64,000 nucleotides of DNA from Minisyncoccota bacterium (lineage in GTDB: Bacteria; Patescibacteriota; Minisyncoccia; Phycocordibacterales; UBA9973). Positions within the stretch are counted from its first letter, which is position 1. The number at the start of each line of letters is the position of its first letter. Below are positions 1 through 64,000 of this stretch, piece by piece. A program made the translations under genes and the position numbers. Below the pieces are notes generated by a model. That model had not been told where the DNA came from. It ran no database searches and worked only from the letters and a program-made list of their open reading frames with translations. Where the stretch lies: contig CALNZI010000009.1 of NCBI GenBank assembly GCA_942491275.1, positions 21,938-85,937 of the forward strand, given 5' to 3'.

Positions 1-165
1 GGGTCTTTTGTATAGAGTTCTCTCATTTCGAAAAAGCAAACGTCTTGCCATTCGACATTCAGGACAATAAAGAGGAGAAGCTGTTTTCATTTGTTCATAA
101 AAAACAAGATCTTCGTCTCTAATAATAAATTCTTTTTCACATGTTTTACAATTTTGTTTTGTCAT
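1..165 (-). CDS. Cys-rich multi-zinc-ribbon protein, N-terminal 55 aa only (gene runs off the left edge). Paralog of 19842-21506, 52583-54274 and 54318-56024.
   Basis: Own translation of the minus strand from the ATG at comp(163-165): MTKQNCKTCEKEFIIRDEDLVFYEQMKTASPLYCPECRMARRLLFRNERTLYKRP. It matches the N-termini of the three full-length paralogs (CxxC..F.I..D..FYE...P..CPxCR..RRL..RN). No stop before position 1. Confidence 0.8.
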   Translation of the reverse strand, partial: MTKQNCKTCEKEFIIRDEDLVFYEQMKTASPLYCPECRMARRLLFRNERTLYKRP

Positions 166-249
166 ACGATTTAGTCGAAATCGTGTCGCGTAACGTCTCT
201 TGAAACGCGACGTTATTTCTATTAATTAATAATACATCTTTTATTAACT

Positions 250-289
250 TTATAAAACAGAGAAAGAATTTTTTCAGGATTCTTTCTCT
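250..289 (-). terminator. Intrinsic terminator after the 153-aa gene
   Basis: Perfect 11-bp inverted repeat AGAGAAAGAAT/ATTCTTTCTCT (259-269 / 279-289), followed on the minus strand by GTTTTAT. Confidence 0.6.
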
Positions 290-299
290 GGTCTAAAAA

Positions 300-761
300 T
301 TAATTTGAAAGTACAAGATTCCACTGATTTTGAATTTGGCTACTATTTTTTAATTTTACTAAAATCTTTTGGATAATAGAGAGTCTAATATCTAAAGAAA
401 TTTTTTTAACGTGATTAATAATTTCTCTGACATTTTTAAGTTTAAAAAACTTTTTTTCATTATTTGAGCTGATCTCTACGGTGCCGTCTCCTTGAAAAAA
501 ACTGTATCCAATTTTTACGCAATCTTTTTTATTGTTAATAGAGATTTTAATAGTAAGATATATGAGCGGTACTGAGTGCCAATATTTTTCTATTAAAAAT
601 TCTATTTTTGTTCCCGTCTTTTTTTCTATTCCAATAAGTTTAGTTAGAATAGAACTCTCAAATTCACAGGATTTTTTCTTATAAAGAAAGGAATCCCATA
701 CAGTTATCCATTTTGATATAACTGGATTTTGACTACTTTTTAATTTTTCTATAGTTTCCAT
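300..761 (-). CDS. Hypothetical protein (153 aa)
   Basis: Intact ORF with its own terminator. No motif recognised. Confidence 0.5.
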   Translation of the reverse strand: METIEKLKSSQNPVISKWITVWDSFLYKKKSCEFESSILTKLIGIEKKTGTKIEFLIEKYWHSVPLIYLTIKISINNKKDCVKIGYSFFQGDGTVEISSNNEKKFFKLKNVREIINHVKKISLDIRLSIIQKILVKLKNSSQIQNQWNLVLSN

Positions 762-893
762 GTTTCAATTTTTTAAGGTTTCTTTTAATATAGCAGATTA
801 AAATATATTGTCAAGTAGTGTCGTCAAAAAAGTCAATAAAAACCACGTATTTTCAACATTAAAAATTGGAATTTAGAAAAGTGTGGATTAGTA

Positions 894-923
894 TTGACAC
901 AATTATATCAAATAATGTATACT
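894..923 (+). promoter_or_regulatory. Sigma70-like promoter (TTGACA-N18-TATACT) placing the TSS at or next to the ATG at 931
   Basis: TTGACA at 894-899 and TATACT at 918-923. There are 7 nt to the start codon and no SD. Confidence 0.5.
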
Positions 924-930
924 TATATGT

Positions 931-1707
931 ATGAAAAACGAATTTATTGAGTTACAGATAAAGTTAATTGAGGCCGGTCTTTCTGAAAAAGAAGCTAGTG
1001 TTTATTTATCCCTTTTAGAGCTTGGAAGTGGGACTGTTTCTAAAATTTCCCGTCGAGCTGGAATTAATAGAACAACTGGTTACGATGTGCTCGATTCCCT
1101 CTCCGTGAAGGGATTGGTTAGTATTTCTGGCAAAGAACCAAAGCAAGAATACAGTGCTGAATCCCCAGAACACTTAATGAAGTTTGTGAGCGAAGAAATT
1201 AAAAAGAAAAATGAATTATTGAAGCAAACAGAAAAATTAATTCCTGAATTAAAGTCTATCCATAATGTTTCTGACCGTCCAAGAGTAAGATTCTATGAAG
1301 GGTTGGAAGGATTAGCTCAGGTTTACGAAGATACTTTAACTTCACATGAACCAATAAGAGCCTATGCCACTGTGGATGATATGCATAAAGGATTACCTAA
1401 TTATTTTCCTAAATATTACAAACGTAGAGCTGGTGCAGGGATTTCAATTAGAGCCATTACTCCCAAAACTGAGATAGGTATAGAAAGAAAATCTCACGAT
1501 AAAGAGGAGTGTCGAGAAATGGCTTTTGTTCCAGCTGATAAGTATTATTTTTCTCCTGAAATAAATATATATGACAATAAAGTTATGATTGCTTCCTGGC
1601 GAGAGAAATTAGGAATCATAATTGAATCAGCTGAAATTGCCGACGCCATGAAAAAAATCTACGAGCTCTCTTGGGCCGAAGCTAAGAGGTTAGATAAAGA
1701 GATATAA
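931..1707 (+). CDS. TrmB-family transcriptional regulator
   Basis: The N-terminal winged-HTH sequence LSEKEASVYLSLLELGSGTVSKISRRAGINRTTGYDVLDSLSVKGLV is typical of TrmB. Length 258 aa. Confidence 0.75.
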   Translation: MKNEFIELQIKLIEAGLSEKEASVYLSLLELGSGTVSKISRRAGINRTTGYDVLDSLSVKGLVSISGKEPKQEYSAESPEHLMKFVSEEIKKKNELLKQTEKLIPELKSIHNVSDRPRVRFYEGLEGLAQVYEDTLTSHEPIRAYATVDDMHKGLPNYFPKYYKRRAGAGISIRAITPKTEIGIERKSHDKEECREMAFVPADKYYFSPEINIYDNKVMIASWREKLGIIIESAEIADAMKKIYELSWAEAKRLDKEI

Positions 1708-1734
1708 TTAAAATCGAACGCTGGGCGTTCGATT

Positions 1735-3312
1735 TTAATTTTCTCTTGGTCTGTATTGAATTGCTTCGAGGATGTGTGTTTCTGAAATAGTCCCACTTCC
1801 CTCTAGGTCAGCGATGGTTCGGGCTAATTTTATTATTCGATGATAGGCTCGTGCGGAAAGTTGCAATCTTTCGGCGCTTTGATTTAATATTTTTTTTATT
1901 TCTTCAGTTAGTGGAGCATAAATAGCTAAGTCTTTTACATTCATTTCGCTATTTGTATTTATTTTTCTTGAGCCTGCGTGGGTTGTATTAAATCTCTTAT
2001 TTTGTATTTCACGAGCTTTTTTAACTCGTTCTTTTATTGAAGATGTTTTTTCACCCTGTGATTCTGGAGTACTTAATTTTTCAAAATCAACAGAACCAAC
2101 AGTTACCCAAATATCAATTCGATCAATAATTGGCCCCGATAATTTTCTTTTATAGCGATCCAAGTCGTGAGCTTTGCAGATACATTGTTTTTGTTTGTTT
2201 CCTTTATTTCCGCAAGGGCAAGGATTCATGGCTGCAATTAATATAAAATTTGAAGGGAAAATTGCTGAACCTCGGGCTCGTGAAATGGATACGATATTAT
2301 CCTCTAGTGGTTGACGCAAAGACTCTATAACTCTTTTTTCAAATTCAGGGAATTCATCAAGAAACAAAACGCCTCGATGGGCTAATGTTACTTCTCCTGG
2401 CTTAGGATTGGCTCCTCCTCCGATCATTGAGACATAACTTGCCGTATGGTGAGGTGCTCGAAATGGAGATTCTGTTATTAGATTACTCTCAAGAGCTCCA
2501 ACAATGGAATGAATCCCTGTGATCTCCAGAATGTCGTCTTTATTTAATTCCGGCAAGATATGAGAAAAAACTCGAGCCAACATAGTCTTACCTGTTCCAG
2601 GAGGGCCAGACATGGCGACATTATGTCCTCCTGCTGCGGCAATTTCTAAACCCCTTTTAGCAGCCTCTTGCCCTCTAATATCTGAAAAATCTATATTATT
2701 AATTTTTTCTTCATAGGTGATTTCAGTTTTTGGATGAGGAGAAAGTTTTGGTTTTTCTCTTTCAATTAATTCTCCCTTTTTGTTCTTTTTGGGAATATAA
2801 ATATGGTCAATAACTTCTTTAAGATTTTTTACCCCATAGATTGTAATATCATCAACAAGGCTGGCTTCTTCTGCATTTTGAATTGGAAGAAAAACTTCTT
2901 TATAACCCAGACGTTTAGCTTCTTGAGTTAAAGGAAGAGCCCCTTTGATTGGCTGCAATTCTCCATTAAGAGATAATTCTCCAAGGAAAATTCTTTTTTC
3001 TGGATTAAAATCAATTTCTTCAGCTGATAGGAGATAGGCTAGAGCAATGGCCAAGTCGAAATAGGGGCCTTCTTTTTTAAGATCGGCAGGAGAAAGAGAA
3101 ATAACTATTTTTTGATTTTGATTTTTAGGAGAAGCGTAGCCGGAATTTTTTAAAGCAGAGCTCATTCTATCTTTTGATTCATCGACGGCTTTATCCGGAA
3201 GTCCAACTAGAGTAAAAGCATGTAAGGTATTTTTTGTAATGTCTACTTCGACAGTCACGATTTTCCCTTTTAAGAGATGCGTTTGTGCTGAGTATATTCG
3301 CGCAAATGACAT
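1735..3312 (-). CDS. comM: YifB/ComM-family Mg-chelatase-like AAA+ ATPase
   Basis: Lon-protease-like N-terminal domain, Walker A GPPGTGKT, Walker B VLFLDEFPEF, and a C-terminal YHRIIKLARTIADLEG motif. Confidence 0.9.
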   Translation of the reverse strand: MSFARIYSAQTHLLKGKIVTVEVDITKNTLHAFTLVGLPDKAVDESKDRMSSALKNSGYASPKNQNQKIVISLSPADLKKEGPYFDLAIALAYLLSAEEIDFNPEKRIFLGELSLNGELQPIKGALPLTQEAKRLGYKEVFLPIQNAEEASLVDDITIYGVKNLKEVIDHIYIPKKNKKGELIEREKPKLSPHPKTEITYEEKINNIDFSDIRGQEAAKRGLEIAAAGGHNVAMSGPPGTGKTMLARVFSHILPELNKDDILEITGIHSIVGALESNLITESPFRAPHHTASYVSMIGGGANPKPGEVTLAHRGVLFLDEFPEFEKRVIESLRQPLEDNIVSISRARGSAIFPSNFILIAAMNPCPCGNKGNKQKQCICKAHDLDRYKRKLSGPIIDRIDIWVTVGSVDFEKLSTPESQGEKTSSIKERVKKAREIQNKRFNTTHAGSRKINTNSEMNVKDLAIYAPLTEEIKKILNQSAERLQLSARAYHRIIKLARTIADLEGSGTISETHILEAIQYRPREN

Positions 3313-3382
3313 TGGTTAATTATATATTAAAAAATAAACAAAAGAAATAAAAATATACTTAATAAAAAAATTTTCACCCTCC

Positions 3383-3476
3383 TAAAGAAACATAAAATTT
3401 GTATTCTCTTATCCCTGCCCTGACTGCAAGTCAGGGCGCGCGCCTACACCTACTCATAAAATTTTTGTTTCTTTAT
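3383..3476 (-). repeat. Copy A of a three-copy ~95-nt element (A/T-rich closing stem plus a GC-rich conserved core)
   Basis: The minus strand reads ataaagaaacaaaaatttt-ATGAGTAGGTGTAGGCGCGC-[GCCCTGACT tgc AGTCAGGGC]-AGGGATAAGAGAATACA-aaattttatgtttctttag. It aligns with 13619-13711 and 56917-57011. Confidence 0.65.
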
Positions 3477-3486
3477 GCGGGTTAAA

Positions 3487-3518
3487 AATAAAAACCCCTC
3501 AATTTTGAGGGGTTTTTA
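3487..3518 (-). terminator. Intrinsic terminator of the dksA-like gene
   Basis: CCCCTC/GAGGGG stem flanked by an A-run and a T-run. Confidence 0.8.
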
Positions 3519-3525
3519 AAGTAAA

Positions 3526-3882
3526 TTATTTATCTATACAGCTCTTGCAGGTATGAGCAGCGGGATTGGCTTCTAATCGGTCTTCTCCGATTTCTTTTCC
3601 ACATGACTTACATTTACCAAAATCATTACTTTCTATTTGAGCTAAAGATTTATCTACGTCTTCAAGTCGAGCTTTTAACACAATCAACTTACTAGCTCTT
3701 TCCTCGAAGTCCTCAGCTCTTTCTGAAAGATCGGCTTCATCTTGAACTTCTTGGACATTCATTTCGTGTTCAGGGGCAGCTTGCCAATTCCCCTCCCCGT
3801 CGACTTTTCCAAGTCCACTGAGTTCTTCTTCTAATATTTTCTTTTCTTCTAGCAATCTTTCTTTATATATATTTGTTTCCAT
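3526..3882 (-). CDS. DksA/TraR-family C4 zinc-finger protein
   Basis: Coiled-coil N-terminus and C-terminal CKSCGKEIGEDRLEANPAAHTCKSC (CxxC-N17-CxxC). Confidence 0.8.
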   Translation of the reverse strand: METNIYKERLLEEKKILEEELSGLGKVDGEGNWQAAPEHEMNVQEVQDEADLSERAEDFEERASKLIVLKARLEDVDKSLAQIESNDFGKCKSCGKEIGEDRLEANPAAHTCKSCIDK

Positions 3883-3918
3883 ATTTCTTATATTATCATT
3901 AATTTAATAATTTACAAT

Positions 3919-4818
3919 CTATAATGGTTTTGTTTGTTGAACCAATAATCTTGTGATAATTTCTTTTAACCCTTCTTGATTATCGGTAATAACTAGAGTG
4001 TTTTTGTCAGTAAAAAGATAGAAAAGTGCATCAACTCCATCTTTTGTATAGAGAATCCGAGCATCTTTATTTTTTATAATTATGTCTTTGAATGGTTTTC
4101 CAAAAAGTTCACTATTTTTTCCAGAAACATCCACGTGGAAAAGAGTAAAGAAATCATCTAGCATGGTTTTTTCCCACTGAAGCATTCCCGCGTAGGCCAT
4201 ATTGTAATCATTTACATTAATTATTAAAAATAAATGAGGTGTGTCATAGGCACTTGCAGGAGTATAGGTTCCAAGCATATATTTATTAGAGAAGGATCTT
4301 ATGAGTGAACCAGGAGCTGTAACTTTTAAAGCAAATAATAAATCTTTCAAGGAAAATGTTTCGAGAATCCCATTGTTGTTTTTATTCAAGAAGATTGTTT
4401 TTATTGATCCTGAATTCCCTCTAACTTTCATTTCTGGGTCTATTAGATTAGAAACATCACTTTTGTTTGATGCTCCAGTCATATCTATGGTACTAGCATT
4501 ATCATAGGAAATTGGAGTTTCAGGAGTTTCTATTATTTGAGCTGGTTTATTTTTTTCTTCAATTTTTTGATTAAGAAAGTAATAAACACCGAGGGCGATT
4601 AAAACGAGAACTATTCCACCGACAGAAAATATTATTTTCTTTTTTGATCCTTGGTTGGATTGTCGATAGTAGTCCCCCCTCTCCCTTCTTTTTTGTTCAG
4701 CTACGGCAACTTTAACAACAGAGAGGTCATTTTCTCGAACAGCATCAGCCATGTCTGACATGTAAGTACGAATTGTTTTTTGAGGGTTTTTATTTATTTT
4801 TTTATTTTCTTCCTCCAT
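3919..4818 (-). CDS. Hypothetical single-pass membrane protein (299 aa)
   Basis: One hydrophobic helix (IIFSVGGIVLVLIALGVYYFL) after a charged N-terminus. No recognised domain. Confidence 0.5.
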   Translation of the reverse strand: MEEENKKINKNPQKTIRTYMSDMADAVRENDLSVVKVAVAEQKRRERGDYYRQSNQGSKKKIIFSVGGIVLVLIALGVYYFLNQKIEEKNKPAQIIETPETPISYDNASTIDMTGASNKSDVSNLIDPEMKVRGNSGSIKTIFLNKNNNGILETFSLKDLLFALKVTAPGSLIRSFSNKYMLGTYTPASAYDTPHLFLIINVNDYNMAYAGMLQWEKTMLDDFFTLFHVDVSGKNSELFGKPFKDIIIKNKDARILYTKDGVDALFYLFTDKNTLVITDNQEGLKEIITRLLVQQTKPL

Positions 4819-4835
4819 AACTATTATTTGTTTTT

Positions 4836-6962
4836 TTATTGAGTTGGATTTTTAAAGAAGGTTTCGTCGGCCGCTTTAATTGAAAAGCTTAGGCGTCCTT
4901 TTTCATCTGTTTTGATTATTTTGATTGGGACAATGTCTCCTTCTTTAAGAATATCAGAAACTTTCTCAACACGGAATGGTGCAATTTCAGAAATGTGGAC
5001 AAGTCCTTCTGTGTCACTCCCAATTTTAACAAAAGCACCAAAGTCCATAAGTTTTACAACTGTAGCTTGAGCAGTATCTCCTACTTTATATTCATGAGTC
5101 ATTTCTTCAATAAGCTTGATGGCTTTTTCTGCTCCACCATTCTTACCAGTGACAAAAACAGTCCCGTCTTCTTCTATTGTAATTTCAGTTCCGGTTTCTT
5201 CTCGAATAGCATTTATTGTTTTTCCTCCTGGCCCGATAAGTAGTCCGATTTGATCCTTTTTAATATTAACAGTTAATATTTTTGGAGCATTTTCAGAAAT
5301 ATTTTCACGAGGATTAGAAATTTCTTTAGTGATATTTTCTAGGATTTTTAATCTAGCTTCTTTAGCTCGAAGTAAAGCTTCTTTTAATATCTTACTTGTA
5401 ACACCTCCAACTTTTATATCAAGCTGGATAGCGGTGATTCCATCTTTAGTTCCACCAACTTTAAAATCCATGTCACCATAGTGATCTTCTGGCCCTTGAA
5501 TGTCTGAAAGTAAAACATACTTATCTTTATCTTTTTCATCCATCATTACTCCAACTGAAATTCCAGCAACGGGAGATTTTATTGGAACACCTCCATCCAT
5601 TAGGGCGATGGTTGTGGCACAGATGGAAGCCTGGGAAGTTGATCCATTTGAAGCAGTTGATTCAGAAACAACTCGAACTGTGTAGGGGAAAAGTTTTTTG
5701 TCAGGCATGACCGGAGTTAATGCTTTTTCAACTAGAAAGCCATGTCCCATTTCGCGTCGATTCATTCCACCAACTCGGCCTGTACTACCACATGAGTAAG
5801 GGGGGAAATTATAGTGATGCATAAATCTTTTTTTACAGAAAGATTCCATTCCATTGATTGTGTACATTGCTTCTGGTCCAGCTAAGGTCAAAACTGAAAG
5901 GACATGTGTTTCACCACGATAAAAGATACCTGAGCCGTGTAACACCTCAGAAATATTACCAGCTTGGCTATATAAATCTCGAATTTCATCTATAGCGCGT
6001 CCGTCTGCTCGAGCATTTTCTTCCAGAGCTTTTTTGTGAAACGCTTTGTCTAGGTAATCATGAAAATAATCTTGAGCAACGTATCTATTTAGATCATCAC
6101 TAGCTTCGTACTTTTCATCAGTGATTTCTTTCCAAAGTTCTTCCATATTTTCGGAAACTTCTTTACTTTTATTACTGAATAGATCTTTATCTATAGCTGG
6201 TTTAATTTTTTCTTCAAACAAAGAAACCATTTCTGTTGAAATTTCTGGTTTAGGGAATGAAAGTTTTTCTTTTCCAATTTCTTTTCGGACTTTCTTTTGT
6301 AATTCTTCCCATTTAGCAATTTCAACAAGAGCTAAATCAAAATAATTCCCCATATCTTCTTCTTTGTCTTCGAAGGACATGGCTTCGATCATGTTTATTG
6401 TATTATCTTTTCCACAAACTAATAAATCAAGATCGTAATTAGCTTCATCCTCCATTGGGAGATAATTGTTTATTTGGATGTTACTGTCTCCTTTTGTCTT
6501 ACTTAAATGAACTGCTCCAATTGGTCCAACCCAAGGGATATCTGAAATGTGTAGAGCCATTGAAGCGGCATTGATTCCAAGAGGTTTTGGGTCAGCCTTT
6601 CCAACGGCAATAACTGTAATTATTATTTGGACAGCATTTTTTATGTGATGCTCAAAAAGAGGGCGAAGGGTTCGATCAGTCATTCGAGCAGCTGAAACTG
6701 CTAGGTCTGAAGGTCGTCCTTCTTTGTGATTAAATTGGCTACCAAGAATTTTCCCAGTGGCGTAGAATTTTTCTAAATATTCAACCGTTAAATTAAAATA
6801 ACCGGGGTTATTTTTTCCACTTTTTGTTATGACGGCTGTGGCCATAACTACAGTCCCTTCTGACTTAAGCATAACCGAACCATTGGCTTGATCAGCTAAG
6901 TTATTAAACACTGCGGTAATTTTTTTACCACCAATTTCTACTTCGTACTCTTTACTATTCAT
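4836..6962 (-). CDS. pnp: Polyribonucleotide nucleotidyltransferase (PNPase)
   Basis: Two RNase PH-like halves (RREMGHG), then KH (IGLLIGPGGKTIN) and S1 (GDTAQATVVKLMDFGAFVKI) domains. The start is set at MNSKEYEVEIGG (6962); the ORF-track start at 7010 adds 16 atypical residues. Confidence 0.93.
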   Translation of the reverse strand: MNSKEYEVEIGGKKITAVFNNLADQANGSVMLKSEGTVVMATAVITKSGKNNPGYFNLTVEYLEKFYATGKILGSQFNHKEGRPSDLAVSAARMTDRTLRPLFEHHIKNAVQIIITVIAVGKADPKPLGINAASMALHISDIPWVGPIGAVHLSKTKGDSNIQINNYLPMEDEANYDLDLLVCGKDNTINMIEAMSFEDKEEDMGNYFDLALVEIAKWEELQKKVRKEIGKEKLSFPKPEISTEMVSLFEEKIKPAIDKDLFSNKSKEVSENMEELWKEITDEKYEASDDLNRYVAQDYFHDYLDKAFHKKALEENARADGRAIDEIRDLYSQAGNISEVLHGSGIFYRGETHVLSVLTLAGPEAMYTINGMESFCKKRFMHHYNFPPYSCGSTGRVGGMNRREMGHGFLVEKALTPVMPDKKLFPYTVRVVSESTASNGSTSQASICATTIALMDGGVPIKSPVAGISVGVMMDEKDKDKYVLLSDIQGPEDHYGDMDFKVGGTKDGITAIQLDIKVGGVTSKILKEALLRAKEARLKILENITKEISNPRENISENAPKILTVNIKKDQIGLLIGPGGKTINAIREETGTEITIEEDGTVFVTGKNGGAEKAIKLIEEMTHEYKVGDTAQATVVKLMDFGAFVKIGSDTEGLVHISEIAPFRVEKVSDILKEGDIVPIKIIKTDEKGRLSFSIKAADETFFKNPTQ

Positions 6963-7112
6963 ATTTTTTTTAGCTAATCTCCAGACTCTAGTTTTGAAAC
7001 AATGTTTCAACTCTAATTGTCTAGAGGTTAGCAGATTACCTACTAATATAAATATTTATAACACAAAAAAGGCTTTTAATAAAGCCCTTTAATGGATTAT
7101 TTTTTTAAAATT

Positions 7113-8147
7113 TTACTTACTTAATTGTTCCTTGAAGTAATTTACCCAGGGAATTTTGACGGGATTTTTTTTGTGAACAAAGGATAAACTGAAGGCAAAA
7201 TACATTCCTCTAATCATGGAAATTAAAACTTGGGAAAAAGGAGTTTCTCCCGCAACTTCTACGCCATAATGTTTAATTTTTTGCTTATCAAGAATCATTT
7301 TAGTCACCTCATATCTTTTTTGTATTTTGTCTGAGTATAAATTTGATTCAAGGAAAATAAATTGGAGAGATTTTGGATTCTTTTTTGGGAACTCCAGTCC
7401 TTCCATCAGGTGGTGATTTAATTCTGGAATTTCATGAGACAGGGCTAATGTTTTACTTGTTTCATGAATTTGATTACGAGTGAATCTTCCCACATTGGCT
7501 AAATGATTAGAACTTACGACAACGAGAGTTTTATTTTTTGACAGCTTAGCTCTTTTGTAAACTCCACTAAGTATTTTTTCAGACTCTTTATTCTTCCAAT
7601 CCATTAATTCAGTGATTCCATTTTCTATTTCTTCTTTACTGAGAGTGCATATATTATGAGTTATACAAATTTTAAGAATAGTCATCATTATGGAACCAGT
7701 TCCAAATCTTGGCTGGCCACAGGGATTATCTTTCGTATCGATAATACAGACAGGCAGGTTTTTTTCATTCAACATTTCTGCCAATTCTCCGCCGGTTGTA
7801 ATTCCAACAACATTGGCTCCAGAGTTTAGAGCATCTTTTGTTCCAGATATTGTTTCCTCTGTTCCACCTGAATAACTAGTAGCTAGAACTAAGGTTTCTT
7901 CATTTACCCATACAGGTATGTGGTAGTCATTACTGATGGTGATTGGCACAGTTAGAACATTTAATGATTTTATTATGTATGCTCCAAGGGTTGACCCTCC
8001 CATTCCAATTACTAATACATTTTTAATTGGTTTATTGTTGGTTTGGTATTTTGTATTTTCCCAGGAGTTAAAGCATTGTTTCGGAAACAAATTTATTGAT
8101 CCAAAAACATTTTCTGTATCATATTTTTTTATTTTATTTTGATTCAT
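7113..8147 (-). CDS. SIS-domain bifunctional phosphoglucose/phosphomannose isomerase-like protein
   Basis: SIS motifs (VLVIGMGGSTLG, ATSYSGGTEET), ~340 aa, divergent from glmS. Confidence 0.65.
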   Translation of the reverse strand: MNQNKIKKYDTENVFGSINLFPKQCFNSWENTKYQTNNKPIKNVLVIGMGGSTLGAYIIKSLNVLTVPITISNDYHIPVWVNEETLVLATSYSGGTEETISGTKDALNSGANVVGITTGGELAEMLNEKNLPVCIIDTKDNPCGQPRFGTGSIMMTILKICITHNICTLSKEEIENGITELMDWKNKESEKILSGVYKRAKLSKNKTLVVVSSNHLANVGRFTRNQIHETSKTLALSHEIPELNHHLMEGLEFPKKNPKSLQFIFLESNLYSDKIQKRYEVTKMILDKQKIKHYGVEVAGETPFSQVLISMIRGMYFAFSLSFVHKKNPVKIPWVNYFKEQLSK

Positions 8148-8200
8148 ACTTATATATTACCATAATTTTTAAATATATAATTTAGATGTATAATACCTAA
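8148..8200. promoter_or_regulatory. Back-to-back divergent promoters, both apparently giving leaderless mRNAs
   Basis: Minus strand: TGgTAATAT (comp 8154-8162), then 6 nt to the ATG at comp(8145-8147). Plus strand: TATAAT at 8189-8194, then 6 nt to the ATG at 8201. Neither has an SD. Confidence 0.55.
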
Positions 8201-10036
8201 ATGTGTGGAATTATTGGATACATTGGAAAGAGAGAAGCTTTACCAATTATAATTAAAGGACTTCAGCGATTAGAGTATCGTGGCTATGATTCAGCTGGGG
8301 TGGCTCTTCTGGATGAACAAATGAATGTTTTTAAAAAAAGGGGAAAAGTTGAAGAACTTATAAAATTTACAAAAAATAATCCTCCGAAGGGAACCATCGG
8401 TATAGGTCATACTCGTTGGGCAACTCACGGAGAACCCTCAGATAGAAATGCTCACCCCCATCTTTCGGAGTCTGGGTCTCTTGCCATTATCCATAATGGA
8501 ATTATTGAAAATTATATTGTGTTAAAAAAAGCCCTAGAAAAAGAAGAACAAAAATTTATTAGTGAAACAGACACAGAGGTGCTTGCTCATCTTATTGAAA
8601 CCATAAAAGAAAAAGATAATTTAACAACAGAAGAAGCTGTGAGAGGGGCCCTCTCAAGAGTGATTGGAGCCTACGCCATAGTGGTTCTTGATGAGAAAGA
8701 CCCAGATACTTTAATAGTAGCACGGAAAGGAAGCCCTCTTGTTGTTGGGATTGGGAAACAAGAATTTTTTATTGCATCAGATGCTTCCCCTATTATTGAA
8801 TATACAAAAAGTGTTATTTATCTTGAAGAGGGGCAAATGGCGGTAATTAAACGTACTGGTGAATTCTTATTAAAAACTATTGATGGGGCGACGGCGACTC
8901 CTTTTATAGAAGAACTTACAATCGAAGCAGAGGCACTTGAAAAAGAAGGTTACGATCATTACATGCAAAAAGAAATTTTTGGGCAGACTCAAACTATTAA
9001 AGATGCTCTCCGAGGTCATATTCTTTCCGACAATAGCGTTCATCTTCGTGGGATGGAAGAAATGATGGAAGGTTTCACAAAAGCAAAAAGAATAATTATT
9101 ACAGCTTGTGGAACTTCTTGGATTTCTGGTCTTGTCGGTGAATATTTGATAGAACAATTGGCTCGTATTCCAGTGGAAGTGGAATATGCATCAGAATTTA
9201 GATATCGAAATCCAATTTTAAACAAAGATGATATAGTTATTGCAATTTCTCAATCAGGAGAGACGGCAGATACTTTGGCTGCAATAAATTTAGCTAAAAA
9301 ATCAGGAGCACTTATCTATGGAATCTCTAATGTTGTTGGATCGTCCATTTCTCGGCTATCAGATTCTGGCTCCTATATACATGTTGGTCCAGAGATTGGA
9401 GTTGCTTCCACTAAAGCCTTTACAGGACAAGTGGCGATACTATCTCTTATGGCTCTTCTTTTAGCAAAAAGAGAGGGAACGCTTTCTGAAGATAGATATA
9501 AAGAGCTGGTGGATTCTTTGGATTCAATAGCTAGTCATGTAGGGAAAATATTAAAAGAAGAAAGTAAAATTATAAAAATTGCAGAAATTTTAAAAAATAA
9601 AAATAATGCCTTATTTCTTGGAAGAGGAATTTTATTCCCCGTTGCTTTAGAGGGAGCTTTAAAATTGAAAGAAATTTCATATATTCATGCTGAGGGATAT
9701 CCGGCTGCTGAAATGAAGCACGGGCCCATTGCATTGGTTGAAAAAGATTTTCCAGTTATTGTGGTTGCCACTAACAATGAAATGATTGAGAAAGTGATTT
9801 CTAATGTTCAAGAAGTTAAAGCCAGAGGAGCTTTGACCATTGGAATTATTCGTGAAGGAAATGAAGAGATTAAGAAAAATTTTGATTATACAGTTGAGAT
9901 TCCAAATGTACCAGATGAATGGATGCCAATTCTTTCAGTTATACCTTTGCAATTATTGGCATATCATACAGCCGTTATCCGTGAGTTGGATGTTGATAAG
10001 CCTCGGAACTTAGCTAAGAGTGTAACGGTAGAGTAA
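8201..10036 (+). CDS. glmS: Glutamine--fructose-6-phosphate aminotransferase
   Basis: N-terminal MCGIIGY nucleophile, two SIS domains, C-terminal KSVTVE. Confidence 0.97.
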   Translation: MCGIIGYIGKREALPIIIKGLQRLEYRGYDSAGVALLDEQMNVFKKRGKVEELIKFTKNNPPKGTIGIGHTRWATHGEPSDRNAHPHLSESGSLAIIHNGIIENYIVLKKALEKEEQKFISETDTEVLAHLIETIKEKDNLTTEEAVRGALSRVIGAYAIVVLDEKDPDTLIVARKGSPLVVGIGKQEFFIASDASPIIEYTKSVIYLEEGQMAVIKRTGEFLLKTIDGATATPFIEELTIEAEALEKEGYDHYMQKEIFGQTQTIKDALRGHILSDNSVHLRGMEEMMEGFTKAKRIIITACGTSWISGLVGEYLIEQLARIPVEVEYASEFRYRNPILNKDDIVIAISQSGETADTLAAINLAKKSGALIYGISNVVGSSISRLSDSGSYIHVGPEIGVASTKAFTGQVAILSLMALLLAKREGTLSEDRYKELVDSLDSIASHVGKILKEESKIIKIAEILKNKNNALFLGRGILFPVALEGALKLKEISYIHAEGYPAAEMKHGPIALVEKDFPVIVVATNNEMIEKVISNVQEVKARGALTIGIIREGNEEIKKNFDYTVEIPNVPDEWMPILSVIPLQLLAYHTAVIRELDVDKPRNLAKSVTVE

Positions 10037-10048
10037 TAAATAAAATAT

Positions 10049-10085
10049 AAAAAAACCAGCAAATATTATTTACTGGTTTTTTTTG
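10049..10085. terminator. Bidirectional terminator between glmS and the NYN gene
   Basis: ACCAG...CTGGT stem flanked by an A-run and a T-run. Confidence 0.7.
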
Positions 10086-10087
10086 TG

Positions 10088-10594
10088 TTATCTCATTAAA
10101 TATTTTTGTGGGCTTTCGGAGAGATCAAGGAAATCGTCTGCTACTTCTCTTAACTTTCCCGAAGTGGATTTACCAAAAGAGACAACTTCTACTTGAACTC
10201 CTGATTGAGATTGTAAATATTCGATTAGAGGAACGAAATCTCCATCTCCCGCAACTAAGACAACGGCATCCAACTTAGGAGCCATTTTGATTGCTTCAAC
10301 GGAGATACCCACATCCCAGTCCCCTTTTTTTGCTCCACCTGAAAATACTTGAAGATCTTTTGTTCTAGTTTCGATTCCAAGCTTAGTTAGGGCGTTGAAA
10401 AAATTCTTCTCGTCCCCTCCTTCGGATGTTATTACGTAGGCGATACAACGGACCAATCTTCGTCCAGCCAAAGCTTCTTTTAGAACTGCTCCAAAATTAA
10501 CTTTCCTTTTATATAGATTTTTTGCGCTGTGGTATAAATTTGCTGTGTCTATAAAAACCCCAACCCTCTGTTCTTTGTGTTTTATAATACTCAT
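10088..10594 (-). CDS. NYN/LabA-like domain protein
   Basis: VGVFIDTANLYHSAK ... VLVAGDGDFVPLIEYL pattern of PIN-like NYN/LabA proteins. Confidence 0.7.
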   Translation of the reverse strand: MSIIKHKEQRVGVFIDTANLYHSAKNLYKRKVNFGAVLKEALAGRRLVRCIAYVITSEGGDEKNFFNALTKLGIETRTKDLQVFSGGAKKGDWDVGISVEAIKMAPKLDAVVLVAGDGDFVPLIEYLQSQSGVQVEVVSFGKSTSGKLREVADDFLDLSESPQKYLMR

Positions 10595-10759
10595 ATTATT
10601 TGTTTGTCTCGCTAATTTAATTTTACGAGATTATTAAAATGTTTACTTGAAAAATTTTTCAAGATTTATTATTAAAAATGACCCTCTATACTTATAATAC
10701 TCTTTTTATTAAATTTTACTAATTAATAAAATGACCTCGATTTTACTCGAGGAACATTT

Positions 10760-11020
10760 TTAAGCTTTTATTTTCTTTAATTCAGCTGCGTGGCGAGGTT
10801 TATCTGTTTTTTCTAGGTATTTAAGATGTTTTCGGCGATCAGCAACCATCTTAATTAAACCACGTCGAGAATGGTTGTCTTTTTTATGTTCTTTCAAATG
10901 CCCCGCTAATTCATCAATCTTCTTACTTAGAATCGCGATTTGTACTTCAGGACTTCCTGTATCTTTGTCATGAATTTGGCTTTTCTTTATTACATTTTTC
11001 TTTACTTTTGTTGTTAACAT
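10760..11020 (-). CDS. rpsO: 30S ribosomal protein S15
   Basis: GSPEVQIAILSKKIDELAGHLKEHKKDNHSRRGLIKMVADRRKHLKYL. Start set at MLTTKVKK. Confidence 0.9.
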   Translation of the reverse strand: MLTTKVKKNVIKKSQIHDKDTGSPEVQIAILSKKIDELAGHLKEHKKDNHSRRGLIKMVADRRKHLKYLEKTDKPRHAAELKKIKA

Positions 11021-11194
11021 GATTGGTGCATAATAGCACAAAGTATAAAATAATGCAAATGATTAAAGCCTTTCTTTCAATAGCTTATATGTAGATATCT
11101 CTCATTAATTTTTATTAGATCTCCAGTTTTTATTCTTTTTAGTTATCCACATTCTTTAGTTGACTAAAGTACTTTAGTTTGATAAAGTAGAAAT

Positions 11195-11542
11195 ATGAGA
11201 GAAAAAGATATCGTAAAAAAAGAAATAGATTGGGAAACAAAGGAAAATAATCAGTTGATTCAAGCTTTTTTATCTTTTGAAAATAAAGATGAAGCCCAGC
11301 GTTTTTTACGTGATCTTATGACTGAAGGAGAAATTAAAGAATTTGCTCGTCGTTTCGAAGCTGCTCGCCTACTGATTAGAGATACTCAATATTGTGCAAT
11401 TATAGAAAAAACAGGGTTATCCTCTACGACAATTGCTCGTATTTCTAAATGGCTTAAAGGTCCGCTTGGTGGCTATCGTTTAATTTTAAATAAATTGCAT
11501 CATACTCATTCCTCAAATTTCACCAGGAAAGGGTTGTCTTGA
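11195..11542 (+). CDS. TrpR/YerC-YecD-family DNA-binding protein
   Basis: LRDLMTEGEIKEFARRFEAARLL...GLSSTTIARISKWL matches the Trp-repressor-like fold family. TTGACT-N17-TAAAGT plus 6 nt lies upstream. Confidence 0.7.
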   Translation: MREKDIVKKEIDWETKENNQLIQAFLSFENKDEAQRFLRDLMTEGEIKEFARRFEAARLLIRDTQYCAIIEKTGLSSTTIARISKWLKGPLGGYRLILNKLHHTHSSNFTRKGLS

Positions 11543-11573
11543 TATATTTAATTATTTTTATTTATAAAGCTAA

Positions 11574-11598
11574 CCCCTTCCTGGAGGAAGGGGTTTTG
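11574..11598 (+). terminator. Intrinsic terminator
   Basis: CCCCTTCC tgga GGAAGGGG followed by TTTT. Confidence 0.85.
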
Positions 11599-11715
11599 AT
11601 TTGTATACCTTTAAAACGACAAATCTTAAAATTTGTTCTTTAAAAAATAAATAAGATGAAAAAATGGCTCAATTATTCTTCTTTGGGTGGGGCTGGTCCT
11701 CATATAATTCAAAAA

Positions 11716-11745
11716 ACAAGGAGAGAATCTCTCCTTGTTTTTATT
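11716..11745 (+). terminator. Strong orphan intrinsic terminator
   Basis: ACAAGGAGAG aat CTCTCCTTGT (10 bp) followed by TTTTATT. No annotated gene lies between it and the previous terminator. Confidence 0.7.
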
Positions 11746-11783
11746 AATTTAATTTAATTTTGTTTAATCTAAAAATTTTTAAA

Positions 11784-12563
11784 ATGCTACCACAGACAAT
11801 TAAAGTAATGAAAAAATTAAGAGAAATAAATAGATTTCTTGAGAATGCAGCAAAGATAAATGAATTTGTTGATGAGTATTTAGATCAATGCTTACTTTAT
11901 AACAAACCTGTTGTTATAATTAGTCCTTGGTCTTTGTCTTTTCGTTTTAAAGAGAGATATTTACTTCAAGGAAACAAATTTATTTCAACTAAAAAGGAAA
12001 TTAATTTATTTAGTAAAGAAATTCCATTGATTGTAAGGGTGTTAGAAGAAAATGGATTTACCGTTGAGTGGTGGTTAGTTTTTTCTCGAGCATATCTTGA
12101 TTCTAGGTTACTCCCTGAGAAAATAGAGAGAGAGTATGCCGGAATAGTTAATGATCTTATTGATAAGTATAATACACCAATAGCAACAATTAATTGGGAG
12201 GATGATGTTATTACTAAACGACACACACCTGATAAAAATTTATTGGATAATATTAACTTTAATAATTTAATTCCAAAAAAAGATTTTTATTATGAATTAG
12301 ACAGATGGAGTAATTGGGTGAAACAGGAAAAAATTGATATTTCTCAAGATGAACTTTTCGAACAAACAAAATATCAAATAATGTGTGAAGCAGAAGAAGG
12401 AAGGTTTCTAATGGAAGATAGAGGTAACCCCCTTTGTAAGCCAGGAGATTTTTTATTTTTTGTATTAGGAAGAATTGAGAGATATACATTTTTTTCAACA
12501 TTGGTTTTAAGTTTTAAGAAACGGATAGTGTGCGTATTGAAGCCATACCCATGGAGATTGTAA
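11784..12563 (+). CDS. Hypothetical protein (~260 aa)
   Basis: Intact ORF followed by a terminator. Start uncertain (TTG 11760, ATG 11784 or ATG 11808). No confident motif. Confidence 0.5.
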   Translation: MLPQTIKVMKKLREINRFLENAAKINEFVDEYLDQCLLYNKPVVIISPWSLSFRFKERYLLQGNKFISTKKEINLFSKEIPLIVRVLEENGFTVEWWLVFSRAYLDSRLLPEKIEREYAGIVNDLIDKYNTPIATINWEDDVITKRHTPDKNLLDNINFNNLIPKKDFYYELDRWSNWVKQEKIDISQDELFEQTKYQIMCEAEEGRFLMEDRGNPLCKPGDFLFFVLGRIERYTFFSTLVLSFKKRIVCVLKPYPWRL

Positions 12564-12635
12564 AAAAATCCCTTAATTTAAATTAAGGGATTTTTATTTT
12601 GCGACATTAGAGCCAGGAGGTGATATAATATATAG

Positions 12636-13610
12636 GTGGCTACTCAAATAGAACAATTAAAGAGAGAATTCCTGGAACATGTGGAAATTGAGAAAGGAAA
12701 TAGCCTAAAAACGGTTAATAACTATGATTATTATCTTTCTCGTTTTTTTAAATTTACAAAAATATCAAATGTGAAGGAAATAACAGATGATAGAATTCGA
12801 GAGTTTCGTCTTTATTTAAATCGTCAGCCGGGAGTTAAAATCAGAGGACAGCAGTCTAGTACGTTAAAGAAAAATACTCAGAATTACCATTTGATTGCTC
12901 TTCGTTCTTTTCTTAAATATTTAATGAAGCGAGAGATACCAGCCCTCTCCCCTGACCGAATTGATTTGGCTAAAATAAAAGAAAGATCTTTGGATTTAAT
13001 TTCTACAGATGAATTGAAGCGTCTTTTAAATGCACCCAATGAAGTTCTCAAGACGTTGGACGTCGAAATACTCGGACGTCCAACGTCTGAAAAAAGTTCG
13101 ACTTTGAAAAGACAGAAAATTTTACGGGACAGAGCAATTTTAGAATTATTTTTTTCAACAGGGCTTCGTCTTTCAGAACTCTGCTCCCTTGATAGAGATT
13201 TAGATTTATCAAAGGATGAATTCTCCGTTCGAGGAAAAGGAGAAAAGGTTCGTGTAGTTTTTCTTTCTAGTTCAGCCAAAGATGCCATTCGTGAATATTT
13301 AAAAGCCCGAAAAGATATGGATGAGCCTTTGTTTGTTCAGTATTCTAGGAATGTTGGGAAAGCTAATCGTCTAACTCCTCGATCCATCGAGAGGATAGTT
13401 AAGTATTATGCCATTGTTGCTGGTATTTCTAAAAAAGTTACACCCCACGTGATTCGACACTCTTTTGCCACAGACCTTCTTTCTAATGGAGCCGATATCC
13501 GTTCAGTTCAGATGATGCTAGGTCATGCTAATATTGCAACAACTCAAATTTATACCCATGTCACCGATAAACAACTTCGTGATGTGCATAAAAAATTTCA
13601 TAGTGAATAA
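12636..13610 (+). CDS. xerC: Tyrosine recombinase XerC/XerD family, with a ~20-aa insertion
   Basis: SAM-like N-terminal domain. Catalytic region RDRAILELFFSTGLRLSEL ... HVIRHSFATDLL ... LGHANIATTQIYTHV. GTG start 6 nt after TGaTATAAT. Confidence 0.9.
   Translation: MATQIEQLKREFLEHVEIEKGNSLKTVNNYDYYLSRFFKFTKISNVKEITDDRIREFRLYLNRQPGVKIRGQQSSTLKKNTQNYHLIALRSFLKYLMKREIPALSPDRIDLAKIKERSLDLISTDELKRLLNAPNEVLKTLDVEILGRPTSEKSSTLKRQKILRDRAILELFFSTGLRLSELCSLDRDLDLSKDEFSVRGKGEKVRVVFLSSSAKDAIREYLKARKDMDEPLFVQYSRNVGKANRLTPRSIERIVKYYAIVAGISKKVTPHVIRHSFATDLLSNGADIRSVQMMLGHANIATTQIYTHVTDKQLRDVHKKFHSE
13051..13088. repeat. Perfect 14-bp-arm GC-rich palindrome inside the xerC coding sequence
   Basis: AGACGTTGGACGTC gaaatactcg GACGTCCAACGTCT. 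It encodes part of the extra KTLDVEILGRPTS segment. Confidence 0.85.
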
Positions 13611-13618
13611 TTTGTGAA

Positions 13619-13711
13619 ATAAAAATACAAAAATTTTCTGAGTAGGTGTGGGCGCGCACTCTGACCTTAGCTGGAGTAGGGATAAGTGAAGATAAATTTT
13701 TATATTTTTAT
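13619..13711 (+). repeat. Copy B of the three-copy ~95-nt element
   Basis: ataaaaatacaaaaatttt-CTGAGTAGGTGTGGGCGCGC-[ACTCTG accttagc TGGAGT]-AGGGATAAGTGAAGATA-aaatttttatatttttat. Confidence 0.65.
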
Positions 13712-13741
13712 GGAATAAAGACTAATGTTATACTACATAAT

Positions 13742-14515
13742 ATGCGAATTATTTCTTGGAACACAAATGGATTAAGGGCAACAGCAAAGCAAGGGAATTT
13801 CATTCCCCTTTTCGCTTTTAATAATGCCGATATTGTTTGTTTCCAGGAAACAAAGGTGGAACCGGATCAACTCACTGAAGAAGTTCGTAATTTAAAAGGG
13901 TATCATTCTTATTTTTCATACTCAAAATTAAGAAAGGGTTATAGTGGTGTAGCCATCTATTCAAAAAAAGAACCAGAAAAAGTTGAATATGGAATGGGAA
14001 TTAAAAAATTTGATGATGAAGGACGACTAGTTGTTGCCTATTATAAAAATTTTGTTTTAATAAATGGTTACTTCCCCAATGGAGGAAGTGGTCCAGATAG
14101 ATTGGAATACAAATTAGAATTTTATGATGCATTTTTAAAATTTATAAATAAATTAAAGAAGAAAGGCAAAAATGTTATTTTTTGCGGAGATGTGAATACA
14201 GCTCACGAAGAAATTGATTTAGCTCGTCCGAAAGCCAATGAAAAAAATACGGGATTTTTACCAATTGAAAGAGCTTGGTTAGATGAAGTTGTAAATAATG
14301 GATGGGTTGATGTTTTCCGTCATTTTTATCCAAATAAAAAAGATGCTTATACTTATTGGGATCAAAAAACTCGTTCTCGAGATAGAAACGTGGGTTGGCG
14401 CATAGATTATTTCTTTGCTAATCAAAGTTTTATGAATAGGGTTAAATCCACCAAAATGCTGACCGATTACCTAGGTTCAGACCATTGCCCTATAATGATT
14501 GAGTTAAAAAAATAA
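13742..14515 (+). CDS. xth: Exodeoxyribonuclease III (AP endonuclease)
   Basis: MRIISWNTNGLR, CFQETK, GDVNTAHEEIDL, WRIDYFF and SDHCPI motifs. Start set at 13742 (TGtTATACT plus 7 nt). The ORF-track start at 13646 reads through the repeat core. Confidence 0.92.
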   Translation: MRIISWNTNGLRATAKQGNFIPLFAFNNADIVCFQETKVEPDQLTEEVRNLKGYHSYFSYSKLRKGYSGVAIYSKKEPEKVEYGMGIKKFDDEGRLVVAYYKNFVLINGYFPNGGSGPDRLEYKLEFYDAFLKFINKLKKKGKNVIFCGDVNTAHEEIDLARPKANEKNTGFLPIERAWLDEVVNNGWVDVFRHFYPNKKDAYTYWDQKTRSRDRNVGWRIDYFFANQSFMNRVKSTKMLTDYLGSDHCPIMIELKK

Positions 14516-14538
14516 CCCTGGAAAGATAATTTCCAAGA

Positions 14539-16122
14539 TTATTTTTTTACTCCGTGTTTAGAATGTAATTTATTTATTTCTTTTTGCTCAAGACTTTCTT
14601 TCTTCTCAATTCCCTTTTCTCCTAGAGCTTTCAATTCTTTATCTCCAAGTAAATCTAGTGATTTAACCAGTTCGAGTAAATGCTCCTCGGTGTTTTTGGT
14701 TGGATCATCTAATGCTTCTTCTAGTAAAGCATGTAAAATCCACCCCATACGTGGTCCTGGTTTCATGTGTAACGTCTTTATTAGTGTTTCACCGTTTACT
14801 TTCAGTTGTCCGACAGAAATTGGGTCATGTAACACTTCTTCAATCATGGCGTGATATTTACGTAAACGATAGGGAGCTTCTTTTTTCTTCATTCCTACTC
14901 TATCTGCTTCTCGAACTGTCATTAAATCCCAAACATGGTCTTTCCCTACTTTTCGAACAACACGACGAACGGCGGATAGAGTAATTTGTTCAGTATCGGA
15001 GAAAAACATATGATTTCTAACCATTGAAACCACAAAATCTGTTGATTTTTTGGGAAACTTAAGACGATCCATAATTTTTTGGACCATTCGAGCCCCAACT
15101 ACTTCATGGCCATAGAAAGTAAAGGCTTTTTTGACCCCCTTGCGACGTGACCTCGGTTTTCCAATGTCGTGAAACAGAGAAGCTAAACGTATTTCAGTTG
15201 GAAGACCTTTATTTGTAGCATGCTCAAGGGCTTGGAGGCAATGCTCAAAAACATCAAATATATGAGCTCCCCCTTGTTCACACCCAATTCCTTCTTCAAT
15301 TTCTGGGATTATATGTTTAAGGAGTCCTAACTTGGAAAGCATTCCTACACCGAGGGCGCTTTTATTTGACTCAATAATTTTAATGAACTCCTCCCTGATT
15401 CTTTCTTGGGAGATGTGTTTTAATAGATTAGAATTATCGTTGATGGCTTTCATTGTTTCATATGAAACGGCGAAGTCTAATTGAGCAGAAAATCTAACAG
15501 CTCGGAGCATTCTTAAGGCATCTTCTTGGAATCTTTCATTTGGATCATCTACGGCACGGATAACCTTGTCTTTTATGTCCGCTTGTCCTTTATAAAGGTC
15601 AATTAATTGTCCTTTATCGATATTATAGGCTAGTGCATTTATGGTAAAATCACGCCTTTTTAGGTCATCCTCTATTTTGTCGCTAAATTTGATTTCTTCT
15701 GGATGTCTAAAATCTTCATATTTTGACTCTACTCTATAGGGAGTGACTTCAACTATATAATATTTTGTTTCACCTGAAACACCTTCTTCCTTCCCCGAAC
15801 TCGGTTCAGAAGAAGTTTCATGTGTAATATCAGTCTCTGGCATATTGGGTGTTTCACATGTAACACTAGGTATATTCTCCTCTATAGGTAAGCATACCCC
15901 CACTGTCCCAAAGGTGTTTTCATAAACAGTTTTTTCGAATAAAGGCATTATTTCTTCTGGTTTTGCATTTGTTGTGATATCCCAGTCTTTTGGTTCTTTA
16001 TTAAGAATAAGATCTCGAACGCAACCACCAACCAGAAAAGCCTCGAATCCGGCTTTTTCGAGGGCTTCTGTTACATGTGTAACATAGGATGGAATTTTTT
16101 TATTGTTGATTTTTTGTACCAT
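14539..16122 (-). CDS. cca: CCA-adding tRNA nucleotidyltransferase with HD domain and an acidic/Ser-rich insertion
   Basis: GGCVRDLIL and RRDFTINA class-II nucleotidyltransferase motifs, HDIGK HD domain, and a ~45-aa insertion (IPSVTCETPNMPETDITHETSSEPSSGKEEGVSGET). Confidence 0.88.
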   Translation of the reverse strand: MVQKINNKKIPSYVTHVTEALEKAGFEAFLVGGCVRDLILNKEPKDWDITTNAKPEEIMPLFEKTVYENTFGTVGVCLPIEENIPSVTCETPNMPETDITHETSSEPSSGKEEGVSGETKYYIVEVTPYRVESKYEDFRHPEEIKFSDKIEDDLKRRDFTINALAYNIDKGQLIDLYKGQADIKDKVIRAVDDPNERFQEDALRMLRAVRFSAQLDFAVSYETMKAINDNSNLLKHISQERIREEFIKIIESNKSALGVGMLSKLGLLKHIIPEIEEGIGCEQGGAHIFDVFEHCLQALEHATNKGLPTEIRLASLFHDIGKPRSRRKGVKKAFTFYGHEVVGARMVQKIMDRLKFPKKSTDFVVSMVRNHMFFSDTEQITLSAVRRVVRKVGKDHVWDLMTVREADRVGMKKKEAPYRLRKYHAMIEEVLHDPISVGQLKVNGETLIKTLHMKPGPRMGWILHALLEEALDDPTKNTEEHLLELVKSLDLLGDKELKALGEKGIEKKESLEQKEINKLHSKHGVKK

Positions 16123-16226
16123 ATTAGTGTTTCTTTGTGATCACGAATATTTTTTTGGTGAAAAATTTCTTGATCTCGCCTCAGTACTGTAGTGCCTGTG
16201 GCTTGCACAAAGTATCCTATATTTTG

Positions 16227-16298
16227 TGCACCTAGAGGGATTCGAACCCCCAATAACGGTTCCGAAGACCGTCGTGATATCCATTTCACCATAGGTGC
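16227..16298 (-). tRNA. tRNA-Arg (anticodon UCG), CCA not encoded
   Basis: Hand-folded cloverleaf: GCACCTA/TAGGTGC acceptor, anticodon loop CTTCGGA, T arm GGGGG-TTCGAAT-CCCTC. 72 nt. Confidence 0.85.
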
Positions 16299-16397
16299 AG
16301 CATTAATTAATAACAGTGAAATTATATACTATTTTAGCAATATATCAAATAAATATTTAGCTTTATTTTATATAGATACTTTTAGGAAGACAAAAGA

Positions 16398-16426
16398 TTG
16401 CAATATGGAATTGGAATTAGTATAAT
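16398..16426 (+). promoter_or_regulatory. Promoter upstream of tRNA-Gly(GCC)
   Basis: TTGCAA (16398-16403), 17-nt spacer, TATAAT (16421-16426). Confidence 0.6.
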
Positions 16427-16492
16427 ACCCAATACTGATACGAAAAAAATATCTGAATGTAAGAATTTTTGTCGTCAGAAAAGCATAGTATT

Positions 16493-16563
16493 GCGGAATT
16501 GGTTTAGTGGTAGAACACGTCCTTGCCAAGGATGAGACAGGGGTTCGATTCCCCTATTCCGCA
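16493..16563 (+). tRNA. tRNA-Gly (anticodon GCC), CCA not encoded
   Basis: GCGGAAT/ATTCCGC acceptor, anticodon loop TTGCCAA, T arm AGGGG-TTCGATT-CCCCT. 71 nt. Confidence 0.9.
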
Positions 16564-16567
16564 CAAA

Positions 16568-25233: not shown

Positions 25234-27213
25234 TTAAAAGAATAGAGAAGCGAAAACTAGAGAAACAATACTCATCAATTTAATCAGGATGTTTATTGAA
25301 GGACCGGAAGTATCCTTGAAAGGATCTCCAACGGTGTCTCCAACAACAGCGGCCTTATGAGCGTCACTACCTTTTCCACCTAGGTTACCTGCTTCGATAT
25401 ATTTCTTAGCATTATCCCAAGCTCCTCCAGCATTAGCCATGTTAATTGCTTGTAGCACGCCAACAATTAAGGCTCCAGCCAGTAATCCTGCTAAAGCTTC
25501 TTTTCCAAGGAAAGGAGTTAGTCCGACGGCCAGGGGAGCAACGATTGCTACAAGTCCAGGCAGAATCATTTCTTTCAGGGCTGCTTTGGTACTAATATCA
25601 ACACACTTAGCATATTCTGGTTTTCCTGAACCATCCATGATACCTGGAATTTCTCTAAATTGACGTCGAATTTCATCTATTAAAGAGGAAGCAGCTCTTC
25701 CCACAGCTTGCATTGTTCTGGCTGTAAAGAAATAAACTAAGATACCTCCTATAAATAATCCAGCAACAACTTTAGGATTGGAAATATCAATAACCTTTAA
25801 TCCCGCAACTGCAGAATAGGCAGCAAATAAAGCCAAAGATGTTAATGCAGCTGAACCAATAGCAAAACCTTTACCAATGGCAGCTGTAGTATTTCCCATG
25901 GAATCCAATTGATCTGTAACTTTTCTAACTTCTGGTTCTAGTCCAGCCATTTCAGCAATACCTCCAGCATTATCTGCAACAGGACCGTAGGCATCAACGG
26001 CAACTGTCATACCAACGGTGGAAAGCATTCCCACTGCGGCAATTGCAATACCATAAACTCCAGCAAGACCATAGGAAACTAATATTGTGGTAATAACAAC
26101 AAGGATAGGTAAAATGGTACTTTCCATTCCAACGGACAAGCCAGCAATTAGGTTGGTAGCGGGTCCTGTTTCTGATGCTTTAGCAATTTTCTTAACAGGT
26201 GCGTAATGATCGGAAGTATAATATTCTGTAATTTTACCAATCAAAACTCCAGCTATTAATCCAGCTAGTATTGAATAGAATACTCCAAAGTTTTCGAAAA
26301 CTCCTCTAGCTACAAAAGATTTAACAATAAAATATGATGCTACGATAACAACTGAAGCACTAATCCAAATACCTCTTTCTAGGACGGCACCTAGACGAGA
26401 ACCTTCCTTAGCTCTTACAAAGAAGAAAGCGAAGATTGAAGCTAGTATTCCAACGGAAGAAATCAATAATGGTAGAACTGTACTTTCTATACCAAACAGA
26501 ACAACTCCCAAAGTCATGGCAGCAATCATTGAACCAACATAGGATTCAAAAAGATCAGCTCCCATTCCGGCAACATCACCCACATTGTCACCCACATTAT
26601 CGGCGATGACTCCAGCGTTACGAGGATCGTCTTCTGGAATACCGGCTTCGATTTTTCCAACTAAATCAGATCCCACATCGGCAGCTTTAGTGAAGATCCC
26701 TCCACCAACACGAGCAAATAGGGCAATCATACTGGCTCCAAGAGCATAACCATTAATCACTCCGGGGTCACGGATTATTAGATAAAGTAAACTTAAACCT
26801 AGAAGACCAAGACCGGCAACTAGCATCCCCATGATTGTTCCACTTGAGAAAGCTATTTTTAAAGCGGGGTTGATTCCTGAACGAGCTGCGTGAGCTGTTC
26901 GAACATTGGCCATTGTGGCAACTCTCATTCCCACATAACCAGCTGTGGCAGAAAAGATTGCACCCACTATGAAACTAACAGCCGTTAGGGGGTTGATTAA
27001 CAAAAATAAAGCAATGGCTATAACGACCACAAAGATTGATAAATAAATATATTCTCGTCTTAGAAAAGCTTTTGCTCCTTCTTGGATTGCCTTAGCAATT
27101 TCTTTCATTTTGTCATTTCCTTGGCCCTTTTTTAATAAAGTTCCAATTAAAATGATACTAAATACAATAGCTATCAATGAAGCAATAATTGTATAAGTTA
27201 AAGATAAATTCAT
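25234..27213 (-). CDS. hppA: Membrane-bound proton/sodium-translocating pyrophosphatase
   Basis: About 16 TM helices, with [27 protein letters not shown] and [19 protein letters not shown] motifs. Confidence 0.93.
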
Positions 27214-27309
27214 ATTTTTATGATAGATGGAAAATTTTCAAACTCTTCCATCAGATAATTAATAATGCTAATAATAATCGACTTAATAATTTTTTTTAAA
27301 ACTTTTTAT

Positions 27310-28500
27310 TTATTCTGTACCGTCATCGACGATACCATCATCTAACATACTATCATCGGTTATTTCTTCCTCAACTTCTCCATCGGGATTGATGCTTTTA
27401 ATATCAATTCTCCATCCGGTAAGTTTTGCGGCTAGGCGAACATTTTGCCCTCCTTTACCAATGGCTAATGAAAGTTGATCGTTGGCTACTTCTACCATGG
27501 CACGGTGTTCTTCTTCATTAACTTCAATCTTAAGAACATCGGCTGGAGAGATTGCGCTGGAAATATAGGTTCCAGGATCAGCAGACCAAGGAATTATATC
27601 AATTTTTTCACCACCAAGCTCGCCCATTACTGTTGTAACTCGAATTCCTCTTTGTCCGACACATGAACCAACTGGGTCAATGTGTTCATCGTTTGAGTAA
27701 ACAGCGATTTTTGACCGGGCTCCTGCTTCACGAGCAATGGCTTTAATTTCAACAACTCCTGAAGCAATTTCTGGAGCTTCCATTGAGAATAAGCCTTCAA
27801 TAAGTTGAGGGTGGGTTCTGGAAAGTTTAAGATTCACTCCTCTTGGAGTTTCTTCAACAGAATATAGGTAAGCTCGGATGTGGTCACCTCGTTTATAAAA
27901 TTCTCCTGGAATTTGTTCTTCGGGAAGAATTATTCCAGTGGCACGGTTAAAATCAATGTAAACAATTCCACGCTCAACCTTTTGAATTGTCCCATTTATT
28001 ATTTCTCCTTCTTTACTTCCGTATTCGTCAATTATTATTTCTCTTTCAGCTTCACGAATTTTTTGAATGATAACTTGTTTAGCTGTTTGAGCAGCGATAC
28101 GTCCGTAGTCTTCTTTGTTTTCTAGAGGAAAAATTAATTCTTCTTCTAACTTCACATCTTTTTTAATTTTTTTAGCATCTTCCAGAAGGATGTGATGCTC
28201 TTCATTGTAACGAACCCTCTCATCATCTTCAGCTATTTCGACTTCTTCAGCGTCTTCATCTTCGTTCTCTTCAACTATTCGTACCAAAGATTCATCAACC
28301 ACAATTTTAATTTGGCTGAATTCAATATCTCCAGTTTCAAAATCAAGTTTTGTTCGGATGATTTGACCTTTTTTGCCGTAATCTTTTTTATAAGCGGCGG
28401 CGATGGCCTGTTCAATAGCCTCGATGATTTTCTCTCGAGGTATTTTCCGCTCTTCCTCGAGTTGCTCAAGGGCAGATTTCATTGTTTTTAGATCTAACAT
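27310..28500 (-). CDS. nusA: Transcription termination/antitermination factor NusA
   Basis: N-terminal domain, S1 and two KH domains (PVGSCVGQRGIRV, AIGKGGQNVRLAAKLTGWRIDI), and an acidic tail. Confidence 0.93.
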   Translation of the reverse strand: MLDLKTMKSALEQLEEERKIPREKIIEAIEQAIAAAYKKDYGKKGQIIRTKLDFETGDIEFSQIKIVVDESLVRIVEENEDEDAEEVEIAEDDERVRYNEEHHILLEDAKKIKKDVKLEEELIFPLENKEDYGRIAAQTAKQVIIQKIREAEREIIIDEYGSKEGEIINGTIQKVERGIVYIDFNRATGIILPEEQIPGEFYKRGDHIRAYLYSVEETPRGVNLKLSRTHPQLIEGLFSMEAPEIASGVVEIKAIAREAGARSKIAVYSNDEHIDPVGSCVGQRGIRVTTVMGELGGEKIDIIPWSADPGTYISSAISPADVLKIEVNEEEHRAMVEVANDQLSLAIGKGGQNVRLAAKLTGWRIDIKSINPDGEVEEEITDDSMLDDGIVDDGTE

Positions 28501-28519
28501 ATTTAATTGTTATTAAGTT

Positions 28520-28553
28520 TTTAAAAATAAAAGTCCGGTTCGAGGACGGACTT
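28520..28553 (-). promoter_or_regulatory. Terminator-like attenuator hairpin in the nusA leader
   Basis: The minus strand reads AGTCCG tcctcgaac CGGACT followed by TTTTATTTTT. It lies between the predicted promoter and the nusA ATG. Confidence 0.5.
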
Positions 28554-28565
28554 AATACATAAATA

Positions 28566-28594
28566 ATACTACTATATGACTTTAAGAGAGTCAA
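28566..28594 (-). promoter_or_regulatory. nusA promoter TTGACT-N17-TAGTAT
   Basis: Same -35/-10 hexamers as the tuf, S19 and S14 promoters. Confidence 0.6.
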
Positions 28595-28608
28595 TATTGT
28601 GAATTTAA

Positions 28609-28649
28609 ATAAGCAAAAGTTTGTGTGCATAAACTTTTGCTTATTTTTT
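28609..28649 (+). terminator. Orphan 14-bp-stem hairpin with a T-run
   Basis: ATAAGCAAAAGTTT gtgtgcat AAACTTTTGCTTAT followed by TTTTT. Confidence 0.55.
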
Positions 28650-28744
28650 AAAGTAAATGTTATACTATATCTAGAAATAATAAATTTAAATTAATCAATT
28701 ATTATTTATCTATTAACTATATTATTAATTAATACATTTTTATC

Positions 28745-30049
28745 ATGAAAAATATCTCCAAAATTTTTATCGTTTTAGTTTTGACTCTTTTTGTTTCAGG
28801 TTTTACCTTTGCAGAAGAAGCTACAATAAAAACTAATTCTTCTAAGGTTACTGTTGTCGCAAATTTAAACATACAGGAAGCTCAGGTTATTGCTCAAATT
28901 GATAATGTTTTTAATATTTTATTTTTTCTTCAAAACGGAGAAGGAATTCAAGCTGGGGTTAAGTACGGAGTTCAGTTAATAAAAGAAACAGATAAGGGTC
29001 AATTTATTATGGATGAGTATATTTATCCTGAATTATTGGCTGTTCCTTCAAACAGTAGGGTAAAGAAGGATATTATTTATAAAGCTCCTGAGAATATAAG
29101 TGGTGAATATTCGCTCTTCCTAAACGCCAAAAACAAAAGTGGTCTTGGTTTAGGGATTGCCTATGTTGGTAAGGTCATCCTTTCCTCTAAAACTCAGAAG
29201 GCAGAAATACTTCCAGAAACGTGTTATCTGTCTGTGGAAGGAGAAGATCCTCAAATTAAATATAATCTTTCTCAGGGAGTGGACATAGATTCAGAAGAGA
29301 ACCTTGTAATTAATTGTAATATTGTGAATTCATCTGATAAAGAAATTTCTGTTACACCAATTTATGAAACTCATTATCGAAATATTTATGGAGAAGTGGT
29401 TCCTCAAAAAGGAGGTGATTCCATTCTTGTAAACTTAAAAGCTGGAGAAAATAAAGAAGTTTCATTGATTTTACCTAAAGCCATTGATCCTCAAGCCTAC
29501 GATGTGATTCTTTCTTTTGATTCTCAGGGGGTATTTTCAAATCAAGTGGTAGCTCACTATGTTTTGCGTGGTTTAAGTGCAACCATTCAAAATTTCTCAC
29601 TGGACAAAGATTTCTATAAAAAAGATGAAACTGCACACTTTAATCTTAGCTGGGCGGCTTCGGCGGATAGTTTTCCAGGAGCCCGAAAAACTGGAACAAC
29701 TGATATGGCGAGTATAACTCTGGAGCTTTCAATAAAAGATGGTTTGTTGAAGAATTGCATTAAACCAATCAATAAAGTAATCAATGAAAACCTACGAGAC
29801 GGAACAGTTGAAATTCAAGCTCCAGTTATTGCTGATTGTGATGAAATGACGGCAGCCCTCTCTTTGAGAGATATTGATGGTTCGCTTCTAGCGGCTCAAA
29901 CACTTTCCTTTGATACAAAGATTGAAAAAGATGAAGAAGATTTGTCTTCAACCTATGCTTACATTATTCTGGGAGCCATTGTCGTTATTGGGCTCGTGAT
30001 TTATTTTATTAATAATAAAAAAGAAAAAGAAAATGAAAAAACTATTTAA
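28745..30049 (+). CDS. Secreted protein with a C-terminal TM anchor (434 aa), surface locus gene 1
   Basis: Signal peptide ...GFTFA/EE. C-terminal helix YAYIILGAIVVIGLVIYFI followed by a Lys-rich tail. Confidence 0.6.
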   Translation: MKNISKIFIVLVLTLFVSGFTFAEEATIKTNSSKVTVVANLNIQEAQVIAQIDNVFNILFFLQNGEGIQAGVKYGVQLIKETDKGQFIMDEYIYPELLAVPSNSRVKKDIIYKAPENISGEYSLFLNAKNKSGLGLGIAYVGKVILSSKTQKAEILPETCYLSVEGEDPQIKYNLSQGVDIDSEENLVINCNIVNSSDKEISVTPIYETHYRNIYGEVVPQKGGDSILVNLKAGENKEVSLILPKAIDPQAYDVILSFDSQGVFSNQVVAHYVLRGLSATIQNFSLDKDFYKKDETAHFNLSWAASADSFPGARKTGTTDMASITLELSIKDGLLKNCIKPINKVINENLRDGTVEIQAPVIADCDEMTAALSLRDIDGSLLAAQTLSFDTKIEKDEEDLSSTYAYIILGAIVVIGLVIYFINNKKEKENEKTI

Positions 30050-31133
30050 TATATTTTTAGTGGGAGGATTTGTTTTAGTCACTTTTGCTTTTTTGCCAAT
30101 CTTGGCTGATGCGAACATGTTAGCAATTGAGCAGGATGCAATTGAGGAGGATGGAGGTGGAGGAGGGGGTACTATATATAGAACTGCTGCAACCACTCCA
30201 CCACCTCCTGCCCCCGCAACTTCTCTTAATGTAACTTATGGTCTTAATGACTCGGTATATGAAGTAAATGAAGATGTGGTCTTAACCGCAAGCGTATCAA
30301 GGAATGTTTGTTCTAATGTTTTTTCTGATATAAGATTGACTGCTCGCATTCCCGCAGTTAGTCCTTCTTATCAAAGTGTTATACACCAAGTTGTTGGAGG
30401 GGGTATTACTATTAATGGTTCAGAAGATTTTACAGGCCCTTCAACTCCTGGAAATTATGTAATGCAAGGTAAAGTAGAAGTCTATGCTCCCGCTTATTAT
30501 GTTTCATGCCCTGAAGGAACAGATAGCGATGATTTTGGGCTTGGATGTTTTAGCTCTTATACAACAACTGGTTTGATAGATGTCCAAGATGAACGTAACG
30601 CAGATTATGGTACGGAAATGACTTATGATGTAACCTATTTCCCAGGAGGGACGACTGTTTTAGATAGTGCAACCTTTGAAATTCCTTTCACGGTTGTAGC
30701 ACCACTTCGAGATGTGTTGCCAATAGAGGCAGATATTCACGTAAAAGTTGATGGTGTTGTTTATGAAGGAACAACGACTGTTTCAGCAGGACAATTTGTA
30801 GAGGTTTATTGGGATAGTATAAATGCCGTAAGTTGTACAGCCAGGGGATTAGATTCAGATGGACAGACGGTTATGAATAAAGCAGATTTATCAAGAGCTG
30901 ATAGAGATGCAATTAATATGAATTTAGTAAAAGATACTGTGTTTTCATTAACCTGTAGTGGTGTAAGCCCCTCTCCGGGGAGCACAAGTACAAGTCTCGT
31001 CCCGGTGGGTAAGTGTTATTTAGGAGGGGATTCCTTTAGAGAATTTTATGTTTTAAATGGGATAATGTATTACATAGGAACAACTGCGAGAGTATTACCT
31101 GAGATCTCTTGCGTTTATTATAGTGTTAGATAG
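30033..31133 (+). CDS. Secreted protein with Gly6 and Pro-rich linker (366 aa), surface locus gene 2
   Basis: Signal peptide ...LPILA/DA and the DGGGGGGTIYRTAATTPPPPAPA tract. Overlaps the end of gene 1 by 17 nt. Confidence 0.6.
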   Translation: MKKLFNIFLVGGFVLVTFAFLPILADANMLAIEQDAIEEDGGGGGGTIYRTAATTPPPPAPATSLNVTYGLNDSVYEVNEDVVLTASVSRNVCSNVFSDIRLTARIPAVSPSYQSVIHQVVGGGITINGSEDFTGPSTPGNYVMQGKVEVYAPAYYVSCPEGTDSDDFGLGCFSSYTTTGLIDVQDERNADYGTEMTYDVTYFPGGTTVLDSATFEIPFTVVAPLRDVLPIEADIHVKVDGVVYEGTTTVSAGQFVEVYWDSINAVSCTARGLDSDGQTVMNKADLSRADRDAINMNLVKDTVFSLTCSGVSPSPGSTSTSLVPVGKCYLGGDSFREFYVLNGIMYYIGTTARVLPEISCVYYSVR

Positions 31134-31208
31134 GAGATAAGAATTCTTTTATTTTATAAAAGAAAAAATGTTTTAGTTTATTAAAATAATTATTTAAATC
31201 TATAAGAT

Positions 31209-31241
31209 AAAAAAAGTCATTCGTATTTACGAATGACTTTT
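31209..31241. terminator. Bidirectional terminator
   Basis: AAGTCATTCG tattta CGAATGACTT flanked by A/T runs. Confidence 0.8.
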
Positions 31242-31249
31242 ACTTTTTA

Positions 31250-32239
31250 TTAATGAACATAAGTAACTCTTGTCCAAAAAGAGTAGGTGCTTCCATCTAA
31301 AGTATTGATACCTTCTCCTTTTATATCAAAACGTAATGAATCTTTTGTTAAAACATTTATTGGATATGTTTTATTCTGATCTGGAAAATAAAGACTAAGC
31401 TCTTCATTATCATTAAGAAGTTCATAGTTTTCACTACTTGCTGGAAACCCGTTTTCTTTATTACCGTGGATTTCTTTGCCGTCTAGTGTATAGTCCCAAG
31501 TTTCAGCTTTTTGTTCTGGACTAAGGACATAAGGAATATACCAAGGATTCTCTGGAACATACATTTTTCTTTCTAGTAAATTCGTATGCCAGATTTTTTT
31601 AGTTAATAGCCCAATTGGGCTAGTTGTCCAATCGCCTACTAAGATTTTTATTTCTTCAGTAGTTGTTCCACCAGGCCCAATGGCCTTTAGGATAAAAGTA
31701 GAGTCACCAGTTAATTTTGGTGTTTCAAAAGTTCCATTTTCTCCAATAGTCACATTATTAAGTGTAATATTGGTGAATTCACCAGTTACACTCCAAGTGA
31801 ATGAAGTTGAACTATAATACGGCAATTGCTCCGTTGGAGCAGTTACTGTAATTGTTGGAGGATCCGGCAAAGGATTAACAATTACTGTTTTTTCTCTAGG
31901 AGGAACAGTTCTAAAATCTCCACTTATCATTTGAAAAGTGAATTTTGTAGTTTTCGTTAGTTTGACTGTTGTTGAGCCTTTAACAGATACTCTAATGTTT
32001 TTTACTATTAATCCTGTTTCAACTTCAATTTGCTTTAGTTCTCCCGATGTTCCTGTTCCATCCCAAGAAATGAATATTTCATCTTCTGGATAGATAGAAT
32101 TTGGAGTGACTTCAAATTCTGTGATTGTTGGAAAAATAGTTACTACTACTTCTGCTGGTTCTTTATCACATCCTGACATTAAAAACAATATCAAGATAAG
32201 AAAAAAAGTTACTGTCAGATTTCTGATTGTTGTTTTCAT
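31250..32239 (-). CDS. Putative lipoprotein (329 aa), surface locus gene 3
   Basis: Signal peptide ending in the lipobox-like LMSGC. Ig-like repeat texture. Confidence 0.55.
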   Translation of the reverse strand: MKTTIRNLTVTFFLILILFLMSGCDKEPAEVVVTIFPTITEFEVTPNSIYPEDEIFISWDGTGTSGELKQIEVETGLIVKNIRVSVKGSTTVKLTKTTKFTFQMISGDFRTVPPREKTVIVNPLPDPPTITVTAPTEQLPYYSSTSFTWSVTGEFTNITLNNVTIGENGTFETPKLTGDSTFILKAIGPGGTTTEEIKILVGDWTTSPIGLLTKKIWHTNLLERKMYVPENPWYIPYVLSPEQKAETWDYTLDGKEIHGNKENGFPASSENYELLNDNEELSLYFPDQNKTYPINVLTKDSLRFDIKGEGINTLDGSTYSFWTRVTYVH

Positions 32240-32263
32240 GTCTATTTGTTTTTAGTTAATGTT

Positions 32264-32320
32264 TGAGTTATTTTCCAGATCCACCTATCTATTAAATAGA
32301 TAGAATTAGAAAATAACTCA
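32264..32320. promoter_or_regulatory. Nested palindrome just upstream of the lipoprotein gene
   Basis: Outer perfect 12-bp arms TGAGTTATTTTC/GAAAATAACTCA enclose the inner palindrome CTATCTATT-a-AATAGATAG. Confidence 0.45.
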
Positions 32321-32565
32321 GCCACTAACCTTTTTCAAAGAATTGACTTTATTTAATTTTATTGTATCACATAAAAAATCATTTTGTCAATGTTTTTTAG
32401 GCTTTATTCCTTGAAATTAGTGAATATTCCTTTAAACAGCACCTCTGGTGGTGTTTTCTGAAAAAGAACATAGATATTGAGTTTGAGTGTTTTTTTTGTT
32501 TTTTCTTTAATTACAAAGGTGATATAATAATGATAGTTTTTATTTAATTCTTAAATTTTGAAAAA

Positions 32566-32717
32566 CTTTTTATTACTAACTAATTAATATATTTTAAAAT
32601 GAAACTTACAAAAATATTTTTTATAACCGCTACATTCTTATTGGTGTTCTTTTCTCTTGGGCTAATTAATAATGTTAGTGCGGATACTGCTTCTGATAAC
32701 GTGACTGTTAATGTTAC
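32566..32717 (+). repeat. 5' module (leader plus signal peptide plus first ~40 codons), near-identical to 35106-35257
   Basis: Read directly: identical from taattaatatattttaaaATGaaactt... through ...gtgactgttaatgttac. One mismatch in the upstream part. Confidence 0.9.
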
Positions 32718-35064
32718 GATTCCTCCTGCCAACTGTTCAGTTTCTCCCTGGGGAACAATTAATCATGGAGATTCAGTGACTGCTTATTTAACGACAACTG
32801 TTCCATATGGTAGTTCTTGTAGTTCTCAAACAAGAACATGTAATGACGGAACTTTATCAGGAACATATACTAATGATTCATGTATTGTTCAGCCTGCAGG
32901 AGCTATTACAGTTTCTCTTTCTGCAAGTCGTAACCCTGTTAATCTTCCAACAAATTCATCCACAATAAGTTGGTCAACATCTGGAAGTCCAACTTCTTGT
33001 ACTGCAAGTGGTGCTTGGACTGGAGTTAAAAGTACTAGCGGTGGAACTGAATCAAAAACTTATTCATCAGCTGGAACTTATACATATAGTATTACCTGTA
33101 GTAAAGCTGGGACATCTAATGCCACCGATTCTGTGACGGTAGTTGTTAATAGTCAGACCGTCACAAATTATACTTTAACCACCAGTAAATCTGGATCAGG
33201 AACTATTTCCTCTAGTCCTTCAGGAATAAGCTGTGGAACAGATTGTTCTCAATCCTATGCTTCTGGAACTTCGGTTTCACTTTCAGCCACACCCTCGTCT
33301 GGATATGTATTTTCCGGCTGGGGAGGAAGTTGTAGTGGTACTGGTTCTTGTACTGTTTCAATGACTTCTAATAAAACAGTGACGGCGGTGTTTACCTATA
33401 GTCCAAGTAGCTATACTTTGAATATTTCTAAAACAGGAACAGGGACGGGAACTGTCACGGGGTCTGGAATAAGTTGTGGGTCTGATTGTTCTCAATCTTA
33501 TACTTCTGGAACTTCGGTTACTCTCATAGCTTCTGCTACCTTAGGATCTTTTACTGGTTGGTCTGGATGTAATAGTACTTCTGGTTCTTCTTGTACTGTT
33601 TCAATGACTTCTAGTAAAACTGTTACAGCTTCTTTTACTTATACCGTCACAAATTATACTTTAACCACCAGTAAATCTGGATCAGGAACTATTTCCTCTA
33701 GTCCTTCAGGAATAAGCTGTGGAACAGATTGTTCTCAATCCTATGCTTCTGGAACTTCGGTTTCACTTTCAGCCACACCCTCGTCTGGATATGTATTTTC
33801 CGGCTGGGGAGGAAGTTGTAGTGGTACTGGTTCTTGTACTGTTTCAATGACTTCTAATAAAACAGTGACGGCGGTGTTTAGTGTTGCGGGAGTTCCCTCT
33901 GGTGTTATTAGTGTAAATAATTGTTCAATTCCCATTGGGTCAAGTTCTTGTTCTACTACAGTTACATGGGCGACTTCCAATGTAGATGCTTCTGAGACTC
34001 ACTTATTTAGAATTTCTCCTAATATGGCAATTCTTGCTTTTAGAGATCCTAGTGGCACCATCTCATCTTCTATTAGTTATGGCAATACAACCTTTGGCAT
34101 ATATTATTCAGCTAACTCCCCTGGATCTTTCCTTGCTCAAAAAACCGTGACGGCTTCTTGTGCTTCAGGGTCATCTTGGAACGGAAGTACTTGCGCTGTG
34201 GTAACCCCTATTACTGTTAATTTAACAGCATCACCTTCCTCGATGAATTTACCGACAAATTCGACAACCTTATCTTGGACAACAACAGGAAGCCCAACAA
34301 GTTGTATTGCGACCCAAGATTGGACTGGAACCCCAACGGCAGTTCCAAGTGGTAGTGCTGAGAGGACAGGAATGACAGAACAAACTTATAATTTTGGAAT
34401 TACCTGTAGTAAAGCAGGAGTAGCTGATGCTACTTCTTCTACTTCAGTTGTTGTTGGTGCTTCCTTAAATATGGCCCCAAGTTCTCCGATTATTACATCG
34501 GATACAACTAATTATTACAAAGATGTATTAACTAATTTTACTTTCACTTCAACAGATCCAGAAAATGACCAGATTAGATATGGAATAGATTGGGATATGA
34601 ATGGCTCAGCTGATATTTGGCTTCCAGAAACTGCACCTTCTGTAACCTACGTAAATTCTGGTGTATCTCAAACTAAGAACCATTCTTGGTCAACAACTGG
34701 AGCAAAAACTTTTCAAGCCCTTGCCCAGGACATTAATGGGGAAAATTCTGGATGGAGAACCTTTGATTTAAGTGTTGTTGAACAACCTGTTTCTCCAACG
34801 GCTTCAATAGATAGTGATATTTCTGTTGTCGAATATAATGGAAAAGCGGTTCTAAGTTGGACTTCAAGCAATGCGACTTCTTGTAATCTTTCAGGTGGTG
34901 GAATTTCACCAGTAGTTATTGGAACTTCAAATCTAGGATATACTACTCCATCCTTACCAGAAACTACAACATTTACTCTTTATTGTGTTGGGAATGGAGG
35001 AGATATAACTAAAACCATAACTATTATGGTGGGAGAGATAAAGCCCATATTTGAGGAAAGATAA
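32599..35064 (+). CDS. Large secreted repeat protein (821 aa) with InlB B-repeat-like and Ig-like Cys-pair domains, surface locus gene 4
   Basis: Signal peptide ...NNVSA/DT. Three G.G.V.S.P.GI.CG.DC...Y..GT.V.L.A....GY.F.GW.G.C.G.G.C.V.M domains. Also S.SW.T.G.P.SC.A domains. Confidence 0.7.
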   Translation: MKLTKIFFITATFLLVFFSLGLINNVSADTASDNVTVNVTIPPANCSVSPWGTINHGDSVTAYLTTTVPYGSSCSSQTRTCNDGTLSGTYTNDSCIVQPAGAITVSLSASRNPVNLPTNSSTISWSTSGSPTSCTASGAWTGVKSTSGGTESKTYSSAGTYTYSITCSKAGTSNATDSVTVVVNSQTVTNYTLTTSKSGSGTISSSPSGISCGTDCSQSYASGTSVSLSATPSSGYVFSGWGGSCSGTGSCTVSMTSNKTVTAVFTYSPSSYTLNISKTGTGTGTVTGSGISCGSDCSQSYTSGTSVTLIASATLGSFTGWSGCNSTSGSSCTVSMTSSKTVTASFTYTVTNYTLTTSKSGSGTISSSPSGISCGTDCSQSYASGTSVSLSATPSSGYVFSGWGGSCSGTGSCTVSMTSNKTVTAVFSVAGVPSGVISVNNCSIPIGSSSCSTTVTWATSNVDASETHLFRISPNMAILAFRDPSGTISSSISYGNTTFGIYYSANSPGSFLAQKTVTASCASGSSWNGSTCAVVTPITVNLTASPSSMNLPTNSTTLSWTTTGSPTSCIATQDWTGTPTAVPSGSAERTGMTEQTYNFGITCSKAGVADATSSTSVVVGASLNMAPSSPIITSDTTNYYKDVLTNFTFTSTDPENDQIRYGIDWDMNGSADIWLPETAPSVTYVNSGVSQTKNHSWSTTGAKTFQALAQDINGENSGWRTFDLSVVEQPVSPTASIDSDISVVEYNGKAVLSWTSSNATSCNLSGGGISPVVIGTSNLGYTTPSLPETTTFTLYCVGNGGDITKTITIMVGEIKPIFEER
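33157..33394 (+). repeat. 238-bp perfect direct repeat, copy 1 (partner 33643-33880)
   Basis: The nucleotide strings are identical by eye. They encode the identical 78-aa segment VTNYTLTTSKSGSG...NKTVTAVF. Confidence 0.9.
33643..33880 (+). repeat. 238-bp perfect direct repeat, copy 2
   Basis: Offset of exactly 486 bp from copy 1. A diverged third domain lies between them. Confidence 0.9.
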
Positions 35065-35105
35065 GAGATATATATGATATAATTAGTAACATAAAAATTA
35101 AATTA

Positions 35106-35257
35106 CTTTTTATTATTAACTAATTAATATATTTTAAAATGAAACTTACAAAAATATTTTTTATAACCGCTACATTCTTATTGGTGTTCTTTTCTCTTGG
35201 GCTAATTAATAATGTTAGTGCGGATACTGCTTCTGATAACGTGACTGTTAATGTTAC
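35106..35257 (+). repeat. Second copy of the shared 5' module
   Basis: See 32566-32717. Confidence 0.9.
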
Positions 35258-37049
35258 TAAACCCAGCATTTGTTCAATTGAAAATCTTGATATTACTCCT
35301 TCTAGAATAGACAAAGGAGATTCTGCTGTAATTTCTTGGACTACAATTAATTGTAGTGATGTAAGTTTTTCAAATAATACAGGCTATGATCTACAAGGAC
35401 CTGTTGTTAAATCAGGAAGTGTTTCAGTTTCTCCTGACAGTACCACTACTTTTGCTTTAAATGTTTCTAATCAAAATAGTAATGACTATGAGGCAGTAAC
35501 ACTTACTATTGATCAACCAAAAGTTTGTTCAATAAATAGTTTTACGGCTAGGGATACTTTGATAGTTAAAGGAGATTCAACAACTTTGTTTTGGAGTACA
35601 GAGAATTGCGATCAAGCCAGCATCTCTCCGACAATAAAGAATGTTGATTTAGATGGTTCACAGTCTGTTTCACCTACTTCAACCACGACTTATACTCTAA
35701 CTGCTTCTTTAAACGGAGTACCTGAAAGGGAAGCTATTAAAATTACAGTTATTTCTGCTCCGGTGATTTGTAAAATAAATACTTTTATAGCTAGCCCTTC
35801 CACTATAGATAAAGGCAGTTCAAGTACCTTGTCTTGGTCAACGGAAGATTGTGTAACTATTAATCTTTCTGGATTTGGAGAAGTTTCTAAATCTGGGAAT
35901 AGGTCTGTTTCACCTACTTCAACCACGACTTATACTCTAACCGCTGTTGACCAGTTTAGTAGTTCTAAAAAAGAGAATGCTACTGTTAACATTAAAGAAA
36001 AAGACGACCTAGTAACTTCCGGAGTTATTACTGCGCTTGATTGTAGAATTCCACTAAACAAAAGTAGCTGTGATTCAAAATTATCTTGGAGTACCATTAA
36101 TCCAGTTGGAACTTCAGCAGTTACAACTCCTACTAATATTACGGTTAAAACAGCTAATACGAGTACCGCCGCCTATTCAATGTCCTATGGTTTTCGTCGG
36201 TTTTATCTTTATAACGATGGAGCTGAACTTGATTCAGATTTAGCTAGGGCTTCCTGTGGATCAAATATTTGGAATGGAAGCAAGTGTGTAGCACCCCCAC
36301 CCCCAGTGGAGGATCCTTCAGGAACTCTTTCTGTCGAAAGTTGTGAAATTGCTGAGGGGTTTAGTACTTGTTCTTCAAAAGTAACTTGGACAACGAAAGA
36401 TTTAACTTCTAACCCAACGGCGGTAACTAGAAATAATCCAGACGGAACGGTGGTTTCCACAAGCATCTCAGGAGCAAATGTAAGTAATGTTGTAAATTAT
36501 GGAGCAAGTACCTATTATCTTTATCATAATGCAGTTGCTTTGGCGGAATTTCCTATTAATATAAGTTGTGTTTCTGGAAATGTTTGGGATGGAAATAAAT
36601 GTGTTCAAGGCTTGTTAGCCTCTGTTGATTTGACTGCTGATCCAATGACTATTGCTATGAATAGTTCATCAATACTAAAATGGACCTCAAGAAATGTTAG
36701 TTCTTGTTCAAGTTTAGATTTTAATACAGGTGGTAATACTGCTGGACGGGCTGAAGTTGGACCACTAAGTACAACTAAGGTTTATTCTATTTCTTGTACA
36801 GGAATAAATGGGCCAACTAAAAATTCTGTGACGGTTACGGTTGATTCCACGTTACCTCCTGATGGTGGGGATTCTGGTGGAGGCGATGGAAGTGGTAGTG
36901 GAACAGGTGATGGAACTGGAACTGGTGATGGTACGGGAACTGGGACAGGTGACGGAACAGGAGACGGGACCGGAACGGGTGATGGAACTACCGATGGTGA
37001 TGGAACAGATACGGACGATTTAATAAATCCTATTTATACAGAAGTTTAG
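35139..37049 (+). CDS. Large secreted repeat protein (636 aa), surface locus gene 5
   Basis: The first 40 aa are the same as gene 4. Three ~80-aa Ig-like repeats (C.I..F.A.P..I.KG.S..L.WST..C) and two domains shared with gene 4. Gly/Asp/Thr low-complexity tail. Confidence 0.7.
   Translation: MKLTKIFFITATFLLVFFSLGLINNVSADTASDNVTVNVTKPSICSIENLDITPSRIDKGDSAVISWTTINCSDVSFSNNTGYDLQGPVVKSGSVSVSPDSTTTFALNVSNQNSNDYEAVTLTIDQPKVCSINSFTARDTLIVKGDSTTLFWSTENCDQASISPTIKNVDLDGSQSVSPTSTTTYTLTASLNGVPEREAIKITVISAPVICKINTFIASPSTIDKGSSSTLSWSTEDCVTINLSGFGEVSKSGNRSVSPTSTTTYTLTAVDQFSSSKKENATVNIKEKDDLVTSGVITALDCRIPLNKSSCDSKLSWSTINPVGTSAVTTPTNITVKTANTSTAAYSMSYGFRRFYLYNDGAELDSDLARASCGSNIWNGSKCVAPPPPVEDPSGTLSVESCEIAEGFSTCSSKVTWTTKDLTSNPTAVTRNNPDGTVVSTSISGANVSNVVNYGASTYYLYHNAVALAEFPINISCVSGNVWDGNKCVQGLLASVDLTADPMTIAMNSSSILKWTSRNVSSCSSLDFNTGGNTAGRAEVGPLSTTKVYSISCTGINGPTKNSVTVTVDSTLPPDGGDSGGGDGSGSGTGDGTGTGDGTGTGTGDGTGDGTGTGDGTTDGDGTDTDDLINPIYTEV
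36861..37018 (+). repeat. Coding low-complexity tandem repeat (GDGT/GTGD units)
   Basis: ggtgatggaactggaact-type units encoding GGDSGGGDGSGSGTGDGTGTGDGTGTGTGDGTGDGTGTGDGTTDGDGTDTDD. Confidence 0.85.
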
Positions 37050-37056
37050 AAGAAAG

Positions 37057-37091
37057 AAAAATGTCCTCGACTTACAAGTCGGGGACATTTG
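37057..37091 (+). terminator. Intrinsic terminator of surface gene 5
   Basis: ATGTCCTCGACTT ac AAGTCGGGGACAT followed by TTT. Confidence 0.75.
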
Positions 37092-37096
37092 ATTTG

Positions 37097-37163
37097 ACCC
37101 CCACCTATATTTTTATTGCAGGTATCCCCGCGTTGAAAACTATAAAAATATAGGTGTGGGGGT
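37097..37163 (+). other. 20-bp-stem hairpin abutting the tuf promoter -35 box
   Basis: ACCCCCAC-CTATATTTTTAT ...24-nt loop... ATAAAAATATAG-gt-GTGGGGGT. The 3' arm runs into TTGACT. Confidence 0.6.
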
Positions 37164-37190
37164 TGACTTTATTTTGCCATTTGCTAGTAT
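37163..37190 (+). promoter_or_regulatory. tuf/S10-operon promoter TTGACT-N16-TGcTAGTAT
   Basis: About 35 nt are shared nearly verbatim with 42313-42349 (gggggtTGACTTTtATTTT..aTTTGCTAGTATA). Confidence 0.7.
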
Positions 37191-37285
37191 AAGGGCACTT
37201 AAATTTTATTAATAATTTATGTTGGTAGTTAGAATAGAGTATTAATTATTATCTACTCTGTTATGATTATCAACCAATAATAAAT

Positions 37286-38485
37286 ATGGCAGAAGAATTT
37301 AACAGAGACAAGCCTCACGTAAACGTGGGAACTATTGGTCACGTTGACCATGGTAAAACTACATTAACAGCTGCAATCTTGCAGGTTCTTTCTCGTGAAG
37401 GAGGAGAGCATGGTGCAAAAATTAAAGGTGTTGATCAAATTGACTCAGCTCCCGAAGAAAAAGCTCGTGGTATTACCATTGCTTTATCTCATAATGAATA
37501 TTGGACACCAACACGTCACTACGCTCACATTGATGCGCCAGGACACGCCGACTATATTAAAAACATGATTACTGGAGCTGCCCAAATGGACGGTGCTGTT
37601 CTTGTTGTTGCTGCTACAGATGGAGCGATGCCTCAAACTCGAGAGCACGTTCTTCTTGCTAAACAAGTTAACGTTCCAAAGATGATTGTTTTCCTAAACA
37701 AATGCGACATGGTTGATGATAAGGATATGATTGACCTAGTTGAAGAAGAAGTTCGTGAACTTCTTACAAAACAAGGATTTGATGGTGCCAATGCTCCAGT
37801 TATCCGTGGTTCAGCTCTTAAAGCTCTTGAAGCAACTGATAATAGTGATGAGAACTCAAAGAGTATTCTTGAATTAATTAACGCTCTAGATACTTATATT
37901 CCAGTTCCAGAACGTGATGTTTCAAAACCTTTCTTAATGCCAATTGAAGATATTTTCTCAATTGAAGGACGTGGAACTGTTGTAACTGGTAAGATTGACC
38001 GCGGGGTTATTAAGGTTGGAGAAGAAATTGAAATTGTTGGTATTAAGGAAACAGTTAAGACAACTGTTACTGGTATTGAAATGTTCAATAAAAACTTAAA
38101 AGAAGGAATGGCTGGAGATAATGCTGGAATTCTTGTTCGTGGTATCAAAAAAGAAGATATTCATCGAGGACAGGTTTTGGTAAAACCAGGAACTGTTACT
38201 CCTCATGCTGAATTTGAATGTGAAGTTTACGTTCTAAAGAAGGAAGAAGGCGGTCGCCACACTCCATTCTTTACAGGATATAAACCTCAATTCTACATTC
38301 GTACAACAGACGTAACCGGAGAATCAGCTCTTCCTGAAGGAGTAGAGATGGTTATGCCAGGTGACACAGTGAAACTTTCAGTTAAACTTGTAACTCCTGT
38401 CGCTCTTGAAGAACAAATGCACTTTGCTATTCGAGAAGGTGGAAAGACAGTTGGAGCCGGAGTTGTCACAAAAATCATTAAATAG
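37286..38485 (+). CDS. tuf: Elongation factor Tu
   Basis: [18 protein letters not shown] and NKCD motifs. 399 aa. Confidence 0.98.
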
Positions 38486-38521
38486 ACTTAGTTTTATTCA
38501 GTTCTTTCTAACAACGAACAT

Positions 38522-38899
38522 ATGACCACAAAGAAAACACCATCAACAGATGGAAAAACAAAAACAAAAGTAAAAAAAGGGAAAGAAGACGTAGTTGTTC
38601 AACTTCGTATTCGTGTACGAGCCTATGAAAATAAGATTCTTGACACTTCCGTTAAGCAGATTATAGATACAGCTCTACGTTACGATGCGAAAATAGTTGG
38701 ACCCATTCCCCTTCCCACTGAAATCAAGAAATATACTGTTAACCGTGCATCGTTTGTTTTTAAGGATGCCCGTGAACAGTTTGAAATCAGAATTCACAAA
38801 CGTGTTATCGATATTCTGAATCCAAATCAAAAGACAATCGAAGCACTTACAAATCTATCATTACCTTCTGGTGTTGATATTGATGTAAAAATGATGTAA
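38522..38899 (+). CDS. rpsJ: 30S ribosomal protein S10 (Lys-rich N-terminal extension)
   Basis: LRIRVRAYENKILDTSVKQIIDTA...GPIPLPT. Confidence 0.95.
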   Translation: MTTKKTPSTDGKTKTKVKKGKEDVVVQLRIRVRAYENKILDTSVKQIIDTALRYDAKIVGPIPLPTEIKKYTVNRASFVFKDAREQFEIRIHKRVIDILNPNQKTIEALTNLSLPSGVDIDVKMM

Positions 38900-38975
38900 T
38901 TAAATTAACTTAGAAAATAGACATGGGAATTAACTAAGGTTCTGAACCAGAGTTAGGTTCTGTGTATTACTTATT

Positions 38976-39593
38976 ATGAAATTTATCCTAGGAAAAAAAC
39001 AGAATATGACGCAATGCTTCGGAGAAGACGGAAATGTTATTCCTGTCACGGTTATTTCAGCTGGTCCGCTAGTTGTGACGCAAGTTAAAAACCCTGACAT
39101 TGATGGATATACTGCCGTACAGGTGGCATTTGAAGAACAAAAAGAAAGTCGAGCGACAAAGGCTCATCTTGGACATGTAAAATCTGCCACTGCGGAAAAG
39201 AAAGGAGCTTTTAAGCACCTTCGTGAATTCCGTGATACAGAAGAAGTTGCTACTGGTGACAGAATCACAGTTTCAGTCTTTAATGTTGGTGATATTGTTA
39301 CAGTTTCAGGCCTTTCAAAGGGAAAAGGATTCCAGGGTGTTGTTAAACGTCATGGATTCCACGGAGGACCACGAACTCACGGACAGAAACACTCTGAACG
39401 TGAACCTGGTTCTATTGGAGCCGGAGGGTTACAAAGAGTTATGAAAGGAATGAAAATGGCTGGACGAATGGGTGGAGATAGAATTACTGTTAAAAATTTA
39501 GAAGTGATTGGTGTTGATGAAAAAAATAATGAATTATTAATTAAGGGTGCAATTCCAGGGCGACGTGGAACGCTGGTGGAAATTATCGGCTAA
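38976..39593 (+). CDS. rplC: 50S ribosomal protein L3
   Basis: [10 protein letters not shown]...[19 protein letters not shown]. Confidence 0.95.
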
Positions 39594-39595
39594 AT

Positions 39596-40279
39596 ATGGA
39601 AACACAAATATACAACCAAAAAGGTAAATCTGTTGGTAAGTTAAATCTCCCTGAATCAATTTTTGGTATTCCTTGGAATGGAGATTTAGTTCATCAAGTA
39701 GTAACTGCCATGCAAGCTAATGCTCGCACTCCAGTTGCTCACACAAAAGATCGTTCAGAAGTTAGAGGAGGAGGTAAAAAACCTTGGAGACAAAAAGGAA
39801 CAGGTCGTGCTCGTCACGGATCAAGCCGTTCCCCAATTTGGGCTGGAGGTGGAGTTGCTCATGGACCTCGTAATGAGAAAGATTATAGTCAGAAAATTAA
39901 TAAAAAAATGAAAGTGAAAGCTTTGTATACTGTTTTGTCTGAGAAATTCCGCAAAGGACAGATTCTTTTTGTCGAAGAATTAGATCTTAAAAACATTAAA
40001 ACAAAGGATGCAGTAGAAATTGTTAGCAATCTTAGTGCCGTTGAAGGCTTCGGAAGAATTGTTGGTGGGAAAAAAGTGAACACTTATATTACCGTTCCAG
40101 CTAAAAAAGATGAGCTTAAGAAAAGTTTTGCTAATATAAAAACAGTTAAACTTGATGAAGTTCGCAATATTAATCCAGTTGATTTACTAGCTTGTCGATA
40201 TATTATTATTTCTCATCCAACCGAGAGTTTTGCTTTTTTGGGAGGAAAGAATGAGAAGAAAGTAGTAAGTAGTAAGTAG
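39596..40279 (+). CDS. rplD: 50S ribosomal protein L4
   Basis: GGGKKPWRQKGTGRARHGSSRSPIWAGGGVAHGP. Confidence 0.95.
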   Translation: METQIYNQKGKSVGKLNLPESIFGIPWNGDLVHQVVTAMQANARTPVAHTKDRSEVRGGGKKPWRQKGTGRARHGSSRSPIWAGGGVAHGPRNEKDYSQKINKKMKVKALYTVLSEKFRKGQILFVEELDLKNIKTKDAVEIVSNLSAVEGFGRIVGGKKVNTYITVPAKKDELKKSFANIKTVKLDEVRNINPVDLLACRYIIISHPTESFAFLGGKNEKKVVSSK

Positions 40280-40298
40280 TAAAGGGAAGATTAAAATT

Positions 40299-40676
40299 AT
40301 GAAAAAAGAAACAACAAAAAAAGAGGAAGAAAAAGTAGTTAAATCAAAAAAGATTGCATCTTCTAAAGATTCCAAGGAGGTGAAAAAGGAAGATAAAAAA
40401 ACAAAAACTCATCCATTAATAAAAGGGATGCGTATTACTGAAAAATCTTCTCTTTCTGCTGATAACGGGAGATATACTTTTAATGTGGCTATGAACGCTA
40501 ATAAAAGTGAAATTAAAAAAGCTATTGAATTACTTTATAAAGTTACTGTAGTTAAAGTTACTATTACTCAGATCACAAAAAAGAATGTTGTTCGTCGTGG
40601 TGTAATTGGAACTAAAAGTGCTGGTAAAAAAGCGGTCGTGCATTTAAAGAAAGGCGATAAAATAGAATTTGTCTAG
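40299..40676 (+). CDS. rplW: 50S ribosomal protein L23 (Lys-rich N-terminal extension)
   Basis: ITEKSS...YTFNVAMNANKSEIKKAIELLYKVTVVKV. Position in the operon. Confidence 0.9.
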   Translation: MKKETTKKEEEKVVKSKKIASSKDSKEVKKEDKKTKTHPLIKGMRITEKSSLSADNGRYTFNVAMNANKSEIKKAIELLYKVTVVKVTITQITKKNVVRRGVIGTKSAGKKAVVHLKKGDKIEFV

Positions 40677-40683
40677 AAATATT

Positions 40684-41532
40684 ATGAAAACTTATAAACC
40701 AACAACACCATCAAAACGTCATCAAACCACTGTTTCATACAGAGGAGTCTTAACCAAGAGTGAACCAGAGAAATCTTTAACTCATGGATTCAAGAGATCC
40801 GTTGGGCGTAATCACCACGGACGTATTACTACTCGTCATAAGGGAGGTGGACATAAGCGTCTTTATCGAGATATAGATTTTAAATATAATAAACATGATA
40901 TTCCTGCGAAGATAACTTCCATTGAATATGATCCAAATCGAAATGCCTTTATTGGTCTAGCAGTCTATGCTGATGGCGAAAAGAGATATGTGATTGTCCC
41001 TAAAGAAGTTAAGGTTGGAGATAAATTTATTGTTGGGGAAAAGGCTCCTGTAACTATAGGTAATCGTTTACCACTTAAATTAATTCCAGTTGGAACTTTT
41101 GTTTACAATATTGAAATTAAACCAGAGAATGGAAGTAAGTTAGCTCGTTCAGCTGGAACCTTTGCTCAGGTTATTGCTAATGATGCAGGTTATACTAATT
41201 TAAAGATGCCTTCATCTGAAGTTAGAAAAGTTTCAGAAAATTGTTATGCTTGTATTGGAGAAGTTTCAAATTCAGAATATAAATTACAAAATTTTGGTAA
41301 AGCTGGACGTTCTCGTTGGAAAGGTATTCGACCTACAGTGAGAGGAAGTGCTATGAACCCAGTTGATCACCCATATGGAGGAGGTGAAGGGGCTCAAGGA
41401 CGAGGTTTGCGTAGAGCTAAGACTAAATGGGGTAAGCCGTCAGGAAAAGGACAGAAAACTCGTACACCGAAGAAATATTCAAATATGCATATTGTTTCTC
41501 GTAGAAAAGTTGGAAAGAAAAAAAGTAAATAG
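40684..41532 (+). CDS. rplB: 50S ribosomal protein L2
   Basis: GRNHHGRITTRHKGGGHKRLYR...RGSAMNPVDHPYGGGEG. Start set at MKTYKPTTPS. Confidence 0.96.
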   Translation: MKTYKPTTPSKRHQTTVSYRGVLTKSEPEKSLTHGFKRSVGRNHHGRITTRHKGGGHKRLYRDIDFKYNKHDIPAKITSIEYDPNRNAFIGLAVYADGEKRYVIVPKEVKVGDKFIVGEKAPVTIGNRLPLKLIPVGTFVYNIEIKPENGSKLARSAGTFAQVIANDAGYTNLKMPSSEVRKVSENCYACIGEVSNSEYKLQNFGKAGRSRWKGIRPTVRGSAMNPVDHPYGGGEGAQGRGLRRAKTKWGKPSGKGQKTRTPKKYSNMHIVSRRKVGKKKSK

Positions 41533-41534
41533 AA

Positions 41535-41563
41535 TAAAAAAATCCCCTTTTGGGGATTTTTTG
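41535..41563 (+). terminator. Intrinsic terminator after L2 (splits the S10 operon)
   Basis: ATCCCC tttt GGGGAT flanked by A7 and T6. Confidence 0.8.
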
Positions 41564-41578
41564 TTGTATAATGTAAAA

Positions 41579-41986
41579 ATGGAAAAAGAAGTAAATAAAA
41601 AACTGTCAGAGAAAAAGAGGTTTTCAATTGTTGCTCGTGCTAAGAGTTTTACTCATGCTTTTCGTGGGATTGGAATTATAATAAAAACTACTCATAATTT
41701 TTGGGTCCAGATCTTTTTTGCTGCAGTGGCTATTTTATTAGGTTTTATTCTAAAAATATCTCACGTAGAATGGATATTAATTATTTTTGTAATAGGATTC
41801 GTACTGGTTGCCGAGGCTTTTAATACAGCAATTGAAATAGATATTGATTTAACTAGTCCTAATTACCACCCCTATGCTCGTGATATTAAAGATGTTTCTG
41901 CTGGAGCTGTTTTACTATCTGTAATTGCTGCTTGTGTCATTGGTCTAATAATTTTCTTCCCTAAAATTTTAGCATTGTATATATAA
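41579..41986 (+). CDS. dgkA: DgkA-family lipid kinase (diacylglycerol/undecaprenol kinase-like)
   Basis: RAKSFTHAFRGI...EAFNTAIE...D.SAGAV with three TM helices. Start set at MEKEVNKK (TATAAT plus 6 nt). The ORF-track N-terminus overlaps L2 out of frame. Confidence 0.75.
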   Translation: MEKEVNKKLSEKKRFSIVARAKSFTHAFRGIGIIIKTTHNFWVQIFFAAVAILLGFILKISHVEWILIIFVIGFVLVAEAFNTAIEIDIDLTSPNYHPYARDIKDVSAGAVLLSVIAACVIGLIIFFPKILALYI

Positions 41987-42016
41987 AAAAATCCCACGGA
42001 GATGGGATTTTAATTT

Positions 42017-42241
42017 TTATTTTCGGATCTTTTTTTGTAATCTTCCTATATATATTGAAGAAAAAACAAAAACGGCAATCATTCCTAATAAGAAAAGAAA
42101 TGAACACTTTTTAACAATAGGGCTACATTCAAGACCTATCATATCAAAGAGAGTAATCATTCCTAAAATAAATGCAGTGAAGCCGATTAGAGTTAGAAAT
42201 AAGACAATTAATCTTGCTTTAAATATTTGTTGTCGAGTCAT
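42017..42241 (-). CDS. Small two-TM membrane protein (74 aa)
   Basis: Two hydrophobic helices. Shares a terminator with dgkA. Lies opposite to the flanking ribosomal genes. Confidence 0.45.
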   Translation of the reverse strand: MTRQQIFKARLIVLFLTLIGFTAFILGMITLFDMIGLECSPIVKKCSFLFLLGMIAVFVFSSIYIGRLQKKIRK

Positions 42242-42319
42242 AATTTTCTCCTTTAGTTAGTGAATGGTACAATTTTTTCTTTACTTTACATGTTTGAGTG
42301 TTGGTTTGCAAGGGGGTTG

Positions 42320-42347
42320 TTGACTTTTATTTTATATTTGCTAGTAT
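42320..42347 (+). promoter_or_regulatory. S19-L5 operon promoter TTGACT-N16-TGcTAGTAT
   Basis: Near-identical to the tuf promoter. Confidence 0.7.
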
Positions 42348-42380
42348 AGGTGCTACGAGCTCAAGAGAGCTTTATTTATT

Positions 42381-42722
42381 ATGACAAGATCACTTAAGAA
42401 AGGTCCATATGTTGATGAAAGGCTATTAAAGAAAATAGCCGGCAAAAAACCTTTGGAAACAGGTACAATCAAGACCTGGTCACGAGCTTGTGTTATTTCC
42501 CCAGAAATGGTGGGCTTCACTTTTGGAGTTCATAATGGGAAACAACATATTGAAGTTCTAGCCAGTGAAGATATGGTTGGACATCGATTAGGTGAGTTCT
42601 CTCCAACTCGTAAGTTCGTCAGACATGGAGGTAAAATGCAGAAAGAGTTAGAGATTAAGAGAAAAGAAGCTGAAATTCAAGCAGCAAAATCAGCTAAAGC
42701 TTCAACCGATTCAAAGAAATAA
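42381..42722 (+). CDS. rpsS: 30S ribosomal protein S19
   Basis: [18 protein letters not shown]...HNGKQHIEV...[15 protein letters not shown]. Confidence 0.96.
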
Positions 42723-42731
42723 AAAACGAAT

Positions 42732-43184
42732 ATGAAAGCATTTTTAAAAAATTACAGACAGTCTCCTCGCAAAGTCAGACTAGTGGCGGGACTTATCAAA
42801 GGCAAAAGGGTTGCCGACGCTTTTGTTCATCTTGGTGCTTTATCAAAGCGTGCTTCTGATCCTATTAATAAACTATTAGTTTCAGCTGTATCTAATGCTA
42901 AGCAAGCCGGAGCCTCAGAAGAAAATCTTTACATTGAAAACCTTACCGTTAATAAGGGTGTTGTTTTAAAGAGAAGTAGACCACGAGCTCGTGGAAGTGC
43001 TTCTCGCATCAATAAAAGAACAAGTCATGTGATGCTTAATCTTTCAGAAAAAGTTATTGCGGAGAAAAAGGCAGCTCCCGTTGAAAAACCTGAAGAGAAG
43101 AAGGTTGAGAAAGTTGCAGAAGTAAAAAAAGAAGAGAAAAAAGTTGTTAAAAAAACTAAAGTAGCTGAAAAAGCTAAAAAATAA
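42732..43184 (+). CDS. rplV: 50S ribosomal protein L22 (Lys/Glu-rich C-terminal extension)
   Basis: RQSPRKVRLVAGLIKGKRV..A...L...KRSRPRARGSASRINKRTSH. Confidence 0.93.
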   Translation: MKAFLKNYRQSPRKVRLVAGLIKGKRVADAFVHLGALSKRASDPINKLLVSAVSNAKQAGASEENLYIENLTVNKGVVLKRSRPRARGSASRINKRTSHVMLNLSEKVIAEKKAAPVEKPEEKKVEKVAEVKKEEKKVVKKTKVAEKAKK

Positions 43185-43190
43185 TATTAT

Positions 43191-43850
43191 ATGTCAAAAA
43201 TAGTTCACCCATATGCACATAGATTAGTAATCCTCCGCGACTGGAAGTCACGCTGGTTTGCTGATAAAAAATATAAAACTCTTTTAGAGAGCGATGTTGT
43301 TATTCGTGAATTTTTAGTAAAAAGACTTCGTGGTTTTTATCTTTCCCGTATTGAAATTGAACGCGATGCTAAATCAACAAAGATAATGGTTCATACTTCA
43401 CGACCCGGAATGATTATTGGCCGCTCTGGTGAAGGAGCCACAAAACTTAGAGGTGATTTAGTTACTCGAATGAAAAAGAGAGGGATAGAAGTCCCTGAAG
43501 ATTTGAAGTTTGATATCGTTGAAGTTACAAATCCAGATGCCGACGCAGCCATTGTGGCCTGTGCCATTGCCGAAGGCTTAGAAAAACGTCTTCCATATCG
43601 TAGAGTTATAAAACAAGCAATCGAAAAGGTTATGTCAGCCAATGGAGTTAAGGGAGCCCGTATTTATTTGGGGGGTCGTTTAAATGGAGCTGAAATCGCT
43701 CGTAGTGAGCAGGTTAAACGTGGGTCCATTCCACTTCAGACATTTAGAGCTGATGTTGATTTTGCTCGTGAAAAAGCACATATGCCATACGGTTGTATTG
43801 GAATAAAGGTATGGATTTACCGAGGAGAGGTTTTTGAAAAAGCTAAGTAA
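43191..43850 (+). CDS. rpsC: 30S ribosomal protein S3
   Basis: KIVHPYAHRL....W.SRWFA...RPGMIIGRSGEG (KH domain)...GRLNGAEIARSE. Confidence 0.96.
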   Translation: MSKIVHPYAHRLVILRDWKSRWFADKKYKTLLESDVVIREFLVKRLRGFYLSRIEIERDAKSTKIMVHTSRPGMIIGRSGEGATKLRGDLVTRMKKRGIEVPEDLKFDIVEVTNPDADAAIVACAIAEGLEKRLPYRRVIKQAIEKVMSANGVKGARIYLGGRLNGAEIARSEQVKRGSIPLQTFRADVDFAREKAHMPYGCIGIKVWIYRGEVFEKAK

Positions 43851-43880
43851 TCTACCTGCATAGACAGGTTTAAATATTTT

Positions 43881-44297
43881 ATGTTAACACCGAAAAAAGT
43901 AAAATTTAGAAAATGGCAAACAGGACGAAAGGACATGAAAAAAGTCACTCCTGCTACTCGTGGTATCACAGTTGCCTTTGGTTCTTTTGGTTTGAAAGCT
44001 ACCACAGGTGGACGTGTTCGTTCAAATCAAATAGAGGCAGCTCGTAAGGTTACTTCTAGAACAATGGGTAAAACAGGAAGAATGTGGATTAGAATTTTCC
44101 CCGACAGACCTTTTACAGCAAAGCCAGCTGAAGTGGGAATGGGAAAAGGTAAAGGGGACCCACAGGGATATTGTTTAGATATTCGTCCCGGCCGAGTTTT
44201 ATTTGAAGTTGATGGAGTTACTCCAGCAATCGCTAAAGAAGCTTTACGTAAAGCTGGAACTAAATTACCAGTAAACACTCGCATTGTTGCGCGATAA
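43881..44297 (+). CDS. rplP: 50S ribosomal protein L16
   Basis: [16 protein letters not shown]...IEAARKV..R......[22 protein letters not shown]. Confidence 0.96.
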
Positions 44298-44301
44298 TAT
44301 T

Positions 44302-44547
44302 ATGGAAAAAGAAATTAAAAAAGAAAAAAAGATTTTAAAGGGAGTTGTGGTTTCAGATAAGATGGATAAGACCGTTGTTGTTAAGGTTACTCGATTTGTT
44401 GAGCACTCTAAGTATGGGAAGAGAGTTAAGAAAAACAAAACATACAAAGCCCACGATGAGAATAATGAAAAAAAGGTTGGAGATAGGGTTGAAATAGAAG
44501 AGACAAAGCCCATGTCAAAGGATAAGCATTTTATAATTAAAGGTTAA
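44302..44547 (+). CDS. rpsQ: 30S ribosomal protein S17
   Basis: [64 protein letters not shown]. Starts 4 nt after the L16 stop. Confidence 0.94.
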
Positions 44548-44552
44548 TTTAT

Positions 44553-44924
44553 ATGATACAAGACGGAACAATGGTAAATATCACAGATAACGCCGGAGGT
44601 AAGGTGGGAAAGGTTTTCAAGGTGCTTGGTGCATCAAAGAAGCGCTATGCTGGTTTAGGAGAAAAAGTAATTATTTCTGTAAAAGTTGCTGAACCTCGTA
44701 AGGCAGTTAAAAAGAAAGACGTTCACCAGGCTGTTGTTGTTAGAACAGTGAAATCATTTCGTCGAAAGGATGGATCATATATTAGTTTTGATGATAATGC
44801 TGTTGTTATTTTAGAAAGAGACAAAATGGAACCAAAAGGTGGTCGTGTCTTCGGTCCTATTCCACGAGAATTGGCTGAGAAAGGTTATCAGAAGATAATA
44901 TCATTAGCTCAAGAAGTTATTTAA
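44553..44924 (+). CDS. rplN: 50S ribosomal protein L14
   Basis: MIQDGTMVNITDNAGGK...V.V....RK.DGSYISFDDNAVVI. Confidence 0.96.
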   Translation: MIQDGTMVNITDNAGGKVGKVFKVLGASKKRYAGLGEKVIISVKVAEPRKAVKKKDVHQAVVVRTVKSFRRKDGSYISFDDNAVVILERDKMEPKGGRVFGPIPRELAEKGYQKIISLAQEVI

Positions 44925-44929
44925 ATAAT

Positions 44930-45148
44930 ATGAAAATTAAAAAAGGAGACAATGTAATAGTTATCGCCGGATCCTCTAAGGGAAAGAAAGGAAAGGTTAT
45001 TAAAGCTATTCCAACTTTGGACAAAGTTGTTGTGGAAGGAGTAAACATGAGAAAGAAATCCCATAAATCAAAACAGAAAGGCGACCCAAGTCAGATATTA
45101 GAAGTAGCAATGCCTATTCATGTGTCCAATGTAGCTAAACAAAAATAA
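44930..45148 (+). CDS. rplX: 50S ribosomal protein L24
   Basis: MKIKKGDNVIVIAGSSKGKKGKVIKA (KOW motif). Confidence 0.93.
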   Translation: MKIKKGDNVIVIAGSSKGKKGKVIKAIPTLDKVVVEGVNMRKKSHKSKQKGDPSQILEVAMPIHVSNVAKQK

Positions 45149-45154
45149 TTTATT

Positions 45155-45697
45155 ATGGAAACAACAAAACAAAAAGAAAAGAAAGTATTTAATACTCTAA
45201 AGAGTAAATATGGATATAAAAGTACAATGGCTGCACCTCATTTTGTGAAGGTTGTTGTTGCTAGTGGAACTGGAACAGGAATTAAGCGTAACAAAGATTA
45301 TAATGAATTTATCATGGATCGTTTAGCAAAGATTACTGGACAGAAGCCATCAACTCGCAGTGCTAAAAAATCAGTTGCTAGCTTTAAAATTCGTCAAGGA
45401 GATCCAATTGGAGTCATGGTTACCCTTCGTGGGGCAAGAATGTATGGATTTTTAGACAAGCTTATCAACGTAGCGATTCCTCGTACTAAAGATTTTCGCG
45501 GAATAAATCGTAAATCAGTTGATGATATTGGAAATATGACAATGAGTATTAAAGAACATACTATTTTCCCAGAAACAGGAGACGAAGAGCTGAAAGACGT
45601 TTTTGGAATGGCCGTAACTATGGTTACAACTGCTAAAACCAAAGAAGAAGCCACTGACTTCTTTGAAGCAATGGGTGTTCCATTCAAAAAAGCTTAA
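45155..45697 (+). CDS. rplE: 50S ribosomal protein L5
   Basis: AAPHFVKVVV..G.G......I.GQKP......KS.A.FKIR.G.PIG..VTLRG..MY.FLD. Confidence 0.95.
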   Translation: METTKQKEKKVFNTLKSKYGYKSTMAAPHFVKVVVASGTGTGIKRNKDYNEFIMDRLAKITGQKPSTRSAKKSVASFKIRQGDPIGVMVTLRGARMYGFLDKLINVAIPRTKDFRGINRKSVDDIGNMTMSIKEHTIFPETGDEELKDVFGMAVTMVTTAKTKEEATDFFEAMGVPFKKA

Positions 45698-45710
45698 ATT
45701 TAAATACTTT

Positions 45711-45759
45711 AAAAAACCTCCTATTGGTCTGTCTGCGCAGACAGGGAGGTCTTTTTTTT
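45711..45759 (+). terminator. Intrinsic terminator after L5 (splits the spc operon)
   Basis: Nested hairpin ACCTCC..CTGTCTGCGCAGACAG..GGAGGT followed by T8. Confidence 0.85.
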
Positions 45760-45824
45760 ATTTGCTTTAATCTTTTCGGTGTGGTAATTTAAAAGAAAAT
45801 TAGGTATAAATTTAAACATTTTTT

Positions 45825-46355
45825 ATGGAGCCAATTGCAAAAATATTGAGCCCTATAAAAGATGGGGTTCAAGGTATTATTTTAGTAAAAAAAGCAAAGA
45901 GTCTTTTGACCCAAAACTATTTATTGATTCAAGATCATGATGATCGAGGGTTAGGTACTGGAATAAGGAAACTGGGACTTCCTGGGGGTGGAATTGAATA
46001 TCAAGAAACTCCGGATATTGCTTTAGTTAGAGAGATAGAAGAGGAAAGTTCTCTTAATCTTGCTCAAAGTTCTTTAAAATATGAAAAGTTTGGTTGTTAT
46101 ACAAAAATGAGATCCAATGGATTTCCCAATGACAATCATCTTTTTGTTATTAAATTAGATTATTTTCCAGAATTAAAAACGAATGACCCTTTTGAAGTTT
46201 CAAAGGTTGTTGTATTGCAGTTATGGGAAATAATTAATTATTTTCACGAGGGAAGAGTTCATGAGGGGTCCATGAGACTAATCTGCCACTTTTTAAATGG
46301 TACTAAATCTGGCTCTCTCAATGAGCCAGTATCCTTAAGTGGAACGATATTTTAA
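45825..46355 (+). CDS. NUDIX hydrolase
   Basis: Nudix box GGGIEYQETPDIALVREIEEESSL (Gx5Ex7REUxEExxU). Confidence 0.75.
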   Translation: MEPIAKILSPIKDGVQGIILVKKAKSLLTQNYLLIQDHDDRGLGTGIRKLGLPGGGIEYQETPDIALVREIEEESSLNLAQSSLKYEKFGCYTKMRSNGFPNDNHLFVIKLDYFPELKTNDPFEVSKVVVLQLWEIINYFHEGRVHEGSMRLICHFLNGTKSGSLNEPVSLSGTIF

Positions 46356-46407
46356 TAGCCTAAATCTAAAAATGATTTAGGCTATTTATTATGATATACT
46401 TTTCATC

Positions 46408-47094
46408 ATGAAAGCTGTAATTTTATGTGCAGGAGAGGGGAATAGATTAAAACCTTTAACGGAAAAAATCCCCAAACCTCTTATTTTAATAAAAAATAAC
46501 CCCATTTTGTTTTATATTTTTAATTCTTTACCGAAAGAAATAGATGAAGTTTTTTTAGTAATTCAAGAAAAATATTTAGATTTATTTACAAAATTTCTTG
46601 AGAGTTTAAGAATAAAGATTAAAATAAAAATATTATTTCAAGAAAAGAATACAAAAGGAACATATTTTGCTTTAATGTCTGCGAAGAAATTTTTAAAAGA
46701 TGAGAATAGGTTTTTAGTATTAAATGGTGATGATTTGTTTGAAAAAGAAGATGTTGAAATTATTATTAAAATGGATGCTCCTGTTTATGGAATTAGTTAT
46801 AAAAAATCAGATCCAAGATATAAAACCTGTGATTTAGATGTTGAGAGCAAAAAAATTATTTCTTTTAGAAATCAAAAAATAGAAGAAAGGGGTAGAAAAG
46901 TCCCTTGTTTTACAGGCCTTTATGTTTTAACTAAAGATTTTTTTGGTTATCCTCCTGTTTATGTAAAAGAGGAAGCTGGAATACCCCACACTCTTATGGC
47001 TAATAATGAGTCAGTTTCTTATTTGATGTTGAAAAAATGGAGACAAATAAACACCTTAAAAGAACTTAAGGGAATTAAAAAAATATTGACATAA
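46408..47094 (+). CDS. Sugar-phosphate nucleotidyltransferase (NTP_transferase family)
   Basis: MKAVILCAGEGNRLKPLTEKIPKPLI signature. TGaTATACT plus 7 nt lies upstream. Confidence 0.75.
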   Translation: MKAVILCAGEGNRLKPLTEKIPKPLILIKNNPILFYIFNSLPKEIDEVFLVIQEKYLDLFTKFLESLRIKIKIKILFQEKNTKGTYFALMSAKKFLKDENRFLVLNGDDLFEKEDVEIIIKMDAPVYGISYKKSDPRYKTCDLDVESKKIISFRNQKIEERGRKVPCFTGLYVLTKDFFGYPPVYVKEEAGIPHTLMANNESVSYLMLKKWRQINTLKELKGIKKILT

Positions 47095-47114
47095 TAGAGA
47101 CTATTTGCTAGTAT
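47086..47114 (+). promoter_or_regulatory. S14-adk operon promoter TTGACA-N17-TGcTAGTAT
   Basis: Shares TTTGCTAGTAT with the tuf and S19 promoters. Overlaps the last codons of the upstream gene. Confidence 0.65.
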
Positions 47115-47120
47115 GAGAAT

Positions 47121-47230
47121 CACGTGAGACAGGATCCGTTTTTCTCCTTAAGAGATGATGCTTTTAAGAAAAAAAATGAGATATCACCTCACCACTAGTT
47201 ATTCATTGAATTTCTAGGAATTAATTATTT
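47121..47230 (+). promoter_or_regulatory. ~110-nt structured 5' leader of the S14-S8-L6... operon
   Basis: The only long leader in the r-protein cluster. GTGAG...CTCAC closing pairing and a CTTAAGA/TTTTAAG hairpin. Confidence 0.35.
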
Positions 47231-47416
47231 ATGGCAAGAAAATCAGTAATAGCAAGGCACAAGAAGAAATCTAAATTTAGTACTCGAGAAACAAATCGAT
47301 GTTTTCGTTGTGGTCGTGCCCACGGATATATGAGAGATTTTGGACTATGCCGAATTTGTTTTAGAGAATTAGCTAATGAAGGAATGTTACCAGGAGTTAG
47401 AAAATCAAGTTGGTAA
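47231..47416 (+). CDS. rpsZ: 30S ribosomal protein S14 type Z (zinc-binding)
   Basis: 61 aa with [23 protein letters not shown] (CxxC...CxxC). Confidence 0.95.
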
Positions 47417-47428
47417 AATAAAAAATAT

Positions 47429-47815
47429 ATGGATCAAATAGCAAACATGATAAATATGATAAAGACTGGAAACCGCGCAGAACGGGAGTCTGTTGTTGTT
47501 CCTCATTCAAAAATTAAACAAGCTATTGCAGATTGTTTAGTTAAGGAAGGTTACATTAAATCAGCAACGAAGAAAACGAAGAAAGGTTTTCCTGTTCTTG
47601 AAATTGGGTTAGTCTACATTGACGGAGAACCAAAAGTAACTGGAGTTGAAAGAGTTTCTAAATTATCTCGACGTGTTTACGTTGGGGTTAAGGAAATTAG
47701 ACCAACTAGAAATGGTTTTGGCTTAACAGTTATGACTACACCAAAGGGTGTTTTGACAAATAGACAGGCTAGAAAAGAAATGGTTGGGGGTGAAGTTTTA
47801 TTTAAGATTTGGTAA
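47429..47815 (+). CDS. rpsH: 30S ribosomal protein S8
   Basis: DQIANMINMIKTGNRA...GGEVLFKIW. Confidence 0.95.
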   Translation: MDQIANMINMIKTGNRAERESVVVPHSKIKQAIADCLVKEGYIKSATKKTKKGFPVLEIGLVYIDGEPKVTGVERVSKLSRRVYVGVKEIRPTRNGFGLTVMTTPKGVLTNRQARKEMVGGEVLFKIW

Positions 47816-47840
47816 TAATTAATCAGAATATATAAATTAT

Positions 47841-48377
47841 ATGAGTAGAGTAGGAAAACAAACAGTTATAATCCCAAAAGGAACTGAAGTAAAGCTTTCA
47901 GGAACTGTTTTTTCTGTTAAAGGTCCAAAGGGCTCATTGACTCGCGATTTTCCTGGAAACGTTACCATTAAGATAGAAGGAGAGAACATCACTTTTGTTC
48001 CAGGTAAGATTGGTAATCCAACAGTAAACGCTCTCTGGGGAACTTATGCTTCTCATGTGAAGAATATGATTATTGGAGTTACTGAAGGTTATACTAAGAA
48101 GCTTGTTCTAGAGGGAGTTGGTTTTAAATCAGAAGTTGCAGGGAATTCCATAAACTTAGCTTTAGGATTTTCTCATCCCGTTACTGTTAAGATCCCAGAA
48201 GGATTAACTGTAACCGCAGAAAAAAATAATATAATTGTTACAGGAATAGATAAGGAATTGGTAGGGCAATTTACCGCTTCCGTCAGAGCTCTAAGAAAAC
48301 CAGAACCCTACAAAGGTAAAGGATTTCATTATGAAGATGAAGTTGTTCGTCGCAAGCAAGGTAAGAGAGCTGTCTAA
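47841..48377 (+). CDS. rplF: 50S ribosomal protein L6
   Basis: MSRVGKQTVIIPKGTEVK...KPEPYKGKGFHYEDE. Confidence 0.95.
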   Translation: MSRVGKQTVIIPKGTEVKLSGTVFSVKGPKGSLTRDFPGNVTIKIEGENITFVPGKIGNPTVNALWGTYASHVKNMIIGVTEGYTKKLVLEGVGFKSEVAGNSINLALGFSHPVTVKIPEGLTVTAEKNNIIVTGIDKELVGQFTASVRALRKPEPYKGKGFHYEDEVVRRKQGKRAV

Positions 48378-48425
48378 ATTAATTACGAATTAAGAATGAT
48401 CAATTAGGAATTAGAAATTAAGATT

Positions 48426-48767
48426 ATGAATAAAAAAGCAGAAAAAAGAATAAGATTAAAGAAAAAAATTAGGGCAAAGGTAACCGGTACTTCTGAGCGC
48501 CCACGTCTTTCTGTTTTTCGTTCAAATCATTACATTTACGCTCAAATTATTGATGATACAAAAAATAAAACTCTTGTTTCAGTTTCAGATTTGAAAGTAG
48601 AGAAAGGAACTAAAACAGAAAGATCAGCTACAGCAGGAACAGAACTTGCTAAATTGGCTGCGGCAAAAGGTATAAAATTATGTGTTTTTGATCGTAATGG
48701 TTTCAAATACACAGGACGAATAAAAGCTTTAGCTGATTCAGCTCGAACGGCTGGACTTAAATTTTAA
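48426..48767 (+). CDS. rplR: 50S ribosomal protein L18
   Basis: RPRLSVFRSNHYIYAQIIDD...FDRNGFKYTGRIKALADSARTAGLKF. Confidence 0.95.
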   Translation: MNKKAEKRIRLKKKIRAKVTGTSERPRLSVFRSNHYIYAQIIDDTKNKTLVSVSDLKVEKGTKTERSATAGTELAKLAAAKGIKLCVFDRNGFKYTGRIKALADSARTAGLKF

Positions 48768-48777
48768 TAAATAGATT

Positions 48778-49452
48778 ATGGAAACAACAAATACAAAACC
48801 AAATACAAATAATTTCCGGAATAACAAGCCTGGAGGAAACAATGCAAAAGGAGGAAACGGAAATCGAAGATCTCGTACTTTTTTTGAACGCCCAAAACCT
48901 GAATTTGATCAGAAAATAGTTTCCATTCGTAGAGTTACTCGTGTGGTAAAGGGTGGACGTCGTATGACTTTCGCTGTGGCAATGGCCATTGGTGATAAAA
49001 AAGGTTCAATTGGACTTGGAACAGGTAAAGGGGGAGATACTGCTATTGCTATAAATAAAGCTATCCGCCAAGCTAAGAAAAGTATGTTTAAAATCAAAGT
49101 TACAAAAGAAATGTCAATTCCTCATGAAATTTCTGATAAATTCACAAGCTCAAGAGTAACAATGATGCCTAATAAAGGAAGAGGGCTGGTGGCAGGAAGT
49201 ACTGTTCGAGATATGTTGATTCTTGCTGGACTAAAAAATATAACTGCTAAATTGAATTCAGGAAGTAAGAATAAATTAAATAATGCCCGTGTTGCCTATA
49301 AGGCGCTTTATCAACTTAAAGCGAAACCAGCCATTGCTAAGAGTGCAGCTTTTGTTTCAGAAGAAACTTTAGGAGAAAAAACTAATGCAGTGAAGGCTTC
49401 TAAAAAAGAAGTTAAAGAAGTTGAAAAGACTAAAAAAGAAGAAGTAAAATAG
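48778..49452 (+). CDS. rpsE: 30S ribosomal protein S5 (N- and C-terminal extensions)
   Basis: IRRVTRVVKGGRRMTFAVAMAIGDKKGSIGLGTGKG..TAIAINKA. Confidence 0.94.
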   Translation: METTNTKPNTNNFRNNKPGGNNAKGGNGNRRSRTFFERPKPEFDQKIVSIRRVTRVVKGGRRMTFAVAMAIGDKKGSIGLGTGKGGDTAIAINKAIRQAKKSMFKIKVTKEMSIPHEISDKFTSSRVTMMPNKGRGLVAGSTVRDMLILAGLKNITAKLNSGSKNKLNNARVAYKALYQLKAKPAIAKSAAFVSEETLGEKTNAVKASKKEVKEVEKTKKEEVK

Positions 49453-49467
49453 ATTAATTAAAATATT

Positions 49468-49896
49468 ATGGAACTACATACATTAAAAAGAGATAATCCG
49501 AATAAGAAAGCCCGTCAAGTTGGACGTGGTGGAACTCGTGGTAAAACATCTGGACGTGGAATGAAAGGGCAGACAGCTAGAGCTGGTAATAAACGTCGTC
49601 CACAAATACGTGATATGATTAAGAAGTTGCCAAAACTTCGTGGATATCGTTTTTCTTCACATAACACTAAATTCTCAATTGTGAATGTTAGCGCTTTGAA
49701 TATTTTCAAAGATGGAGATGTTGTTAATGGAGATTCTTTATTTAAAAATGACCTTATTCGTAAGGTGGGAGGAACTGTTCCTTCTATAAAGATTTTAGGT
49801 AATGGAGACATCAAGGTTAAAATTTCTGTTGAAAAATGTACTGTTTCAAAAAGTGCCCGCGAAAAAATAGAGAAAGCTGGTGGCACAATTAAATAA
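49468..49896 (+). CDS. rplO: 50S ribosomal protein L15
   Basis: VGRGGTRGKTSGRGMKGQTARAGN. Follows S5 directly (no L30). Confidence 0.94.
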   Translation: MELHTLKRDNPNKKARQVGRGGTRGKTSGRGMKGQTARAGNKRRPQIRDMIKKLPKLRGYRFSSHNTKFSIVNVSALNIFKDGDVVNGDSLFKNDLIRKVGGTVPSIKILGNGDIKVKISVEKCTVSKSAREKIEKAGGTIK

Positions 49897-49899
49897 ATT

Positions 49900-51171
49900 A
49901 TGGAAACCATTTTAAATAAGTTAAAAATGTTGTTAACTGACAAGACGCTTAGAAACCGCATCTTGTTTATTTTGGGTGCCATGGTTATTTTCCGATTACT
50001 TTCTGCTGTTCCAATTCCTGGAGTTGACGCACTTAAGCTGCAGGCTTTTTTGAGCAACAATCAGTTTCTAGGAGTTCTAAATATTTTTTCGGGAGGAGGA
50101 CTTTCAACTTTTTCAATTATGATGCTTGGAGTTGGTCCATACATTACCGCTTCAATTATAATGCAGCTTTTAACTATCATGTCTCCGAAGCTGAAAGCTA
50201 TGTATCAAGAGGATGGTGAAATTGGACGTAAGAAATTTACTCAATTGAGTCGTTATTTAACTGTTCCTCTAGCCCTTATCCAAGGTGTTGCCTTTTTAGC
50301 TCTTCTAAGGAAACAGGGAATCATTGTTGATATGTCTTTCATGAGTACTTTTGCAAATCTATCAGTTATCGTTGCTGGTTCAATTTTAATAATGTGGATT
50401 GGAGAATTAATTTCTGAATTTGGTATTGGTAATGGTGTTTCATTTATTATTTTTGCCGGAATCGTTGCTAGTATTCCAAAACAGGTTTCTCAGTTTTTCT
50501 TTACATTCGATACAGCAAGTATTCCTTTATATCTTCTTTTCACAGCCATTGGAATGTTAATCATTGCTGGAGTTGTTATTATTAGTGAAGCTGAAAGGCC
50601 GATCCCAGTTACCTATGCAAAACAAGTTCGGGGAGATAATGTATCTGGAGGAACTCAAACTTATTTGCCCATTCGAGTTAATCAATCTGGAGTTATGCCA
50701 ATTATTTTCGCCCTTTCTATTTTAATGTTTCCTCAATTGGTAGGAACTTTTTTAGCAACATCAGATAGTGGTGTCTTGCAGGCAATTTCTCGTGGATTAC
50801 TTTGGTTTGTTCAAAATGTTTGGCTATACTCATTTGTTTACTTTATTTTTGTTTTTCTATTTACTTACTTCTATACAGCTGTTACCTTTGATCCAAAACA
50901 AATTTCAACTAATCTTCAGAAAAATGGAGCTTTTGTTCCTGGCGTTCGTCCAGGAGAAGCTACTCGAGAATATCTAGCCAGAATACTTAACCGTATAACT
51001 ACAATGGGGGCTGTATTCCTTGGAATAATTGCTGTCTTGCCACTGGCCATGAGAGCAATTACTGGAATTTCTTCTTTTGCTATTGGAGGTACGGCGCTTC
51101 TGATTGTGGTGGCCGTTGTTCTTGATTTACTTAAAAAGATTGATGCTCAGCTCTCCATGAGAGAATATTAA
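49900..51171 (+). CDS. secY: Preprotein translocase subunit SecY
   Basis: 10-TM protein. LGVGPYITASIIMQLL, GNGVSFIIFAGI. Confidence 0.96.
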   Translation: METILNKLKMLLTDKTLRNRILFILGAMVIFRLLSAVPIPGVDALKLQAFLSNNQFLGVLNIFSGGGLSTFSIMMLGVGPYITASIIMQLLTIMSPKLKAMYQEDGEIGRKKFTQLSRYLTVPLALIQGVAFLALLRKQGIIVDMSFMSTFANLSVIVAGSILIMWIGELISEFGIGNGVSFIIFAGIVASIPKQVSQFFFTFDTASIPLYLLFTAIGMLIIAGVVIISEAERPIPVTYAKQVRGDNVSGGTQTYLPIRVNQSGVMPIIFALSILMFPQLVGTFLATSDSGVLQAISRGLLWFVQNVWLYSFVYFIFVFLFTYFYTAVTFDPKQISTNLQKNGAFVPGVRPGEATREYLARILNRITTMGAVFLGIIAVLPLAMRAITGISSFAIGGTALLIVVAVVLDLLKKIDAQLSMREY

Positions 51172-51232
51172 AAAGAGTCCTTCAGAGGGCTCTTTTTTTG
51201 TTGTCTGACTAATTTAGTGTATAATGTCACAC

Positions 51233-51826
51233 ATGACTAAACCATATACATTTATGTTTTTTGGAATCGTTGGATCTGGGAAAGGTACTCAGGTTTCGCT
51301 TTTAGAAAAATATCTAAAAGATAAAGAAATTTCAAAAGATGTTCTTTCCACTTCAACTGGATCTGAATATCGAAAAATAATTGAAAGCAAAAATTATACA
51401 GGAAGAATAGTCAAGGATCGTGTTAATGATGGAATATTACAGCCAGATTTTTTGACCATTAGTATTTTTACAAACATTCTTGTTTCTTCTCTTGAAGAAA
51501 ACACTTCATTCATTACAGATGGTTTTCCAAGAACAATTCCTCAATCCGAAGCTTTTGAGAAAGCCATGGAATTTTATAATAGAGACAATGTTCATATTGT
51601 GTATGTAGAACTTTCAAAAGAAGAAGCAATAAAAAGAATGAAATTAAGAGGGAGAGAAGATGATACTGACGAAGGAATTGCTCAACGATTCGAGGAATAC
51701 ACCAATAATGTAATTCCTTCGATGAATTATTTTAAGGATAAAAAAGGATATACTTTACATATTATAAACGGAGAACAGACCATTGAAGAAGTCCACTCTG
51801 ATATTATTAAGTCTTTACAATTGTAA
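51233..51826 (+). CDS. adk: Adenylate kinase (short-lid type)
   Basis: P-loop GIVGSGKGTQ, DGFPRT, RGREDDT. Start set at MTKPYTF (TATAAT at 51220-51225 plus 7 nt); the ORF-track ATG at 51224 lies inside the -10 box. Confidence 0.88.
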   Translation: MTKPYTFMFFGIVGSGKGTQVSLLEKYLKDKEISKDVLSTSTGSEYRKIIESKNYTGRIVKDRVNDGILQPDFLTISIFTNILVSSLEENTSFITDGFPRTIPQSEAFEKAMEFYNRDNVHIVYVELSKEEAIKRMKLRGREDDTDEGIAQRFEEYTNNVIPSMNYFKDKKGYTLHIINGEQTIEEVHSDIIKSLQL

Positions 51827-51828
51827 TT

Positions 51829-52515
51829 ATGCAGGATAGAAAACATATTATAGTATCCCTTGGAGGATCTCTTATAGTACCAGATGCTATTGATACTGAT
51901 TTTTTGAAAAACTTTGTTTCTTTAATTAAAGAATATGTTGAAAAAGGATTTTATTTTGTAATTATTACAGGAGGAGGAAAAACATGTCGAAGGTACAATG
52001 ATTCCCTTGAACAAATAATAAAGCCAACTAACGAAGATTTAGATTGGTTAGGAATTACCACCACTCGTTTGAATGCTGAATTAGTTAGGATTTGTTTTGG
52101 GGACTTAGCTTATGAAAAAATATCCCTTGATCCAGATTTAATACCCAAAACAGACAGACCGGTTATTGTTGGAGGAGGATGGAGGGTAGGTAATAGTAGC
52201 GATTTGGCAGCTATTCATTCAGCTGTTCAAGTTGGAGCTAAAAAAGTAATTAACCTTTCAAATATTGATTATCTTTATGATAAAGACCCAAAGGTCTATC
52301 CCGATGCAAAGATAGTGGAGAAGAGCTCCTGGCTTCAATTTAGGGCAATTTTACCGGATAGTTGGGTTCCAGGGAGTAATTCTCCTTTTGATCCTGTGGC
52401 TGCAGAAAAAGCAGAAAAGGAAGACCTAGAAGTTGCCATCATGAATGGAAAAAACATAGAAAATCTTAAAAATTATTTAGACGGAAAAGATTTTATTGGA
52501 TCAGTAATTAAATAG
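51829..52515 (+). CDS. pyrH: Archaeal-type uridylate kinase-like amino-acid-kinase family protein
   Basis: HIIVSLGGSLIVP...VIITGGGKTCRRY...VIVGGGWRVGNSSD. ~228 aa as in archaeal PyrH. Confidence 0.65.
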   Translation: MQDRKHIIVSLGGSLIVPDAIDTDFLKNFVSLIKEYVEKGFYFVIITGGGKTCRRYNDSLEQIIKPTNEDLDWLGITTTRLNAELVRICFGDLAYEKISLDPDLIPKTDRPVIVGGGWRVGNSSDLAAIHSAVQVGAKKVINLSNIDYLYDKDPKVYPDAKIVEKSSWLQFRAILPDSWVPGSNSPFDPVAAEKAEKEDLEVAIMNGKNIENLKNYLDGKDFIGSVIK

Positions 52516-52582
52516 AAACTTTAAAAGCAAACAAATTCCTGAAAATTCGGGAATTTGTTTGTTTTTTTGGTATAATTTGTAA

Positions 52583-54274
52583 ATGGAATCTGAAATTAGA
52601 ATATGCCAGAATTGTAAGGGGAATTTTATAATCGAATCCGACGATTTTTCCTTTTATGAAAAAATTAAAGTTCCAGCACCTACTTTTTGTCCTGACTGCC
52701 GGAGGCAGAGAAGATTAGCTTGGCGTAATGATTTTACTTTTTACAATCGAGAGTGTGATTTGTGTGAAAGAAATATTCTTTCCCTGTATTCTTCGGATAA
52801 CCCTCAAGTAATTTATTGTAATAAATGTTGGTGGTCTGATAAGTGGGATCCAAAATCCTATGCTCAAGATTTTGATTTTTCACGACCATTTTTTGAACAG
52901 TTTAAAGAGTTCCGATTGAAGGTTCCTGCCCTAGCTTTATTTAATGATAACAATATTGGAAGTAAAAATTGTGAATATACTCAGGACTTTGCTTATGGGA
53001 AAAATTGTTACATGTGTATGGTTTCTTGGAAGATACAAGATTGTATGTATTTTACCTATGGAGCTGATGTGAAGGATTCTGTGGACTCTATGGGTATCTT
53101 TGGGACAGGAGAAGGACTCTATGAAGTTATGTATAGTGGGAAGTGTTACGGTTGTCGCAACGTGTATAAATCTTCAGATTTAATGAATTGCGCCTATTGT
53201 TTCAACTGCACTAATTGTGAAGATTGTTTCATGTCTGTTAATTTGAAGGGTAAAAAATATCATATTTTAAATAAAGAATATACAAAAGATGAATATAAAA
53301 AAATTATAGACTCCTATCAATTGAATACCTATAGTGGTTGTCAGAAAGCAGAAGCAGAATTTAATAAGTTTTTACTTACTCAACCAAGGAAACATGCCAG
53401 CATGAAAAATTGTTTAAAGTGCACGGGAGACAATTTAAGTAATAGTAAAAATTCAGAATTTAATTTTCATGCACGTCGTTCGGAGAATTCAAAATTTTTA
53501 GAAAATGGAGATACCCAAAAAGACAGTTATGATCTATGTGTAGGAGGAGAACTTTCAGAGTGTTACGAAGGATTAACTCCAGATCATTCAAATAAATCTT
53601 TATTTTGTATATATACTTGGAAGTGTATGGATATTCAATATTCAGAATCCTGTCAGGCTTCAAAGAATTGTTTCGGTTGTGTTGCTTTAAAACATACCAA
53701 TTATTCAATTTTTAATAAACAATATACAAAAGAGGAATATTTTGAATTAAAAAATAAGATTATTGAACATATGAAAAAAAACGGAGAATATGGAGAGTTC
53801 TTTCCGATAAGTAATTCTCCATTTGCCTACAATGAGTCCATGGCCATGATTTCTTTTCCTCTTACTAAAGAAGAAGCCATAAAGAAAGGATATAATTGGC
53901 AAGATAATGTTCAAGAAACAAGAGGTAAAACCACAATAAGAGAAATCCCAGATGCTATTGAGGAAGTTAAAGATTCCATTGTGGATGAAATTTTAGAATG
54001 TAATATTTGTCAAAGAAATTATAAGATTGTTGCAGATGAATTGTCTTTTTATCGTAAATGGCAGATTCCAATTCCTAGAAATTGTTTCTTTTGTCGTTTG
54101 AATAAGCGTTTTGAACTTCGTGGACCCTCGAAATTATGGAATCGGCAGTGTATGTGTGAGAAAGAAGGACACGATCATGAAAAAAGATGTGTAAATCAAT
54201 TTGAAACAACTTACTCCCCAGACAGACCAGAGATAGTTTATTGTGAAGAGTGTTATCAAAAGGAAGTATATTAA
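52583..54274 (+). CDS. Cys-rich multi-zinc-ribbon protein (563 aa), family member 2
   Basis: MESEIRICQNCKGNFIIESDDFSFYEKIKVPAPTFCPDCRRQRRL... ...YSPDRPEIVYCEECYQKEVY. TGgTATAAT plus 6 nt lies upstream. Confidence 0.75.
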   Translation: MESEIRICQNCKGNFIIESDDFSFYEKIKVPAPTFCPDCRRQRRLAWRNDFTFYNRECDLCERNILSLYSSDNPQVIYCNKCWWSDKWDPKSYAQDFDFSRPFFEQFKEFRLKVPALALFNDNNIGSKNCEYTQDFAYGKNCYMCMVSWKIQDCMYFTYGADVKDSVDSMGIFGTGEGLYEVMYSGKCYGCRNVYKSSDLMNCAYCFNCTNCEDCFMSVNLKGKKYHILNKEYTKDEYKKIIDSYQLNTYSGCQKAEAEFNKFLLTQPRKHASMKNCLKCTGDNLSNSKNSEFNFHARRSENSKFLENGDTQKDSYDLCVGGELSECYEGLTPDHSNKSLFCIYTWKCMDIQYSESCQASKNCFGCVALKHTNYSIFNKQYTKEEYFELKNKIIEHMKKNGEYGEFFPISNSPFAYNESMAMISFPLTKEEAIKKGYNWQDNVQETRGKTTIREIPDAIEEVKDSIVDEILECNICQRNYKIVADELSFYRKWQIPIPRNCFFCRLNKRFELRGPSKLWNRQCMCEKEGHDHEKRCVNQFETTYSPDRPEIVYCEECYQKEVY

Positions 54275-54278
54275 ACTT

Positions 54279-54301
54279 TGTAAAAGGACGGTCCTTTTAC
54301 A
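54279..54301 (+). other. Conserved hairpin 4 nt after the stop codon of family member 2
   Basis: TGTAAAAGGAC g GTCCTTTTACA. The apex AAGGACGGTCCTT is identical to 56028-56048. No T-run. Confidence 0.6.
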
Positions 54302-54317
54302 AAAAGAACTATCAAGC

Positions 54318-56024
54318 ATGAAATCAGAAACTAAAAATTGCCAAAACTGTAAAAAAGACTTCACTGTCGAGTCTGAGGACTTTTCTTTTTACGAAAAAAT
54401 CAAAGTCCCTCCACCAACCTTTTGTCCGGAGTGTAGGTTACAAAGAAGACTTGCTTGGAAGGTTAATTTGATGTTATTTAATCGTAAATGTGACCTTTGT
54501 GGGGAAAAAGGTATTTCTATGTATGAAGCTGACGCACCTTTTGTAGTCTATTGTCATAAGTGTTGGTGGAGTGATGATTGGGACTCTTTAGATTTTAAAA
54601 TTAATCTTGATTTTTCAAGACCATTTTTACAACAATGGAAAGAATTATTACACAAAACTCCACTGCTAGGTCTTTCTATAGATACTATTACAAGTGAACT
54701 TTCTCCTTACACCAATCATTGCGGTCATGCAAAAAATTGCTATATGATTTTTTATTCGGACCATAATGAAGATTGTTTATATGGATATCAGCTTACTAAT
54801 TGTAAAAATTGTATAGAAAATGGAGTAACAATGGAAAGTGAAAACTGCTATGACTCCCTGCATGTTTATAAATCTTTTAATATCGTGCACGGCATAGGAA
54901 ATAATCGCTCTTGCTATGACTCCTCTTTTATTAGAGATTGCGAGGGTGTACATGATTGTTTTGGAATAGCTAATGGAAAAAATTCGAAGTATATTTTTAT
55001 GGGACAACAGCTAATAAAAGAAGATTACATTGAAAAAATAAAAAACATTGACCTAGGTTCCCATAAGCAATATCTTTATTGGAAAAATAAATTTAACGAT
55101 TATTTAAAAACAACTTTTCCTAAGCCCAATTGGGAAACTTTATCACAGGACGTCACGGGGAGTTATGTTTTTAGTTCTAAAAATTGTAAGAATTGCTTTG
55201 ATGTAATTAATTGTAAAGATTCAAAATTTTTAATGTCTATTAAAGAAGGTCCCGTTAAAGATTCATATGATTATGTTGATTGGGGTTTAAATGCAGAATT
55301 GGTTTATGAATCAGCAACCATAGGAGAGAATGTTTCAAATATAAAGTTCTGCCATGAATCAGGCTTTAATATAAGAAATATTGAATATTCTAAACTTCAA
55401 ACAGGAGGATCTAACTGCTTTGGTTGTGTTTCAAGAAAGAAAGGACAATATTGCATTCTTAATAAACAATATACAAAAGAAGAATACGAGGAATTGATTC
55501 CTAGGATCAAACAACACATGAATGACATGCCATACATAGACAAGAAAGGAAGAGTGTATAAGTACGGAGAATTTTTTCCAATGGAATTCTCTCCTCATTC
55601 TTATAATGATTCATTTGCACATTTATTTTTCCCGAAGACAAAAGATGAGGTGGCTAGTGATGGTTTATCTTGGAAAGAGAATGAACTTAAAAAACATCAG
55701 ATTACTATTTTTTCAAAGGACCTTCCTGATAACATAAAAGAGACACCAGATGAAATTACAAAAGAAATTATTGGATGTGATTCTTGTGAAAGAGGGTATA
55801 AAATTGTCAAACAAGAATTAGATTTATCAAAAAAATTAAATGTACCTTTATCTAGAAGATGCCCTTTTTGTAGAATGGAAGAAAAAGTTAATATTTGGGT
55901 TTCTCAAATGAAAGAAATTGATAGAGTTTGTGATAAATGTAATATAAAATTCAAAACTCATTATTCTGAAGAAGATTCATCTAAAATTGTATGCAAAGAG
56001 TGTTACAAAAAAGAAGTTTATTAA
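54318..56024 (+). CDS. Cys-rich multi-zinc-ribbon protein (568 aa), family member 3
   Basis: MKSETKNCQNCKKDFTVESEDFSFYEKIKVPPPTFCPECRLQRRL... ...KIVCKECYKKEVY. Start set at 54318; the ORF-track start overlaps the upstream gene and the hairpin. Confidence 0.75.
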   Translation: MKSETKNCQNCKKDFTVESEDFSFYEKIKVPPPTFCPECRLQRRLAWKVNLMLFNRKCDLCGEKGISMYEADAPFVVYCHKCWWSDDWDSLDFKINLDFSRPFLQQWKELLHKTPLLGLSIDTITSELSPYTNHCGHAKNCYMIFYSDHNEDCLYGYQLTNCKNCIENGVTMESENCYDSLHVYKSFNIVHGIGNNRSCYDSSFIRDCEGVHDCFGIANGKNSKYIFMGQQLIKEDYIEKIKNIDLGSHKQYLYWKNKFNDYLKTTFPKPNWETLSQDVTGSYVFSSKNCKNCFDVINCKDSKFLMSIKEGPVKDSYDYVDWGLNAELVYESATIGENVSNIKFCHESGFNIRNIEYSKLQTGGSNCFGCVSRKKGQYCILNKQYTKEEYEELIPRIKQHMNDMPYIDKKGRVYKYGEFFPMEFSPHSYNDSFAHLFFPKTKDEVASDGLSWKENELKKHQITIFSKDLPDNIKETPDEITKEIIGCDSCERGYKIVKQELDLSKKLNVPLSRRCPFCRMEEKVNIWVSQMKEIDRVCDKCNIKFKTHYSEEDSSKIVCKECYKKEVY

Positions 56025-56027
56025 ATT

Positions 56028-56048
56028 TGCCAAGGACGGTCCTTGGCA
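56028..56048 (+). other. Conserved hairpin 3 nt after the stop codon of family member 3
   Basis: TGCCAAGGAC g GTCCTTGGCA. Confidence 0.6.
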
Positions 56049-56059
56049 GAATTTGGTAT

Positions 56060-56088
56060 TTGCATCCTGGAAAGATTTGGTCTAGTAT
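56060..56088 (+). promoter_or_regulatory. map promoter TTGCAT-N17-TAGTAT, 6 nt from the ATG
   Basis: Hexamers read directly. No SD. Confidence 0.55.
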
Positions 56089-56094
56089 GAGTTT

Positions 56095-56862
56095 ATGTCA
56101 GTTATAATAAAGACAAAAGAAGAGATAGAAATACTTCGTGAAGGAGGGAAAAGACTAGCCGCAATCATGATTGAGGTGGTTAAAAAGGTTAAACCTGGTG
56201 TTACAACTAAAGAATTAGATTCATATGCTTACGAGTTAATTAAAAAAGGAGGAGATACTCCGTCTTTTTTGAATTATAAACCAGAAGGAATATCTAAAGG
56301 TTATCCGGCTTCTCTTTGTACTTCTATCAATGATGAAATAGTTCATTGTGTTCCAAATGAAAATAGAATTTTAAAAGAAGGAGATATTATTTCTCTTGAT
56401 TTGGGCCTGAATCATAAGGGTCTTTTTACTGATCATGCTGTTACCGTTCCCGTTGGTAAAATTTCTAAAAAAGACCAGGAGTTATTAGAGGATACTAAAA
56501 AAGCTCTAGAAACTGGTATTTGGGCAGCCCGTGGAGGTGACACTGTTGGAGATATTGGATTTGCCATTGAATCTTTTGTGAATGGAAAATATGGCATTGT
56601 AAGGGAGCTTGCAGGTCATGGAGTAGGAAAGAAGGTTCATGAAGATCCTTACATACCAAATTATGGTAAACCTGGAAAAGGACAGAAGTTAATACCTGGG
56701 ATGGTTGTGGCCCTTGAGCCAATGTTAAATCTTGGTAAAGACGATATCATAAATGATGGAGATGACTACACAATAAAAACATCTGACGGTCTTCGTTCCG
56801 CTCATTTTGAACATACTATTCTTATTACTGAAGGCGAAGCAGAAATTTTAACGAAGATTTAA
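56095..56862 (+). CDS. map: Type I methionine aminopeptidase
   Basis: Metal-ligand contexts ISLDLG, FTDHAVT, GHGVGKKVHE, ALEPM and FEHT. Confidence 0.94.
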   Translation: MSVIIKTKEEIEILREGGKRLAAIMIEVVKKVKPGVTTKELDSYAYELIKKGGDTPSFLNYKPEGISKGYPASLCTSINDEIVHCVPNENRILKEGDIISLDLGLNHKGLFTDHAVTVPVGKISKKDQELLEDTKKALETGIWAARGGDTVGDIGFAIESFVNGKYGIVRELAGHGVGKKVHEDPYIPNYGKPGKGQKLIPGMVVALEPMLNLGKDDIINDGDDYTIKTSDGLRSAHFEHTILITEGEAEILTKI

Positions 56863-56916
56863 GTAAAATAATACAAATACTATTTTTAGGATTCTTTTTA
56901 TTATATTTAGTTCGTG

Positions 56917-57011
56917 AAAAGAAACAAAAAATTTTATGAGTAGGTGTGGACGCGCCGAAGCGAGCTTGCGAGCGGAGAGGGACAAGCGAAGACAAATTTT
57001 TTCGTTTCTTT
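56917..57011 (+). repeat. Copy C of the three-copy ~95-nt element
   Basis: aaaagaaacaaaaaatttt-ATGAGTAGGTGTGGACGCGC-[variable GC hairpin CGAAGCGAGCTTGCGAGCGGAG]-AGGGACAAGCGAAGACA-aaattttttcgtttcttta. Confidence 0.65.
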
Positions 57012-57048
57012 ATAAGAACTATATTTATTCTTACTTGCTATAATGTAA

Positions 57049-57085
57049 CCCTGTAGTAGAACTTTATTTAAGTTTCACTACGGGG
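57049..57085 (+). promoter_or_regulatory. 9-bp GC-rich hairpin abutting the -10 box of the downstream gene
   Basis: CCCTGTAGT ...19 nt... ACTACGGGG, directly followed by TATAAT (57086-57091), 7 nt and the ATG. Confidence 0.45.
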
Positions 57086-57098
57086 TATAATAATAAGA

Positions 57099-58364
57099 AT
57101 GAAAGGTCTTAATTTAGAAAATAAAAAAGTAAAATTCAAAACTCCCCAAGAAGAGCTTGAGTTTTTGCGATCTTGTCTATTAGATAAAGAAAATTTCTTA
57201 ATTGAACAAGGAGAAGGAGCGAACAGAGAGGAACTTTCTGATGAAATAATTAGTGAATACAAACAATACGAACCTAAAGAAGTTTTACATAAGAGTTTCA
57301 TCACTAAAGATGATTTTAAGGATAGTTTAGTTTTACGATTATTCCCAGAGGCTCATGATAATAAAATGGAAGAATTATTGGGAGTTCTTTTAAGTAGGGG
57401 AATCTCCAATGCTCTTTCTGTCGTGGCAAAAATAAATAACCCTCATATAGATGATGATTTCCATCGTTTTCTCGTGCAGTATTTACACACAGTTGATACA
57501 ATCCCAAGCCTTAGAAAGGGAACTCCATTACATAAATCTTTAAATTTGAAACTTTTTCAGATCGTTTTACCTAATGAATCAAATAATAAAAAAAGTTTAG
57601 GAGAATTGTTTGTAGCCATGGAACAATTTTATGCAGAAATGAATTTCATCGGAAAAGAAGGAGAAAATCAAAATTACTTTGCTTTAGAGATTGTTCTTCC
57701 TGAAGATGCCAATGATTTTATTTTTTATGCGGCCATTCCAAATCATGAAATTAATTTATTTGAAAAACAATTAAAAAAGATTCATTTGAATGCCAGACTT
57801 GTTGAAATAACTAATGATTATAATATTTTTTCAGAAAATGGTGTTGTCTTGGCCTCATATGCCACCTTACACAACCATCAGGTTTATTCAATAAAAAATA
57901 AAGATGATTTTAGCCATAATCCAATGGATTTAATTCTAAATAATATTTCTAAAATTCATAAAAAAGGAGAAGCGGCAGCAATACAATTTGTAATTTGTCC
58001 TGGAAATGATAATTTAATTAAAAATTTTCATTCTTCGCTCTCAAAATTAAAAAACAAAAAATCTTTAGACAAAGTTAGTAAAAAAATAAACAGTACTATT
58101 ATGGGAGTAAACATTAGGACAGTATCTTCTGCTGAAAATAAATTAAGGGCCAAGCATATTCTTTTTGATATTGAATCATCTTTTAATCAATTTATTGAAC
58201 CAAATGGAAATAGTTTTGTTTTTGAACACCCTAAAGATTCGGATCTATCTAATTTGATTCATGATTTTTCCTATAGAATATTCTCCGAAGATTATTCAAT
58301 GCCATTAAATCTAAGGGAGTTATCAACCATATTTCATTTCCCCTACAAAAAGCCTATAAAATAA
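57099..58364 (+). CDS. Hypothetical protein (421 aa). Resembles, from memory only, the N-terminal domain of CPR HerA/VirD4-like ATPases, but has no ATPase domain.
   Basis: Segments YFALEIVLPEDANDFIFYAAIP...LFEKQL, AAAIQFVICP and the C-terminal LNLRELSTIFHFP. No Walker motifs. Confidence 0.45.
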   Translation: MKGLNLENKKVKFKTPQEELEFLRSCLLDKENFLIEQGEGANREELSDEIISEYKQYEPKEVLHKSFITKDDFKDSLVLRLFPEAHDNKMEELLGVLLSRGISNALSVVAKINNPHIDDDFHRFLVQYLHTVDTIPSLRKGTPLHKSLNLKLFQIVLPNESNNKKSLGELFVAMEQFYAEMNFIGKEGENQNYFALEIVLPEDANDFIFYAAIPNHEINLFEKQLKKIHLNARLVEITNDYNIFSENGVVLASYATLHNHQVYSIKNKDDFSHNPMDLILNNISKIHKKGEAAAIQFVICPGNDNLIKNFHSSLSKLKNKKSLDKVSKKINSTIMGVNIRTVSSAENKLRAKHILFDIESSFNQFIEPNGNSFVFEHPKDSDLSNLIHDFSYRIFSEDYSMPLNLRELSTIFHFPYKKPIK

Positions 58365-58452
58365 AGAAAAATTTGATTCTTATTGGTTTTTTTGTTAATA
58401 TCTTTATATTAATTAATATAATAATTCTGTCGAAAGGCAGATAATTTAGTAT

Positions 58453-59037
58453 ATGATACATCCAAAAGAAGAAAGAACATACGTGATGATTAAACCTGAT
58501 GGAGTTCGGAAAGGACTAACGGGAGAGATTATTCGTCGTTTTGAACAAAGAGATTTAAAAATAGTGGCTCTTGAAATGTTTCAGCCAACAAAGGAAATGA
58601 TTGATAATCATTATCCAAAAGAAGAAGCATGGATTACTCGTCTTGGAGAAAAAACAAAATCTACCTATGAAAAATATGGTTATGATTTAATGACTGACTT
58701 TGGAACAGATGATACTTCTAAGATTGGACCAGAAGTTCGTAAGTGGGTTGTTGATTACATGGTTAGTTCACCATTAATAAAGATGGTATTTCAAGGAGTA
58801 CACGCTATTGATGTTGTTCGAAAGATTGCCGGAGAAACAATGCCCTATAAAGCTGATATGGGTACAATCCGAGGAGATTTTTCAATAGATTCTCCTGCCT
58901 TGGCTAATAAAGAAAAGAGAGCAGTTATGAATATAATTCATTGTTCAGAAACTCCAGAAGAGGCAGAACATGAGATTAAATATTGGTTTGGAGATGCAGT
59001 TATTCATGATTATAAAAGATTTGGTGTAGATGAATAG
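58453..59037 (+). CDS. ndk: Nucleoside diphosphate kinase (with a ~40-aa insertion)
   Basis: ERTYVMIKPDGV, RGDF, and active-site His in NIIHCSE. Confidence 0.8.
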   Translation: MIHPKEERTYVMIKPDGVRKGLTGEIIRRFEQRDLKIVALEMFQPTKEMIDNHYPKEEAWITRLGEKTKSTYEKYGYDLMTDFGTDDTSKIGPEVRKWVVDYMVSSPLIKMVFQGVHAIDVVRKIAGETMPYKADMGTIRGDFSIDSPALANKEKRAVMNIIHCSETPEEAEHEIKYWFGDAVIHDYKRFGVDE

Positions 59038-59044
59038 AAATTTT

Positions 59045-59070
59045 AAAAAATTCCCTTCGGGGGATTTTTT
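59045..59070 (+). terminator. Intrinsic terminator of ndk
   Basis: TTCCC ttcg GGGGA flanked by A6 and T6. Confidence 0.8.
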
Positions 59071-59123
59071 GTTGGGAAGATTATTTGAATTAATGTTAAA
59101 AGTATGTTCTTATTGGAAAAAAC

Positions 59124-59151
59124 TTGCGTGTTTTATCCAGACAGGTATACT
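59124..59151 (+). promoter_or_regulatory. Candidate promoter TTGCGT-N16-TATACT for an intergenic sRNA
   Basis: Hexamers at 59124-59129 and 59146-59151. Confidence 0.4.
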
Positions 59152-59156
59152 TAAAG

Positions 59157-59343
59157 TAGGGTTATTGGAATTTATTACCTAGAACATTTTGTTAAGGGAA
59201 CATAAGTTTTAATATAGTGCTGTAAACATTATTAAAGTTAACAAATCTGTATTATCCTTTCATCCCACCTAGCTTGACGCTATGGTAATACCTCTCCGAT
59301 AGTCCTAATAAAAAATTCTTCATTTTGTTGAAGGATTTTTTTT
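59157..59343 (+). ncRNA. Candidate ~185-nt sRNA (promoter to intrinsic terminator, long-range closing helix), class unknown
   Basis: 5' AGTAGGGTTATTGG (59155-59168) pairs with CCGATAGTCCTAAT (59296-59309) at 13 of 14 positions including G.U. Further nested helices: TATTACC/GGTAATA and GTTAAG/CTTGAC. Terminator TTCTTCA/TGAAGGA plus T8 at 59316-59343. Confidence 0.4.
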
Positions 59344-59356
59344 GTTATAACTTAGT

Positions 59357-59475
59357 AAAAGAGAAATTAAATAGCTTTCTTTAAAATGCACACATAATTT
59401 TCTGCTGAAAATTTGCTCTACTCGGCTCGCCAGCCTCCGTAAGGCATTTTTCAGAAACTATTTAATTTCTCTTTT
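59357..59475 (+). repeat. Perfect 18-bp inverted repeat enclosing an 83-nt core with a GC-rich centre
   Basis: AAAAGAGAAATTAAATAG (59357-59374) and CTATTTAATTTCTCTTTT (59458-59475). The core contains CTCGGCTCGCCAGCCTCCGTAAGGC. Confidence 0.6.
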
Positions 59476-59502
59476 GGCATTTATAGGTTATAATAGAAAT
59501 AT

Positions 59503-60879
59503 ATGGCTGGAAATAAAAATTTAAAAGTTACATTTTGCTCTGGTGCAGGGACTGTCACAGGGGCTAATTTTTTAATAGAAGGAGAAGGAAAGAAATTTTT
59601 AGTTGATTGCGGTTTAATTCAGGGAGAAAAGTTTGTGGATGATTTAAATTGGAAGAAATTTCCATATGATGCAAGTCAAATAGACATACTCTTTATTACT
59701 CACGCACATATTGATCATATTGGACGTATTCCTAAGTTAATTAGTGAAGGTTTTAAGGGGAAAATAATTTCTACCATTCCAACTAAGGAAATTACTGAAA
59801 TTATGTTAGCTGACACAGCTCACCTGTTGTCACGAGACAAGGAAAATCATCTTGATAGAATATATACAGAAGGGAATAATAAAAAAATTATGAGTTTGTG
59901 GGAAACATTGGAATATGGTCAAAAATTTGTAGTTGATGATCTTTTCCAATTTTCATATAAAAATGCAGGGCATATTCTTGGTTCAGGAATGCTGGAAATT
60001 GTTTATAATGGTAAAAAAATTGTTTTTACCGGAGATCTTGGTAATTCTCCTTCTCCTTTGTTGCCCGATAATGATTCTCTTGAGAATGTGAATTATTTAT
60101 TTATGGAATCAGTTTATGGAGATAGAAATCATGAAAATAGGGAAGAAAGAAAAAATAAATTAAAGAAAGTTATTAAAGACAACCACGACAGAAAGGGAAC
60201 TCTAATGATCCCAACTTTTTCTTTAGAACGTACCCAGGAATTACTATATGAAATAGATTCGTTGGTTGAAAGCAGGCAGATTCCTCCCATGCCGATCTTT
60301 TTAGATTCTCCTCTAGCTATAAGGTTAACAAATGTTTATTATAAGTATAGTAAATATTTTAATAAAAAAGCCCAACATATTATTAAGACGGGGAAAGATA
60401 ATGATTTGTTTGATTTTCCTGGACTTAAAAAAACTATGGAAACAGAAGAATCCAAGGGTATCTTAAGAGTTCCAGATCCTAAAATCGTTATTGCTGGAAG
60501 TGGGATGTCTAATGGTGGACGAATTATTCATCATGAAAAAAATTATTTACCACATAAAAAAAATACACTATTGCTAACAGGTTATCAGTCAATGGGAACT
60601 CTTGGGCGTTCCATTAAAGATGGAATAAAGAAAGTTACTATTTTGCATGAATCAGTTAACATTCGGGCTCAGATTGCAACAATTTCTGGTTATTCAAGTC
60701 ACAAAGATTCAGATCACTTAGTTGAATTCGTTGAAAACACAGCACCAACATTGAAAAAAGTTTTTCTTTTGATGGGTGAACCGAAATCAGCTATGTTTTT
60801 GTCTCAGAAATTAAGAGATAATTTAAGTGTTGATACTTATGTTCCCGAAGCAAATGAACAAATTATTCTAAAGTGCTAA
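59503..60879 (+). CDS. MBL-fold beta-CASP ribonuclease-like hydrolase
   Basis: HxHxDH motif (FITHAHIDHIGRIP). ~458 aa with a beta-CASP/RMMBL-like C-terminal half (SGYSSHKDSDHL). Confidence 0.78.
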   Translation: MAGNKNLKVTFCSGAGTVTGANFLIEGEGKKFLVDCGLIQGEKFVDDLNWKKFPYDASQIDILFITHAHIDHIGRIPKLISEGFKGKIISTIPTKEITEIMLADTAHLLSRDKENHLDRIYTEGNNKKIMSLWETLEYGQKFVVDDLFQFSYKNAGHILGSGMLEIVYNGKKIVFTGDLGNSPSPLLPDNDSLENVNYLFMESVYGDRNHENREERKNKLKKVIKDNHDRKGTLMIPTFSLERTQELLYEIDSLVESRQIPPMPIFLDSPLAIRLTNVYYKYSKYFNKKAQHIIKTGKDNDLFDFPGLKKTMETEESKGILRVPDPKIVIAGSGMSNGGRIIHHEKNYLPHKKNTLLLTGYQSMGTLGRSIKDGIKKVTILHESVNIRAQIATISGYSSHKDSDHLVEFVENTAPTLKKVFLLMGEPKSAMFLSQKLRDNLSVDTYVPEANEQIILKC

Positions 60880-60929
60880 GTATTTTTATTATGGTGTTAT
60901 AATATTAAAATAAATTATTTATTTTCCAT

Positions 60930-61550
60930 ATGAAAAATAATAAAAAAACTGAATATCTTTGTTACAACGGACCCATGGGAGATAATGGGAAGCACAATCA
61001 TTTAAAATTAAAAATTGGTGTATGTGGAGCCGCTGAAACGAGCATGTGTGGAGTTAATGCCTACGATCAAGGAAAAGAATTGGGTCGCGAGATAGTAAAG
61101 CAGGGAGGGATTTTGGTTTCTGGAGCAACCACTGGTTTCCCTATGTGGAGTGCCATGGGAGCCAAGGAAGAGAAAGGAGTGAGTATTGGAATATCTCCTG
61201 CTTCCAATGAGAAGGAACATGTTAATACCTACCGATTACCGCTGGATTATATGGACTTAATTATTTATACAGGATTTGGTTTTCCAGGAAGAGATTTATT
61301 GTTTACTAGAAGTTGTGACGCAGTAATTATAGGCTGTGGAAGAATTGGGACAATTCATGAATTTACTGTTGCCTTTGAAGATCATAAACCCATTGGAATT
61401 TTAGAGGGAGCATGGAAAACAGATGAAACCATTAAAACCATCATCGAGAGAGCTAATCGCCCCAATGATCAAATTATTTTTGATAAAGATATAAAAAGTT
61501 TGGTCAAAAAAGTTATTGCTTTAGTTGAGAAAAATAAAAGTAAAGAATAA
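60930..61550 (+). CDS. TIGR00725/LOG-like Rossmann-fold protein
   Basis: IGVCGAAE...GGILVSGATTG...PGRDLLFTRSCDAVIIGCGRIGTIHEF. Confidence 0.6.
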   Translation: MKNNKKTEYLCYNGPMGDNGKHNHLKLKIGVCGAAETSMCGVNAYDQGKELGREIVKQGGILVSGATTGFPMWSAMGAKEEKGVSIGISPASNEKEHVNTYRLPLDYMDLIIYTGFGFPGRDLLFTRSCDAVIIGCGRIGTIHEFTVAFEDHKPIGILEGAWKTDETIKTIIERANRPNDQIIFDKDIKSLVKKVIALVEKNKSKE

Positions 61551-61551
61551 T

Positions 61552-61584
61552 AAAAATCCCTTGACTTAAATCAAGGGATTTTTA
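61552..61584. terminator. Bidirectional terminator
   Basis: ATCCCTTGA cttaaa TCAAGGGAT flanked by A/T runs. Confidence 0.8.
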
Positions 61585-61926
61585 TTATAGACTTTTTACG
61601 ATACGGTCAAACGTTTCTGGATTATCCTTTGCTAAACCGGAAAGGATTTTTCGATCAACAGCAATTTTCTTCTTTTTTAAAGCGTCAATAAATTTACTGT
61701 AGGACATTCCGTGAGGTCGGATGGCAGCATTAAGTCGAGTTGTCCAAAGATTACGAGCAACACCCTTTTTGTCTTTTCTGTGATCAAAAGCATACGCTCC
61801 TGCATGGGCTAATGCTTCTTTAGCTTGAGCAACTTTAGTACTTCGGCCAAAACGAAAACCCTTTGTTTGAGCAAGGATATTTCTTTTACTTTTCTTTTTT
61901 GTAGTCCCTCTTTTAACTCTTGTCAT
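61585..61926 (-). CDS. rplT: 50S ribosomal protein L20
   Basis: MTRVKRGTTKKKSKRNILAQTKGFRFGRS...AFDHRKDKKG..R.LW..R.NAA. Confidence 0.95.
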   Translation of the reverse strand: MTRVKRGTTKKKSKRNILAQTKGFRFGRSTKVAQAKEALAHAGAYAFDHRKDKKGVARNLWTTRLNAAIRPHGMSYSKFIDALKKKKIAVDRKILSGLAKDNPETFDRIVKSL

Positions 61927-61988
61927 ATAATTAGCTTTAGATGTCAGTTTTAGATACCGACTTCTCTATATTATTATTAATTTATAAA

Positions 61989-62183
61989 TTATAATGCGTT
62001 AGGCAAGTAAGTTCTTTTATCTTTATTTGAAAGTACTTGTGTGTTCATCTTTTTACCATTTAATTGTTTTGATCTTGATTGTTTTGCATTAAAATGATTA
62101 AAACCCGGAGCCCTGGATAGGATTTTTCCGTTTTTTGTAACCTTTAAACGTTTTGTTAACGATTTGTTTGTTTTTATAGACAT
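61989..62183 (-). CDS. rpmI: 50S ribosomal protein L35
   Basis: 64 aa. KTNKSLTKRLKVTKNGKILSRAPGFNH. Lies between infC and rplT. Confidence 0.9.
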   Translation of the reverse strand: MSIKTNKSLTKRLKVTKNGKILSRAPGFNHFNAKQSRSKQLNGKKMNTQVLSNKDKRTYLPNAL

Positions 62184-62186
62184 AAT

Positions 62187-62774
62187 TTATTTCGCTTTTT
62201 CTATTGTAATAATTGGACCTTTAGGGCCTTTTTTATAATCTTCTGAGATTTTATAATCTTCAGTTATAAGACGTAAAACTCTTTCTAGTCTCTCTCTTAA
62301 AAATGGTTCAGGCATATATTTTGATCTTCCCGCTAGGAACAATTCTACTTTAATTCGATGTCCTTCTTGTAACCATTTAGAAGCTTTTCTAGCTTTTAAA
62401 GCAAGATCATTGTCGCCGGTTCCGATTTTTATCTGAATAGATTTTGTTTCGGTGGCCTTTGATCCAACCTTAGCTTTTTTCTGTTTTTTGTTTTGTTCGT
62501 ACTGATATTTACCGAAATTACCTATTTTAACTATTGGGGGCTTCGCTTTGGGAGAAATTTCAATTAAATCAAAGTTTTCTTCTTGAGCCATTGCTAGAGC
62601 TTCTTTAAAACTCAAAACACCAAGGTTTTCACCGGTGCTTGAGATTACCCGAACCTCTTGCGCTCTTATTTGATTGTTTATTCGTTCTCTCAATTTATGT
62701 GTCCGATAGAAAATCAATAGATTATTTTGCTTATTTGAAGTAAGCCTATCTAGGGAGAATATTAGCATATTCAT
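62187..62774 (-). CDS. infC: Translation initiation factor IF-3 (true start probably internal and non-AUG)
   Basis: INNQIRAQEVRVISSTGENLGVL...IVKIGNFGKYQYE...GDNDLALKARKASKWLQEGHRIKV. See the finding on the start codon. Confidence 0.9.
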   Translation of the reverse strand: MNMLIFSLDRLTSNKQNNLLIFYRTHKLRERINNQIRAQEVRVISSTGENLGVLSFKEALAMAQEENFDLIEISPKAKPPIVKIGNFGKYQYEQNKKQKKAKVGSKATETKSIQIKIGTGDNDLALKARKASKWLQEGHRIKVELFLAGRSKYMPEPFLRERLERVLRLITEDYKISEDYKKGPKGPIITIEKAK

Positions 62775-62788
62775 GTTACTATAGCAAT

Positions 62789-63544
62789 ATGTCTAGTAAG
62801 GTTATCAATTTATATAAGAAATGCGGCCAAACACCCCTTGAATGCATAAATGAGCTTAAAAATAGTGATAGTAGCCTGTCTTCTTTGCCAGTAACTTATG
62901 CTGGTCGGTTAGATCCATTGGCTGAAGGGGTTCTATTGGCTCTTGTGGGCGATGAATGCCATAAAAAAGACGAATACCTCTCTTTGTCAAAGGAATATGA
63001 ATTAACCATATTATTCGGTTTTGAAACCGATACCTACGACTTAATGGGGCAAATTATCAAAGAATCTAAACTTGAAAATTTTAATATAGAAAAAAAGATT
63101 GTTGAGGGAAAGCTGTTAAATTTTATTGGAATAATTAATCAACCCTATCCTCCTTATTCTTCTCGAACGGTTAAAGGAAAACCATTATATAAATGGACCA
63201 GAGAAGGAAAGATAGATGAAATTGAAATTCCTTCCCATCGAGTTAAGATAGAATTTATCAAAATAATTAAAATGGGAGAAATTAGCACAGAAGTTTTACA
63301 TAGAAAAATTAAAAAAATTATTTCTTTAGTAAAGGGAGATTTCAGACAAGAAAGTATTCTTGAATTATGGGAGAAATCTTTGAAAGAAAGAAAAGGAGAA
63401 AAATTTAAAACTATAACTTTGAAAGTTTCCTGTGGAAGTGGGGTTTATATGAGAAGCCTAGCCCACGAATTAGGCAAATCAATGGGAATATCAGCCCTGG
63501 CTTTAAAAATTATTCGAACCAAAGTGGGGGAATATTCTATTTAA
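62789..63544 (+). CDS. truB: TruB-family tRNA pseudouridine synthase (short, no PUA domain)
   Basis: Catalytic motif AGRLDPLAEGVLLAL. Confidence 0.8.
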   Translation: MSSKVINLYKKCGQTPLECINELKNSDSSLSSLPVTYAGRLDPLAEGVLLALVGDECHKKDEYLSLSKEYELTILFGFETDTYDLMGQIIKESKLENFNIEKKIVEGKLLNFIGIINQPYPPYSSRTVKGKPLYKWTREGKIDEIEIPSHRVKIEFIKIIKMGEISTEVLHRKIKKIISLVKGDFRQESILELWEKSLKERKGEKFKTITLKVSCGSGVYMRSLAHELGKSMGISALALKIIRTKVGEYSI

Positions 63545-64000
63545 TGTTATTTAGAGATATAATTTTTTGCATCAAAGTATCTGCCGGAAGGAACTTTCCT
63601 TTTAATGGAACATAAAATTTTCCTTTAGCCCTGTTTTTATCAGCAGATATTGGCATTCCGCTTGCATCTAATAGTTCTTGATCATTATAATTATCACCAA
63701 TAGCCATAACATTACCTTTTTTTAATTTAAAGATTTTCATCACTTCTTTTAGGCCGATGGCTTTGTGCTGTGTTTTATCAACTAAAATATCGTAGGCTTC
63801 TCCATTCCAAACAGTACAAAGATTCTTGTCCCGGGACACTATTTGCTCTATCTTTTGTATTTGTTTTTTACAATGAATAGTTATTATAAATTCTTTAGGT
63901 TCAAATCCCTTAATATTTTTATTTACAACTTTCTTTAATTTAGGAAAAATATCTTTTAAATATTTGAAACTATTTACATGTTGATAAATTTTTCCTTGAT
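63537..64000 (-). CDS. HAD-superfamily (Cof-type) phosphatase, C-terminal part (gene continues past the right edge)
   Basis: AIGDNYNDQELLDASGMPIS (HAD motif IV). Own translation shows the frame stays open from 64000 down to the stop at 63537. The ORF-track GTG start at 63839 is internal. Confidence 0.7.
   Translation of the reverse strand, partial: QGKIYQHVNSFKYLKDIFPKLKKVVNKNIKGFEPKEFIITIHCKKQIQKIEQIVSRDKNLCTVWNGEAYDILVDKTQHKAIGLKEVMKIFKLKKGNVMAIGDNYNDQELLDASGMPISADKNRAKGKFYVPLKGKFLPADTLMQKIISLNNIK

Follow-up and report, generated by a model that had tools for sequence, protein, structure and literature searches.

Repeated hairpins of several described classes come close to the element analyzed here. 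REP/BIME sequences and REPINs are multi-copy, non-coding intergenic hairpins that often lie just 3' of genes, in both orientations, may be transcribed as RNA hairpins and stay in place at orthologous sites. Bacterial MITEs and elements of the ERIC, Correia and RUP types are about 100–150 nt long and are characterized by a long terminal stem, an intergenic position beside housekeeping genes, presence or absence between relatives and possible side-effects as terminators; the termini of MITEs are conserved and come with target-site duplications. Bidirectional intrinsic terminators, which lie no more than about 10 nt from stop codons, have a GC-containing stem between an A-tract and a T-tract. Invertible segments flanked by inverted repeats and the T-shaped flip/flop hairpins of parvovirus ITRs combine an asymmetric two-hairpin centre with a long stem, and the centre occurs in both orientations between arms that stay the same. 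The GTAG-REPs are palindromes of 20–40 bp that have the same sequence in all copies and carry an unpaired GTAG tag; they prefer unidirectional and convergent intergenic regions and are associated with a gene for a RAYT (Y1 transposase), which is typically flanked by REPs (Di Nocera et al. 2013, PMC3733652).

Many of these traits recur in the family that we designate F1, three copies of which lie in a 64,000-nt stretch of a contig from a Minisyncoccota bacterium (hereinafter, the window), and each class also differs from it. Like REPs, F1 carries the tetranucleotide GTAG, directly followed by a small hairpin; however, it is 105–125 nt long, with locus-specific arms and an asymmetric, non-palindromic three-way-junction core, and within its GUAG (G3–G6) the residues G3 and U4 pair with C10' and G9' in the closing stem, P1, and covary. 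Nor is F1 depleted between divergent genes (p = 0.34); no RAYT was seen among the ten most recurrent clusters of neighbouring genes in the ~1 Mb around copies, and F1 does not resemble E. coli REPs in sequence. In contrast to MITEs, F1 has variable termini and an invariant centre, with only the inner arm (TATAT-AAAATTT) semi-conserved, and neither a duplication nor a parent IS was found near copies. Unlike bidirectional terminators, it has a stem of 25–30 bp around a conserved insert of roughly 65 nt, and copies also occur between divergent genes and adjacent to separate terminators. The likeness to parvovirus ITRs and invertible segments is an analogy only, F1 being chromosomal and internal and about 65 bp being very short for enzymatic inversion. 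We favor, with about as much confidence as doubt, the view that F1 is a REP/MITE-like repeated non-coding hairpin cassette of ~105–125 nt, folded as a single strand and exchanged between copies. Among the options that the earlier note on this DNA had set side by side (a structured sRNA, a protein-binding or insulator site, or a MITE/REP-like element), the repeat element is the one that gains, although no target-site duplication or nearby transposase was seen and the ends, unlike those of a classical MITE, are peculiar to each locus.

The three window copies, A at 13619–13711 (+), B at 56917–57011 (+) and C at 3383–3476 (−), share one architecture, and their positions and strands as first reported were confirmed. 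Each of the core motifs TGAGTAGGTGTRGRCGCGC and AGGGAYAAGNGAAKAYAAATTTT has exactly three matches in the window, where shuffling predicts 0.00 and 0.04, and a covariance model built from relatives scores the copies at 78.7 (A), 85.5 (B) and 83.4 (C) bits; the next-best match in the window, a plain A/T hairpin, reaches 25 bits, with a similar score on both strands. The model was constructed from 58 copies, and typical copies score 95–120 bits; the lineage of the window, together with L019 (L numbers denote loci from other genomes and contigs), diverges slightly, as a sub-type whose 3' arm has an additional bulge. In each window copy the arms are paired in the fold over ~19–21 bp, a single pyrimidine bulging from the 3' arm, somewhat more than the ~17 bp first estimated. 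The differences in the arms between the window copies are paired changes, as had been noticed, with the copy labels interchanged: gaaac/gtttc belongs to B and C and aatac to A.

Copy A begins 9 nt after the stop codon of a xerC/D-like gene and ends 30 nt before the start of xth. The 5' strand of P1 (13619–13643, +) comprises an A/T-rich arm (13619–13639) and a non-canonical extension, GAGU (13640–13643), and is followed by J1/2 (AG, 13644–13645), which is the same in 106/106 non-redundant copies, by the proposed P2 mini-hairpin GUGU-GGGC-GCGC (13646–13657), to which RNAalifold assigns two U·G pairs and a 4-nt loop, and by P3 (13658–13677), the variable apical hairpin ACUCUGAC-CUUA-GCUGGAGU, delineated from the fold and the P3 variants of the family. 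J3/1 (AGGGAUAA, 13678–13685), invariant across the family, leads to the 3' strand of P1 (13686–13711), in which GUGA (13686–13689) pairs with GAGU and the T-rich arm (13690–13711) contains the bulged pyrimidine. Copy B, located 55 nt past the stop codon of map and 87 nt ahead of an ORF of 421 aa, has the core GAGUAGG from 56938, P2 at 56944–56955, P3 at 56956–56977, J3/1 (AGGGACAA) at 56978–56985 and the 3' strand of P1 at 56986–57011, all on the plus strand; it is the sole copy seen with a substitution in the AGGGAUAA strand. In copy C, on the minus strand, G1 is at 3455, P2 at 3449–3438, P3 at 3437–3417, J3/1 at 3416–3409 and the 3' strand of P1 at 3408–3383; this copy lies between the comM-like gene and a separate canonical terminator (about 3495–3520) that follows a dksA-like gene.

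Relatives of these copies are numerous within a narrow range of genomes. A single pattern scan of the GTDB representative genomes, GAGTAGGTGTNGNCGC-N(8–38)-AGGGANAAG, yielded 54 loci, all but two of which (chance matches) come from Nomurabacteria or Paceibacterota MAGs, some of them mislabelled Saccharibacteria, with at least 12 pattern matches in one MAG and at least 11 in another. A metagenome scan added 103 stretches from freshwater, groundwater and peat assemblies, and overall ~170 copies were examined, 106 of them non-redundant. F1 is often present in more than 10 copies per genome; CPR genomes are tiny and gene-dense, yet in this clade the element reaches roughly 20–50 copies per megabase. 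It is absent from the E. coli genomes and plasmids searched, and no similarity to E. coli REPs, rRNA or plasmids was found. It is also absent from IMG/VR, where four pattern matches are due to chance and receive no covariance-model score, so that a phage origin was rejected. At the gathering threshold, a search of the window and 14 loci against Rfam 15 detected only tRNA, 16S rRNA and RNase P; in the window, four tRNAs were the only hits, with nothing at the element, which agrees with the initial impression that this is not a known riboswitch or ribozyme. In E-value mode, copy A and the best-scoring copy gave only sub-threshold snoRNA and plant-miRNA hairpin noise. Literature searches on CPR repeats or ncRNAs, and on the core sequence itself, found nothing specific, and the xth and map proteins of the window have no exact match on record. 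As far as seen, F1 is a previously undescribed, clade-specific family, so far restricted to one clade of Paceibacteria, and for this element, which is missing from Rfam, a covariance model is now available along with a well-supported secondary structure.

Across the family, P1 has a median length of 26.5 bp and reads, from the outside in, as an A-run, 7–10 locus-specific GC-containing pairs, the semi-conserved TATAT-AAAATTT inner arm and two freely covarying pairs, after which come, innermost, G·A, A·G, G-C and U·G. In an alignment of 62 copies, 95.6% of the cells in P1 are paired, compared with 65.5% in shuffles and 36–61% in slid controls, and 547 cells show double changes versus 156 in shuffles, the observed values being reached by 0 of 500 shuffles; 25 of the 26 pairs have changes on both sides. 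The covariation that had been proposed for the stem from the three window copies is therefore supported on the scale of the family. The letters GAG...CGA, by contrast, which had been assigned to the core, are P1 pairs (G·A, A·G, G-C, U·G) and are Watson–Crick in other copies: in rare cases, the innermost four positions are swapped for UCCC/GGGA, UCG/CGA, GGC/GCC or GAGC/GUGA. For copy A, the extension rests on the fold, on the covariation in the family and on Watson–Crick replacement of GAGU/GCGA in L087, L027 and L012; these replacements prove that P1 continues through GAGU/GCGA. The outermost 7–10 bp are locus-unique and hardly ever the same in two copies. Apart from one conserved G·U position, outer P1 contains G·U mismatches about as often as A·C mismatches, which lends no support to RNA-level selection there and is not a positive sign of DNA-level maintenance either.

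The long, locus-specific, A/T-rich P1 closes a three-way junction of the form UAG-[GUGU-GGGC-GCGC]-[variable G·A-rich hairpin]-AGGGAUAAG; inside P1, AG is followed by P2 (GUGU-GGGC-GCGC), then, without a linker, by P3 and then by AGGGAUAA. Neither junction strand varies among the 106 non-redundant copies, which were collected with a fuzzy search that allowed up to 5 and 4 substitutions. None of the rare variants of P2 disrupts a pair (U·G becomes C-G or U-A, and G-C becomes G·U), no double changes occur, and the window copies have their variable R positions in the P2 loop; these variants are consistent with P2 as a putative helix. P3 occurs in 81 variants of 17–36 nt, every one of which pairs end to end, and its opposed positions include 461 Watson–Crick, 45 G·U, 229 G·A and 44 other combinations, compared with 194, 70, 166 and 349 in shuffles; GNA/GNA and GA/GA loops are recurrent modules. 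The conserved wobbles and all purine–purine oppositions are confined to one strand, the G-rich one, which indicates that the folded entity is this strand, as RNA or as single-stranded DNA. The two conserved blocks, separated by a spacing that varies from 17 to 32 bp or more, become adjacent only when the G-rich strand is folded.

These features make it conceivable that F1 is a structured RNA with a function for the host, in which the junction on the G-rich strand would act as a protein-binding or catalytic module (a 3'-UTR tag, a decoy or a new ribozyme) that is encoded in many copies and freed from the long stem by RNase III. The invariant junction strands, the one-sided wobble and sheared G·A pairs, the freedom of P3 length combined with conserved segments that adjoin only in the folded form and, furthermore, the occupation of fixed sites across genera all agree with such a role, as does the stem of 25–30 bp, which is the typical length of an RNase III substrate. 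Nevertheless, we consider it unlikely, given that no promoter is present at a fixed position, that two thirds of the co-directional copies are antisense to the sole obvious source of transcription, that about half of the orthologous pairs are flipped, which would switch the function off at random, and that no Rfam family matches. The same variable spacing of 17 to 32 bp or more would be awkward for recognition of the duplex, and the spacer of ~65 nt would make extrusion of a cruciform unfavourable, as is generally the case for spacers of about this length. Both points weigh against an orientation-independent DNA site, at which a chromosomal protein such as a nucleoid, replication, uptake or Xer-type factor would bind the core, perhaps extruded as a hairpin or cruciform.

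Several more specific identities for the core were considered and rejected. A small ORF running through it (ATG-AGT-AGG...) has a start triplet that varies among ATG, CTG, ACG, TTG and GTG, and the lengths of P3 are not multiples of 3. Comparison with consensus forms of the K-turn, loop-E/sarcin–ricin motif, 11-nt receptor, box C/D motif and 5S/23S rRNA look-alikes produced none that fits all subtypes. A Shine–Dalgarno decoy is unlikely, the 16S rRNA of a host MAG ending without CCUCC. This 3' end (...GUAGCGGAAGCUGUUCGUGGAAUAAUU; L005:3141–3200, −), which lacks the canonical anti-Shine–Dalgarno sequence, agrees with the leaderless-looking promoters situated directly before start codons in the window.

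The genomic context of F1, derived from crude ORF calls around 138 non-redundant copies, follows no single rule: 48 copies lie between co-directional genes with the element antisense and 25 in the sense orientation, 19 are located between convergent genes and 15 between divergent genes. Co-directional, convergent and divergent intergenic regions number 84/22/16 with F1 and 552/101/113 without it (p = 0.34), and the 13–14% of copies found between divergent genes equal the share of such genes in intergenic regions generally. Neither a −10 nor a −35 hexamer keeps a set distance from the hairpin, whichever side or strand is considered. The neighbours within the window are dksA-like, comM, xerC/D, xth and map genes, and elsewhere alr, murB, murA, ychF, miaA, typA, infB, rbfA and trxB recur; the ten most recurrent neighbour clusters, in ~1 Mb around copies, are all housekeeping, with no transposase, RAYT or mobilising gene. 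Two associations proposed in the earlier note do not extend to the family: the link to downstream leaderless promoters does not hold, as a gene follows on the same strand in only ~37% of copies, and the DNA-transaction genes give way to housekeeping ones. Both are accidents of this window.

A distribution indifferent to orientation and intergenic type is what a DNA site of the kind outlined above would be expected to show, and REP/BIME elements do bind gyrase and IHF. The strong sequence conservation and the palindromic octamer GGCGCGCC within the core point the same way, as does the xerC/D-like gene that is flanked by one copy in the window and by two copies in L019. Xer adjacency is not general, however, and the relation to local GC skew is inconsistent; a bias relative to replication was examined and dismissed, as the 23 of 62 copies on the locally G-skewed strand mirror the weak antisense bias and reveal no clear replichore rule. 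Together with the spacing of the conserved blocks, this leaves the DNA site quite improbable.

In its placement relative to genes, the hairpin usually adjoins a stop codon. Its base is at a median distance of 8–15 nt from the nearest stop codon, and in about half of the copies the last G:C pair is framed by mirrored runs, of A before and of T after it; of 62 copies, 32 have a T-run of at least three after that pair, versus 10.5% in background, a ~5-fold excess. F1 could thus be a portable terminator or insulator cassette, that is, a bidirectional intrinsic terminator or mRNA 3'-end stabiliser selected by the host, in which the GC-rich apical junction would serve as a clamp that folds fast and nucleates the long A/T stem in a genome of roughly 33% GC, and F1, F2, F3, F4 and others (see below) would be interchangeable versions. 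A symmetric terminator would be expected to work both ways round, the compensated changes keep orthologous arms paired, and plain terminators of the window have a like design of A-tract, GC stem and T-tract. Moreover, nearly all relatives have F1 or a hairpin of another family at the site 3' of alr, directly before the −35 box of the next gene. We nonetheless regard this explanation as doubtful. The side that lies downstream in transcription does not have stronger T-runs than the opposite one, copies lie between divergent genes as often as background, a separate canonical terminator stands beside several copies (window copy C, L052), and L094, L037 and L033 lack a hairpin at the same site. A clamp would also leave the 100% conserved unpaired purines and the one-strand, G·A-only mismatches unexplained. 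A pure terminator, then, fits the frame and the position, but neither the purines that stay unpaired and invariant nor the copies that lie between divergent genes or beside separate terminators.

Many copies occupy orthologous sites in genomes whose flanking proteins are 60–95% identical, and sites are kept across genera. Window copy A corresponds to the site in L019 (xerC 83% identical) and copy B to that in L031 (map 73.5% identical), where the element is inverted. Such inversion is common, about half of 11 orthologous filled/filled pairs being flipped. What is turned round, or traded for the version of another copy, is the central ~75 nt, with the outer arms left in place. In the sister genomes L004 and L023, alr shows 86% identity and the 59 nt beyond the hairpin 100%; the central 75 nt match at 96% in inverted orientation, and the outer arms have differences at 7 of 13 positions, every one of them compensated. 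Homologous arms around a flipped core with a different P3 were also observed in L005/L152, L094/L134, L049/L130, L077/L083 and L011/L022, and paralogues in the same genome can have common arms but unlike P3 (L029/L046, L006/L022 and two L009 copies). Compensated transitions in orthologous arms number three in L023/L090, two in L016/L040 and one, plus one U·G, in L018/L042. An independent sRNA gene was rejected on these grounds, the strand being inconsistent, with about half of the orthologous pairs flipped, and no promoter occurring at a fixed position. More generally, the random or labile orientation, the lack of a promoter, the background placement and the unrelated neighbours are hard to reconcile with a cis-acting riboswitch or leader or with a dedicated sRNA gene.

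Filled and empty versions of a site exist as well. One site is filled in L049 and empty in L004, L027 and L042, another is filled in L015 and empty in L037, a third is filled in L011 and L022 and empty in L033, and the alr site is empty in L094; at 25171–25228, the window has just a plain terminator at the place where L052 has F1. The change may be gain or loss, as several of the empty sites could equally be deletions. Four filled/empty comparisons gave no evident target-site duplication, the A/T-rich flanks leaving duplications of 2–3 bp undecidable, and no pair of identical hairpins was found at unrelated loci, so that recent transposition is not demonstrated. Of the marks by which the earlier note would have recognised a MITE, many dispersed copies and filled/empty sites were found and target-site duplications were not. 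Insertion of F1 into the loop of an existing terminator was rejected, because the empty sites of the filled/empty pairs are without any hairpin, although loss of a whole hairpin is possible.

For the repeated cassette that we favor, these comparisons suggest a mechanism. The palindromic, semi-conserved inner arms (TATAT-AAAATTT-NN) would offer homology in both orientations, and the core could be inverted and made uniform by recombination or by template switching, both from arm to arm and from one copy to another; RecA-independent inversion is an established process for inverted repeats that lie close together. Exchange of this kind would explain the random orientation, the shuffled P3 types and the near-identical cores, and we infer that the core is homogenised, shuffled and inverted through the inner arms. 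The pairing of the arms and the exact junction may be maintained since the single-stranded fold, as DNA during replication or repair or as RNA when transcribed, would be recognised by a putative trans-acting factor, either a mobilising or recombining enzyme or a nucleic-acid-binding protein. For the host, a strong hairpin at the gene end would likely act, as a by-product, as a terminator or 3'-end protector, for which the sequence of the core is unnecessary. The main weakness of the repeat reading is that the junction is invariant even in orthologous copies with flanking proteins only 60–75% identical. A core that remains exact at such old sites leaves room for a host function, since purely selfish DNA would be expected to decay over this range of protein identity unless exchange between copies is very efficient.

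Tentatively, then, the invariant AG/AGGGAUAA junction and the G·A-studded hairpin might form either a new protein-binding or catalytic module of Paceibacteria or the recognition hairpin of a single-strand mobilisation system. As a module, the junction would be presented by the locus-specific stem of 25–30 bp, or the stem would serve processing by RNase III, in what could be a host-domesticated gene-end tag; a single-strand mobilisation system, for its part, would need neither conserved termini nor target duplications. Should a binding or mobilising protein be found, it would define a new system of single-strand recognition. Meanwhile, F1 offers a natural case of a core that is flipped and exchanged within a stable, locus-specific stem, and a marker for annotating intergenic DNA, probably transcript ends, in unculturable organisms.

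Several sister families compete with F1 for the same intergenic slots, and in some relatives the sites of F1 are occupied by other long-stem hairpins. F2 (L016:5267–5368, L020:2238–2339 and 2547–2681, L053:7104–7205, L001:3722–3827) has a long-stem design like that of F1 and a minimal core, UCGUGUCGGAGCCCUUUAGGGUUAAGCG, such that it resembles F1 minus P2 and AGGGA; it is present at a site where L009 carries a copy of F1. F3, a second long-stem intergenic family, is located at 59344–59488 (−) in the window, at L005:1921–2069, L033 about 2620–2760 and L019:4416–4433, and at 7 other loci. Its GC-rich core is unlike that of F1 and includes the sub-hairpin AAUUUUCAGYAGAAAAUU, an 18-mer detected in 10 of 161 fetched loci; in L019, F3 is placed between xerC and the F1 copy, and the family has no Rfam match. 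F4 (L012:4627–4802, L022:1227–1362, L047:6847–7019, L039:6353–6412) is structured, measures ~110 nt and is enclosed by AAUAGCUCUUC...GACUAUU; it has no Rfam match at the gathering threshold and was found at F1 sites of other genomes, including the site of window copy B between map and the 421-aa ORF. Two further families lie in F1 slots: one with GTAG-rich arms (GTAGTAAGTAG...CTACTTACTAC) at L048:1016–1106 and, in L155, downstream of alr, and one whose core ends with UAAGGAGG at L049:5216–5340, in tandem with F1, and, in L130, downstream of alr.

A different hairpin, upstream of tuf (37088–37170 of the window), had been connected with F1 through an inverted pair of the motif TAGGTGTGGG. The pair is present, but the kinship is not upheld. 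The arms read CCCCCAC(AC)CUAUA.../...UAUAGGUGUGGGGG, and the same 13-mer arms occur in an unrelated metagenome contig (L073:1385–1426); 10 nt are common with the F1 core, the F1 model gives only 19.6 bits, on both strands, and outside F1 the shared 9-mer occurs 5 times where about 4 are expected. The hairpin probably belongs to a separate family of the terminator type.

Ordinary terminators of the window, at 12566–12598, 25171–25228, 52514–52575, about 3495–3520 and 1684–1762, consist of a symmetric A-tract, a short GC stem and a T-tract; judging by this symmetry of sequence, they would work in both directions, and the F1 model scores such terminators weakly and equally on both strands. Near 8 kb of the window (about 8100), the GC skew and the orientation of genes switch, with divergent genes at 7113–8147 (−) and 8201–10036 (+), which could mark a replication origin or just reflect local gene-strand effects. 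A second local dip of the GC skew is located at 22–30 kb.

Follow-up and report, generated by a model that had tools for sequence, protein, structure and literature searches.

[quoted passage not shown] A Sec-dependent pilus of CPR bacteria is built of Ig-like subunits joined by donor-strand exchange; its chaperones carry a C-terminal transmembrane (TM) helix, and its terminator, PamR, resembles RbmA and is TM-anchored. Homologues of this Pam system are reported mainly from Saccharimonadia and Microgenomatia, with ATP-synthase genes as neighbors (10.64898/2026.03.03.709456). The locus described here lies in a window of 64,000 nucleotides, the whole stretch of DNA that was analyzed. The relatives of its NusA, from Patescibacteria MAGs at 58-81% identity, place the host organism in Patescibacteria/CPR, as an apparently Paceibacteria-like, uncultured and ultrasmall bacterium. 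To our knowledge, the cultured members of this group are all episymbionts, in keeping with the host-attached organism presumed by the initial annotation.

The locus has two parts, the conserved genes 1 to 3 and a variable slot that holds genes 4 and 5. Our main reading, to which we give a probability of about 0.5, is that it serves cell-surface display, with genes 1 to 3 as a conserved membrane base and genes 4 and 5 as variable, tag-bearing putative surface-coat or adhesin proteins.

The conserved genes 1 to 3

The initial annotation had described five genes between nusA and tuf, all with N-terminal signal peptides and without enzymatic motifs, and the ORFs were found in that place.

27310-28500, minus strand: nusA, flanking the five-gene locus
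28745..30049, plus strand: gene 1 (434 aa), signal peptide, three beta-sandwich domains, C-terminal TM helix, short basic cytoplasmic tail
30033..31133, plus strand: gene 2 (366 aa), signal peptide, G6 and Pro-rich linker, Cys-containing beta-rich ectodomain
31212..31241, bidirectional: terminator-like hairpin between convergent genes 2 and 3, 13-bp stem, T-runs on both strands
31250..32239, minus strand: gene 3 (329 aa), lipoprotein precursor (FLMSG/C), Ig-like N-terminal domains, C-terminal ~130 aa of unknown fold
32255..32329, minus strand: 33-bp hairpin in the gene 3 leader, an inverted repeat within the divergent gene 3-gene 4 intergenic region
32361..32390, minus strand: promoter-like site of gene 3, TTGACA, 18 nt, TG-n-TACAAT, 11/12 positions matching
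32599..35064, plus strand: gene 4 (821 aa), nine-domain array (from Pfam, a PDB match and domain translations), tail EIKPIFEER
35139..37049, plus strand: gene 5 (636 aa), six beta-sandwich domains, tail LINPIYTEV
37286-38485, plus strand: tuf, flanking the five-gene locus

Sequence rules call a basic n-region, a hydrophobic h-region and an AXA-like or lipobox site in all five products, in agreement with N-terminal helices in AF2 models; the predicted cleavage sites (slash) are FTFA/EE in gene 1, ADA/N in gene 2, LMSG/C in gene 3 and VSA/D in genes 4 and 5. Matches to enzymes had been named as counter-evidence, and none of the five proteins matched an enzyme family in Pfam or NCBIfam; nor was an adhesive tip domain recognized in the locus proteins. 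Taken together, this supports five exported or surface-located, non-enzymatic products, with export predicted by rule.

The AF2 model of gene 1 (pLDDT 85, pTM 0.76) has beta-sandwich domains at residues 41-146, 153-274 and 279-388 and, as had been proposed, a C-terminal TM anchor, a helix at residues 400-429 followed by the basic tail. No match was found in Pfam or NCBIfam, and all 55 homologues are unannotated. Foldseek matches comprise RbmA, FnIII arrays, transglutaminase barrels and MG domains, the best bacterial one being RbmA (E 2e-7; TM-score 0.39-0.44 on the target).

Gene 2, which contains the G6 and Pro-rich (PPPPAP) tracts noted earlier, begins 17 nt before gene 1 ends. In 24 of the 55 gene 1 homologues a single polypeptide of 640-760 aa joins the gene-1 ectodomain, two TM helices and the gene-2 ectodomain, with an AXA site after the second helix of the hairpin. 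Phmmer matches gene 2 to residues 463-672 of protein P0017 (E 2e-11), and jackhmmer from gene 2 reaches the C-terminal halves of many fused homologues. By these similarities, gene 2 is the split-off C-terminal half of a fused gene 1 family. This relationship had been overlooked by the initial annotation. With overlapping ORFs, and one polypeptide in many relatives, genes 1 and 2 would be produced 1:1; after Sec export, the gene 1 protein would be held in the membrane by its C-terminal helix, and the gene 2 protein would be exported by its own signal peptide, the counterpart of the second TM helix in fused forms.

The LMSGC of gene 3, previously called lipobox-like, fits the lipobox pattern, and a lipid anchor would tether the protein. 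In a database search gene 3 matched only itself. Its Ig-like N-terminal domains resemble genes 4 and 5 weakly in BLASTP-type pairwise comparison within the locus, and its similarity to the positional lipoproteins of relatives is also weak (E 2e-6 to 2e-5); it is a fast-evolving predicted lipoprotein that recurs at the same position in relatives. The leader hairpin folds as RNA at -40 kcal/mol (z = -9.3) and has no credible family in Rfam, where a miRNA match (E 0.26) was sub-threshold.

Gene 1 adjoins nusA at 13 loci from metagenomes and 4 from genomes, and it does so even in relatives whose NusA is only about 61% identical; at 14 loci, the gene directly after gene 1/2 encodes a lipoprotein. 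The genes 1-3 module is also found in other genomic contexts and duplicated as a unit, with the whole module in tandem duplicate in L108/L111. The locus had been taken as one uniform variable cassette, but genes 1 to 3 are conserved and syntenic and only the slot of genes 4 and 5 varies. The initial annotation had counted an invariant, syntenic locus against host interaction; that description applies to genes 1 to 3 and not to the slot, so by its own criterion genes 1 to 3 look like a conserved part of the envelope.

Genes 4 and 5 and their variable slot

The features of the two genes, all on the plus strand, are as follows.

32520..32528: extended -10 box TGATATAAT of gene 4, 71 nt before its ATG
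32566..32717: shared leader, copy 1 (33 nt of 5' UTR, signal peptide, first 12 mature residues)
32725-32886: gene 4 small Cys-rich domain, after the signal peptide
32887-33156, 34213-34464 and 34780-35034: gene 4 Ig-like domains
33157-33885: gene 4 InlB B-repeats, three stretches of PF18998 (E 4e-26)
33157..33394: copy 1 of a perfect direct repeat of 238 nt, in the first InlB B-repeat unit
33643..33880: copy 2 of this 238-nt repeat, in the third InlB B-repeat unit
33886-34212: gene 4 Cys-pair domain
34465-34773: gene 4 PKD-like domain (PDB 4xed match, E 4e-6)
35044..35061: gene 4 C-terminal hexapeptide PIFEER-COOH
35075..35083: extended -10 box TGATATAAT of gene 5, 56 nt before its ATG
35106..35257: shared leader, copy 2
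35259-35996: three gene 5 80-aa Ig-like domains, after the signal peptide
36006-36614: two gene 5 Cys-pair domains
36618-36848: last gene 5 Ig-like domain
36861-37013: gene 5 disordered (G/D/T)n tract
37029..37046: gene 5 C-terminal hexapeptide PIYTEV-COOH, codons unlike those of gene 4

Both genes had been described as arrays of Ig-like, Cys-pair and InlB-B-like domains with some types in common. The Ig-like and Cys-pair assignments stand, and 80-aa Ig-like units and a ~105-aa Cys-pair domain are indeed shared (BLASTP E 3e-52), but the InlB repeats, like the PKD-like domain, are confined to gene 4; gene 5 has no Pfam match. Structure prediction, a check that had been suggested and was run on genes 1 and 5, gave beta-sandwich arrays. 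The gene 5 model has six such domains (pLDDT 82 overall) and a disordered tail at residues 576-636, and its Foldseek matches are Ig arrays: titin, PirB, contactin and S-layer EA1. The leader and signal peptide are identical in genes 4 and 5, and a separate TGATATAAT promoter would drive each gene. The products would be Sec-exported rods of 9 and 6 beta-sandwich domains, acting as variable surface-coat or candidate adhesin proteins.

Recombination in genes 4 and 5 is real. The two 152-nt leader copies differ by 1 nt, with identity stopping sharply at codon 40, and the 238-nt copies are 100% identical with sharp edges around a middle unit of 63% identity. The perfect repeat could be an assembly artefact; copy number differs between near-identical relatives, and recombination is seen at their homologous loci too. 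The earlier claim of ongoing recombination is thereby upheld, and the proposed comparison with relatives showed that the slot contains from 0 to 3 genes, with products of 269-1723 aa. The leader and the tag, conserved at the two ends, may double as recombination handles, between which domains and whole genes would be duplicated, deleted or converted, diversifying the exposed middle.

Genes 4 and 5 had also been said to differ from core genes in GC content and codon texture, which did not hold. Overall GC is 0.395 and 0.378, compared to 0.390 for nusA and 0.398 for tuf, and the sole deviating codon position is the second (GC2 of 0.62 and 0.52 versus 0.35 +/- 0.05 in other genes), while GC3 of 0.20 is inside the host range of 0.23 +/- 0.03. 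The texture therefore reflects a Ser/Thr/Gly-rich amino acid composition rather than foreign codon usage, and the native GC3 gives no sign of foreign origin.

A shared C-terminal tag

Genes 4 and 5 both terminate in P-x-[FY]-x-E-x-COOH. The initial annotation had overlooked this hexapeptide. In related loci, [FYW]-x-E-x$ ends 27/219 secreted-like ORFs versus 9/572 others (Fisher p 2e-9); among the same 219, shifted registers gave 3, 3 and 1 and replacement of E by D or K gave 1 and 2. The full tag occurs in 0/150 non-CPR InlB-repeat proteins, with one partial match. It is found behind unrelated last domains, is disordered in the gene 5 model and is written in different codons in genes 4 and 5, a difference at the DNA level. 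The tag is statistically real and may mark displayed proteins across the whole bacterial class; we found no published description of it.

In some homologues with CPR-like signal peptides, a C-terminal TM anchor takes the position of the tag. A TM hairpin and a terminal tag occur in one protein in L023, L087 and L122, so the tag is not simply a membrane-anchor substitute. Tag proteins chosen by domain similarity alone lie beside nusA (4/5) or inside the S10 operon (1/5). We think it probable that the tag is a surface-retention signal, a short linear docking element that would keep the products of genes 4 and 5 on the cell surface. Its docking site would most plausibly be the neighboring lipoprotein or the gene 1/2 base, though genes 1 to 3 as the receptor are a tentative suggestion.

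Gene order bears on this pairing. In L083, a fusion gene, an opposite-strand lipoprotein, two tag proteins and tuf follow one another, L098 and L121 are similar, and L084/85 have genes 1 and 2 with a tag protein in an unrelated genomic context. A lipoprotein lies within three genes of 14/35 tag genes versus 109/554 other genes (p 0.008), in loci mostly sampled through nusA or gene 1, so that neighborhood statistics are biased and not independent; L134 and L136 also pair a tag gene with a nearby lipoprotein. Tag proteins stand beside nusA with gene 1/2 absent within 10 kb in L001, L004-L015, L028, L029 and L133-L137, and gene 1/2 and lipoprotein stand without a tag protein within 10 kb in L090-L093, L096 and L129, which means that no pairing is obligatory in cis.

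Alternatives and known systems

Genes 4 and 5, possibly with genes 1 and 2, might instead be lattice-forming S-layer or major coat subunits, the tag serving oligomerization at a symmetry axis or lattice anchoring and the variation serving evasion of phages or predators rather than host adhesion. We regard this as unlikely. In its favor, gene 5 has exactly six beta-sandwich domains and matches S-layer EA1 and 7ptp in fold, and tag genes have strong extended -10 promoters and a constant place on the chromosome, next to core genes with high expression and once inside the S10 operon. A conserved leader and end around a variable, recombining middle is the classical pattern of S-layer gene families such as Campylobacter fetus sap and Lactobacillus slp. 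Patescibacteria have p6 S-layers with predicted Ig-like multi-domain subunits, highly expressed in Paceibacterales (10.1101/2024.05.28.596244; PMC10936435), but these are described as having three or six large assembly domains, by that description unlike genes 4 and 5 and the gene 1/2 fusions in count and size, and 2-3 different tag genes per locus, of 269-1723 aa, would be unusual for a lattice subunit.

Quite unlikely is a Pam-like or type V-like donor-strand pilus, in which the tails would complete the Ig fold of the next subunit or anchor, with genes 1 and 2 providing a chaperone or terminator fixed in the membrane, gene 3 the lipoprotein anchor and genes 4 and 5 the filament subunits. The conserved tail is only ~6 residues long and does not alternate hydrophobic residues as known donor strands do, all six gene 5 domains are modeled as complete sandwiches (pLDDT above 90), the 9- and 6-domain proteins are far larger than pilins, and PapD and FimC are absent from the top 50 fold matches of gene 1. 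Type V pili do use a donated C-terminal strand and a lipoprotein anchor, gene 1 combines beta-sandwich domains and a C-terminal TM helix with RbmA as best bacterial fold match, and some fusions carry gene 1 and the tag at opposite ends. A Pam-type system exists in CPR bacteria, but its homologues are reported mainly from Saccharimonadia and Microgenomatia (10.64898/2026.03.03.709456), and its ATP-synthase neighbors are absent here.

Somewhat less probable still, the hexapeptide could direct export or presentation by being recognized by a type IV pilus/T2SS-like machinery, which would drive large proteins across the wall or attach them to pili. In many Paceibacteria (L004, L008, L010, L011, L029, L133 and L136) the direct neighbors of the tag gene are nusA on one side and pilB-pilC-pseudopilin genes on the other, and short terminal determinants of type IV pilus-dependent secretion have precedent, as in TcpF. 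However, no pilB or pilC lies within the 64-kb window, tag proteins have ordinary class I signal peptides, and it is tuf that borders the slot in the window, L001, L083, L098, L110 and L121, and TIM/PGK in L134, so the pil adjacency looks like lineage-specific synteny.

Least probable is that five independent exported hypotheticals merely gathered in a recombination-permissive gap between core operons, sharing tail and leader through common ancestry or gene conversion between paralogues: the slot next to nusA is highly variable, with Y1-transposase-like ORFs in some relatives, and tandem paralogues have converted ends (last 25 aa identical in L011, leaders identical in L108), but the tag is register-specific and kept after unrelated final domains in relatives whose NusA is 58-81% identical, the tags of genes 4 and 5 are unlike at the DNA level, genes 1 and 2 are fused in 24/55 homologues, and the order of gene 1/2 and lipoprotein, with or without a tag gene, recurs in different contexts and is duplicated as a block.

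We thus favor cell-surface display on a conserved membrane base, for which a surface-coat or S-layer-like role fits as well as candidate host adhesion.

Layout and composition of the locus

Between H+-pyrophosphatase and nusA on the minus strand and tuf with the S10 ribosomal operon on the plus strand lie five ORFs, each of them exactly where the initial annotation had placed it:

28745-30049, plus strand, gene 1
30033-31133, plus strand, gene 2, overlapping gene 1 by 17 nt
31250-32239, minus strand, gene 3
32255-32329, 33-bp hairpin in the gene 3 leader, within the divergent gene 3-gene 4 intergenic region
32599-35064, plus strand, gene 4
35139-37049, plus strand, gene 5

The remainder of the window is core machinery, including PNPase, GlmS, CCA-adding enzyme, RNase Y, ClpP, trigger factor, ribosomal proteins and IF-3. 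In a scan with one genome per species, the close relatives of NusA were exclusively Patescibacteria/CPR MAGs (58-81% identity), labeled Paceibacteria, Nomurabacteria, Taylorbacteria and similar. All five products had been described as exported and nonenzymatic, and both descriptions stand. By sequence rules rather than a predictor, each begins with a basic n-region, a hydrophobic stretch and an AXA-like site or lipobox (cleavage at FTFA↓EE, ADA↓N and VSA↓D, and at the lipobox LMSG↓C in gene 3), and Pfam and NCBIfam return no enzyme family, their sole curated matches over genes 1 to 5 being PF18998/TIGR02543, in gene 4 alone.

The claim that genes 4 and 5 differ in GC and codon texture from their flanks holds in part. 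GC2 deviates in these two genes only (0.62 and 0.52), because Ser+Thr plus Gly make up 36% and 28% of them, respectively, while GC3 stays within the host range (0.19-0.24 for genes 1 to 5 versus 0.232 ± 0.030 for the other 53 ORFs). A horizontally acquired island of foreign origin was considered and rejected, as GC3 is native and tRNAs are absent from the borders; the filling of the same slot by positional homologues across the class likewise counts against island status.

Elsewhere in the window, a XerC/D-type tyrosine recombinase gene (Phage_integrase, E = 2e-40) lies ~2.6 kb from a four-tRNA cluster (Arg, Gly, Gly, Pro); gene and tRNA region occupy 12636-13610 and 16226-18417, with no visible link to the surface locus. 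Three paralogous Cys-rich proteins of 560-600 aa (19701-21506, 52583-54274 and 54243-56024), which carry neither a signal peptide nor a Pfam match, have the N-terminus CQNCKxxFxIExxDFxFYEKIKVPxPTFCPxCRxQRRL and the C-terminus ..EIVYCEECYQKEVY (..KIVCKECYKKEVY in the third copy), with 84% identity between two of the copies over their 97-nt 3' ends.

Genes 1 to 3

As annotated, gene 1 closes in a hydrophobic helix followed by a Lys-rich tail, and gene 2 has the tracts GGGGGG and PPPPAP. Gene 1 has 55 detectable homologues, none with an annotation, and 24 of these are fusions of 640-760 aa, single polypeptides that run from a signal peptide through a gene 1-like ectodomain, a TM helix, a short Lys-rich loop and a second hydrophobic helix, closing in an AXA-like site, to a second ectodomain. 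Gene 2 is homologous to that second ectodomain (phmmer against residues 463-672 of the homologue P0017, E = 2e-11), and an iterated search reaches the second ectodomains of many further fusions. This homology and the 17-nt overlap of the ORFs identify genes 1 and 2 as a split two-TM hairpin protein. Both ectodomains are predicted to lie outside the cell, and the retained AXA site suggests that the gene 2 part may be released by signal peptidase even in the fusions.

An alignment-based AlphaFold model of gene 1 (pLDDT 85, pTM 0.76) has beta-sandwich domains at residues 41-146, 153-274 and 279-388 and a TM helix at residues 400-429. Foldseek returns only noncatalytic beta-sandwich arrays for it. 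Its best match among bacterial proteins is RbmA, a matrix protein of Vibrio (E = 2e-7, TMt 0.39-0.44), a match that is generic for FnIII/Ig folds; further matches are to FnIII arrays, transglutaminase C-terminal barrels and macroglobulin domains, and PapD/FimC are absent among the top 50. A PDB sequence search with gene 1 gave no match, and an LPXTG-like motif is absent, with only a subthreshold match to TIGR03065 (E = 0.88). Invariant polar residues in the family, including N64, T209, N266, Y272, S278, K288 and Y291, suggest that gene 1 may have a specific surface for binding instead of serving only as a spacer.

The lipobox proposed for gene 3 also bears scrutiny, since MKTTIRNLTVTFFLILILFLMSG↓C fits the PROSITE-type pattern [LIVMFWSTAG](2)-[LIVMFYSTAGCQ]-[AGS]-C, and the product is a predicted lipoprotein. 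Gene 3 is an orphan, a search of 5.8 billion proteins returning only itself; weak similarity links its N-terminal half to the Ig-like units of genes 4 and 5, and it is faintly and repeatedly similar to same-position lipoproteins of relatives (E = 2e-6 to 2e-5). It has a strong promoter-like site of its own (TTGACA-18-TGnTACAAT), and a bidirectional terminator lies between it and gene 2. The hairpin in its leader folds at -40 kcal/mol (z = -9.3 versus shuffles); over 28-38 kb, this hairpin included, Rfam gave no credible regulatory RNA family. Compared with its counterparts in other CPR loci, gene 3 is inverted relative to L002 and L081 and not inverted relative to L083, L098 and L136.

Genes 4 and 5, their C-terminal tag and the variable slot

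Gene 4 consists, in order, of a small Cys-rich domain, an Ig-like domain, three InlB B-repeats, a ~105-aa Cys-pair domain, Ig-like, PKD-like and Ig-like domains, and the tail EIKPIFEER. It matches PF18998 (Flg_new_2) at 91.1 bits against a cut-off of 23.6 (three stretches, residues 187-429; E = 4e-26) and TIGR02543 at 30.6 against 20.95, and it is a member of the InlB B-repeat family at the level of that domain only. The PKD-like domain (residues 623-725) matches PDB 4xed (E = 4e-6), and the small N-terminal domain has no sequence relatives in Pfam or PDB. Gene 5 has no Pfam match, hence no PF18998, and gives only low-complexity noise in a PDB sequence search. Its model (pLDDT 82) comprises six beta-sandwich domains, all confidently modeled (three 80-aa Ig-like, two Cys-pair and one Ig-like), and a disordered tail of ~60 residues with a (G/D/T)n tract and the end LINPIYTEV; Foldseek matches it to titin, PirB, contactins, macroglobulins and the S-layer proteins EA1 and 7ptp. 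Genes 4 and 5 do have two domain types in common, as had been noted, with the correction that the InlB repeats are not among them, being confined to gene 4. The Cys-pair domain (consensus MSGTL..C.I..G.SSC...L.W.T.NP ... FYLYNN ... ASC.SGT.WNG..C.) is also found in large exported proteins of relatives; it has no Pfam relative, and a PDB sequence search with its profile was empty.

The two proteins are alike at their extreme C-terminus, ..KPIFEER in gene 4 and ..NPIYTEV in gene 5. In relatives, the large signal-peptide proteins that occupy this slot have similar endings (..KKPIFIEN, ..SPGYIEN, ..VPGFIED, ..QPDFIEN, ..PVFIER, ..PKFEEF, ..PVFQET, ..PEFREF, ..NPNYIEQ, ..VNFDES/..VNFDEI, ..KPVYKEL and ..KPFFQER), which we describe as a hexapeptide tag, P-x-[FY]-x-E-x-COOH. 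In a test set of 791 unique complete ORFs (150 aa or longer) drawn from the window and from 89 CPR loci, the core of the tag is concentrated in secreted-like proteins in the observed register (Fisher p = 2e-9).

Occurrence of the tag core and of altered patterns at the C-terminus of 219 secreted-like and 572 other ORFs
Pattern; secreted-like; other
[FYW]-x-E-x, observed register; 27/219; 9/572
Shifted +1; 3; 16
Shifted +2; 3; 17
Shifted -1; 1; 2
E replaced by D; 1; 0
E replaced by K; 2; 6

Fusions with TM helices account for several of the nine "other" carriers. Position -6 is Pro in 16 of the 27 secreted-like carriers, and positions -9 to -7 are mostly Lys. In a large database, gene 5 homologues with CPR-type leaders have tag-like ends as well (KKPVIKEN, PDPIFDEN, KKPKYIEQ, KKPTYQEN, KKPWFIEM, KKPTFIEN, KKPGYKEE, NIPIFKEI, KKPIFNEN and KRPWFIEN), the two with names being Paceibacteria; still others, with a CPR-like signal peptide, bear a C-terminal TM helix plus basic tail at the position of the tag. 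As a negative control, we used an exhaustive HMMER search with gene 4, whose 47,627 matches are dominated by InlB B-repeat proteins of other phyla: the full tag occurs in 0 of the 150 best non-CPR InlB-repeat proteins, with a partial match in one. The last domains preceding the tag are unrelated to each other. The tags of genes 4 and 5 differ in codons and in stop codon, which indicates that the tag is kept by protein-level selection and not by recent conversion. NCBIfam sorting-domain models give no match to either protein at E ≤ 1, and a full-text literature search turned up no account of the tag. Among the gene 5 homologues, dozens of Ig-domain proteins of ~570-650 aa (P0061, P0066, P0070, P0085, P0088, P0095 and about 30 others) have another motif at the extreme C-terminus, ..PP(P)KHRAVRH-COOH; those with names are Acidobacteria/Thermoanaerobaculia.

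The initial annotation had treated the five genes as a single cassette with signs of ongoing recombination. Loci from related CPR genomes and metagenomes, sampled via nusA, gene 1 or gene 5 similarity and partly redundant, bear out variability for the tag genes of the slot beside nusA and tuf and not for the rest, as genes 1 and 2 and the lipoprotein recur. Across relatives, the order PPase, trigger factor, ClpP, RNase Y is kept on the far side of nusA. Gene 1 or a fusion adjoins nusA in 13 of 46 metagenome loci found by the gene 1 profile, and also in L002, L003, L022 and L023, and a 200-270-aa lipoprotein directly follows genes 1 and 2 in 14 loci (~10 nonredundant). L083 repeats the layout of the window, with a fusion, an opposite-strand lipoprotein, a 930-aa PF18998 protein (..VNFDES), a 749-aa protein (..VNFDEI) and the tuf-S10 operon; L098 and L121 have similar layouts. 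In L084/85, genes 1 and 2 accompany a 492-aa protein ending in ..KKPFFQER in an unrelated genomic context, and in L108/L111 the block of fusion, lipoprotein-like gene and tag gene(s) is duplicated in tandem. In many loci with genes 1 and 2 and the lipoprotein, a tag gene is missing from the surrounding 10 kb, and in many relatives, among them L001 as the closest, tag genes lie next to nusA in the absence of genes 1 and 2.

When five tag proteins were picked by gene 5-domain similarity alone, four proved to be encoded directly upstream of nusA, two of them with an intervening lipoprotein (in one case on the opposite strand, as in the window), and the fifth inside the S10 operon, 4 kb from tuf. 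This placement makes the nusA/tuf-adjacent slot the class-wide home of tag proteins, which vary freely there in number (0-3), size (269-1723 aa) and domain content. Neighbor clustering around the tag genes gave no informative groups, because single linkage fused the Ig-like families and the loci had been sampled via nusA or gene 1. In L135, a 604-aa tag protein (..NIPIFKEI; 6794-8608) lies in the S10 operon between rplB and rpsS, and the insertion also carries a diacylglycerol kinase gene and a 200-aa exported protein. Another motif, W-x-x-P-T-x-x-P-P-x-G-N-x-x-x-P-[IL]-N, directly follows the signal peptide of exported proteins in CPR relatives and clusters near tag genes (L022, 4377-5879 and 5989-6486; L023, 176-1030 and 2679-3854; L008, 6028-6744; L004, 1815-4940; and L006).

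Ongoing recombination, suspected from the outset, is borne out by three sharp-edged tracts in genes 4 and 5 and by similar events in relatives. Genes 4 and 5 have a 152-nt leader in common with one mismatch, spanning 33 nt of 5' UTR, the signal peptide and 12 mature residues, and its identity stops exactly at codon 40; both carry the identical extended -10 box TGATATAAT. The first and third InlB units of gene 4 are identical, forming a perfect 238-nt repeat around a middle unit of 63% identity, although such a repeat in a MAG could be an assembly artefact. In gene 5, a 39-nt tract is identical between two Ig units. Among relatives, two JGI contigs of 96-99.9% identity differ by ~1.7 kb, which amounts to two extra tandem 326-aa tag genes with identical leaders. 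In the copy-number polymorphism between the near-identical populations L108 and L111, a single tag gene in L111 (8633-9052) corresponds to a tandem array of three in L108 (3596-6133; 326, 326 and 269 aa), whose repeat units are 98% identical. The two tag genes of L011 have their last 25 residues in common. Apart from the tracts given above, no template/variable repeat pair of the kind used in DGR-type diversification came out of a whole-window repeat search, and none of the scanned part of the window's ORFs encodes a reverse transcriptase. Y1-transposase-like (REP/IS200-type) ORFs recur by the nusA-adjacent slot (L001, 8831-9649; L008, 4232-4894; L133, 3510-4196, the last a weak Pfam Y1_Tnp match) and may drive rearrangement near it.

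A candidate display system and its likeness to known systems

Two layers, a conserved membrane base and variable rods, fit the data best. In the base, genes 1 and 2 would be made 1:1, with gene 1 anchored by its TM helix, and the gene 3 lipoprotein would be held by its lipid anchor. Genes 4 and 5 would be strongly promoted, variable Ig-array rods, their constant leader ensuring export and their constant C-terminal hexapeptide probably ensuring surface retention or docking. From gene order alone, the neighboring lipoprotein and genes 1 and 2 are the best candidates for a receptor of the tag, an assignment that we make only tentatively because the association of tag, genes 1 and 2, and lipoprotein is not obligate in cis. 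We give a probability of about one in four to the full proposal, in which P-x-[FY]-x-E-x-COOH would be a new Paceibacteria/CPR-specific surface-sorting signal, a bare hexapeptide without a TM helix whose free carboxylate is read by a dedicated receptor (the lipoprotein or genes 1 and 2 being candidates), a minimal "dock-and-display" arrangement in which an ultrasmall episymbiont could exchange variable Ig-array proteins, as coat or adhesin, while the base stays constant. Host adhesion is a candidate role for genes 4 and 5. Beyond fold, topology and statistics, function is something we infer.

Genes 4 and 5 might instead encode S-layer or coat subunits, with the tag acting in oligomerization or anchoring. 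In two-component S-layers, membrane-anchored SlaB is combined with secreted SlaA, and gene 1 (anchored) and gene 2 (secreted) are likewise encoded together. Two things favor this alternative: the genes keep a constant place next to highly expressed ones, and Ig-like S-layer proteins have been predicted for Paceibacterales in published work. The predicted Patescibacteria S-layer proteins (bioRxiv 10.1101/2024.05.28.596244) have six Ig domains (A0A1G2EN61, A0A0G1WWP5 and GMX59286.1) or three (UMX47672.1, GMX57981.1 and A0A1G2QP48). Compared by these descriptions, they and the locus agree in signal peptides, multiple Ig-like domains, class-wide occurrence and probably high expression, and they differ in domain sizes and counts and in the several divergent paralogues of the locus.

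Pam-like or type V-like donor-strand assembly is a further alternative. The Pam pilus of CPR comprises PamA/B and PamE/T pilins, TM-anchored PapD-like PamC/D chaperones and RbmA-like TM-anchored PamR (bioRxiv 10.64898/2026.03.03.709456; sequences of the WP_2607632xx series); it resembles the locus in being CPR-specific and built of Sec-exported Ig-like proteins without a trans-envelope machine, and gene 1, set beside it by description, may be like PamR in kind, with RbmA-like fold matches, generic for FnIII/Ig folds, and a C-terminal TM helix. Unlike Pam, the locus showed no two-domain pilins with a linker donor strand, genes 4 and 5 are 9- and 6-domain rods, and gene 1 is a three-domain protein whose partner, gene 2, is either fused to it or split off. 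CPR class and gene neighborhood differ as well, and Pam entries are absent among the top 50 PDB fold matches of genes 1 and 5. The tag could also be a determinant read by T4P/T2SS-like machinery, for which pilB adjacency speaks in one lineage; the window has no pilB or pilC genes. Last, genes 1 to 5 may form no functional unit.

Little is known about how CPR/Patescibacteria assemble their surface and adhere to hosts, and annotation is missing for the majority of the proteins they export. If the tag holds up, its fixed-register six-residue end would allow a simple listing of surface-displayed proteins in Paceibacteria MAGs and would point to a sorting or docking mechanism unlike the sortase, exosortase and SLH systems; should it prove to be just a relic of the family, the locus would be nothing more unusual than a group of hypothetical Ig-like surface proteins. 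The gene 1-gene 2 fusion family and the lipoprotein form a conserved CPR-restricted envelope module, a possible target in enrichment cultures, and recombination bounded by leader and tag offers a concrete model of surface variation in reduced genomes.

Returning to the dock-and-display proposal, the tag can be set beside several known C-terminal signals. Haft-type sorting domains (PEP-CTERM/exosortase, GlyGly-CTERM, PGF-CTERM and LPXTG/sortase) are, like the tag, lineage-restricted C-terminal signatures on many otherwise unrelated proteins exported from one genome. To our knowledge, in all of them the motif is followed by a TM helix and a basic cluster, and a membrane enzyme cleaves the protein, whereas nothing follows the motif of the tag, and genes 4 and 5 bear no PEP-CTERM, GlyGly-CTERM or PGF-CTERM domain. 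Braun lipoprotein, ending in ..YRK-COOH, is joined to peptidoglycan by L,D-transpeptidases, and PDZ-type recognition also reads a C-terminal peptide; there, too, a few C-terminal residues in fixed register from the free carboxylate set the destination of an exported protein. The tag is unlike these motifs in its aromatic residue at -4, invariant Glu at -2 and variable last residue, and no cognate enzyme or binding domain for it was identified.

In overall build, genes 4 and 5 resemble the fibrillar adhesins and Ig-array proteins of monoderms (LPXTG stalks; PF18998), which have a Sec signal peptide, a stalk rod of tandem beta-sandwich domains (Ig-like, InlB B-repeat and PKD-like), a low-complexity spacer before the C-terminus, domain numbers that vary by recombination between repeats and a sorting element at the extreme C-terminus, to which we liken the tag. 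The signal peptide (by rule) and stalk arrays are present in genes 4 and 5; Pfam and NCBIfam revealed no recognized adhesive (tip) domain or known anchor, and SLH, LysM, GW and CWB domains are absent. Unlike LPXTG proteins, genes 4 and 5 lack the LPXTG motif and the hydrophobic segment plus basic tail, ending directly in ..KPIFEER and ..NPIYTEV. With an anchoring element for which we found no description, the locus would, by analogy, work like a fibrillar-adhesin or S-layer display system.

Follow-up and report, generated by a model that had tools for sequence, protein, structure and literature searches.

What is encoded in the spacer of 465 bp, read directly from the sequence, that separates ndk (58453-59037) from the gene of a beta-CASP metallo-beta-lactamase (59503-60879)? 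The question arises in a genome that is Candidatus Nomurabacteria (Paceibacteria, CPR) and whose Ndk shares 80-89% identity with proteins named Candidatus Nomurabacteria, Paceibacterota or Parcubacteria; the window referred to below is the whole stretch of DNA that was analysed, 64,000 nucleotides long. A sequence-only reading had proposed that the spacer holds a stand-alone small RNA, about 185 nt in length, that is transcribed from a promoter of its own, is closed by a long-range helix and ends in an intrinsic terminator, and that its shape recalls 6S RNA. 6S RNA is a regulator that binds RNA polymerase by mimicking an open promoter, and it has been described from nearly all bacteria. In the literature searched, no link was found between 6S RNA and CPR, Patescibacteria or Parcubacteria, which does not prove that such reports are absent. 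As set out below, comparative sequence evidence makes it likely that the RNA of the window is a divergent, partly miniaturised 6S RNA (SsrS-type) of Paceibacteria.

When considered from its ends, the transcription unit is delimited by the following features:

59045-59070, plus strand: intrinsic terminator of ndk (scan match at 59051-59064, then a T-run), separating ndk from the RNA gene
59124-59129, plus strand: -35 element TTGCGT, its TTG invariant in 40 aligned homologues
59146-59151, plus strand: -10 element TATACT, 16 nt from the -35 element, its T, A and final T invariant in alignment A1
59158-59343, plus strand: predicted primary transcript of about 186 nt, comprising the 6S-like RNA and the terminator hairpin, with a 5' end predicted from the -10 element plus 7 nt
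59315-59343, plus strand: intrinsic terminator with an 8-bp stem (59315-59322/59329-59336), a 6-nt loop and T8 (59336-59343), from the fold and from homologues

The promoter of the sequence-only reading, TTGCGT-N16-TATACT at 59124-59151, is correctly placed, with TTG and TA...T invariant in 40 genomes, and the pattern TTG-N19/20-TAnnnT is found upstream in 46 of the 55 homologues. The proposed terminator with its T8 is likewise confirmed, a hairpin followed by a T-run being kept downstream in 51 of the 55; these stems comprise 49 distinct sequences, the pattern expected if only the shape of a terminator is selected. Neither the promoter (59124-59151) nor the terminator (59315-59343) is on the list of a simple promoter/terminator scan, because the -35 element fits only three of the six consensus bases and the terminator stem contains only two G-C pairs, which places both below the thresholds. 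At the level of sequence, comparative data validate both the predicted -35/-10 promoter and the predicted terminator of the RNA gene. As for the next gene, in 44 of 55 loci a TATAAT-like box precedes the ATG by 3-11 nt, in most cases by exactly 6, and a -10 box just before the ATG also marks other gene starts in the window. A box so close to the ATG implies that the next gene has its own, apparently leaderless, promoter and that the RNA is not its 5' UTR. Set between the terminator of ndk and the promoter of the next gene, the RNA gene forms a transcription unit of its own, as had been proposed, with a conserved promoter, a conserved terminator and a predicted transcript of about 186 nt. Across the covariance-model matches, the transcript with its terminator is predicted to measure about 160-186 nt and the core 126-167 nt, both between predicted ends, compared with about 160-200 nt for 6S RNAs; at one locus (L073), the closing stem and the U-run after it may themselves serve as terminator. 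That this is a real, independently transcribed gene for a structured RNA can be regarded as practically certain.

The relatives of the RNA were sought through its neighbour. A scan for ndk in species-representative genomes yielded 77 loci, almost all of them from Paceibacteria MAGs, and 40 of these gave a blastn match to the spacer element, downstream of ndk. The apical part alone divides the homologues into two size classes, and a covariance model built from 30 short-class sequences gave plus-strand matches in at least 61 of the 77 related loci, including loci labelled Vogelbacteria, Zambryskiibacteriota, Colwellbacteria, Wolfebacteria and UBA2103; a search with the filters off added three further divergent copies, from GC-richer genomes. 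Plus-strand scores range from 17 to 160 bits, with a minus-strand echo of at most 53 bits, and in the 64-kb window there is exactly one plus-strand match (59153-59313, 75.7 bits, E = 3.6e-17). The RNA is conserved across Paceibacteria.

Two checks suggested along with the sequence-only reading, folding energy against shuffled sequence and covariation in relatives, both speak for a structured RNA. The region 59152-59345 folds on the plus strand with a minimum free energy (MFE) of -49.8 kcal/mol (z = -4.83), none of 200 shuffles being as good, and its minus strand reaches z = -2.59. In a MAFFT alignment, 97.5% of the cells pair and 14 pairs show double changes, a result reached by none of 500 shuffles, whereas slid controls pair in only 33-44%. 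When 57 distinct plus-strand sequences were aligned to the model, an alignment fitted to the model and so biased towards the structure, 93.8% of the cells pair and 33 of 40 pairs carry compensatory changes, compared with 12-16 pairs in the slid controls. Many of the exchanges are of the type G-C to G-U and U-A to U-G and affect the 3' strand only, which identifies the plus strand as the transcribed one.

The structural elements behind these figures are, from 5' to 3':

59157-59169, plus strand: 5' strand of the outer closing stem P1, UAGGGUUAUUGGA, pairing in the MFE fold with 59295-59307, G-U pairs included
59173-59179, plus strand: 5' strand of the inner closing stem P2, UAUUACC, ending in the bubble-closing CC, putative equivalent of the 'downstream duplex' (MFE and consensus folds)
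59180-59195, plus strand: A/U-rich 5' strand of the central bubble, UAGAACAUUUUGUUAA, left open in the consensus folds, with UAG..C invariant
59196-59266, plus strand: apical (internal) stem-loop of 71 nt, of the long-apical class, in which GGG (59196-59198) pairs with CCC (59264-59266)
59267-59283, plus strand: 3' strand of the central bubble, A-C-C and then a hairpin UAGC (59270-73)/GCUA (59279-82), putative equivalent of the '-10-like' region
59284-59290, plus strand: 3' strand of P2, GGUAAUA, pairing with 59173-59179; in the homologue L022 it is aligned to 'GGuUCa' of RF00013, the Rfam model for 6S RNA
59295-59307, plus strand: 3' strand of P1, UCCGAUAGUCCUA (MFE, consensus fold and covariation)
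59308-59314, plus strand: A-rich linker from the closing stem to the terminator, a UAAGAAAA-like linker being conserved in alignment A1

The single extended hairpin that had been suggested holds as a rod of closing stem and apical stem, but this rod is branched: a small hairpin projects sideways from the 3' bubble strand. The coordinates and pairings given for the long-range closing helix are correct, and the helix covaries in more than 55 genomes. With P2, it forms a closing stem of 20-25 very stable base pairs, in which the pairs of P1 are kept through G-C/G-U and U-A/U-G exchanges, with compensatory changes in distant members. The nested helix TATTACC/GGTAATA is present as P2 and covaries as a block, AUUACC/GGUAAU being replaced by UGCAAC/GUUGCU in UBA2103-like members; UAG at 59180-82 is able to pair with CUA at 59280-82. 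The helix GTTAAG/CTTGAC, in contrast, turned out to be specific to the window, since the 3' segment forms a small local hairpin in the relatives. This hairpin of the 3' bubble strand measures 4-6 bp and covaries, for instance as CUAGCU/AGCUAG, CCUAAC/GUUAGG, CCUAC/GUAGG, CCUGU/ACAGG, UAGAU/AUCUA and GACU/AGUC. The RNAalifold consensus of the short class consists of P1, P2 (UUAUUACC/GGUAAUA), an unpaired A/U-rich strand (UAGAACAnUAUUUUAU) and an apical stem GGG-A-G...C-A-CCC, followed by AC, a 5-bp hairpin and, at once, the 3' strand of P2.

Around the bubble, the family is conserved in its letters as well as in its pairs. The 5' bubble strand comprises 11-21 nt in all members, and no covarying pairs are predicted in it. 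Where the apical stem begins and ends, GGG-A-G on the 5' side and C-A-CCC-AC(C/U)U on the 3' side are invariant throughout the family, and CC/GG closes the bubble on the side of the closing stem. In alignment A1, the invariant positions are G97-G99, C165-C169/T171 and the CC/GG of P2, CCCAC.U being invariant; the wider family keeps CCCAC except for one locus (L055), which has CCCGC. The GGG/CCC pairs are G-C in 55-57 of the 57 distinct sequences, and the inner apical pairs covary heavily. The apical arm measures 47-50 nt in most relatives, and the subgroup of the window has a 71-nt arm of unrelated sequence. A pseudoknot between the apical loop and CCCAC was considered and dropped, the loop motif being missing from the long-apical class.

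Can such an RNA be assigned to a known family? At the gathering threshold, no family of Rfam 15 is reached in the window or in 20 related loci; RF00013 gives no match at E <= 10 on the window RNA or on one relative (L008), and four more related loci searched at E <= 1 yield no 6S RNA. The weak Rfam matches that do appear (csRNA, PyrR, snoRNAs, miRNA, CRISPR repeat, RAGATH-17) match A/U-rich hairpins or terminators by chance. The best RF00013 result comes from L022, a Vogelbacteria-labelled homologue, with 11.6 bits and E = 1.6, compared with a gathering score of 46.4 bits; in this sequence RF00013 has the top bit score of 4227 families, and an 11-nt minus-strand snoRNA match had E = 1.4. The Rfam check suggested with the sequence-only reading thus has a divided outcome, in that the gathering score for 6S is never reached and RF00013 is nevertheless top-scoring in L022. 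For comparison, the positive control, E. coli ssrS, scores 139.8 bits with RF00013, and the covariance model of the family (R1) gives no signal on E. coli ssrS (4 bits).

More telling than the score of L022 is its register. The alignment to RF00013 covers, with high posterior probability, P2, the 5' bubble, GGGAG, the CUUG apical loop, CACCCACCU and the 3' strand of P2, and it places the 5' strand of P2 on 'uGAgCC' and the 5' bubble on 'gAaaauuuuuauaaua'. Taken alone, 11.6 bits are not significant, but the agreement of this register with an independently derived structure and with the invariant letters is persuasive. The RF00013 consensus runs ...uGAgCC gAaaauuuuuauaaua GGGagccc ... gggcaCCCACCUgg...GGuUCa, and the family reads ...UUAUUACC UAGAACAAUAUUUUAU GGGAGCC ... 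GGCACCCACCUAG...GGUAAUA. The most conserved positions of the family are GGG, CCCAC and the CC/GG closure, and no run of highly conserved letters in RF00013 is longer than CCCACCU. Moreover, GGG(a)g and CCCACCU of RF00013 occupy the same structural positions as GGG and CCCAC(C/U)U of the family, with an unpaired A on each side. Both sides of the bubble carry the sequence hallmark of 6S RNA, ...CC / GGG-A-G ... C-A-CCC-ACCU ... GG.... A rod-like fold, an open 5' bubble strand, conserved nucleotides flanking the bubble and a hairpin in the 3' bubble are all found, and the RF00013 score stays below 46.4 bits. The assignment to 6S RNA is preferred because of the topology, the invariant letters that match the RF00013 consensus, and the top score of RF00013, in register, for L022. 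The resemblance to 6S RNA noted in the sequence-only reading is upheld on the same grounds, and a 6S function would follow by analogy.

Known 6S RNAs are rods with a central bubble between closing and apical stems, and their '-10-like' region lies in the 3' bubble strand; in B. subtilis 6S-1 and the 6S RNAs of Lactobacillales, a hairpin faces the open 5' bulge (PMC8876501; PMC8414754). The architecture of this RF00013/B. subtilis 6S-1 type is shared with the family, including the closing stem, the apical stem and the hairpin opposite the 5' bubble, whose 5' strand has 11-21 nt in the family and 16-17 nt in known 6S RNAs. The closure on the apical side, GGG-a-g...c-a-CCC and then ACCU, equals the RF00013 consensus, and the short-class members have a CUUG-type apical loop as in the RF00013 alignment. 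Although E. coli 6S RNA shows no detectable overall sequence similarity to the family, the order of elements in its centroid fold is the same: in ssrS (NC_000913.3 3055983-3056165), the inner closing helix (36-41/144-149) is followed by a 17-nt open 5' strand, the apical stem (59-130), 'AC' (131-132), a hairpin (133-143) and then the 3' strand of the helix. The ACCUUG at positions 131-136 of E. coli corresponds to ACCUAG in the family, and the hairpin begins with C(C/U)U in both. The family differs from textbook 6S RNA in being very A/U-rich, in the strong conservation and covariation of the 3'-bubble hairpin, and in the intrinsic terminator hairpin outside the closing stem. A further difference concerns the apical arm, of 47-50 nt in most members as against about 75 nt in RF00013, so that a '-35-like' contact may be missing.

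If the RNA acts like its counterparts in E. coli and B. subtilis (6S-1), it would mimic an open promoter and fill the active-site cleft of the housekeeping σ-RNA polymerase holoenzyme, and this occupancy would damp transcription when nutrients are scarce. P2 and P1 would represent the downstream duplex, the apical stem the upstream duplex, and the strand with ACCU and the hairpin the non-template-like '-10' region. Once NTPs are back, the polymerase would copy the 5' bubble strand and the 5' strand of P2 into a product RNA (pRNA), whose synthesis would, by analogy, unwind P2, so that the RNA refolds and the polymerase is released. In known 6S RNAs, pRNA synthesis starts in the proximal 5' bubble (at C40 in B. 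subtilis and U44 in E. coli) and unwinds P2 (PMC8876501; PMC8414754), and the hallmarks of pRNAs are a purine start, a conserved A just upstream and GG at positions 4/5 or 5/6 (PMC8414754). In the window, synthesis is predicted to start at about 59180-59185 and to proceed towards 59166, giving 5'-GUUCUAGGUAAUAA... or 5'-AGGUAAUAAAUUCC...; as complements of 59166-59185, the predicted pRNAs are 5'-GUUCUAGGUAAUAAAUUCC or 5'-AGGUAAUAAAUUCC. From the sequence, we infer U59180, A59183 and C59185 as candidate start sites. C59185 is invariant and the next A59186 nearly so, which fits a G-initiated pRNA 5'-GUUCUAGGUAAUAA with an upstream A, whereas the alignment to RF00013 points to a start at 59183. 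A G start at C59185 would put the GG of the pRNA at positions 7/8 and a start at U59180 would put it at 2/3; unlike known pRNAs, the predicted ones have no GG at 4/5 or 5/6. As regards the refolding step, the 9-bp extended 3'-bubble hairpin of E. coli 6S RNA forms only after pRNA synthesis (PMC8876501). In folds of the family with the template masked, the 3'-bubble hairpin gains 2.0 pairs on average, which overall does not set it apart from shuffled controls (1.54 pairs); it extends to 7-8 bp in about half of the members, and the effect is clear only in UBA2103-like members, with a gain of 5-6 pairs.

An unlikely reading is that the RNA, though derived from 6S RNA, works unlike the textbook examples, either as a natural minimal 6S RNA that binds polymerase via the bubble alone or as a descendant recruited to an RNase-linked function. 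This reading is prompted by the short apical arm of most members and by the position of the RNA, almost always beside the gene for a CPSF73-like beta-CASP RNase. With respect to the arm, engineered 78-82-nt derivatives of B. subtilis 6S-1 bind σA RNA polymerase about 10-fold more weakly but remain capable of templating pRNA and of being released (Ganapathy et al. 2022, PMC8876501). The members of the family with a short apical arm resemble natural intermediates, with a bubble flanked by shortened arms, although the shortening is natural and confined to the apical arm in the family and engineered in the 6S-1 constructs. Because these derivatives still work, a short arm may, by analogy, be compatible with 6S function (PMC8876501).

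On another reading, quite improbable in our judgement, the RNA would be a structured small RNA specific to Paceibacteria that does not sequester polymerase and serves, for example, as partner, decoy or substrate of the adjacent ribonuclease, its 6S-like shape and GGG/CCCACCU motif being either convergent or kept from a 6S ancestor. The neighbourhood suggests as much: the RNA gene, an optional small membrane ORF, the beta-CASP metallo-beta-lactamase gene, which encodes the CPSF73-like ribonuclease, and SLOG are neighbours in almost all loci, and this near-constant adjacency is set off by the interval between ndk and the RNA gene, whose gene content varies. That no Rfam family exceeds its threshold and that the apical arm is short would fit as well. 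Yet the invariant letters are those of the most conserved block of RF00013, at the same structural position, and the architecture fits 6S RNA element by element; moreover, L073 has a copy of the RNA gene, between genes on the opposite strand, and no beta-CASP gene. Synteny with unrelated genes is in any case normal for 6S RNA, as illustrated by ssrS-fau in E. coli and by rarA/uspA in LAB (PMC8414754). A beta-CASP-linked function is suggested by synteny only, and synteny of this kind is also typical of genuine 6S genes.

The same neighbourhood could be read in cis, with the RNA as a riboswitch or attenuator in a 5' leader, its terminator governing how far transcription passes on into the genes for the membrane protein and the beta-CASP enzyme. 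It has the orientation of these genes and lies directly upstream of them in nearly all loci, in many of them no more than 20-80 nt separate the end of its terminator from the next ORF, and a fold resembling a three-way junction followed by a terminator gives a riboswitch-like layout; a junction-containing fold and an intrinsic terminator upstream of a conserved gene pair are indeed shared with terminator-type riboswitches and leader RNAs. Unlike in those RNAs, however, the downstream ORF has its own -10 box in the 44 of 55 loci mentioned above, in the layout of a leaderless mRNA, and the downstream content is variable: the membrane ORF is missing in the class of loci to which the window belongs, unrelated insertions of 120-180 nt separate the RNA gene from the next gene, and the neighbours in L073 are on the opposite strand. 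With an invariant core and terminator stems that differ in 49 of 51 cases, a conserved antiterminator pairing is impossible, and the long closing stem is too stable to resemble a switching P1. A regulatory leader is therefore very improbable.

Another housekeeping RNA (SRP/4.5S RNA, RNase P RNA, tmRNA, 5S rRNA or Y RNA) would also be hairpin-like, conserved, single-copy and independently transcribed, but the probability of this is negligible: in keeping with the missing SRP, RNase P and tmRNA signatures of the sequence-only reading, there is no Rfam match to the SRP, RNase P, tmRNA, 5S or Y families at E <= 10 on the window RNA or L008, the apex is the most variable part, with two unrelated classes, and lacks the GNRA/GGAA tetraloop or the AGCA symmetric-loop motif of SRP domain IV, the RNA is too small for RNase P RNA or tmRNA, its arm lengths are wrong for 5S rRNA, and there is no Ro/TROVE gene nearby that would go with a Y RNA. 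A permuted 5S rRNA, to which AGUAGGG/CCCACCU/AUGGUA had given rise, was rejected along with 5S rRNA, and a retron ncRNA, a T-box, a ykkC-like RNA and a hammerhead were ruled out by size, arm lengths, absent motifs or absent partner genes.

Returning to the 6S assignment, the most likely state of affairs is that the 6S family of Paceibacteria is a divergent one that is missed by the current Rfam 6S model. The assignment comes with testable predictions, namely the ends of the transcript, the sequence of the pRNA and an essential GGG/CCCAC motif. If it is true, the members with a core of 126-137 nt would be naturally miniaturised variants of 6S RNA, which could serve to test, in a form evolved in vivo, the in vitro result that 6S RNA can do without its long arms and '-35-like' region. 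The approximately 60 covarying sequences could seed a dedicated model for the annotation of CPR genomes. Bacteria with reduced genomes and a probably symbiotic lifestyle would then be seen to retain a regulator that sequesters RNA polymerase; the biology would be as expected, but the family would close an annotation gap in a large and poorly understood radiation.

Between the terminator of the 6S-like RNA gene (the RNA) and the beta-CASP gene lies a 119-nt element bounded by terminal inverted repeats of 21 nt each. The features in this part of the window are as follows:

57099-58364: ORF of 421 aa, upstream of ndk
59357-59475: 119-nt inverted-repeat element
59503-60879: beta-CASP metallo-beta-lactamase gene, adjoining the RNA
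60930-61550: gene for a SLOG/TIGR00725-family protein, next after the beta-CASP gene

The element is predicted to fold into a long hairpin (z = -6.2); it may represent either a MITE-like insertion or a further small RNA. It is absent from the closest relative (L012); a copy of about 77% identity is found at the same relative position in two distant genomes (L068 and L070). Its sole Rfam match, to a miRNA hairpin, was judged spurious, and across the 64-kb window the only Rfam matches at gathering score are four tRNA genes:

16227-16298 (-): tRNA gene
16493-16563 (+): tRNA gene
17376-17446 (-): tRNA gene
18347-18417 (-): tRNA gene

Other spacers downstream of the RNA contain unrelated, G+C-rich palindromic insertions, e.g. 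cctcccctccttactaaggagggg..., located as follows:

L007: 4065-4205
L074: 5185-5230
L041: 4050-4190
L003: 3470-3580

These insertions suggest that the intergenic site 3' of the RNA is a hotspot for small insertions.

Gene content around the RNA is also variable. Across the ndk-bearing loci compared (L001-L077), ndk and the RNA are separated by zero to three inserted genes (CYTH, HD-domain, P-loop kinase-like), depending on the genome. In the interval from the RNA to the beta-CASP gene, most genomes carry a membrane ORF (~125-150 aa) that fits no family with confidence; it is missing from the window's subgroup, the long-apical class of RNA homologues. The 421-aa ORF upstream of ndk, for which neither Pfam nor NCBIfam gave a match, covers just a portion of a conserved ORF that is much longer (600-800 aa) in related genomes, and the window copy may thus be truncated or split. 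Synteny of the RNA with the beta-CASP and SLOG/TIGR00725 genes holds in almost every locus. The beta-CASP protein appears to be a CPSF73-like ribonuclease, its best NCBIfam matches being Cas14 of type VII CRISPR (380 bits) and archaeal aCPSF1 (295 bits), both scores far under the cut-off.

At many genes, a TATAAT box stands 5-8 nt upstream of the ATG. In the window this layout occurs nine times against 3.9 expected, with at least six cases at ORF starts:

59489-59505: start of the gene after the RNA
3310-3324 (-), 8189-8203, 23998-24012 (-), 52571-52585, 57086-57101: further sites

Of 55 loci, 44 have the same layout at the gene downstream of the RNA. These observations suggest that these Paceibacteria commonly use leaderless mRNAs.
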